Assembly: GCF_000283555.1 (NCBI RefSeq)
Contig: NC_016012.1
Coordinates: 961,012-993,011, forward strand
Direction of reading: 5' to 3'
DNA length: 32,000 nt
Source of the DNA: Candidatus Arthromitus sp. SFB-rat-Yit
GTDB lineage: Bacteria; Bacillota; Clostridia; Clostridiales; Clostridiaceae
In this document: piece by piece, positions 1 through 32,000 of the stretch
Numbering within the stretch: position 1 is the stretch's first letter
Layout of the letters: each line of letters begins with the position of its first letter
Translations under genes and position numbers: made by a program
The notes under the pieces: model-generated
What the model was told of the DNA's origin: nothing
What the model saw: only the letters and a program-made list of their open reading frames with translations
Databases searched by the model: none

Positions 1-347
1 CCAGCAAGCTGTATTATTCGAACTCCTAGATCACTTGCGATATTAATAGCTTTCTCCATTATATCAAGAGATTTTTTTTGTATTTCTTTATCCAAATGTC
101 CTAAAGGGAATTTTCTATGAGCACTTAAACATATAGAGTTTATTTTTTGTCCACTCTCAAAAATATCATCTCTTAAAGACTTAATTTCATGAGAAGTCCA
201 TTCAAGTCTTTTTAATTTTTCATCAGTTTCATCAATGCTCATTTCCAAATAATCAAATCCAAATTCACGATTCAAAGTTAACTTATCAATCCAACTCAAA
301 TTTGATGGCATACTTTTTTCATACTGACCTAGCAAATAAGGTTTCAT
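1..347 (-). CDS. ulaE: L-ribulose-5-phosphate 3-epimerase (UlaE/SgbU family), N-terminal ~115 codons only; the gene continues past the left window edge
   Basis: Truncated, so absent from the ORF track. My own minus-strand translation from the ATG at 345-347 gives MKPYLLGQYEKSMPSNLSWIDKLTLNREFGFDYLEMSIDETDEKLKRLEW..ICLSAHRKFPLG..LGVRIIQLAG. This is collinear with my recollection of E. coli UlaE (..[40 protein letters not shown]). An RBS (GGGGTGA) lies about 6 nt upstream. Confidence 0.85.
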   Translation of the reverse strand, partial: MKPYLLGQYEKSMPSNLSWIDKLTLNREFGFDYLEMSIDETDEKLKRLEWTSHEIKSLRDDIFESGQKINSICLSAHRKFPLGHLDKEIQKKSLDIMEKAINIASDLGVRIIQLA

Positions 348-353
348 TTAAAA

Positions 354-1052
354 TCACCCCTGTCCATAATAAGAGTTTGGTCCATGTTTCCTCTTAAAAT
401 GTTTATTTAAAAGTACTGTATCCATTTTTTCTAATTTATTACCTGTTAATTGATTACTCAAATATGCCATATTTGCACATTCTTCAAGTACAACAGCATT
501 ATGAACTGCATCAAAAGCATCTTTACCCCAAGAAAAAGGTCCATGACTTTTAACAAGCACAGAAGGAACATGGTTCGCATCTATATTTCTTGTATTAAAA
601 GTTTCAACTATAACTTTTCCAGTTTCAGCTTCATACTCTCCATTTATCTCTTTTTCATTCATATCCCTTGTGCAAGGAATATCTCCATAAAAATAATCTG
701 CATGAGTAGTTCCCAAAGCTATTATATCTCTTCCAGCTTGTGCCCAAGCCGTAGCATATCTCGAATGAGTATGAACAACACCTCCCACATCTTTAAAATT
801 CTTATAAATTTCAATGTGAGTCATAAGGTCAGAACTAGGTTTTAAATTTCCTTCAATAACTTTACCATCCAAATCACAAACAACTATATCGCTTTCTTTC
901 ATAACCTCATAATCAACACCGCTAGGTTTTATTAAAACTAATCCAGTTTCCCTATCAATTGCAGAAACATTTCCCCAAGTCATAATTACAAGATTATATT
1001 TTGGCAATAATAAATTTGCCTCAAATACTTCTCTCTTTAAATTTTCTAACAC
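354..1052 (-). CDS. ulaF: L-ribulose-5-phosphate 4-epimerase (class II aldolase fold; AraD/UlaF/SgbE)
   Basis: 232 aa. The motifs ..[23 protein letters not shown].., ..[21 protein letters not shown].. and ..[14 protein letters not shown].. are typical of AraD-type epimerases. It lies within the ula operon. Confidence 0.9.
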
Positions 1053-1064
1053 AATAACCCCTCC

Positions 1065-2099
1065 TTAATCTTCAACAATATAAACAACAGCCTCATTTGC
1101 AGTGTGGTTTGCACTCAAAATCAAATCCCTATTACCTTCATTTACTAAATGCAGATTTGCAGGACCTACACCCTTGTCTATTATATTAGTAACAAATTTT
1201 CCATCAACATATTGAACATAAAATAACTCAGCATCTATACGTCTAACTCCTGCAATAAATGTTGGAACACCTCTCAAGGTTCCAGATGTAAGTGAATGTG
1301 CAAAATCAATTTCATTCTCATAAGTATAAACTTTTTTATACTCTCCATCTATCATCTTGTGAATATGAATTTTGTTTCCGTGAAATGCCTCTATTGTCAT
1401 AATTTCCTTAACTCCATCATTATCAATATCGATTAAAGAAACCTCTCCAACCATTCCATCCATAACTTTCTCCACACTCCACTCACCTCCTAAATTTTTA
1501 GGTGGCTTAACCTTATAAAGACCATCATCACAACCAAAGTAACCGCAAACACTTCCATCTGAATCATAATCTCTAGAATATCCATGATTTCTGAACATTC
1601 CATCTCTTAAAACTTCAACTTTCAATTCTTCTTCTGGACTTTCTGGGAGAACTCCTACATAAATTTTCCCAGCACGACTCCAATCCTCTTTGTTATCTTT
1701 TAATTCAGCTATAGTTGCAACTATAAAATAATTCACATCTCCAACTCTATAAATATCAAATCTATGAATATATGGGATTTGTAAAATATCTTTATATTCC
1801 CACTTCCCATCAACAAGTTTTCCCCAAACAACCTTAGCAAGAGATGGTGAAACTTTCATATAAAATTCTTGAATTGCAAGGAACTCTTTTTCCTTATTTG
1901 GTATCGGGATAAGTGACATACATCCCCCTGCCTTTTTCCAAAGCTCGCAATCAAATTCAAAATTTTCTCCCTTAAAACTTTCACAAATAACATCAGGATC
2001 TTCACTTGCAAAAATGTAATGATTTACACCATCATAATTCATGCTACTAACTGCATAACATCTTTTGATATCATCTAACTTCTTTTTAGTAATCTTCAT
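1065..2099 (-). CDS. hypothetical protein, possibly beta-propeller/FG-GAP-like, embedded in the ascorbate operon
   Basis: Long ORF. AAGGAG lies 8 nt upstream of the ATG at 2099, and the track start at 2108 is a GTG inside the RBS spacer. The segment IDIDNDGVKEIMTIEAFHG resembles an FG-GAP/VCBS Ca-binding turn, and strand-like hydrophobic runs repeat along the protein. No family is recognised with confidence. Confidence 0.7.
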   Translation of the reverse strand: MKITKKKLDDIKRCYAVSSMNYDGVNHYIFASEDPDVICESFKGENFEFDCELWKKAGGCMSLIPIPNKEKEFLAIQEFYMKVSPSLAKVVWGKLVDGKWEYKDILQIPYIHRFDIYRVGDVNYFIVATIAELKDNKEDWSRAGKIYVGVLPESPEEELKVEVLRDGMFRNHGYSRDYDSDGSVCGYFGCDDGLYKVKPPKNLGGEWSVEKVMDGMVGEVSLIDIDNDGVKEIMTIEAFHGNKIHIHKMIDGEYKKVYTYENEIDFAHSLTSGTLRGVPTFIAGVRRIDAELFYVQYVDGKFVTNIIDKGVGPANLHLVNEGNRDLILSANHTANEAVVYIVED

Positions 2100-2158
2100 T
2101 TTAAACACTCCTTAACAATTTTCAGATACAAGAAAAGCTACCTTTACGGTAGCCTTAA

Positions 2159-2458
2159 TTATTTTATACCAGCACCAAGTAAAGACTCTTCAATTTCCTT
2201 TACTGACATAACGTTTTTCAATCCAACAATTTTTGTTCCTTTTTTCTCTGCATCTTGAAACATTGGAACAAAGTTCTTAGAACATAATACGACGTCATAT
2301 TGTGATGCTAATGATTTCCCTTCTGATATTGCACAATGGTAAATTGATTGAACATCTAAACCAATTTTTTTAACAACCTTCTCAACATTTAATTTTATCA
2401 TCATACTAGTTCCTGCACCATTTCCACAACAAACTAGCAATTTTAATTTTCCTGCCAT
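2159..2458 (-). CDS. ulaB: PTS ascorbate-family EIIB component
   Basis: KLLVCCGNGAGTSMMIKLNVEK matches the phospho-cysteine loop of UlaB/SgaB (..AVCGNGQGSSMI..). GAGGTG lies 6 nt before the ATG at 2458, and the track start at 2467 is a GTG inside the RBS. Confidence 0.85.
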   Translation of the reverse strand: MAGKLKLLVCCGNGAGTSMMIKLNVEKVVKKIGLDVQSIYHCAISEGKSLASQYDVVLCSKNFVPMFQDAEKKGTKIVGLKNVMSVKEIEESLLGAGIK

Positions 2459-2472
2459 AATATACACCTCAA

Positions 2473-3927
2473 TTATTTATTAGTCTTTTCTTTATAAGCT
2501 TCCCAATCTTCAACAATCAAGAAATAAGTATCTGGTCTTTTACGATATTGAAGCTGTGGAATAATAATTAGAATTAGAACAACTATAGCTATTCCAATAT
2601 ATCCAGCAAACTTCATAATAACTGTAAATATTGGCCATACAGTAGCCCAGTCAAACATTCCTATATATCCTCCAAATGCCGCAAGTCCAACCCATCCTGC
2701 AATAAGAGCTGAGCCAAATACTTGTATAAGTCCAGATATAAATGGAAATAACATCGCTGCTCTTATTCCTCCGCGGTTATCTGCATAAACAGCTATTACC
2801 GCATTATCAAAGAATAAAGGCACAAATCCCGCGATAATAAGCGTTGGAGATTTAATAAGTAAAAGGATTAAAATAGCCAAAAATTGTCCTAATGCTCCCA
2901 TAATAAATCCAACAGTTACTGCATTAGAAGAACCAAATCCAAACACTGCAGCACAATCGATTCCTGGAACAGATCCTGGTAAGAATGAATTTGAAATTCC
3001 TTGGAAAGATTGAGTAAGTTCTGTTACAAACGTCCTAACTCCAAGTTGCAATATCGATAAATAAACTGCAAAGTTTAATGAAGTTGTTAATGTATAGAAG
3101 AAGAAATTATCACTCGCACTAAGGAATTGAGATTGAACTAAATAATCTTTTCCCAAAACTGCAAGTATAATTCCAAAGAACACGAACATTAAACATGAAG
3201 TCGCAACTATATTTTCATTAAATATTGATAAAAATCCTGGAAACTTTATGTCATCAAGTTTCTTACCGTCGGCTCTCTTAAGTTTCTCTGCGAGTTTTGA
3301 GAAAATAGCTATTCCAAACATTTGTTGGTGAGCTATACAAAACCCTCCACCATCAGTTAATTCTTGAGTAATCTCAACTGTTAAGTTTGAACCAACAGCC
3401 CAGTAAAGTCCCAATATAATTCCCATTGTTATAAGTATCCAAACATCATTTAAAAATGGGAAACAAAATAGTATAAGCCAAAAAGCAGTTGATGCCTGTT
3501 GTACTTGAACGTGACCTGTTGTAAATACCGCTCTCATTTTTGTATATTTTTTAAATTTAACCAACAATAAATTCATTATAAAAGCAATCAACAACAATAT
3601 TAAAACATTAGAAAAAGTTCTACCAAAAACTGGTGACAAACCTGCATTTACAGCATTCTGTCCAAAATAAGGATCAATAACAGCTGCACTTAAATTAAAT
3701 CTCTCTTTAAGTCCAACAAGAATTGGTCTAAAATTATTTACAAGTCCTGATGATCCAACCGATAAGATCATATATCCAACGGTAGCTTTTATAAAACCAG
3801 AAAATGCATCATATACAGGTTTTTTTAACAATAAATAACCAATTAAAACCATAAAACCTATAAGATAAGCTGGCTTAGTTAAAATATTGTTCGCAAAAAA
3901 TTCCCAAATACCAATTAAAAATTCCAT
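2473..3927 (-). CDS. ulaA: PTS ascorbate-family EIIC permease (UlaA/SgaT)
   Basis: 484-aa polytopic membrane protein. It is collinear with remembered E. coli UlaA blocks (..IGYLLLKK.., ..TGHVQVQQA.., ..LYWAVGSN.., ..TDGGGFCIAHQQMF.., ..GVRTFVTELTQSFQGIS.., ..IDCAAVF..). Confidence 0.9.
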   Translation of the reverse strand: MEFLIGIWEFFANNILTKPAYLIGFMVLIGYLLLKKPVYDAFSGFIKATVGYMILSVGSSGLVNNFRPILVGLKERFNLSAAVIDPYFGQNAVNAGLSPVFGRTFSNVLILLLIAFIMNLLLVKFKKYTKMRAVFTTGHVQVQQASTAFWLILFCFPFLNDVWILITMGIILGLYWAVGSNLTVEITQELTDGGGFCIAHQQMFGIAIFSKLAEKLKRADGKKLDDIKFPGFLSIFNENIVATSCLMFVFFGIILAVLGKDYLVQSQFLSASDNFFFYTLTTSLNFAVYLSILQLGVRTFVTELTQSFQGISNSFLPGSVPGIDCAAVFGFGSSNAVTVGFIMGALGQFLAILILLLIKSPTLIIAGFVPLFFDNAVIAVYADNRGGIRAAMLFPFISGLIQVFGSALIAGWVGLAAFGGYIGMFDWATVWPIFTVIMKFAGYIGIAIVVLILIIIPQLQYRKRPDTYFLIVEDWEAYKEKTNK

Positions 3928-3937
3928 AATAATACTC

Positions 3938-4399
3938 CTATTTGTATTTATCTACAATTTTTCGGAACTCCTGTTCATTATCAGCCTCTAAAAGTTCTGA
4001 TACCAATTCTTCATTTTCCAATACTTCCATTAAACCTTGTAAATTTTTAATGTGCTCCTCGTTATCCCGTATTGAAAGTGAAAAAAATAATCGTGCCTGC
4101 TTTTCACTATCATTGGGATCAAATATTACTGGTTTTTTCACTTTCATGAAAGCTATACTAGTTTCTTTACACCAATCTTCATTTACATTTGAATGGGGCA
4201 TCGCTATATCTTTCATAAGAACGATATAAGGTCCATATTCTTCTACACTTTTAATAACAGCATCTACATAAAAATCGTTTACAATTCCATTTTTAAGAAA
4301 CGGAACATAACTAGCTTTAATTGCTTCTCTCCAATCGTCAAAACTTTCATGAAATGAATAATAAGATTTATCTAATATTTTTTTTAGCACTAAAATCAT
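3938..4399 (-). CDS. ulaC: PTS EIIA component (EIIA-2 / mannitol-fructose-ascorbate type)
   Basis: 153 aa. GPYIVLMKDIAMPHS matches the UlaC active-site His region (GPYFVLAPGLAMPHG). It lies between ulaG and the EIIC gene. Confidence 0.85.
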   Translation of the reverse strand: MILVLKKILDKSYYSFHESFDDWREAIKASYVPFLKNGIVNDFYVDAVIKSVEEYGPYIVLMKDIAMPHSNVNEDWCKETSIAFMKVKKPVIFDPNDSEKQARLFFSLSIRDNEEHIKNLQGLMEVLENEELVSELLEADNEQEFRKIVDKYK

Positions 4400-4402
4400 C
4401 TC

Positions 4403-5461
4403 CTATAAAATTGAACGGAATGGAACGTTAGGTTCATCTGTGAAACAATCTTCAAAACCTCTTCTATAATGATACTGACGCTTATCTTTATCATTTGGAT
4501 AAATAAATTTTCCTCCAACATCCCAAATAAATGGTTTAAACTTATATTGAAGTACATCTTTCTTGTACTCATAAAGCATATTAACTTCTTGAGGATCAGC
4601 TTTAAAATTAGTCCAAACATCATAATGGAAAGGAATTACAACCTTGCATTGAAGTGCTTCAGCCATACGCAATACGTCAATTGATGTCATTTTATCTTGA
4701 TTTCCAATAGGATTTTCCCCAAAAGATCCAAGAGCAACGTCTATTTCATAATCTTTCCCATGTTTTGCGTAATACACAGAATAATGTGAATCTCCACTAT
4801 GGTATATACTTCCAGCATCAGTCTTTATTAAATAGTTAACAGCTTTTTCATCCATATCAGTTGGACAAACTCCTCTGATATCTTCATCAGCAGTAACCAA
4901 ACAAGTTCTATCAAAACTATCTAAAACTACAATTTCAACCTCATTTATCTTAACTACATCACCAGGTTTAACTTCAACACATCTATCAGCAGGCACTCCA
5001 TAAGAAAGCCACTTCTCTATACATTTTTTAGGTCCAATGAATGGAACTTTTTTCTCAACATTTTTCATAACTGCAGCTGCATAAAAAGGATCTATATGAT
5101 CGTTATGGTAATGTGTGGATAAAACTGCATCAACATTTTTAACAGCAAATGGATCAAATACAATTGGAGCTGCCCTTAAATTAGGCTGAGTTGCTCTACC
5201 ACCCGTCATATTTCTCATTTGATGATACTTATCCATTTCTTTAACTTTTTTACTTCTTTTACCATTTCCAAACCATAAATCGATTGAGATATTAGTATTT
5301 TGATGAGTTTTAACCCAAATACCTGTACACCCAATCCACCACATTGCAAATGTTCCTTTTTCTACAACTTCTTCATCTATCTCTTCATTAAGCCAAGTTC
5401 CCCACTCAGGAAATGCCCCAAGTATCCAAGACTCTCTAGTTATTTCATCTATCTTACTCAA
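4403..5461 (-). CDS. ulaG: L-ascorbate-6-phosphate lactonase (metallo-beta-lactamase fold)
   Basis: Near full-length collinearity with remembered E. coli UlaG ([28 protein letters not shown] = HxHx[43 protein letters not shown]). The TTG at 5459-5461 gives [12 protein letters not shown], matching E. coli MSKVKSITRESW, and is preceded by AGGGGTG plus 6 nt. The track start (ATG at 5479) is probably 6 codons too long. Confidence 0.92.
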
Positions 5462-5490
5462 TTTAAACACCCCTAACATTTATTATATAT

Positions 5491-5519
5491 ATTTTAAATT
5501 TACTATAAGACATTGTCTA
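5491..5519 (-). promoter_or_regulatory. candidate sigma-A promoter of the ula operon
   Basis: The minus strand reads TAGACA (5514-5519), a 17-nt spacer, then TAAAAT (5491-5496), about 25 nt upstream of the ulaG RBS. Confidence 0.45.
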
Positions 5520-5522
5520 AAT

Positions 5523-5581
5523 TCAATTGTTTTTAAGAACATTTTTATTTTTATATGATCATTTTTATTTAATCAATTGTT
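5523..5581. promoter_or_regulatory. repeat cluster in the divergent ulaG/regulator control region (candidate operator)
   Basis: An exact 11-mer CATTTTTATTT occurs at 5540-5550 and 5560-5570, 20 nt apart. It is flanked by an exact 9-mer TCAATTGTT at 5523-5531 and 5573-5581, which contains the palindrome CAATTG. Confidence 0.35.
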
Positions 5582-5600
5582 AATAATAATATAATAATAT

Positions 5601-5631
5601 TTGACAAACCATAATTTTAAACAGTTATAAT
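5601..5631 (+). promoter_or_regulatory. candidate sigma-A promoter of the DeoR regulator gene
   Basis: TTGACA (5601-5606) and TATAAT (5626-5631) are both perfect hexamers, but the spacer is 19 nt. The alternative TTATAA gives an 18-nt spacer. Confidence 0.45.
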
Positions 5632-5687
5632 AAAATTAATCATAAGTGCAATGGTACAATTATTTATTTGATAAAGTGGTGAGTATT

Positions 5688-6434
5688 TTGAAAATATCCA
5701 AGAAAATAATCAATACTCGTAGAGGCAAAATACTAATGGAAATACAAACCTCCGACAAAGTATTCGTAAACACTCTTTCTAAAAAACTTAAAGTATCCCC
5801 TCTAACAATTAGACGTGATTTACAAGTACTTGAAGACAATGGTTTTATTGAGAGATTCTATGGAGGTGCAAAATTTAAAAACAAAAATTTATACATAAAA
5901 GAAAGGAAGGATTATATTGATTCAATCGCAAAAATAGCTTCAAATTATGTTGAGGATAATGATATTATTTTTGTAAACACTAGTAAAATAACTTTAAAAA
6001 TGCTTGAATATATACACAATAAAAATGTAAATGTTATCACAAATAACGCAAACGCTATACTCATAAATAATCCAAACATATCAGTTATTTTAACTGGCGG
6101 TGATTTAAACACAAACAAAAAATCATTAACTGGTGAACTTGCAGTTAGAACATTGAATAATATTATTGCCACTAAATGCTTTCTTGGATGCAGTGGAATC
6201 ACTACAAATGGATTTACCTCAATAATCCCACAAGAAGCCTGCGTAAATGAATGCATGATTAAAAGATGTATTGGAAATGTATTTATCTTAGCCGAAACTT
6301 CAAAAATCGGACGTGAATGTAACTTTTTAAGTGGTACGATAAATATGATAAATACTTTAATAACTGACTCTTCTCCATCCGATGAACTCATAAATATCCA
6401 AAAAAAGGGTATAAAAATAATTTATTCCCATTAA
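5688..6434 (+). CDS. ulaR: DeoR-family transcriptional regulator (UlaR-like), divergent from the ula operon
   Basis: The N-terminal HTH is ..RRGKILMEIQTSDKVFVNTLSKKLKVSPLTIRRDLQVLEDNGFIERFYGGA.. and is followed by a DeoR C-terminal sugar-phosphate sensor-like domain. The likely start is the TTG at 5688, after GGTGAG. The track start (GTG at 5646) adds 14 non-conserved residues. The symbol is assigned from context only. Confidence 0.75.
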   Translation: MKISKKIINTRRGKILMEIQTSDKVFVNTLSKKLKVSPLTIRRDLQVLEDNGFIERFYGGAKFKNKNLYIKERKDYIDSIAKIASNYVEDNDIIFVNTSKITLKMLEYIHNKNVNVITNNANAILINNPNISVILTGGDLNTNKKSLTGELAVRTLNNIIATKCFLGCSGITTNGFTSIIPQEACVNECMIKRCIGNVFILAETSKIGRECNFLSGTINMINTLITDSSPSDELINIQKKGIKIIYSH

Positions 6435-6442
6435 AAACACCA

Positions 6443-6473
6443 AAAAGAGTATTTGAAAAACAAATACTCTTTT
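6443..6473. terminator. bidirectional rho-independent terminator between convergent genes
   Basis: A perfect 13-bp stem (AAAAGAGTATTTG / CAAATACTCTTTT) has a 5-nt loop. An A-run lies on one side and a T-run on the other. Confidence 0.8.
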
Positions 6474-6484
6474 AATTTATAATT

Positions 6485-6745
6485 TTATTTTTTCCATCTC
6501 TTAATTTTAGTTTTTCCATCTTTAGTGCTAGAAATTTTTTGTACAAAGCCCTTAACTTGATCAAAAATATCCATTGCTATCTTTTTGTTATTTTCATTTG
6601 TAACAACTGCTTTTGCTTTTCTAAAAATTTCTTTTACAGAAAATTTATCATATCCTATGGTATGAACAACATTTCTCTTTGGTTTTTTCTTAGATTTACT
6701 ATCGATGATTTTCCTTAACTCAGATATATCAAATTTAAAATTCAT
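6485..6745 (-). CDS. small lysine-rich hypothetical protein (86 aa), co-transcribed with cutC
   Basis: GAGGAG RBS lies 9 nt before the ATG. The gene starts 15 nt downstream of the cutC stop. No family is recognised. Confidence 0.6.
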   Translation of the reverse strand: MNFKFDISELRKIIDSKSKKKPKRNVVHTIGYDKFSVKEIFRKAKAVVTNENNKKIAMDIFDQVKGFVQKISSTKDGKTKIKRWKK

Positions 6746-6760
6746 AACTATACTTCTCCT

Positions 6761-7519
6761 CTATTTTTCAGAGTAATTATTTAAAATATTTTTTGCTTTT
6801 CTTATCTCATCTTCGTTCGTTACCCACAATTCATATTCACTTAACCCTTGTACACCCATACTCACATTGCTATTTCTAAATTTCATTCCACTATCCAAAA
6901 CCTGTTTAGCTGACATATGAAACGCTTTAACTTTGGTTTTCAATAAAAATTCCTTCATCACATCTGTATTCATACCTGAACCTGCCATTATAGAAATTTT
7001 ACCACTCGATTTTTCATTCAAATTATTTATTAAATCAATTCCATTTAAACAATTATTTTGTTGCCCAGAAGTCAAAATTGTATGAATTCCAAGATCTATT
7101 GATTGATTCAACACTTCAAATGGATCTCGACAAACATCAAAAGCTCTATGAAGTACGATATTTATATTCCCACTAACTTCCTTTATCTCTTTCATAAAAT
7201 CATAATCAAGTTCCCCATTACTTTTTAATGCTCCTACAACAATTCCATCAGCTCCAGCATCACGAAATAGTTCGACCTCATATTTCATAATATTTTTTTC
7301 ATAATTTGTATATAAAAAATCTCCAAATCTAGGTCTTAAAAGAACATGGATAGGTATATTAGATATCTTTCTAATTTCTTTAAACAAGAATATACTCGGA
7401 CTCGTCCCCCCAATTATCAAATTCGCACAAAGCTCTAGTCTATCTGCACCGCCATTTATTGCATTTATAGCTGATTCAACACTATCAATACAACACTCCA
7501 AAATAAATTTATTTTTCAT
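6761..7519 (-). CDS. cutC: CutC-family copper homeostasis protein (TIM barrel)
   Basis: 252 aa. ILECCIDSVESAINAINGGADRLELC..GGTSPS, ..RPRFGDFLY.., ..HRAFD.. and ..ILTSGQ.. are collinear with remembered E. coli CutC ([51 protein letters not shown]). Confidence 0.9.
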   Translation of the reverse strand: MKNKFILECCIDSVESAINAINGGADRLELCANLIIGGTSPSIFLFKEIRKISNIPIHVLLRPRFGDFLYTNYEKNIMKYEVELFRDAGADGIVVGALKSNGELDYDFMKEIKEVSGNINIVLHRAFDVCRDPFEVLNQSIDLGIHTILTSGQQNNCLNGIDLINNLNEKSSGKISIMAGSGMNTDVMKEFLLKTKVKAFHMSAKQVLDSGMKFRNSNVSMGVQGLSEYELWVTNEDEIRKAKNILNNYSEK

Positions 7520-7560
7520 GTAAAAGCCCTCTCACAATTAAAGATATCATTAATAATAAG

Positions 7561-7593
7561 ATACTTTAAAATGAGGATGTTTTAAAGTATAAT
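7561..7593. promoter_or_regulatory. perfect 11-bp inverted repeat overlapping a candidate -10 box
   Basis: ATACTTTAAAA (7561-7571), an 8-nt spacer, then TTTTAAAGTAT (7580-7590). TATAAT at 7588-7593 overlaps the right arm. The site lies between divergent cutC and the DUF454 gene. Confidence 0.35.
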
Positions 7594-7629
7594 TTAAATT
7601 AAAATTATATAATTTTGAGGTCACAATAC

Positions 7630-7986
7630 ATGAAATATATTTATATATTCTTAGGGGGTTTATTTTTTATAATTGGAGTAATTGGAATAGCTCTACCTTT
7701 AATACCAACAACTCCCCTATTTCTATTAACACTAGTTTGTTTTACAAAATCTTCTCCCAAACTTGAAAAAAAATTTATCGAATCTAAATTCTACAAAAAA
7801 TATCTAGAAGACTTCATGAAAAATAAAAGACTTCCTCTAAAACGCAAAATATTTTTGTTATGTTTGGCTACAACCATGATGTCTTTTCCCTTAATAATAC
7901 TTGATAACCTAATAATTAAACTTATAGTTATAATACTACTTGCATATCTTTATTACTATTTTTTATTCAAAATAAAAAATTATTGA
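7630..7986 (+). CDS. DUF454 (YbaN-like) inner-membrane protein
   Basis: MKYIYIFLGGLFFIIGVIGIALPLIPTTPLFLLTLVCFTKSSPK aligns with E. coli YbaN (..[38 protein letters not shown]..). GAGG lies 9 nt before the ATG at 7630, and the track start at 7615 is a TTG upstream of the RBS. Confidence 0.85.
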   Translation: MKYIYIFLGGLFFIIGVIGIALPLIPTTPLFLLTLVCFTKSSPKLEKKFIESKFYKKYLEDFMKNKRLPLKRKIFLLCLATTMMSFPLIILDNLIIKLIVIILLAYLYYYFLFKIKNY

Positions 7987-8042
7987 GACCATAATTCTTT
8001 TAATGTATAATTAGGAATATAGTAAATTTAAGGAGGTTAATG

Positions 8043-8477
8043 ATGTTAGATTTTAAAGTTAAAAGTATAATAAAAGACTGCGTTCCAGTATTAAGAGAAC
8101 GTGGAGTTGAATTAACAGAAAATTTTTATGATTTAATGTTCACCAACAATCCAGAAGTTAGACCTCTTTTTGATGAAGATAGACAAAAAAGTGGTAAACA
8201 AGCTAAAGCCTTAGCTGCTTCGCTTCTTGCGGTTGCTCAAAATATCGATGACTTAGAAAAAATTCTTCCAACTGTTAAAAAAATTGGAGAATCTCATGTT
8301 AAAGCAAAAGTTTTACCTGAACACTACCCAATAGTTGGAAAAAATCTCTTATTAGCAATCAAAAAAACTTTAGGTGATGCTGCAACAGATGATGTTATTA
8401 ATGCATTTTCTGAAGTTTACACATATATTTCTAAAATATTTATAGACGTAGAAAAGGAACTTTATAATAATCTTTAA
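8043..8477 (+). CDS. single-domain bacterial haemoglobin (flavohaemoglobin-type globin domain without reductase domain)
   Basis: Collinear with the remembered Hmp N-terminal domain. It conserves TyrB10 (NFYDLMF), GlnE7 (GKQAKAL), proximal His (GESHVKAK), Tyr (PEHYPIVG) and Glu (DVEKELY). AGGAGG is at 8031-8036. ATGs at 8040 and 8043 are both possible, and 8043 has the better spacing. Confidence 0.88.
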   Translation: MLDFKVKSIIKDCVPVLRERGVELTENFYDLMFTNNPEVRPLFDEDRQKSGKQAKALAASLLAVAQNIDDLEKILPTVKKIGESHVKAKVLPEHYPIVGKNLLLAIKKTLGDAATDDVINAFSEVYTYISKIFIDVEKELYNNL

Positions 8478-8485
8478 CATAGTAA

Positions 8486-8533
8486 AGAGGAACAATTAAT
8501 TATTTTTATTAATTGTTCCTCTTATCATTTTTT
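8486..8533 (+). terminator. rho-independent terminator after the globin gene
   Basis: A perfect 15-bp stem (AGAGGAACAATTAAT / ATTAATTGTTCCTCT) has a 7-nt loop and is followed by TATCATTTTTT. Confidence 0.85.
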
Positions 8534-8545
8534 AGACAATTAAAG

Positions 8546-8574
8546 TTGTATTGAATATCTTTTTGTTGTAAAAT
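8546..8574 (+). promoter_or_regulatory. candidate sigma-A promoter for the 8632-10574 operon
   Basis: TTGTAT (8546-8551), a 17-nt spacer, then TAAAAT (8569-8574). Confidence 0.35.
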
Positions 8575-8631
8575 CCAAAATATAAATAAACAATTACCTA
8601 ATTTTTTTTAAATATAAGGGGGATACACATA

Positions 8632-9255
8632 ATGAATCAAAATAACAAAGAATTTATACAAGATCCTTGGGCAAGAGTAACTACAAGAAATGGTCTTGCT
8701 GGGGATGAGGTTATATCTTCACTACAAAAATGTATAAGACGTGGACTTGTTGAGGAAGCTTGTAAATTTGCTTACGAAATGTATATAACATCACCCCAAA
8801 TGGAGGATAAACTTTGGAGAAGACTCATCACTATAACTGTTGAAGATATTGGTATGGGTGACGTTAATGCTCCAATACTAATAAACAACTTAAATGAAAT
8901 GAGAAAAAATTATGCTTACGCTGATGGCGATAGACCAATATTTTTCATACACGCAATCAGATATCTATGTGAGTGCCAAAAAGATCGCTCAAGTGATTTA
9001 CTTAAAAATATAATTATAAAGAATTTTGCTATGGGCTTTGTTCCTGAAATTCCAGATTTTGCTTTAGATAAGCACACTATAAGAGGAGCAAAAATGGGAA
9101 GAGATTCATTCCATTTCTTGAATGAAGCAAGTAAAGTAATTCCTCAACTCCCTATAAACAACGACTATAAAGAGCGTTACGAAGAAATATTAAAAAAATA
9201 TAATCCTAATGATGTTTGCGATTCAGCATTTAAATATAATCCTTGGCAGGAATAA
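8632..9255 (+). CDS. stand-alone MgsA/RarA C-terminal-like domain protein (no AAA+ ATPase module)
   Basis: GDEVISSLQKCIRRG..A..FAYEMY..LWRRLITITVEDIGMGDVNA....FFIHAIRYLCECQKDRSS parallels the RarA C-terminal region (YDLISALHKSVRGS..AALYW.ARI..ARRCLAIASEDVGNADPRA....AQAIVYLACAPKSNA). AAGGGGGA RBS lies 8 nt upstream. The assignment is from memory of the motif only. Confidence 0.6.
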   Translation: MNQNNKEFIQDPWARVTTRNGLAGDEVISSLQKCIRRGLVEEACKFAYEMYITSPQMEDKLWRRLITITVEDIGMGDVNAPILINNLNEMRKNYAYADGDRPIFFIHAIRYLCECQKDRSSDLLKNIIIKNFAMGFVPEIPDFALDKHTIRGAKMGRDSFHFLNEASKVIPQLPINNDYKERYEEILKKYNPNDVCDSAFKYNPWQE

Positions 9256-9278
9256 TAAAACGAAAGGTTTAATGAGAA

Positions 9279-10574
9279 ATGAAATCGAATTCAATATTTG
9301 AAAAACTAGATAAAACGTTATCACCAATAAGCACAAAAATAGCAAACCAACGTCATTTAAGAGCCGTTTCAACTGGTATGATGCTCACACTACCTCTAAT
9401 TGTAATAGGCTCCCTTTTTCTAATAATAGCAAACCCACCAATAAATCCAGATATAATTGATCCAAATACAACAAATATATTTTTAAAATTTCTTCTTTCA
9501 TGGAAATCGTTTGCAGTAGAAAATTATTCCTTAATCACTACTCCATATGATATGACAATGGGACTTTTAGGTGTTGCATCAGCATTTACAATTTCATATG
9601 CTTTAGCTAATGAATATAAGATGAAAAGCATAATGTCAGGGCTTATATCAATGTGTGTATATTTTATGGTATCTGCAACTGTAATTGAAGGAAATATATC
9701 GACGGCATTTTTAGGGTCTGACGGGTTATTTGTTGCAATAATCATTGGTCTTTTATCAGTAGAAATAACTAGATTAATAGAAAAAAAGGGGTTTCAAATT
9801 AAAATGCCAGACAGTGTTCCCCCTGCTGTAACATCGTTTATAAATTCAATGTTTCCACTACTTGCAAACATCCTAATCATATATGGAATAAACATAATAA
9901 TAAAAGTTAACTTTAATATGTCAATTCCTCAAGCTATAATGTCTATATTGAATCCTGCTCTTTCTGTCGTAGATAATTTATGGGGATTTTTATTAATCAT
10001 GACATTTGGAAATCTATTGTGGATTATAGGCGTTAATGGTACATCAATAATTTTCCCAATTGTATTTACTCTTGGGATAACTAACACTGGACTCAATGCT
10101 GATTTGCTTGCATCAGGTCAAACTCCAAATCTTTTAATGAACCTACAAATGTTTAGAATTACAGTTCTTGGTGGAGCTGGGAATACATTGGGACTTATAA
10201 TTTTAATGATGTTTAGTAAATCTGTTCATTTAAAATCATTAGGTAAGCTATCGATTGTTCCAGGAATATGTGGAATCAATGAGCCTATAATTTTTGGTGC
10301 TCCAATTGTATTTAATACAATGCTCGTTATACCATTTTTATTAACTCCAATAGTTACAGTAAGCATGACATATTTTGCACAAAAAATTGGATTAATAGGT
10401 CTTGGATATTTAGTTGATCCATCATTTACTCCATTCTTTGCTCAAGCTTACTTATCATCACTTGATTTTAGAAATGTTATATTTTCATTCTTTTTAGTTC
10501 TCGTAAGTCTTGTTATATACTATCCGTTCTTCAAAGTTTATGAAAAAAATACACTAATCAAAGAAACTAAATAA
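9279..10574 (+). CDS. PTS EIIC permease, lactose/cellobiose (type 3) family; no EIIA/EIIB partner in the window
   Basis: 431-aa polytopic protein. The N-terminus ..LSPISTKIANQRHLRAVSTGMMLTLPLIVIGSLFLIIANPP.. and ..GINEPIIFGAPIVFN.. are typical of CelB/ChbC-type EIIC. It starts 23 nt after the preceding gene. Confidence 0.85.
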   Translation: MKSNSIFEKLDKTLSPISTKIANQRHLRAVSTGMMLTLPLIVIGSLFLIIANPPINPDIIDPNTTNIFLKFLLSWKSFAVENYSLITTPYDMTMGLLGVASAFTISYALANEYKMKSIMSGLISMCVYFMVSATVIEGNISTAFLGSDGLFVAIIIGLLSVEITRLIEKKGFQIKMPDSVPPAVTSFINSMFPLLANILIIYGINIIIKVNFNMSIPQAIMSILNPALSVVDNLWGFLLIMTFGNLLWIIGVNGTSIIFPIVFTLGITNTGLNADLLASGQTPNLLMNLQMFRITVLGGAGNTLGLIILMMFSKSVHLKSLGKLSIVPGICGINEPIIFGAPIVFNTMLVIPFLLTPIVTVSMTYFAQKIGLIGLGYLVDPSFTPFFAQAYLSSLDFRNVIFSFFLVLVSLVIYYPFFKVYEKNTLIKETK

Positions 10575-10582
10575 AAACAATT

Positions 10583-10620
10583 AAAAGGCATATCAATCTT
10601 GATATGCCTTTTATCTTTTT
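10583..10620 (+). terminator. rho-independent terminator after the EIIC gene
   Basis: A perfect 13-bp stem (AAAAGGCATATCA / TGATATGCCTTTT) has a 4-nt loop and is followed by a T-rich tail. Confidence 0.85.
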
Positions 10621-10728
10621 AAATAATCTTGCAAATTTTTAGAGTATTTAAATCAAATATCGGGAATAATATTCATGTTTTATGTTCAATAATTTTTTTC
10701 ACATTGTAAATTACAAGGAGTGAGATGA

Positions 10729-12330
10729 ATGAAAGATATGGAAAACAACAATTTATTTCCAATTAGTTTGCTAATAGATCGAATAATTTCTAAATTTAAT
10801 CCAACTAATTGCGAAAATTTATATATTATTTATTCGTTTATATTTGACGATAACGATCCTATATATTTAGAAGTTAAAGATGGTTTTTGTAAAATTTTAA
10901 ATCATACTCCTTTACATATAAATACAACTATTAGAACAAGTCATAAAATTTGGCAAGAAATTTGTTTAAATAAAGCATCATTAAAAAATGCACTAAAAGA
11001 AAACCTAATTAAATGTGATGGTGAAATTAAAAATTACATATTGCTATGCAACCTACTTGAAAAAGATTTACCTAATGACATAAAAAATTCCAATGCATTC
11101 TCTATCTCAAAAACTTCATCTAATGAAAACACTTCAAAAAATAAAGAGTTAACCCAAAATCAAAACACCATAACTAAAATCGAAACACCTTCAAACATAA
11201 TAACCATAACAGAACCTAATCTTCCAGAAATTGAGGTAGATGAATCTACTATTTCAGATAACAAGACATCCATACTAATCAATACCGTACCAAATGATAA
11301 CATAAAAACAGAAGATAAGAATGCAAATAAAAAATCAATAAAACATCATAAAAAAAGGAAATTCAAGAAAAACATCTTTAGTAAAGATAAGAAACCTAAA
11401 AAGAATAAAACTCCCAAAATAAAATCAAACAACATAAAATATCTTTCAATAAGATCTCTATTAAATGTAATGGTAGCAAATTTTAACCACGCTCTTGCAA
11501 ACGACCTAAACATAACATACAAATTTATATTTGAAAATCCAAAACCAATTTATCTTGTAATTAAAAATAAAACTGCAAAATTACGCTATCAATTAAATGA
11601 CGAAATAAACACTACAATAATATCAAATTATAAAACTTGGTACAAAATAATTTTTAAAAATTTAAAAATCGAAACTGCACTATTGGACGAAAAAATTAAA
11701 TGCATTGGGGAAACTAAAAATTTAGAGTTGTTAAACAAATTGTTTAAACATGTCGAAGAAAACAACGAACAAAAAATTACAACTTTAAAACTTAATCCCA
11801 TAATTTGGTTTGTTTTAGCTATAATACCCTGGTTATTTTACTGGACACTTTTACACATTTGTCAACCACTATTCACTTCAACTTTCGCTGTTTTATACAC
11901 TACAATTTTTATAACAATCATAAAACCTAGACATTTTAAAAAAATCACAAAACTTGAAGCGTTAACATTAATTATTTTTCCATTTTACAATCTATTTAAT
12001 GTTTTAAATCCAATTGTATTTAACGATATTGTTTCATCATTTTTCCTCAACATAATATTAATTTTAACTCTTTTCATGAGTTCAGGATGCGAAAAATCAA
12101 TTATGTCGGAATATTCCGAAATTTCTTATAATTCAGAAATTGCTAAAACAATTCTCTTCAAAAATATAAATAAAAATTTAACAATATTATGGTCAATTTT
12201 ATTTACAATTAGATTCATTTTATCATTAGTTTTAGACACACCTTTGCACACTATATCTTATATATTTATCGGATTTGGGATATTCATTTCATGGATATAT
12301 TTGAAATTAAACCTAAATATCAAAGGCTGA
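10729..12330 (+). CDS. membrane protein with two SCP2-like (alkyl-sulfatase-C-like) domains, a polybasic linker and a C-terminal multi-TM domain
   Basis: 533 aa. AAGGAG lies 8 nt before the ATG. There is an internal duplication: residues ~20-110 (..NLYIIYSFIFDDNDPIYLEVKDGFCKI..NTTIRTSHKIWQEICLNK..ALKENLIKCDGEIKN..LLCNLL) and ~250-340 (..NITYKFIFENPKPIYLVIKNKTAKL..NTTIISNYKTWYKIIFKN..ALLDEKIKCIGETKNLELLNKL). A K/N-rich linker includes KKSIKHHKKRKFKKNIFSKDKKPKKNKTPKIK. Residues ~350-533 contain several hydrophobic helices. Confidence 0.7.
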   Translation: MKDMENNNLFPISLLIDRIISKFNPTNCENLYIIYSFIFDDNDPIYLEVKDGFCKILNHTPLHINTTIRTSHKIWQEICLNKASLKNALKENLIKCDGEIKNYILLCNLLEKDLPNDIKNSNAFSISKTSSNENTSKNKELTQNQNTITKIETPSNIITITEPNLPEIEVDESTISDNKTSILINTVPNDNIKTEDKNANKKSIKHHKKRKFKKNIFSKDKKPKKNKTPKIKSNNIKYLSIRSLLNVMVANFNHALANDLNITYKFIFENPKPIYLVIKNKTAKLRYQLNDEINTTIISNYKTWYKIIFKNLKIETALLDEKIKCIGETKNLELLNKLFKHVEENNEQKITTLKLNPIIWFVLAIIPWLFYWTLLHICQPLFTSTFAVLYTTIFITIIKPRHFKKITKLEALTLIIFPFYNLFNVLNPIVFNDIVSSFFLNIILILTLFMSSGCEKSIMSEYSEISYNSEIAKTILFKNINKNLTILWSILFTIRFILSLVLDTPLHTISYIFIGFGIFISWIYLKLNLNIKG

Positions 12331-12356
12331 ATATTTATATATTCAGCCTTTTGTTT
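12322..12356 (+). terminator. rho-independent terminator overlapping the stop codon
   Basis: A perfect 13-bp stem (AAAGGCTGAATAT / ATATTCAGCCTTT) has a 4-nt loop and is followed by TGTTT. Confidence 0.8.
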
Positions 12357-12379
12357 ACATTTAATTCATTTTTTTGATA

Positions 12380-12408
12380 TTGACTTAACAATAAATTTTT
12401 TTTATACT
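12380..12408 (+). promoter_or_regulatory. near-consensus sigma-A promoter with no convincing gene behind it
   Basis: TTGACT (12380-12385), an exactly 17-nt spacer, then TATACT (12403-12408). Confidence 0.45.
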
Positions 12409-12838
12409 ATATTTATGCAATCAAGTTATTGCATAAAAAATATTACAAAATATCACATAGTAATAGTTTTTTAAGAGTTGGTATTTTATTTTATATAGAA
12501 TTCATTTATAGTATGAATTCTTACATAGTAAATACTCTTTCTATACTTATATCTTTAATTTTAAATACTATAATTGGCATCTTAGTATTTGAGAATAAAA
12601 ATATAAGTGTTCCTAATTAATACAATAGGTGATTTTAGCTTAGTATTTATTAATTTGAGTGTTAATTGTTTTGTAGCCTGATTAATATTCTTGCTTACGG
12701 TTTTACTAAGTTTCCCATTTACATATTTAAATAGGACAAGTTAGAGTGTAAGGCTTAATGCTTTATTCCTATTATTATAAATAAATTATTAACTCAAAAC
12801 CGATTGTAGAATAAAAAGTCAATACAATCAAAACAACT

Positions 12839-12880
12839 GGGTATAGGTTTTAAAAATCTATACCCTACTCTATTTTTTAA
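12839..12880. terminator. hairpin terminator downstream of sigF, probably bidirectional
   Basis: An 8-bp stem (GGGTATAG 12839-12846 / CTATACCC 12858-12865) has an 11-nt loop. The plus strand continues TACTCTATTTTTT. The minus strand continues AGTTGTTTTG, a weaker T-tract. Confidence 0.55.
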
Positions 12881-13642
12881 TCAGTAATCTTTTAAAATGC
12901 CTTTTAACTTTGCTAATATCTTTTTTTCAATACGAGAAACTTGAACTTGACTAATCCCAAGTACAGAAGCTACCTGTATTTGTGTCTTATCTTTAAAATA
13001 TCTAAGCATTATAATTTGCCTACTTTTCTCATCAAGTTTACTTATCATTTCTTTCAATACAAGTCTGTTTAAAATAATAGAATCATCAGATGCCTTTTCT
13101 TCAATTTTATCAATCAAAAGAATCGGCGATCCATCATCTTGATGCACAGTATCATATAAATACTGTGTACTAGAACAAGAATCTATAGCTAAAATTATAT
13201 CTTCAACACTCAACTTAGTGTATTCAGCCAATTCATAAACTGTTGGTTCTCTATTTAGCTCTTTTGTAAGCTCATCACGCTTAAACATTATTTTTCTCGA
13301 TATCCCTTTTACATTTCTGCTAATTTTAACGATACCATCATCTCTTAAAAACCTTTTTATTTCACCCAAGATCATAGGAACAGCATACGTAGAGAATTTA
13401 ACATTATACTCACTATTAAAATTTTTAATAGCTTTAATAAGTCCAAGTGCCCCGACTTGGTAAATATCATCGTAGTCGTATCCTCTACCCAAAAATTTCT
13501 TACTTAGTGATGCAACTAATGGTAAATTAACCTCCAAGAGCAAATCTTCAGCTTTTTTATCTCCATTTCTTACTCTCTTTAAAAGTTCATCATTTTCATA
13601 ATGACGTAAAGCATTGCTGAAGACTGAATTTTCATATGCCAT
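12881..13642 (-). CDS. sigF: sporulation sigma factor sigma-F (SpoIIAC)
   Basis: 253-aa sigma-70 family protein with region 2 (..DIYQVGALGLIKAIKNF..FSTYAVPMILGEIKRFLRDD..) and a region 4 HTH (..TQIQVASVLGISQVQVSRIEKK..). It is the third gene after spoIIAA and spoIIAB. Confidence 0.92.
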   Translation of the reverse strand: MAYENSVFSNALRHYENDELLKRVRNGDKKAEDLLLEVNLPLVASLSKKFLGRGYDYDDIYQVGALGLIKAIKNFNSEYNVKFSTYAVPMILGEIKRFLRDDGIVKISRNVKGISRKIMFKRDELTKELNREPTVYELAEYTKLSVEDIILAIDSCSSTQYLYDTVHQDDGSPILLIDKIEEKASDDSIILNRLVLKEMISKLDEKSRQIIMLRYFKDKTQIQVASVLGISQVQVSRIEKKILAKLKGILKDY

Positions 13643-13654
13643 TATACACTCACC

Positions 13655-14107
13655 TTACTTTTTTATATACTTTACCATTTTAATATGAGTTCCCTTATCT
13701 CTGCTACTATCAACATATAATTCGTCCATAAAACTTTCCATCACTGAAAATCCCATGCCCGAACGTTCAAGATCAGGTCTTGATGTATATAGAGGCTCTC
13801 TTGCCTGATCAATATTATCAATTCCACATCCATAGTCTATAATACTTATTGTAACTTTATATTTGTCATTGTCATTATTGTCTTCTTCATTATCTTCAAT
13901 ACCAACATTAATAACTACATTAGTATTTTTATCTTCATTATAACCATGTATTATAGCGTTAGTAACAGCCTCTGACACTGCAGTTTTAACATCGCTAATC
14001 TCTTCAAGTGTTGGGTCAAGTTGAGCAATAAATGCAGCGACAGCAACCCTAGCAAAACTTTCATTGCTAGACCTACTGCTTAAAGTTAAACTCATACTAT
14101 TTTGCAT
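13655..14107 (-). CDS. spoIIAB: anti-sigma-F factor / serine protein kinase SpoIIAB
   Basis: Collinear with remembered B. subtilis SpoIIAB ([18 protein letters not shown]....[15 protein letters not shown]; [17 protein letters not shown]). AGGGGGA lies 5 nt before the ATG at 14107, and the track start at 14125 overlaps the spoIIAA stop. Confidence 0.92.
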
Positions 14108-14117
14108 ACAAATCCCC

Positions 14118-14462
14118 CTAAGCATTATTCATAACCTCTGTTAAATCACTATGTATTTTTACAATTTTATTAATACCCGACAATTCAATAACTTTTTTAA
14201 TTGTTTGATTCAAATTAACTAAAAACACTTGTCCATTCTTAGCTGTTATCTTTTTATGTCTTCCAATTATTATTCCAATGCCTGAACTATCCATAAACGA
14301 AACATTTTTAAAATCAAAAACTAAATTTTTAGAAGTGGAAGTATCTATGTAGTAATCTATTTTTATCCTTATATATTCAGCTGAATGATGATCTAATTCT
14401 CCATTAAGATAAGCTACAATAGTATTATTTTGCTCTTCACAAAAAACTTCCAAAAAAAACAT
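14118..14462 (-). CDS. spoIIAA: anti-sigma-F factor antagonist SpoIIAA (STAS domain)
   Basis: [11 protein letters not shown] and the phospho-serine motif [13 protein letters not shown] match B. subtilis SpoIIAA (LTGELDHHTAE; FMDSSGLGVILGR). The start is uncertain by a few codons, since a TTG 3 codons in has better RBS spacing. Confidence 0.9.
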
Positions 14463-14608
14463 CCTTTCTAAAAAACGAATTTGGGATATCTTGAATATGT
14501 AAAAATTTTACAATATTATAATAATAAATTCAATATAAAAATGTAAATATTTTCTATATTCTTATAAAAATTCAATATACCAAAATTTTTATATGCTAAA
14601 ATCTTATA

Positions 14609-15271
14609 CTACTTTACTAATTGTATAATCTTGATATCATTATTTATCCTATAAACTAAATGATCACTATTTTTCATAACAAGACAAATATCTTCATCAT
14701 CATAAAGTTTTTTGAAAAGCTTCAATTTATTTTCAACACTCAATAAAAATTTTTCATTTATTGTTTGTATTGGAACATCATTTTTATATGTAACAGAATC
14801 ATTCATCTTATTTAATATAAAGCTCAAAACACTATCCAAATCTTCATTCAATAAATACAAATAAATCTCCATAATACATGAAAGATCTATCTCTTCTAAA
14901 AGATCTACAAGTTTTATATACAACTTAATATCAAAATTATTTTTAAATTTCATTCCAACTAATATTGAATCGATCTTGAATAAAATATTTTTAATATCTT
15001 TATTACTAAAAATTCCATCGCAAATATTTTTGATATGTTTAATATTAATTGGTTGACTTGTATAATGCACATTTAAATTTAATCTACTAACATAACCTTC
15101 TATAATTCCAAAAATATTTTTATTAAAATTATTAAAAATCTTATAGAAAACATTCCGAATTTCGTTTAATATAGTCGCCTGGTCAAATGAGTCTTCTAAA
15201 TCATTCAATAATTTTATAACATTATAACCATCACCAAATAGGAAAAAATATCTTTCACTACAATATTTCAT
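14609..15271 (-). CDS. hypothetical cytoplasmic protein (220 aa)
   Basis: GAGGAG lies about 10 nt before the ATG, and the ORF is uninterrupted. No signal peptide, TM segment or family is recognised. Confidence 0.6.
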   Translation of the reverse strand: MKYCSERYFFLFGDGYNVIKLLNDLEDSFDQATILNEIRNVFYKIFNNFNKNIFGIIEGYVSRLNLNVHYTSQPINIKHIKNICDGIFSNKDIKNILFKIDSILVGMKFKNNFDIKLYIKLVDLLEEIDLSCIMEIYLYLLNEDLDSVLSFILNKMNDSVTYKNDVPIQTINEKFLLSVENKLKLFKKLYDDEDICLVMKNSDHLVYRINNDIKIIQLVK

Positions 15272-15354
15272 CTATTTTTTACTCCTCATTATTACAAAAT
15301 TGTTAACTATTTATTACTATTTTAACACATTGTTAACTTTTCACACAATATATT

Positions 15355-15383
15355 AAAAACAAAAAAACCTCCATTAGGAGGTT
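15355..15383 (-). terminator. rho-independent terminator after the M28 peptidase gene
   Basis: On the minus strand, AACCTCC, a TAAT loop, then GGAGGTT, followed by TTTTTTTGTTTTT. The stem overlaps the stop codon. Confidence 0.75.
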
Positions 15384-16341
15384 AAATACCATTTAATATA
15401 AACTCTTTGATCAAACTTACATAATTCGTTAAACGCTCTTTTATTCTCTTGTCAAAAAAATTCTCTAGAAAGTTCATATTATCCATTGGTGTGTGAATTA
15501 TTCTTCCAAACATTTCGGTCTGTGTACGTCCGTCATTTTCCCCAGCGTTCCAATTTGTCGATTCAAAATATAAAACAGGTATTCCGCTTTCAAAAAAAGG
15601 GTAATAATCGCTTTTGGTATTCGTAAAACTTACATCTTCCCCATCTCTTAAATTAACTTTTATATCTATCTCCATATTTTGAGCAATCTCCATAAGCTTC
15701 TCCAGAAATAAATTATCTGTTTCTTCAATTTTTTCATCTTTATAAACATTATAGACATACATATTATCTCCAGATACTAATGTATCCAAGTTAATCATGT
15801 ATTTTATTCTTTCCTTCTCCGAATCACTCAATGACTCTACATAATTATAAGATCCGTGAAGTCCACGCCCCAATAAATTTATCTCTTCCGCTCCAAAAAA
15901 TATAAATTTTAAATCATACGGGGTATTGATATCTCGAAAAATTTTGCAAAGTTCTAAGAGTATAGAAATTCCTGAACCATTGTCATCAAATGCATTTCCT
16001 TCGATACGTCCATCATAATGTGCTCCTAAAATTATAACTTTTGAAGAATCCATACCTTTTTTATTCACTTCGATATTTTCAGTTTCGTGTCCATCGACAT
16101 CAAATTTATCTATATTGACCTTATAACCCAAATCTTTCAAAACATTTTTTATGTACTTTCTTGAATTTATTTCACTTTGTGTTAAGAACACTCTATTCCC
16201 TATCGATGAAAATTTTAATAAATGTTTGTATGCAATATCTCCATTTATAGCCATTACATTAAACGAATCAAAATTATAAATCAATATTAATAGAACTACA
16301 ACTATATGAATATATTTCTTCAATGCAATATCACCCCTCAT
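15382..16341 (-). CDS. secreted or membrane-anchored M28-family zinc aminopeptidase
   Basis: ..ILGAHYDG.., ..FDDNGSGISILLE.. and ..FIFFGAEEINLLG.. are the M28 metal-ligand blocks (H, D, EE). The N-terminus is hydrophobic. An alternative start, the TTG at 16323 (MKKYIHIVVVLL..), follows GAGGGGTG by 8 nt and may be the true start. Confidence 0.85.
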   Translation of the reverse strand: MRGDIALKKYIHIVVVLLILIYNFDSFNVMAINGDIAYKHLLKFSSIGNRVFLTQSEINSRKYIKNVLKDLGYKVNIDKFDVDGHETENIEVNKKGMDSSKVIILGAHYDGRIEGNAFDDNGSGISILLELCKIFRDINTPYDLKFIFFGAEEINLLGRGLHGSYNYVESLSDSEKERIKYMINLDTLVSGDNMYVYNVYKDEKIEETDNLFLEKLMEIAQNMEIDIKVNLRDGEDVSFTNTKSDYYPFFESGIPVLYFESTNWNAGENDGRTQTEMFGRIIHTPMDNMNFLENFFDKRIKERLTNYVSLIKEFILNGI

Positions 16342-16345
16342 AATA

Positions 16346-18091
16346 CTATTTTCTCAAAATTATTTCGTCATAATAAAATGTTTTAAATATGTTAACTGAA
16401 TTTATTCCAAAAATTCTTCTATTATAAACATCAAATTTCTTACATTGAAACAATGGAATCACAGGCAAATCTTCTTTTAAAATTTCATAAGCTTCAATAT
16501 AAAAATCCTTATTTGACTCTATATCAAAATTTCTATTGATATGCGTTAATATTTCATCTAATCTTTGATTCGAATAAAAAATATGATTATCCATCCCCGA
16601 CGTGTGAAAACTTCTATACCAACTACTACCAGAAATAAACCCATCGCTTACTAAAAATAGATCATAATCATTTTTCTTCGAAATAAAATCAGAAATATTA
16701 TAAATATCGAATTCTTCTTTAATCAATGAGATCCCAGCATTTTTCAAATCTAACTCTATTTTTGGATAAATATTCTGACATAGCTTATCATTTTTTTGGA
16801 CAAGAATTTTAAATTGTAAGGCTTTTCCATCTTTTTCAAAAATATCGTACCTATTTTTAATCCATCCTTGCTCATTCAAAACCCTAACTGCTTCTATTTT
16901 GTTAAAAGTATTTTTCACATTATCCTTGTCATAAAAAAATTTATAAAAAATCCTATCAATCGGACTATCTATAACATTTAATTTTAAGTTTGATACACTT
17001 TCCGCAATTTTATTTTTATCTATAGCCAAATTAATGGCTTTCCTAACAGGAATCTCCTTTAACGATTCATTTGAATGATTAATTCCAATCGAAACATAGC
17101 CATATGAATCAAATATGTATCCATTTAAAAATTGAGCATTCGCTGTTTTTTCGATATTTTCATTATTGAATAAAACATCATACGCTATATCAATATCACC
17201 TGAAATTAAATTTCTTATGTAATTTTCCTCGTCAACTTTTTTAAAAGTTAATGTTTCAATATCTGTTTTACCTTTATAATAGTTTTCATTTGCTTTAAGA
17301 ATTAAATAATTTTCATCCTCATAACCTAAAAATTTAAATACCCCATTTCCAAAAGGTCTCAAATTTCTTTCAAAAATTTCATTTGCCCTACCCTGATAAT
17401 AATATTGACCATAATACAAATAAGAAAGAGGATAAATATTTAAAAGTCCTATCGTTTGAACGCTTGGATTTTCCACAGTAACTCTAAAATTATACTCATC
17501 TATAATTTCAATACCTTCAATAAAATCCACCGATCCACTGTTATACTCCCTCCAATTTTTAATATCCAAAGTTTCTCGATCAAAACTTCCTCTATAATTT
17601 GAATCCATCAAAAATTTATATGTAAAATCAACATCCTTCGTAGTGAGCTTCGTTCCATCTTCCCAAACTAAATCTTCTCTAAGCGAAAAAAAATAAGTCT
17701 TTCTATCCTCTGATACTGTTGGAAGTTGTTTCAAAATGTTTGGAAAAAACTCACCATCAAGCCCTGTTTTCATTAAAGGTTCCCAAATAGCATCAATCAC
17801 CTGATAATCATAATTAGATTCAATTAAATAAGGATTAAAATTAAACTTGTTTAAATACTTTATCCCAACATTCAATATATCTTGCTTTACGATAGCATTA
17901 TTATTTGAAGAATTAAAATTGCTAGCACTTATGTATAATGTATCTTTATCAAATTTTCCCGATCCTTTATATATGTTATCAACTTGTATTTTATTTCCTG
18001 TTTCTCCCTTATTAGATTTGCATGATGAAATGAAACAAAAAATCATAAATATACTCAAAATTAAATTAATTTGTCTTATAAATTTCCTCAT
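16346..18091 (-). CDS. ABC-transporter solute-binding lipoprotein, family 5 (OppA/DppA-like peptide/nickel binding), orphan
   Basis: 581 aa. The signal peptide has the lipobox FISSC. The size and blocks (..WEPLMK.., ..L.EDLVWEDGT.LT..DV.FTY.., ..GNGVFKF.., ..Y..GK..I..L.FK) are typical of SBP_bac_5. GGAGG lies 9 nt before the ATG. No permease or ATPase gene is adjacent. Confidence 0.8.
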   Translation of the reverse strand: MRKFIRQINLILSIFMIFCFISSCKSNKGETGNKIQVDNIYKGSGKFDKDTLYISASNFNSSNNNAIVKQDILNVGIKYLNKFNFNPYLIESNYDYQVIDAIWEPLMKTGLDGEFFPNILKQLPTVSEDRKTYFFSLREDLVWEDGTKLTTKDVDFTYKFLMDSNYRGSFDRETLDIKNWREYNSGSVDFIEGIEIIDEYNFRVTVENPSVQTIGLLNIYPLSYLYYGQYYYQGRANEIFERNLRPFGNGVFKFLGYEDENYLILKANENYYKGKTDIETLTFKKVDEENYIRNLISGDIDIAYDVLFNNENIEKTANAQFLNGYIFDSYGYVSIGINHSNESLKEIPVRKAINLAIDKNKIAESVSNLKLNVIDSPIDRIFYKFFYDKDNVKNTFNKIEAVRVLNEQGWIKNRYDIFEKDGKALQFKILVQKNDKLCQNIYPKIELDLKNAGISLIKEEFDIYNISDFISKKNDYDLFLVSDGFISGSSWYRSFHTSGMDNHIFYSNQRLDEILTHINRNFDIESNKDFYIEAYEILKEDLPVIPLFQCKKFDVYNRRIFGINSVNIFKTFYYDEIILRK

Positions 18092-18149
18092 TTATAAATG
18101 CCTCCACAATTTGTATTAAATATAGTATTTACAACAAAATTGTAATTTA

Positions 18150-18185
18150 TTTAAAAAATAAAAAAGGAGAGGAAAAATCCTCTCC
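18150..18185 (-). terminator. rho-independent terminator after paralogue P1
   Basis: On the minus strand, GGAGAGGA, a TTTT loop, then TCCTCTCC, followed by TTTTTTATTTTTT. Confidence 0.85.
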
Positions 18186-18190
18186 AATTA

Positions 18191-21100
18191 TTAATACGCC
18201 AATCCCATAGAAGCAACATATTGTTTGAATTCTGATTCATTCATCATCTCACTAGCTATTTTTATTCTCAAATCTGCTAATGACTCTAATTGTACTCTAT
18301 ACTCATCATATTTTCCTATCCAATATTTTTGTCCTTCTTCTTCTGGATCTCTTCCTACAACTATTTGGTACATCATTTTTATAAAATCTTCTTTGTTTAG
18401 ATATCTATTTATGAATTCATCTTGTTTCATTAAGCCATAAATAAATTGAGTTACTGTTAATTCTTTAGATTCTAATCTTTGAACCCAGAATTTCCATCCT
18501 TCAACCTCTGGCTGGCGTCCAAGTGAAGCAAGATAAATTTTTGATACAAATTCTGCAACTTTTCCAGTAGGTGGCTCTATTGCTGGTTTTGTTGTGAAAG
18601 TATTGATTTTATATCTAGTCAATAAACCATTCTCAAGTTTGAAAGTTATTTCTAGACTATTGTATTCAGTCATTGGTTTCAAGTCACTTAATCTTAAAGT
18701 TAATGTGCTTACATCCCAAGTAAATTTAATACTTTCATTGTTTAATGCTACGCTAGATATTTTAGATTGTGGATTTGAAAACAGTTCAAACACGATTTCT
18801 GCTGTTGTATCTGTAGTAGTTATTGTAGTTCCTTTTACATCTACAGATGAAGCTTGAGGTGTAGTTATCTTTGCGTACTTTGATAAAGTTTGTTCTTTAT
18901 TATCTTTATCTCTCCAAATGAAATCAAGTTTGTATACTGTTTCAGTTTTTGGCTCTAGATTTGTAAACTTCAACAATCCACCTTCTAAAACCAACTCTAC
19001 ATTAGGATTATTCGCTGGCTTTTGGAAATCAATTCTTACAAATCTATCATTCAAATCATCAACTAACACTGGAATTTCAGCTTTTCTAGCCTCTAATGTC
19101 TTAGCATCAAATAAAGTTACATTAAATGCATCTGTTCCTGTTAACTCTGGACCTGTTTCGTTATCAAGATTTACACCTGGAACTTGATGAATACCTGTAG
19201 TTGTAAAAACTACTCCTGTGACTGCAGAAGGTGCTGTAGCTATACTAATATTAGTTATTTTATTAATCGTATTTAATACTTGTCTTGTAACAAGCTCTCT
19301 CTTATCAATATCAACGTAGCTGAGTTCAAGAATTAAGAATCCATAATCTCTCTTCTCTGATAAATTGTAAAGAGTTAAGATGAAATATATTTTGTCTTTT
19401 CCTTCAATTCTCTCAACCTTAAACTTCTCATCACCTTTGAGTCCATTAACAGTTAAATCTTTAATAGTTACATCACTATTATCAACTTCTATAACATACC
19501 TTAGAGCTGTTTTATCATTTTTAACAGCAGGCATTACTAACTTATTTGGAAGTTCAACATTTAATTTTGGATAGAATACCTCAACAGTATCACTTCCAGA
19601 AACAGTTGATGTAAACATTCCACTTGTAGTATTAACATATTTCTTCTCTGGATCAAGCTCTATATAAAGTTTAGGCTCTGTAAAATTTGAAGTCCTAATA
19701 GATAAAGTATGAGTAAGCACAGTTGTTACTGTTGTAGTACCACTTATACTAGATGTCATTATTTGAGATAAAAATATAGTCTTTGTTACATCCTTTTCTT
19801 CTGGTTTTGCTGTTACATGTAACTTTCTAAATGTGTATGGAGTTGACCTCTCTAGTCCTGTTACATGCAGGTATCCACCCCTCTCTGGTTTATCTGTATC
19901 AATTAAAGCAACAGATGCTGGATATTTATTTAATCTATCATCTTCAACTTCCATTTTTGTTATAGTCTTATCTTTATCAAATATCTTTAACGTATTAAAT
20001 CTTACACTGTTACCATTAGTTCTCAATGCTATATTTGAAGCTGTAGTTGATATCATTTGTTCATAATCAAAATAAGTCGTATCATCAATTGAATTAAAAT
20101 CAATATTCATCGCTGAAGGTGTACTATTAGTATGCGTATATATCATTTCTGCTGCTGTTAATGTAGAATTATCTACCTTATAAGTTTCAAATAATGGTAG
20201 CTGTTTACCAGTCTTGAAGTTTGTCATACTGAATCCTTCAAGATAATTAACAACACTCTTTGTGTTAGGATCAGAGTAATAGGTAACGTTCTTATTAAGT
20301 GCAACAAACTGATAATTTGTATTTGTCTTCATTTTTTCAAATGCTTGGTAATCCTCAGGGTTCTTTATATCAAATCTAACAGCCATTCCCTCTGCATTTA
20401 GATTCATATTGGACGTTGTCGTTGTTCTAACATTATTAGTTACAGCGTTATTAACCAATGAATCTTCCGCTATAATACTTCTCAAGTAATCCATACTATC
20501 TGGAAATATTGATTCCCCATCATAGAGTACTGTAACTTGCTTAGGAGAAATATCATCAACATCTTTAAATGTAAACATTAAGTTTGGAATTCCACCAGTA
20601 TAACTCCCAGTATTGGATTCAAATATTGCTCTAAGAGCCCTTGCTAATTGTGCTCTGTGAGTTATCTCTGGTATACCTGCTGGATGAGAAGGAGCAGATG
20701 TTGATAAATTAGTTCTAACTCCATTGATATCATCAATCATTTCATTTGCAGCTTTAATCATAAAATCTCTTAAACTAGCTGTTACAGTTGTTGGTGTTGT
20801 TCCTCCGGTAATACTTGAATCCATAAAAACAATATTCTGAGAATCAAAAGAAGATACAAGAGATACTGTTGCTAGAACATCAAGCACCTTACCAGTTAAT
20901 ATGAAATCTGCCTTCGCTTTCCCTTGGAAAGTATACATTCCACTTTCAACTGTAGTTTCTGTAGTTGATATTATTAAATCTACTCCACCAATTGTACTTC
21001 TAAACTGTGAAATAGTACCAGATGGCTTAGCTGTAGGATCTATCCTATTATCATTTATCGCTCTTGGAGTTAACCCATAAGTTGCTATACGACTCATATC

Positions 21101-21631
21101 GGCTACAACATCAAAAGCATCTTCTGGAATTTCTTGAACATCAAATGAATCTTGAACATTATTATCGATTATTACTTCCTCTGTTACTTCATCTACTTTT
21201 TCATTTCCTTGATTATTTTCTCCTGATCCGGACATGGCAACTCCATCCTCTTGATTATTTTTTTGATCTTGTAAATCGTGTACGCTGTCATCACTGCTGC
21301 TGTCAATTTGTATTTGACTGTCTTGACTGATTGTTTCGTCGACCTCAACAACTTTTTCAAAATCTTCTTGCTTTTCAAATTCCACTTCTTCAAAATCTCC
21401 TTCCTCCACTAATATTGTTTTCTCGTCATTAGTAGATTCTTGAGAGTTTTGAAATGATTGTTCATTTTCACTCGTGACCGTTTCTATATGTTCTGATATT
21501 TGCACCTCTTCTACGCCTTCAGCTGTATTTTCACCAATTCTACTTTTATTAATTCCTCCATTAGCTTGCTCCATAATTTTGTTATAAATTGTATTAAAAT
21601 TTAAAGAATTATTATCGTTTTGGTCTTTCAT
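18191..21631 (-). CDS. giant modular protein, paralogue P1: acidic E/Q/D-rich N-terminus, no signal peptide, conserved N-domain, FN3/Ig-like modules, double DUF4214-like C-terminal tail
   Basis: The uninterrupted ORF is collinear with the three upstream paralogues (see findings). The probable start is the ATG at 21631 (MKDQNDNN..), with AAAGGAA 9 nt upstream. The track start at 21670 has no RBS. The C-terminus reads ..VAEFVSKIYLASLGRQPEVEGWKFWVQRL...FIKMMYQIVVGRDPEEEGQKYW.. Confidence 0.9.
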   Translation of the reverse strand: MKDQNDNNSLNFNTIYNKIMEQANGGINKSRIGENTAEGVEEVQISEHIETVTSENEQSFQNSQESTNDEKTILVEEGDFEEVEFEKQEDFEKVVEVDETISQDSQIQIDSSSDDSVHDLQDQKNNQEDGVAMSGSGENNQGNEKVDEVTEEVIIDNNVQDSFDVQEIPEDAFDVVADMSRIATYGLTPRAINDNRIDPTAKPSGTISQFRSTIGGVDLIISTTETTVESGMYTFQGKAKADFILTGKVLDVLATVSLVSSFDSQNIVFMDSSITGGTTPTTVTASLRDFMIKAANEMIDDINGVRTNLSTSAPSHPAGIPEITHRAQLARALRAIFESNTGSYTGGIPNLMFTFKDVDDISPKQVTVLYDGESIFPDSMDYLRSIIAEDSLVNNAVTNNVRTTTTSNMNLNAEGMAVRFDIKNPEDYQAFEKMKTNTNYQFVALNKNVTYYSDPNTKSVVNYLEGFSMTNFKTGKQLPLFETYKVDNSTLTAAEMIYTHTNSTPSAMNIDFNSIDDTTYFDYEQMISTTASNIALRTNGNSVRFNTLKIFDKDKTITKMEVEDDRLNKYPASVALIDTDKPERGGYLHVTGLERSTPYTFRKLHVTAKPEEKDVTKTIFLSQIMTSSISGTTTVTTVLTHTLSIRTSNFTEPKLYIELDPEKKYVNTTSGMFTSTVSGSDTVEVFYPKLNVELPNKLVMPAVKNDKTALRYVIEVDNSDVTIKDLTVNGLKGDEKFKVERIEGKDKIYFILTLYNLSEKRDYGFLILELSYVDIDKRELVTRQVLNTINKITNISIATAPSAVTGVVFTTTGIHQVPGVNLDNETGPELTGTDAFNVTLFDAKTLEARKAEIPVLVDDLNDRFVRIDFQKPANNPNVELVLEGGLLKFTNLEPKTETVYKLDFIWRDKDNKEQTLSKYAKITTPQASSVDVKGTTITTTDTTAEIVFELFSNPQSKISSVALNNESIKFTWDVSTLTLRLSDLKPMTEYNSLEITFKLENGLLTRYKINTFTTKPAIEPPTGKVAEFVSKIYLASLGRQPEVEGWKFWVQRLESKELTVTQFIYGLMKQDEFINRYLNKEDFIKMMYQIVVGRDPEEEGQKYWIGKYDEYRVQLESLADLRIKIASEMMNESEFKQYVASMGLAY

Positions 21632-21726
21632 GAATTTTGATTCCTTTAAAATTAATTGATTCAATATCATTATTAGTTGTAAGAATAATGTTTTATGACA
21701 AATTTAATGAACTTTATTTCACAAAA

Positions 21727-21762
21727 CAAAAAAAAATTAAAGAGTCAACAATAATTGACCCT
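21727..21762 (-). terminator. rho-independent terminator after the small DUF1659-like gene
   Basis: On the minus strand, AGGGTCAA, a TTATTG loop, then TTGACTCT (8 bp including one G-U pair), followed by TTAATTTTTTTTT. Confidence 0.75.
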
Positions 21763-21802
21763 TTTTATAAAAATTATACTATAGATGTTACTCTATATTA
21801 AA

Positions 21803-22084
21803 TTACTCCATTACACTATCTATTAAGTTAGTTGTAACAACTTTAATATCATATCTTGTGTGTTCAATTACTTTTGATACAGATTTTGCTACTTCACTTA
21901 AAGCATCATTTGTTGCTCCTTGCTTTATACCTGAAATAGTTTTTGTAAATCTTCTTATCGTTCCATCATCCTCATCAAAATAAAAAGTTATTACCAAATT
22001 ACTTGTTAATGTTGTAGATGTTATAACTTGTGCATCCATTAAATCAATTTGTTCCATATTTTGTTCCATATTCATATTCTCCAA
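21803..22084 (-). CDS. small protein resembling the DUF1659/DUF2922 family of Firmicutes, embedded in the paralogue array
   Basis: ..LVITFYFDEDDGTIRRFTKTISGIKQGATNDALSEVAKSVSKVIEHT.YDIKVVTTNLI fits my recollection of the DUF1659 pattern (l.l.F..G.de.G.p....ksf.nik.dAtde.l..va.al.sL.......v......l). The track start is a TTG. The ATG at 22069 (MEQNMEQ..) has GGAG 9 nt upstream and is the more likely start. Confidence 0.6.
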   Translation of the reverse strand: MENMNMEQNMEQIDLMDAQVITSTTLTSNLVITFYFDEDDGTIRRFTKTISGIKQGATNDALSEVAKSVSKVIEHTRYDIKVVTTNLIDSVME

Positions 22085-22094
22085 AAATATATTA

Positions 22095-22164
22095 CTTAAA
22101 AATAATAGATGAACTCAATGCAAGGGGTTCTTCTGTGAAATACGGGTGAACTTGAGTTCATCTA
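22095..22164 (-). terminator. long-loop hairpin plus U-run between P2 and the small gene (terminator or leader element)
   Basis: A perfect 13-bp stem (22106-22118 TAGATGAACTCAA / 22152-22164 TTGAGTTCATCTA) encloses a comparatively GC-rich 33-nt loop. On the minus strand it is followed by TTATTTTTAAG. It ends only about 20 nt before the RBS of the small gene. Confidence 0.5.
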
Positions 22165-22215
22165 CTCTAAATAATATTATCTACAACAAAATTTATTACA
22201 AAAAATTTTAAAACT

Positions 22216-25200
22216 TTAATATATAAGTCCTATCCTACTCACTAACTCTTTAAATTCCGGCTGATCCATCATTTCTCTCGCTATCTTAATTCTTAGCTGT
22301 GCGATAGTCGAAACTTCATTCCTATATTCAACATATTTTCCTTCCCAATATCTTTGCCCTTCCTCTTCTGCCTCTCTGTCTACTATTAAAGTGTACATTG
22401 TTGAAACAAATTTCGATTTAGTAAGTTCCCTGTCAACAAATTCTGGTTGAGTCATTAAATTCTCAGCTATAAATTCCGTAGCTGAAAGCTCTTTACTCTG
22501 AAGTTTTTCTATCCAGAAATTCCATCCTCCACCTTCAGGCTCACGTCCAAGAGCAATATTATATACTCTTCTTACAAATTCAGCTACCTCTCCTTTTGGT
22601 TTATTCTCATCGACAACCGTTTTAAAAGTTCCCAGTGGATATTCAACACTCTTTCCATTTTCTAAATTTATCCTTATAATTACGTTCGTGTATGTGTATT
22701 CTGGTTTAAGTCCTTCTAATTTTATTGTGTTTGTATCGTTATCCCATGTTGATTTAAAAACATTATTTAAATCATCATAAACTGATACAGATTTTACTTT
22801 TGATTTTGGCTCTGAATATGTGTTTAATTTAATATTTACCTTAGTTGGATCAACTACATTTATATCTGCAGATTTAATATCATAATCTGGTGTTTCTGTT
22901 GTTGTTAATCTAACATATCTTTTTATTTGATTCGCTTCTCTAGCAGTCGTATTATTACAATTAAATATTACAGTAAACATTCCACTTGTTTCTGGTTTCA
23001 AATCACTAAATTGTAATACAAAGTTGTCATAACTTACTTTTGCATCTGGATTATCGTCAGGATTTTTAACCTCGATTGAATCTATCCTATTTTCCAAATC
23101 ATCAATTAAAATTGGAACTCTTGCAACTCTTGCGTACGATGAACTAAAATTATCATTTAATGAAATTTGTACAGCTTCTTCAACTGGTAATGGTTCACCC
23201 TCAGTTGTGTTATCATATTTAATGTTTTCACCTTTTGATGGATTTAATGTTGATAAACTTTTTCTAGCAATCTGAACATTTCCATTGCTATCTAAATAAT
23301 TTAATTCCAAAATTACAAATCCATAATCTTTATTCTTCGTCAAATTATTAAGCGTCACTATATAATAATTTTCCTTCTGCGTTTTATCTATCATCTTTTC
23401 TACTCGGTATGTTTCAGAGTCCGTAAGACTTGTAACATTAAGATCTAAAACATTCCCTTGTTTATTATCAACTTTAAATACATATCTTAATGCAGAATCA
23501 GAATTCTTAACAATGTTAGTATCAAGACCATTTGGAAGCTTAATCATCGAAGAATTCGTGCCAGCTAATTGAATTTTTGGTTCTGGCTCTTTTAATGTAA
23601 CTACAGGTTCATAATTTTGTTTAACAGTTCCATTATCATAATAACCTAAATTCAATTCTTGAGTTGTCGTTCTTCCATTCATATCTGATGTTATAAATAA
23701 TTTTGTAAACACATATGGCGTACTACTCTTAAGCCCATTTACCTCAATTGAAAAAGTATCCGTATTCTCCAAAGTCAAACTACAATTATATCTATAACCT
23801 TGATCATCCTGAATCTCAACTCTTGATATACTTCTATCAGTATCTTTGAAAGTTATATTTCTAAATCTTATAGAATTTGTTGTAATAAAAATATCTTGCT
23901 CACTTGTCCCATATGATTTCATATCCAAATAAACGCCATCTTTAAATTGAGTGACATACATATCATTTTTAGCAGTACCTTGTAAATTTTGTGAAGTCGT
24001 TTCATATAAATTAGATTTTCCTGCATTTTTAGATACAAATAACGCTGGAGCTTTTCCAGTTTTACAGTTACTCAATCCCGTTAAAGTCAACTTAACATCA
24101 TCACCAACAGTTATATCTCGATTCACTTCCTGTTCCTCTAAAGCATTCAAAGTATAAACCGTATTAGTACGAAGCTTATCTCCAATTGTGTTTTCATTCT
24201 CATTTCTAATTACAATTCTTAAAGCAACATCACTAGCTCTTATTTCACCTTCTGAACTCATGCTTGATAAATCAATAATATTTTTAATATACTTTTCTTT
24301 ATCTGGTGCAAAGTCCGAACTCATCTTAACTTTTTTCACACCACCATTACCATCAAATGATAATTGTGCATTCATATCATCTAAAATTTTAGAAAGAGCA
24401 TCACGAAGTTTTTTCCTCTCTACAGTTTCATTTGAATTTTTCTTCGCTTCCTCATATGCTTTAATAATTAAATCTCCAAGAGTGCCTTCATCATAATTTC
24501 TTATTACATAAGTTGAAATTTTAACTTCTTGTTCTGTATCTTCTTGCTCTGCATCATCTTTTTCCGTAGTGTCTTCTTCTGTATCAGTATTATCATCCTC
24601 TACAGAATCATCATCACCTGTAGTTCCATCTTCTCCAGGTTTTGAAGGTTCTGAAGGTTCTTCAGGTGATGGAGTAGTTTCTGATGGTGGTTGTGGTTGA
24701 GAGGTTTCTCCATTTTCTTCATTTTCATCTCCTGCTTCACCTTGACCAGGGTTTGATCCAGCATTGTCGCTTCCACTTCCATCTTGTACACCATCTTCAG
24801 TTTCGCCCCCTTCTACCTCATCTCCATCTTCTTCTGAACCTTGGTCACCATTTGGCTTATCGCTATCACCTTCACCTTCTGAAGGTTTATCCACTTCTTC
24901 ACCTTCTGAATTTTCTGGAGGTGTTGTTTCAATCACTTTTTTATTTAATATTTCACCTGATAATTTTAAACTCAACTCTATTGTTCCATAAGGTGTGTAT
25001 GATTCTCCAGAACCAAGCAATTCAGAACTACCTAAGCTCTTAATAATTTGAACTTGGCTTTGATTTGTTTTATCTGGTTGTGATGGTTGTTCAGGACTAT
25101 TCTCAACATTAGGTGGTTCTGTACCATTTGATGGTGGAGTTACTGGTGTAGTCGACGGATCTTGAACACTATCCCCCTCACTACTACTTTCATCTTGATC

Positions 25201-25434
25201 TACAGAACTGTCGTCTGTTGTTGGGGCATCAACTACAACATCTCCATCTCTCAAACTTGAATTTAAATATGCATAAATCAATTTATTATCTTCACCCGTT
25301 TCAACAGCCGCACGATCCAAAGCCATTGTAACTTCCATATTTTTTTTCATATTATAAGGCATAAGATGTCCTGAAAAAATATTTGATGTAATAAACATCA
25401 CAACTAACATAAAGCTAACTTTCCTCTTATTCAT
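22216..25434 (-). CDS. giant modular protein, paralogue P2: plain (non-lipobox) signal peptide, two acidic/Pro-rich tracts, conserved N-domain, FN3/Ig-like modules, double DUF4214-like tail
   Basis: 1072 aa. AGGGAGGG RBS lies about 7 nt before the ATG. The N-terminus MNKRKVSFMLVVMFITSNIFSG has no Cys. The protein is collinear with P1, P3 and P4. The C-terminus reads ..VAEFVRRVYNIALGREPEGGGWNFWIEKL...FVSTMYTLIVDREAEEEGQRYW.. Confidence 0.92.
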   Translation of the reverse strand: MNKRKVSFMLVVMFITSNIFSGHLMPYNMKKNMEVTMALDRAAVETGEDNKLIYAYLNSSLRDGDVVVDAPTTDDSSVDQDESSSEGDSVQDPSTTPVTPPSNGTEPPNVENSPEQPSQPDKTNQSQVQIIKSLGSSELLGSGESYTPYGTIELSLKLSGEILNKKVIETTPPENSEGEEVDKPSEGEGDSDKPNGDQGSEEDGDEVEGGETEDGVQDGSGSDNAGSNPGQGEAGDENEENGETSQPQPPSETTPSPEEPSEPSKPGEDGTTGDDDSVEDDNTDTEEDTTEKDDAEQEDTEQEVKISTYVIRNYDEGTLGDLIIKAYEEAKKNSNETVERKKLRDALSKILDDMNAQLSFDGNGGVKKVKMSSDFAPDKEKYIKNIIDLSSMSSEGEIRASDVALRIVIRNENENTIGDKLRTNTVYTLNALEEQEVNRDITVGDDVKLTLTGLSNCKTGKAPALFVSKNAGKSNLYETTSQNLQGTAKNDMYVTQFKDGVYLDMKSYGTSEQDIFITTNSIRFRNITFKDTDRSISRVEIQDDQGYRYNCSLTLENTDTFSIEVNGLKSSTPYVFTKLFITSDMNGRTTTQELNLGYYDNGTVKQNYEPVVTLKEPEPKIQLAGTNSSMIKLPNGLDTNIVKNSDSALRYVFKVDNKQGNVLDLNVTSLTDSETYRVEKMIDKTQKENYYIVTLNNLTKNKDYGFVILELNYLDSNGNVQIARKSLSTLNPSKGENIKYDNTTEGEPLPVEEAVQISLNDNFSSSYARVARVPILIDDLENRIDSIEVKNPDDNPDAKVSYDNFVLQFSDLKPETSGMFTVIFNCNNTTAREANQIKRYVRLTTTETPDYDIKSADINVVDPTKVNIKLNTYSEPKSKVKSVSVYDDLNNVFKSTWDNDTNTIKLEGLKPEYTYTNVIIRINLENGKSVEYPLGTFKTVVDENKPKGEVAEFVRRVYNIALGREPEGGGWNFWIEKLQSKELSATEFIAENLMTQPEFVDRELTKSKFVSTMYTLIVDREAEEEGQRYWEGKYVEYRNEVSTIAQLRIKIAREMMDQPEFKELVSRIGLIY

Positions 25435-25454
25435 TTCAAAACCCTCCCTAGTAT

Positions 25455-25484
25455 AAAAAAAGAGATGGCAGATAAGCCATCTCT
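25455..25484 (-). terminator. rho-independent terminator after P3, about 20 nt upstream of the P2 start codon
   Basis: A 9-bp stem (AGAGATGGC / GCCATCTCT) has a 6-nt loop. On the minus strand it is followed by a T-run and then directly by the P2 RBS. Confidence 0.8.
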
Positions 25485-25498
25485 CTTTTTTGAAATGA

Positions 25499-28400
25499 TT
25501 AATATATCAATTGAAGTTTAGTCACTAACTCTTTAAACTCTGGTTGATCCATCATTTCTCTCGCAATCTTAATCCTTAACTCAGCTATAGACTTAACTTG
25601 ATCTTTGTATTCATCATATTTTCTTTCCCAATAGTTTTGGCCATCACCGTCTGGCTCTCTATTAACTATCAATGAATACATTGTCGTAACAAACTTCGAT
25701 TTACTTAACTCTCTATCAACAAATTCTGGCTGAGTCATTAAATTCTCTGCAATAAATTCTGTAGCTGAAAGTTCTTTTGATGTCAATTTATTAATCCAGA
25801 AATTCCATCCTTCAACTTCTGGCTCACGTCCAAGTGCTATTGTATAAACTCTTGAAACAAAATTTGCAATATCTCCTGTTGGCTTAACAATTTCTTCACT
25901 TGTTGTAAATGGACTCAACTCATACTTACTTGTTAATTTATTTTCTAACGTAAATGTTGCAACAAGTTCACTATATTCTTTATTTGGTTCAAGATTATAA
26001 AGTGTTATGGTATTGGTATCTTTGTCCCAAGAACTTCTTATAACATTAGAATTTTTATCTCTAACTTCTACTGATTTAATACCTGATTTTAAATTTTCAT
26101 AATAATCAAGTTTTATACTTACTTCATTTCCTTTTACACTTGCAATATCAGACTTAACATCTACTTCTGGAACAGATGGCGTCATAACTTTCAAATATCT
26201 TGTTAACACTTTATCATTGCCACTTGCATCTTTATAATTAAATTCTAGAGTTATCGTTGTAGTAGAATTAGGTTTTAATCCTGTTATATCTAAATATGAA
26301 TCTTTAAATTCAACCTTTGCATCTGCATTATTTGCTACAGGTTTAAAAGTCATTCCTGATATCCTTCCATGAATATCATCAACAAAAATTGGAACTCTTG
26401 CTTTTCTTGCATAATCACTCTTAAACTCATCGTTTATTACCACATTGATATCATTCAAGCCTGTTAAAGCTTCCTTCTCTGTCCTGTTATCCATTTTTGT
26501 ATTATTAGGATCAGACTTATAAATATTTCCTATTGATTGTCTTGTTGATTTTTCTGTACCTGTTTCATCTTTATAGCTAAGTTCAAAAATAACATGACCA
26601 TAATCAGTGTTAGGTGTAAGATTTGTTAAAGTTACTATATAATAATTAGTTTTTGTTTTGCTATCCTCAATCTTTTTAACTTCAGATTTTTCAGTTGAAG
26701 TTAAAGAAAGAATTTGCAAATCTCCAATATTTCCTTCACTGTTATCAACCTTAACTATATATCTAAGTGCTGTAGAATCATTTTTAACTGGTTTTACTTT
26801 TAACCCATTAGGTAAAGTAACATCGTCATTTACATTACCAGAACCTAATTCTATTTTTGGTTCAGAAACCTTAGTTGTCCTAACTGTCAATTGGTTAGCC
26901 GTAATATTATTACTTGAATCTACGTTAGCTAAATCGATAGTAACTGTTTCATCTTGCACTCCAATATTTGAAGTTACAAGAAGTTTCGTGAATGTGTATG
27001 ACGTATCTCTCTCAAGGCTATTTACTTGAATATAATATCCCTTATCTTTATTTGATGGGTCAACAGGCACCAAACTACATGCATACTTTGTTCCTCTAGC
27101 ATCTTGCATTTCAACTTTTGTAATTGTGCTATCTGGATCATCGAAAACTATATTTTTATATTTAATAAATGTTCCACCAGTTACTATTCCATCTTTAATA
27201 TTTTGGTAATCTGTCATATCCAAATAAATTCCTGGTTTAATCATTGTTGTTATATATTTTTGTTTTTCAGTTCCTTTATTATTGCTTGCTGTAGTTTCAT
27301 ATATAAGAGTATTACTACTATCATTCTTAACAGTTAAAGTTGAAGGTGATTTACCTGTTCTACACTCTGGAACTGTAAAACCTGATATAAATTGATTGTC
27401 ATTTGCATCAACTTTCAAACTATTTCCATCACTATTAGTTCCACCTATACCGACGAATGTATAATCGGTATTAGTTTTAAGTGTTGTATTATCATTTGAA
27501 GCCGAACTACTTCTTATCATCATTCTTAATACAATATCTTTAGAATTAATAGTTCTTGCACTTCTCAAAGTTCTTCCTGTTGTCCTCATACCATTTAAAT
27601 CTATAATACCTCTTACATAATCCTTGTTGCTTGTTGCATCTGGGAATATATCAGAAATAGAAACGTTTACAAGAGTTCCTTTTGGATCTCTAAACATCAA
27701 TGTTTTTCCTGTATTATTATCAGAAATTACTTTTTTAAGTGCCTTTTGTAATGCTTCCCTAGCTGTTGTTACTTGTCCTGACCACCCACTATTAGAATCT
27801 TTAATTGCTTCATCAAAAGCATTTGAAACTAATCCACTTAAATTCTCTTTATTTAATACTTCTCCTGATAATTTAAAGCTTAAATAAATAACACCTTGAA
27901 TATTCCCAGCATCACCTGTACCTACCACTTCACTTGATCCAACACTTCTTACTGGAATAATTTCTCCTATCGTTGTTTTTTCTGCAGTAGCCTGTGGAAC
28001 AATACCGCTATCTTGTGTATTTTGTGGGGCAACTACATTAGCTTTATTTTGAGATTCACTAGCTGATGGTGTTACTTCTGCACTATTGATTGCATTATTT
28101 AAACTTCCAGTATTTCCTTGAGATGAACTATTTATTTTACTATCAGTTGTATCATTTATCATTGAATCAACATCATCTTGAACAATAGCTCCACCAAATC
28201 CTGTCATAGTATTTCCATTATTAAACGAATTAACATTATCGTTTGATATTATTTCATCAGATGGAGTCATTTGATAATCTGTCATTGTTTGATCAAATAA
28301 GTTTACATCATTTGATTCTGGATTCATTTTTAAGTTATCTGTTACTTCATTATCTTGAGTTCCATAAATATCGTATGGAGCTACATCATATGGAGCTACA

Positions 28401-28711
28401 TTATTATCAAAATTATTTTTTTCATCTATTATTGATGTTTCATCTATAATTTCATCACCATAATTAACATTTGGATAAGTTTCAGAACCATAATCTTGTG
28501 AAGTGTTATTAGTATAAGGATTATTTACTCCATATCCATCTCCTGTATATTCCGTAACAGTTCTATCTGCTGCTCTTCTAAATCCACCCTCTCCTTGTGC
28601 TACATTTGCACCATTATCCGCACTTTTATTGTTATTTGATGTGCAACCTGTTAACATACTTGAGGCAACAACTAATCCAGTTAATAGAAGTGTAATCTTT
28701 TTTCTATTCAT
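25499..28711 (-). CDS. giant modular lipoprotein, paralogue P3: lipobox signal peptide, N/S/D/T-rich tract, conserved N-domain, FN3/Ig-like modules, double DUF4214-like tail
   Basis: 1070 aa. The N-terminus is MNRKKITLLLTGLVVASSMLTGC, with lipobox LTGC. The protein is collinear with the other paralogues. The C-terminus reads ..IANFVSRVYTIALGREPEVEGWNFWINKL...FVTTMYSLIVNREPDGDGQNYW.. Confidence 0.92.
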   Translation of the reverse strand: MNRKKITLLLTGLVVASSMLTGCTSNNNKSADNGANVAQGEGGFRRAADRTVTEYTGDGYGVNNPYTNNTSQDYGSETYPNVNYGDEIIDETSIIDEKNNFDNNVAPYDVAPYDIYGTQDNEVTDNLKMNPESNDVNLFDQTMTDYQMTPSDEIISNDNVNSFNNGNTMTGFGGAIVQDDVDSMINDTTDSKINSSSQGNTGSLNNAINSAEVTPSASESQNKANVVAPQNTQDSGIVPQATAEKTTIGEIIPVRSVGSSEVVGTGDAGNIQGVIYLSFKLSGEVLNKENLSGLVSNAFDEAIKDSNSGWSGQVTTAREALQKALKKVISDNNTGKTLMFRDPKGTLVNVSISDIFPDATSNKDYVRGIIDLNGMRTTGRTLRSARTINSKDIVLRMMIRSSSASNDNTTLKTNTDYTFVGIGGTNSDGNSLKVDANDNQFISGFTVPECRTGKSPSTLTVKNDSSNTLIYETTASNNKGTEKQKYITTMIKPGIYLDMTDYQNIKDGIVTGGTFIKYKNIVFDDPDSTITKVEMQDARGTKYACSLVPVDPSNKDKGYYIQVNSLERDTSYTFTKLLVTSNIGVQDETVTIDLANVDSSNNITANQLTVRTTKVSEPKIELGSGNVNDDVTLPNGLKVKPVKNDSTALRYIVKVDNSEGNIGDLQILSLTSTEKSEVKKIEDSKTKTNYYIVTLTNLTPNTDYGHVIFELSYKDETGTEKSTRQSIGNIYKSDPNNTKMDNRTEKEALTGLNDINVVINDEFKSDYARKARVPIFVDDIHGRISGMTFKPVANNADAKVEFKDSYLDITGLKPNSTTTITLEFNYKDASGNDKVLTRYLKVMTPSVPEVDVKSDIASVKGNEVSIKLDYYENLKSGIKSVEVRDKNSNVIRSSWDKDTNTITLYNLEPNKEYSELVATFTLENKLTSKYELSPFTTSEEIVKPTGDIANFVSRVYTIALGREPEVEGWNFWINKLTSKELSATEFIAENLMTQPEFVDRELSKSKFVTTMYSLIVNREPDGDGQNYWERKYDEYKDQVKSIAELRIKIAREMMDQPEFKELVTKLQLIY
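25726..25882 (-). repeat. highly conserved 3' coding block shared with 28991-29147 (DUF4214-like tail)
   Basis: Hand alignment of the two plus-strand segments shows 13 mismatches and no gaps over 157 nt. The central parts of the genes are far more diverged. Confidence 0.8.
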
Positions 28712-28733
28712 AACCTTCTTAAAACCTCCTAAT
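28637..28733 (-). repeat. conserved RBS plus signal-peptide block shared with 31845-31940
   Basis: The P3 leader AGGAGGTTTTAAGAAGGTTATG differs from the P4 leader AGGAGGTTTAAGAAGGTTATG by one indel. The first 75 coding nt differ at 9 positions by hand count. Confidence 0.75.
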
Positions 28734-28763
28734 TCATAAATAACATTTGTTAATTTATATCAA

Positions 28764-31700
28764 CTAATAATTTAATCCCAATGAAGTTACTAAATCTTTA
28801 AATTCTTTTTCATTCATCATTTCTCTTGCAATTTTAATTCTCAAACTTGCAACTGTACTTGTTTGTTCTCTATATTCGTTATATTTTCTTTCCCAATAGC
28901 TTTGTCCATCTTCATCTGGAGTTCTGTTAACTATTAATGAATACATAGTTGTAACAAACTGTTGTTTATTTAATTCTCTTTCAATAAACTCTGGTTGAGT
29001 CATTAGGTTTTCTGCAATAAACTCTGTAGCTGAAAGTTCTTTTGATGTTAATTTATTAATCCAGAAATTCCATCCTTCAACCTCTGGCTCACGCCCAAGA
29101 GCTATTGTATAAACTCTAGATACAAAGTTTGCAACATCTCCTGTTGGTTTTGGAGTAACTGTTCCAGTTTTAAATGTAGTTAATGGATATTCTACAATTT
29201 CTGTATTTTCAAGAGTAAATTTAGCTATTAATCCTTTAAATTCTGTATTAGCATCCAATCCTTGTACAAGAATTGAATTTGTAGCAGAATCCCAATTAGA
29301 AGTATATTTTTTACCTGATGAATCTTCAACTGATACAGATTTAATAGGTGATTTTGGAGTTGAATAATAATCAAGTTTAATTGTCGCCTCATTATCTTTA
29401 ATAGTAGCCGTATCTGTTTTAATATCTAAATTTCCTATAACTGGAGTTTTTATAGTTACATATTTCCTAATGCTTTGCTCTGTATTTGAATCATTATTAT
29501 AAACAAATTCAAGGGTAATAGTTGTATTTGTATTTGGAGTTAAACCTGATACGTTTACATAAGAACCATCATACTCAACTTTAACATCAGGATTTGATTC
29601 TAATGGAATATAATTCATTCTAACGAATCTTCCATTCATATCATCAATGAATAAAGGAACTCTTGTACTTCTTGCATAATCAGACTTATGGTTTGTTTCA
29701 ATATCTACTGTAAAAGTACTTTGTCCATTAACAGGGTTATTTTCTGTTACGTTATCAACTGTTGCATCATCTCTCTTGCTATTGATTTGAGCTAATGTTG
29801 TTCTAAGAACCCCATTTTTACCATCATAATCTTTATAATCTAATTCTAAGTTAACAAAGTTGTAATCTGTTGCTTTAGAAAGATTACTCAAAGTTACTAC
29901 ATAATAATTAATCTTAGCTTTCTTATCTACTATTTTTTGAATCTTAGACTCTTCTCCTGGTCTTAAACTTGTTACTCTTAATTCACCGATATTATCTTCA
30001 GAATTATCAACCTTCAATACATATCTTAATGAAGTTGCATCGTTCTTAACAGCTTGTACGTTTAATCCTCCTGGAAGCGTAACCATTTGTTTAGGTCCAC
30101 TTGCTCCTAATTCTAATTTTGGCTCACTAAATGTTGTTGTTTTAATCGGCTTAGTATTTTTAGTTGCAGCTCCGGTTGTTTGCTTCTCTTTTAATTGAAG
30201 AACACTAACTTGTTCTTTACCATCAGTGTTTGAAGTTATATCAATTTCAGTGAAAATATAGTTACTATCAGTTCTTAATCCTGAAATCTGTAAATACTTA
30301 CCTTTTGTTTTATCGTCAGGATCAACTTGAATTAATGATCCTGTATAAGTTTTATCCTCTGAATCCTTCATTTCAATCTTTACTATACTATCATCAGGAT
30401 CAACAAATTTAATTCCTTTAAATCTTATAGTTGTACCTCTAGCCTCAACATTATCAGCACTAGTAAAATCAAAATCTCCTACATTAAGATAATATTTTTT
30501 TGCTAACTGGCTTGTATAAAATGTTCCACTAACCTGTGTAGTAGTCGTATTACCACCAGTAGTAGTTTCTTCATATATTGCATTATTCATTACATTTATA
30601 GTAGAAGGGGCTTTTGCTGTTGTCGCTTGAGGAATATTTAATCCCGTTAAAATTTTATCATCTTTTATTGGAAGCTCATTATTTTTAATATTGCTTCCTG
30701 TTAAACCAACAAATGTATAATTTGTATTTGTAGCTAATTCATCATTACCTTGTCCATCCGCACCTTGTAATCTCATAATAAGAGTAATTGGAATATCTTG
30801 TGAAGTAGCTCTTACAGATCTTTGTCCACTTCCTTTATACATACCATCAATATCAATTATTCTTCTTACGTACTGTGAATTTTGATTCTTTGGAGGACAG
30901 ATATTAGCAGCAGTGTATGGTATATTAACTATTTGACCTTTGCTATCTTGGAATGTAAAATTATTACCAGCTGTCACATTAAATATTTCAGCTAATCCAG
31001 CTTGTAAAGCTTCCCTTGCTGTAGTATCTTTAGCTGCTCCTTCAAAATTTGTATTAGCATCTTGTAAAGTTTCCTCATAAGCCTTTTGTATTAAATCAGC
31101 TAAAGCAACCTGAGTACCACTTCCATTATTAACTTTAGTAGAAAGTACATCTCCTGTTAACTTAAAACTAAACCTAATAGTTCCTTGTGGTTTTTTCTGT
31201 CCTTGAGCTCCAGTTAATTCGACACTACCAATACTTCTAACAGGCACGATATTACCAGCTACATTAGTTTGTGTATTTCTAGCATCTTGTGCTTGTACTT
31301 GAGATTGTTGTGGCAATACATTCATAACTTGTCCATTACCATCAACATCTGTACCTGAAGTAACTCCATTATCTTTAACATCATTGGAGTTTATATCATT
31401 TGTTGATTCATCAATCCCATTTATATCGTCTGACAATCTTCCAAAACCATTTAATGGTTCCATAATAGACGCATTATTTTGAAATTCATTCATCCCATTT
31501 GTTCCAAAAATATTTTCTGATGAAGCCAAATTATTTTCCGTTCCATTTCCATTCATTGATCCATCAGACGTTATATTTTCTGAATAGTTATTTAAATTCT
31601 CATCTGCTGAGTTATTAAATCCATTATTAATTTCATTATTTGATTCATTAACTGTATTTGTTCCTGTTTTATCATCAGCATAAGCAATATCTGGATATCC

Positions 31701-31919
31701 TCCAGATTGATATTGATCATTAGAATTGTATGGATACTCTGCTGCTTCTTTAAATTCTGTTACAATTCTTTCTGTTGCTCTCTGCAATGCATTCTCATCA
31801 TATCTAGAAACTTTAGTGTTATTATCTTGAGAGTTCTTGCTTGATGATGTACATCCCGTAAATATACTTGAGGCAATTGCTAATCCAGTTAATAGAAGCG
31901 TAATCTTTTTTCTATTCAT
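28764..31919 (-). CDS. giant modular lipoprotein, paralogue P4: lipobox signal peptide, N/S/G/D-rich tract, conserved N-domain, FN3/Ig-like modules, double DUF4214-like tail
   Basis: 1051 aa. The N-terminus is MNRKKITLLLTGLAIASSIFTGC, with lipobox FTGC. A 52-nt gap with no hairpin separates it from P3, so the two are probably co-transcribed. The C-terminus reads ..VANFVSRVYTIALGREPEVEGWNFWINKL...FVTTMYSLIVNRTPDEDGQSYW.. Confidence 0.92.
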   Translation of the reverse strand: MNRKKITLLLTGLAIASSIFTGCTSSSKNSQDNNTKVSRYDENALQRATERIVTEFKEAAEYPYNSNDQYQSGGYPDIAYADDKTGTNTVNESNNEINNGFNNSADENLNNYSENITSDGSMNGNGTENNLASSENIFGTNGMNEFQNNASIMEPLNGFGRLSDDINGIDESTNDINSNDVKDNGVTSGTDVDGNGQVMNVLPQQSQVQAQDARNTQTNVAGNIVPVRSIGSVELTGAQGQKKPQGTIRFSFKLTGDVLSTKVNNGSGTQVALADLIQKAYEETLQDANTNFEGAAKDTTAREALQAGLAEIFNVTAGNNFTFQDSKGQIVNIPYTAANICPPKNQNSQYVRRIIDIDGMYKGSGQRSVRATSQDIPITLIMRLQGADGQGNDELATNTNYTFVGLTGSNIKNNELPIKDDKILTGLNIPQATTAKAPSTINVMNNAIYEETTTGGNTTTTQVSGTFYTSQLAKKYYLNVGDFDFTSADNVEARGTTIRFKGIKFVDPDDSIVKIEMKDSEDKTYTGSLIQVDPDDKTKGKYLQISGLRTDSNYIFTEIDITSNTDGKEQVSVLQLKEKQTTGAATKNTKPIKTTTFSEPKLELGASGPKQMVTLPGGLNVQAVKNDATSLRYVLKVDNSEDNIGELRVTSLRPGEESKIQKIVDKKAKINYYVVTLSNLSKATDYNFVNLELDYKDYDGKNGVLRTTLAQINSKRDDATVDNVTENNPVNGQSTFTVDIETNHKSDYARSTRVPLFIDDMNGRFVRMNYIPLESNPDVKVEYDGSYVNVSGLTPNTNTTITLEFVYNNDSNTEQSIRKYVTIKTPVIGNLDIKTDTATIKDNEATIKLDYYSTPKSPIKSVSVEDSSGKKYTSNWDSATNSILVQGLDANTEFKGLIAKFTLENTEIVEYPLTTFKTGTVTPKPTGDVANFVSRVYTIALGREPEVEGWNFWINKLTSKELSATEFIAENLMTQPEFIERELNKQQFVTTMYSLIVNRTPDEDGQSYWERKYNEYREQTSTVASLRIKIAREMMNEKEFKDLVTSLGLNY
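28991..29147 (-). repeat. highly conserved 3' coding block shared with 25726-25882
   Basis: Same hand alignment as for 25726-25882: 13 mismatches in 157 nt. Confidence 0.8.
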
Positions 31920-31940
31920 AACCTTCTTAAACCTCCTAAA
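31845..31940 (-). repeat. conserved RBS plus signal-peptide block shared with 28637-28733
   Basis: Same hand alignment as for 28637-28733. Confidence 0.75.
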
Positions 31941-32000
31941 TTTTAAAATAGCACTTATAAAAATAAATAACTCGAACCTTTTAAAAAATTTTTTAATAAA

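Follow-up and report, generated by a model that had tools for sequence, protein, structure and literature searches.

Tandem DUF4214 paralogs of segmented filamentous bacteria as candidate structural components of the cell surface

Secreted proteins that are specific to segmented filamentous bacteria (SFB, Candidatus Arthromitus) and carry a C-terminal DUF4214 region have been proposed as likely components of SFB surface structures (Pamp et al. 2012, PMC3371716). The C-terminal domain of the proteins grouped as Cluster.1 and Cluster.3, among them the Th17/B-cell antigen P3340 (SFBNYU_003340, AID45212; about 110 kDa) and the CD8 antigen SFBNYU_003240, is thought to attach these proteins to the SFB wall, and one Cluster.3 protein was reported to contain an FN3 domain. 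A cryo-ET study described SFB as devoid of the usual wall-binding domains and DUF4214, which is present on SFB peptidoglycan hydrolases too, as the likely surface anchor (PMC12780176). We found no DUF4214 protein with an experimentally established function.

The window analyzed here comprises 32,000 nucleotides from Candidatus Arthromitus rat-Yit, an SFB that lives as a symbiont in the rat gut. Four tandem, collinear paralogs, which a first-pass annotation of this DNA had proposed, were recovered at unchanged coordinates as co-directional ORFs on the minus strand: P4 (28764..31919; 1051 aa, BAK81437.1), P3 (25499..28711; 1070 aa, 100% identical to the NCBI entry [quoted passage not shown]), P2 (22216..25434; 1072 aa, BAK81435.1) and P1 (18191..21631; 1146 aa, RATSFB_0872, BAK81434.1). 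The proteins align from end to end with identities of 32–45% (45, 35 and 32% to P4) and about 160 invariant columns, and all are acidic (pI 4.5–4.8) with masses of 116–129 kDa. ORFs of more than 1000 codons in DNA of 30% G+C, with order and sequence kept in a second genome, are far beyond chance expectation. The translations also contain the motifs quoted in that annotation, i.e., TNTxY(T/Q)(F/L), (A/S)LRY(V/I)..VDN and (T/S/N)WD..T, as well as Y(V/I)(R/K).IID in P2–P4. The longest P1 ORF extends to 21670, but the start at 21631 is better supported, since AAAGGA lies ~9 nt upstream, rat–mouse conservation begins there, and the GenBank protein BAK81434.1 has 1146 aa. Between P2 and P1 we found a small DUF1659 gene (21803..22084, minus strand; PF07872, E 1.7e-10), whose product of 85–93 aa is encoded at the same position in mouse SFB.

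Terminators divide the array into the units P4-P3, P2, DUF1659 and P1. An intrinsic terminator with a 9-bp G+C-rich stem followed by a T-run lies 3′ of P3 (25461..25484, minus strand), and further terminators follow the DUF1659 gene (21739..21764, minus strand), where pairing is kept in rat and mouse with different stem sequences, and P1 (18166..18185, minus strand). A conserved hairpin between P2 and the DUF1659 gene (22104..22166, minus strand), with a stem of about 15 bp, a ~33-nt loop and a U-rich tail, is probably a terminator or a regulatory RNA; an Rfam search with it gave no match. Upstream of P1, a block of 37 nt is identical in rat and mouse (21686..21722, minus strand; TGAAATAAAGTTCATTAAATTTGTCATAAAACATTA) and represents a candidate promoter or operator, to which no sigma factor could be assigned.

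All four proteins end in a tail that fits DUF4214, as had been recognized from the sequence: PF13946 matches two stretches in each of them with E-values of 1e-13 to 1e-15 and 50.4–57.8 bits, above the gathering score of 23.2 bits. In P3, these tandem helical repeats span residues 938–1070 (25502..25900, minus strand) and are the most conserved part of the protein, with 92% identity between rat and mouse and 52–78% among the paralogs. Comparison of one half with the other by hhalign shows that they are related (97%). A search with the sequence profile of the tail found no relative in the PDB, and a weak match of P1 to PBS_linker_poly (E 0.003) stays below threshold. None of the four copies carries an LPxTG motif, their C-terminus being a DUF4214 helix that ends in ..GL(I/N/A)Y. 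Likewise, no SLH (PF00395) or CWB2 (PF04122) match was detected in P1–P4 among Pfam hits with E-values up to 0.1.

The repeated beta-sandwich modules claimed for the central part are borne out by an AlphaFold2 model of P3, in which a disordered N-terminal tract precedes a separate N-domain, followed by five beta-rich modules and a tail of helices. The folded part is predicted with confidence (pLDDT 80–93), whereas the full-chain pTM of 0.46 leaves the inter-domain geometry uncertain. The N-domain of P3 (residues 243–392; 27536..27985, minus strand), an alpha/beta unit of ~150 aa in the AlphaFold2 model, combines a long beta-hairpin with a pair of long helices and a small beta unit (pLDDT 85, pTM 0.79). 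In agreement with its proposed position outside known families, no relative was found in Pfam, PDB or BFVD, either by sequence or by structure. In P2, the N-domain is split into the hairpin (residues ~126–166), an acidic E/D/G-rich insert of ~170 aa, and the helices. The beta-rich modules D2–D6 of P3 (residues 393–937; 25901..27535, minus strand; AlphaFold2) include four, D3–D6, that are weakly interrelated (hhalign 28–76%). Foldseek searches with the P3 model returned solely strings of Ig/FN3 domains, including SbsB (4aq1), SraP (4m00) and the Bacteroides SGBP-B surface lipoproteins 6e9b and 6e57. At the sequence level, the best fn3 (PF00041) match, in D4 of P3 (residues 634–709), reaches 18 bits (E 0.0034) and thus falls below the gathering score of 25 bits, so that the earlier FN3/Ig-like assignment is valid at the level of the fold only. 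No catalytic Pfam or NCBIfam domain was found in P1–P4.

P2, P3 and P4 begin with a hydrophobic N-terminus predicted to act as a secretion signal. The signal peptide of P3 (residues 1–23; 28643..28711, minus strand) closes with the lipobox L-T-G-C. As a lipobox we scored the pattern [LVI][ASTVI][GAS]C at the end of a signal peptide, which is present as LTGC at residues 20–23 in both P3 and P4; C23 is conserved at ≥90% across the lipobox-bearing members of the family. In P2, the signal peptide ends with FSGH in rat vs. FSGC in mouse, and the rat copy is thus without the lipobox cysteine. A low-complexity tract of ~100–220 aa follows the signal peptide. In P3, this spacer (residues 24–242; 27986..28642, minus strand; N 16, D 11, T 10, S 9 and G 8%) is the least conserved part (60% rat–mouse identity), and residues 1–242 are predicted to be disordered (pLDDT <35, AlphaFold2). 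P4 combines a lipoprotein signal peptide (MNRKKITLLLTGLAIASSIFTGC), an N/S/D-rich spacer, the N-domain, five beta modules and two DUF4214 repeats. P1 starts with an acidic tract of ~180 aa, followed by a divergent N-domain, five beta modules and two DUF4214 repeats, and neither P1 nor its orthologs in any of the species sampled have a signal peptide. The export signals of P2–P4 fit the suggested cell-envelope location; for P1, which has none, the label of a display protein is doubtful. The lipoprotein signals of P3 and P4, the leaderless P1, the P2 insert, the DUF1659 gene and the terminators extend the first-pass annotation.

A search with the family core among 1.84 billion cluster representatives gave 33 matches, 20 of them below 1e-30. 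All matches with a source name or record title derive from Candidatus Arthromitus/SFB or SFB-like MAGs, and one distant relative of 956 aa was detected as well. Judged by these sequence matches, the core appears restricted almost wholly to SFB-like genomes, in line with the proposed lineage-specific family. Mouse SFB share the order of the array and its flanks, i.e., a polysaccharide deacetylase, an SBP_bac_5 peptide-binding lipoprotein and an M28 peptidase, and other SFB-like MAGs contain partial arrays. The paralog clades, including the leaderless P1 clade, are old, suggesting that use of the copies differs with life-cycle stage or position.

A peptide detected by mass spectrometry in gut fluid (PMC6034559), NFETGTLGDLIK, exactly matches the mouse P2 ortholog; another peptide, EMMDQPEFK, maps to the common tail and is hence not gene-specific. 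The mass-spectrometric support consists of single peptides, and the SFB population is very dilute. The idea that the array encodes dominant antigens failed against the two known T-cell epitopes. Neither the rat nor the mouse copies contain the I-Ab epitope LVFDVQFSGAVPNKT of P3340, even with 7–8 substitutions allowed, and the CD8 epitope SGLIYVTL is missing from them too. BLASTP and HMM comparisons with the first 399 aa of AID45212 gave nothing below E 0.5, so that the identity of P1–P4 with P3340 was rejected on the missing epitope and the dissimilar N-terminal 399 aa. By accession numbering, the Th17 antigen gene lies about 205 genes away from the array.

On balance, sequence and model give a slightly better than even chance that P1–P4 are SFB-specific paralogous cell-envelope proteins whose role at the SFB surface is structural or coat-forming and not enzymatic. 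Their most likely role would be that of wall-associated surface proteins, with the S-layer or the hair-like layer as candidate destinations. After presumed Sec export and lipidation at Cys23, the spacer would let the chain cross the thick wall, and the beta-sandwich string could form a rod roughly 25–30 nm long, a length that is an estimate only, given the uncertain inter-domain geometry of the P3 model. The DUF4214 pair may provide a non-covalent hold within the wall or on its surface, or else bind other DUF4214 proteins, and would replace the SLH, CWB2 and LPXTG anchors absent from SFB. P1 probably takes a different path to its site; speculatively, it could be made in the mother-cell segment and deposited on the intracellular offspring. 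The missing lipobox cysteine in rat P2 and the missing export signal in P1 count against this reading, as does the unusual topology of fixation at both ends, by an N-terminal lipid and a C-terminal wall module; cleavage might also remove the lipid anchor. The locus is uncharacterized, yet not a new kind of system, because its products are annotated DUF4214 proteins from a much-studied organism and their broad class was described by Pamp et al. 2012. The earlier "novel system" thus overshoots.

As a more specific form of the main reading, it is possible, though unlikely, that at least one of P1–P4 is the repeating subunit of the S-layer of unicellular SFB or of the hair-like layer or structures of the filaments, the different paralogs supplying the stage-specific layers. 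The cryo-ET study states outright that the makeup of neither layer is known and rules out the Th17 antigen as part of the hair-like layer (PMC12780176). Size (116–129 kDa), acidity, and a beta-domain string with a non-covalent anchor would suit an S-layer protein, SbsB is among the fold matches, separate transcription units could permit a stage switch, and the estimated reach of about seven globular units roughly equals the 34 ± 6 nm of the hair-like structures (PMC12780176). However, no fewer than 19 further DUF4214 proteins qualify just as well (PMC3371716), and the reported width of the hair-like structures, 1.3 nm, is below that of an Ig domain. We regard it as improbable that P1–P4 are host-specific adhesins of the holdfast tip, in which a stalk of beta-sandwiches would present the N-domain for binding to an ileal epithelial ligand. 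Gram-positive adhesins such as SraP have a similar layout of stalk and distal domain, the N-domain is lineage-specific, SFB attachment is host-specific (PMC3371716), and the rat and mouse orthologs of the array differ by 18–31%. In the topology proposed here, however, the N-domain adjoins the membrane-proximal spacer and not the distal end. Moreover, the folded domains (77–85% rat–mouse identity) diverge no more than the flanking SBP (73%) and M28 (83%) genes or the genome as a whole, for which a mean of 83.4% has been reported, giving no sign of host-driven diversification. Surface capture of glycans or peptides together with the neighboring deacetylase, SBP_bac_5 lipoprotein and M28 peptidase is very improbable. 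Rat and mouse SFB both keep the flanking genes beside the array, the fold matches include SGBP-B lipoproteins, which are built of tandem Ig-like domains, and SFB are strongly auxotrophic according to the title of reference B30, but no carbohydrate- or peptide-binding Pfam family was detected in P1–P4, the SGBP match is a generic Ig-string similarity, terminators lie between the array and the SBP gene, and four copies of 115–129 kDa seem excessive.

Compared with known systems, DUF4214 shares its Pfam clan and a helical repeat fold with the phycobilisome linker (PF00427), for which Pamp et al. cite PDB 2KY4 (PMC3371716); the biological contexts are unrelated. SGBP-B (6e9b) has a lipidated N-terminus ahead of tandem Ig-like domains, as predicted for the family, but is an outer-membrane protein of a Gram-negative phylum without DUF4214, whereas P1–P4 have no glycan-binding signature. 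Stalked adhesins (SraP or MSCRAMM-type) also project a non-repeat domain on tandem beta-sandwiches; in contrast, P1–P4 are without LPXTG and carry their unique domain at the membrane-proximal end, and neither a serine-rich repeat region nor accessory Sec genes were found in the window. S-layer proteins such as SbsB of Geobacillus are likewise acidic, of about 100 kDa, and combine an Ig-like string with a dedicated non-covalent wall module. Unlike SLH/CWB2 S-layer proteins, P1–P4 have the C-terminal DUF4214 pair as putative anchor; to this come a lipobox at the N-terminus of P3 and P4 and a long spacer predicted to be disordered. [quoted passage not shown]

The final 13.7 kb of the window, which has a G+C content of ~30%, contains four very long minus-strand ORFs: P4 (28764-31919, 1051 aa, BAK81437.1), P3 (25499-28711, 1070 aa, with an identical NCBI entry from Candidatus Arthromitus sp. 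SFB-rat-Yit), P2 (22216-25434, 1072 aa, BAK81435.1) and P1 (18191-21631, 1146 aa, BAK81434.1, RATSFB_0872). These protein identities, all within one genome, place the window in the rat segmented filamentous bacterium (SFB), and the nearby spoIIAA-spoIIAB-sigF operon is consistent with that source. Full-length alignment confirms the collinear paralogy read in the first-pass annotation: the four proteins align end to end with ~160 invariant columns and identities to P4 of 45, 35 and 32%, and every motif quoted there was found. The longest reading of P1 begins at 21670; judged from sequence, the ATG at 21631, which had already been chosen as the start, is most likely correct, because AAAGGA lies ~9 nt upstream, rat-mouse conservation begins here, and BAK81434.1 has the same length.

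Pfam detected no family above threshold in P1-P4 except DUF4214 (PF13946), which is present twice at each C-terminus (E 1e-13 to 1e-15); an fn3 match in P3 was sub-threshold. NCBIfam gave no match to the four proteins, no catalytic domain was found in them, and neither the full family profile nor that of the tail retrieved a relative from PDB. AlphaFold2 modelling of P3 with 22 sequences of the family is confident from residue 243 on (pLDDT mostly 80-93), and the earlier residues are disordered. This spacer is followed by the N-domain (243-392), composed of a long hairpin, two long helices and a small beta unit, by five beta-rich modules, D2 to D6 (about 393-512, 513-600, 603-730, 750-846 and 847-937), and by eight helices (943-1070) corresponding to the two DUF4214 repeats. 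The architecture guessed from sequence, modular beta structure with a DUF4214 tail, was a good prediction, and the N-domain, which could not be placed in known families, is still a fold-orphan. By hhalign, D3-D6 are weakly related to each other (28-76%) and the two DUF4214 halves clearly so (97%); the N-domain and D2 showed no relationship to the remaining modules. In P2, an E/D/G/P-rich insert of ~170 aa (residues ~167-335; about 24430-24936, minus strand) splits the N-domain hairpin from the first helix, so that MAFFT misaligned the hairpin; the insert is also found in the mouse orthologue, where it is longer.

P3 and P4 start with a lipoprotein signal peptide, MNRKKITLLLTGL...(L/F)TGC, and 90% or more of the family retain the lipobox Cys. 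The signal peptide of rat P2 (residues 1-28; 25351-25434, minus strand) ends with SGH in place of the SGC of its mouse orthologue, so that FSGH carries a His at the position of the lipobox Cys in mouse FSGC; rat P2 is probably no longer lipidated. In P1, a hydrophobic N-terminus is lacking altogether. None of the copies contains an LPXTG motif, and all four are acidic proteins (pI 4.5-4.8) of 116-129 kDa.

Instead of forming a single operon, the array is divided into several transcription units, since terminators and a hairpin separate P3, P2, the DUF1659 gene and P1. P4 and P3 are 52 nt apart without a terminator, and a strong terminator directly follows P3. Between P2 and the DUF1659 gene, a minus-strand hairpin (22104-22166; about 16738-16799 in L001, the contig with the mouse SFB counterparts) has a ~15-bp stem, a ~33-nt loop and a U-rich tail. 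Mouse SFB shares this hairpin, with a single compensatory change (z-scores -6.8 and -5.4), and its loop carries a conserved TTCACC...CAGAA...CCCCTT; an Rfam scan of the array, including this hairpin, found no RNA family. The small DUF1659 gene (PF07872; minus strand, 21803-22084; 16836-17093 in L001) is a conserved part of the array, immediately preceding the leaderless P1, and has its own terminator, the stem of which differs in sequence between rat and mouse and pairs in both. In Staphylococcus aureus, a DUF1659 protein, SroA, has a DUF2922 protein as its partner and stabilises the sigS mRNA; a DUF2922 partner is absent here. A 2010 domain-phenotype study reportedly placed DUF1659 among sporulation domains. 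Upstream of P1, rat and mouse SFB share a 37-nt block (21686-21722, minus strand) at 100% identity within otherwise different intergenic DNA; it is a candidate promoter or operator. Consensus sigma-70 promoter scans of the array performed no better than on shuffled sequence, and no sporulation sigma factor could be assigned to the block. A terminator is also present after P1.

A minus-strand operon of spoIIAA (STAS), spoIIAB (HATPase_c_2) and a sigF-like sigma factor gene (12881-14462) follows the array at a distance of ~4 kb downstream, separated from it by genes for an SBP_bac_5 lipoprotein and an M28 peptidase and by a 220-aa ORF (14609-15271) without a Pfam match. Further along, a plus-strand 533-aa ORF (10729-12330) unusually combines an SCP2/alkyl-sulfatase-C-like domain, apparently duplicated when inspected by eye, with a low-complexity linker rich in lysine and a C-terminal half of hydrophobic character. 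The region 354-6434 resembles, by eye only, an ascorbate-type PTS and utilisation cluster with epimerase-like, EIIC, EIIB, EIIA-like, metallo-beta-lactamase-like and DeoR-like regulator ORFs.

Conservation analysis showed the same gene order as in rat (polysaccharide deacetylase, P4, P3, P2, DUF1659, P1, SBP_bac_5, M28 peptidase) and exactly four copies in a mouse-type SFB assembly; the mouse P3/P4 orthologues are SFBM_1026/1027, SFBmNL_01101/01102 and EGX28523.1/EGX28522.1. Other SFB-like MAGs, including Candidatus Dwaynia gallinarum, harbor partial arrays with unchanged flanks. An exhaustive HMM search of 1.84 billion cluster representatives with the core, i.e., the family without its DUF4214 tail, retrieved 33 matching proteins; each of the 20 with E below 1e-30 is either a fragment or a protein of about 960-1240 aa. 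In the separate homologue search that identified P3, P4 (1051 aa) was missing because the representative of its 90% cluster is HEX5530618.1, a Methylomirabilota protein of 40 aa, apparently through an artefact of clustering. With the DUF4214 tail as query, only short fragments were returned. Only one clear relative looks unlike an SFB protein, a distantly related 956-aa protein on Logan contig L005 (SRR26958225, 89-2959), which matches the mid-core (E 7e-23) and has an ordinary signal peptide, a differing composition and a C-terminal DUF4214-like tail.

A neighbour-joining tree resolved separate P1, P2, P3 and P4 clades, indicating that the duplications are old, and an extra lipobox-bearing clade from other SFB lineages. 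The signal peptide is missing in all members of the P1 clade. Rat-mouse identity of P1-P4 is 69-82% overall and 77-92% in the folded domains, with the spacers lowest, in line with the 73 and 83% of the flanking genes and with a published rat-mouse SFB genome mean of 83.4%; fast host-driven evolution is therefore unsupported. The same holds for recent gene conversion of the tails: between P4 and P3, identical residues use identical codons at a frequency of 0.68 in the tail vs. 0.56 in the core, and purifying selection is enough to explain this slight excess.

SFB are model commensals for the induction of intestinal Th17, IgA and CD8 responses, which depend on intimate epithelial contact. None of the array proteins is the Th17 antigen P3340 (SFBNYU_003340, AID45212): its epitope LVFDVQFSGAVPNKT occurs neither in the rat proteins and their mouse orthologues nor in any of the 47 relatives retrieved, P1-P4 show no similarity to residues 1-399 of AID45212 (from its paper's Source Data), and its gene lies ~205 genes away by accession numbering. 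Metagenome contigs scanned for the epitope as degenerate DNA contained no match. Likewise, SGLIYVTL, the epitope of the CD8 antigen SFBNYU_003240, is absent from the rat, mouse and other family members. Extrapolated by accession arithmetic, the array would fall at ~SFBNYU_00538x-0054xx, which, among the B-cell antigens SFB5460, SFB3310 and SFB15470, is near SFB5460 in locus number. Among the papers searched, none mentions the array locus tags. The peptide NFETGTLGDLIK, which a mass-spectrometry study reported from human gut fluid (PMC6034559), is identical to a stretch of the mouse P2 orthologue, and a second peptide, EMMDQPEFK (PMC6034559), falls in the tail shared by the paralogues; both are weak evidence that proteins of this family are made.

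SFB-specific predicted-secreted proteins with a common C-terminal DUF4214, 19 of them in Cluster.1, and an FN3 domain in one Cluster.3 protein were described by Pamp et al. 2012 (PMC3371716), who proposed the DUF4214 proteins as surface-structure components. Cryo-ET in 2025 (PMC12780176) revealed that unicellular SFB carry an S-layer and filaments a hair-like layer, both of stated unknown composition, found the usual clostridial wall-binding domains largely absent, named DUF4214 as the likely anchoring domain and showed the Th17 antigen to be wall-associated. Export signals in three copies, a disordered spacer, a beta-sandwich rod, the conserved DUF4214 pair, the lack of a catalytic domain, lineage restriction and conserved synteny make it reasonably likely that P1-P4 are, in general terms, cell-envelope proteins of SFB. 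They would be exported by Sec and lipidated, the disordered spacer would span the wall, and the DUF4214 pair might hold wall material or other DUF4214 proteins; paralogues with a structural or coat role could be deployed at different stages, with P1, more speculatively, supplied from the mother-cell compartment. Placement specifically within the S-layer or hair-like layer is rather unlikely. A function as host adhesins is distinctly improbable, as the N-domain sits membrane-proximal and the rat-mouse divergence rate is ordinary, and nutrient binding is more doubtful still.

Of the first-pass interpretation, probable lineage-specific envelope proteins with a fold-orphan N-domain stand; a new kind of system does not, because the literature has known the class since 2012 and the genes already carry a DUF4214 annotation. 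P1-P4 provide four concrete, conserved candidates (~115-129 kDa) with mapped domains for the undefined SFB surface layers, with a separable N-domain usable for antibodies or nanobodies and a tail for wall-binding assays; if they are ordinary wall proteins, the value is confined to an improved annotation of RATSFB_0872 and the three neighbours upstream of it. The unexplained leaderless copy is part of the interest of the locus: located next to a small gene associated with sporulation, P1 suggests that the surface of intracellular offspring may be reached by a non-classical route. We regard it as quite unlikely that P1-P4 are stage-specific, DUF4214-anchored units of both layers, with paralogues building the S-layer around unicellular offspring as well as the hair-like layer around filaments, and mother-cell-made P1 laid on intracellular offspring. 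P1 would then be deposited like a spore-coat protein, without crossing a membrane, and DUF4214 would represent a mode of wall anchoring apart from SLH and CWB2.
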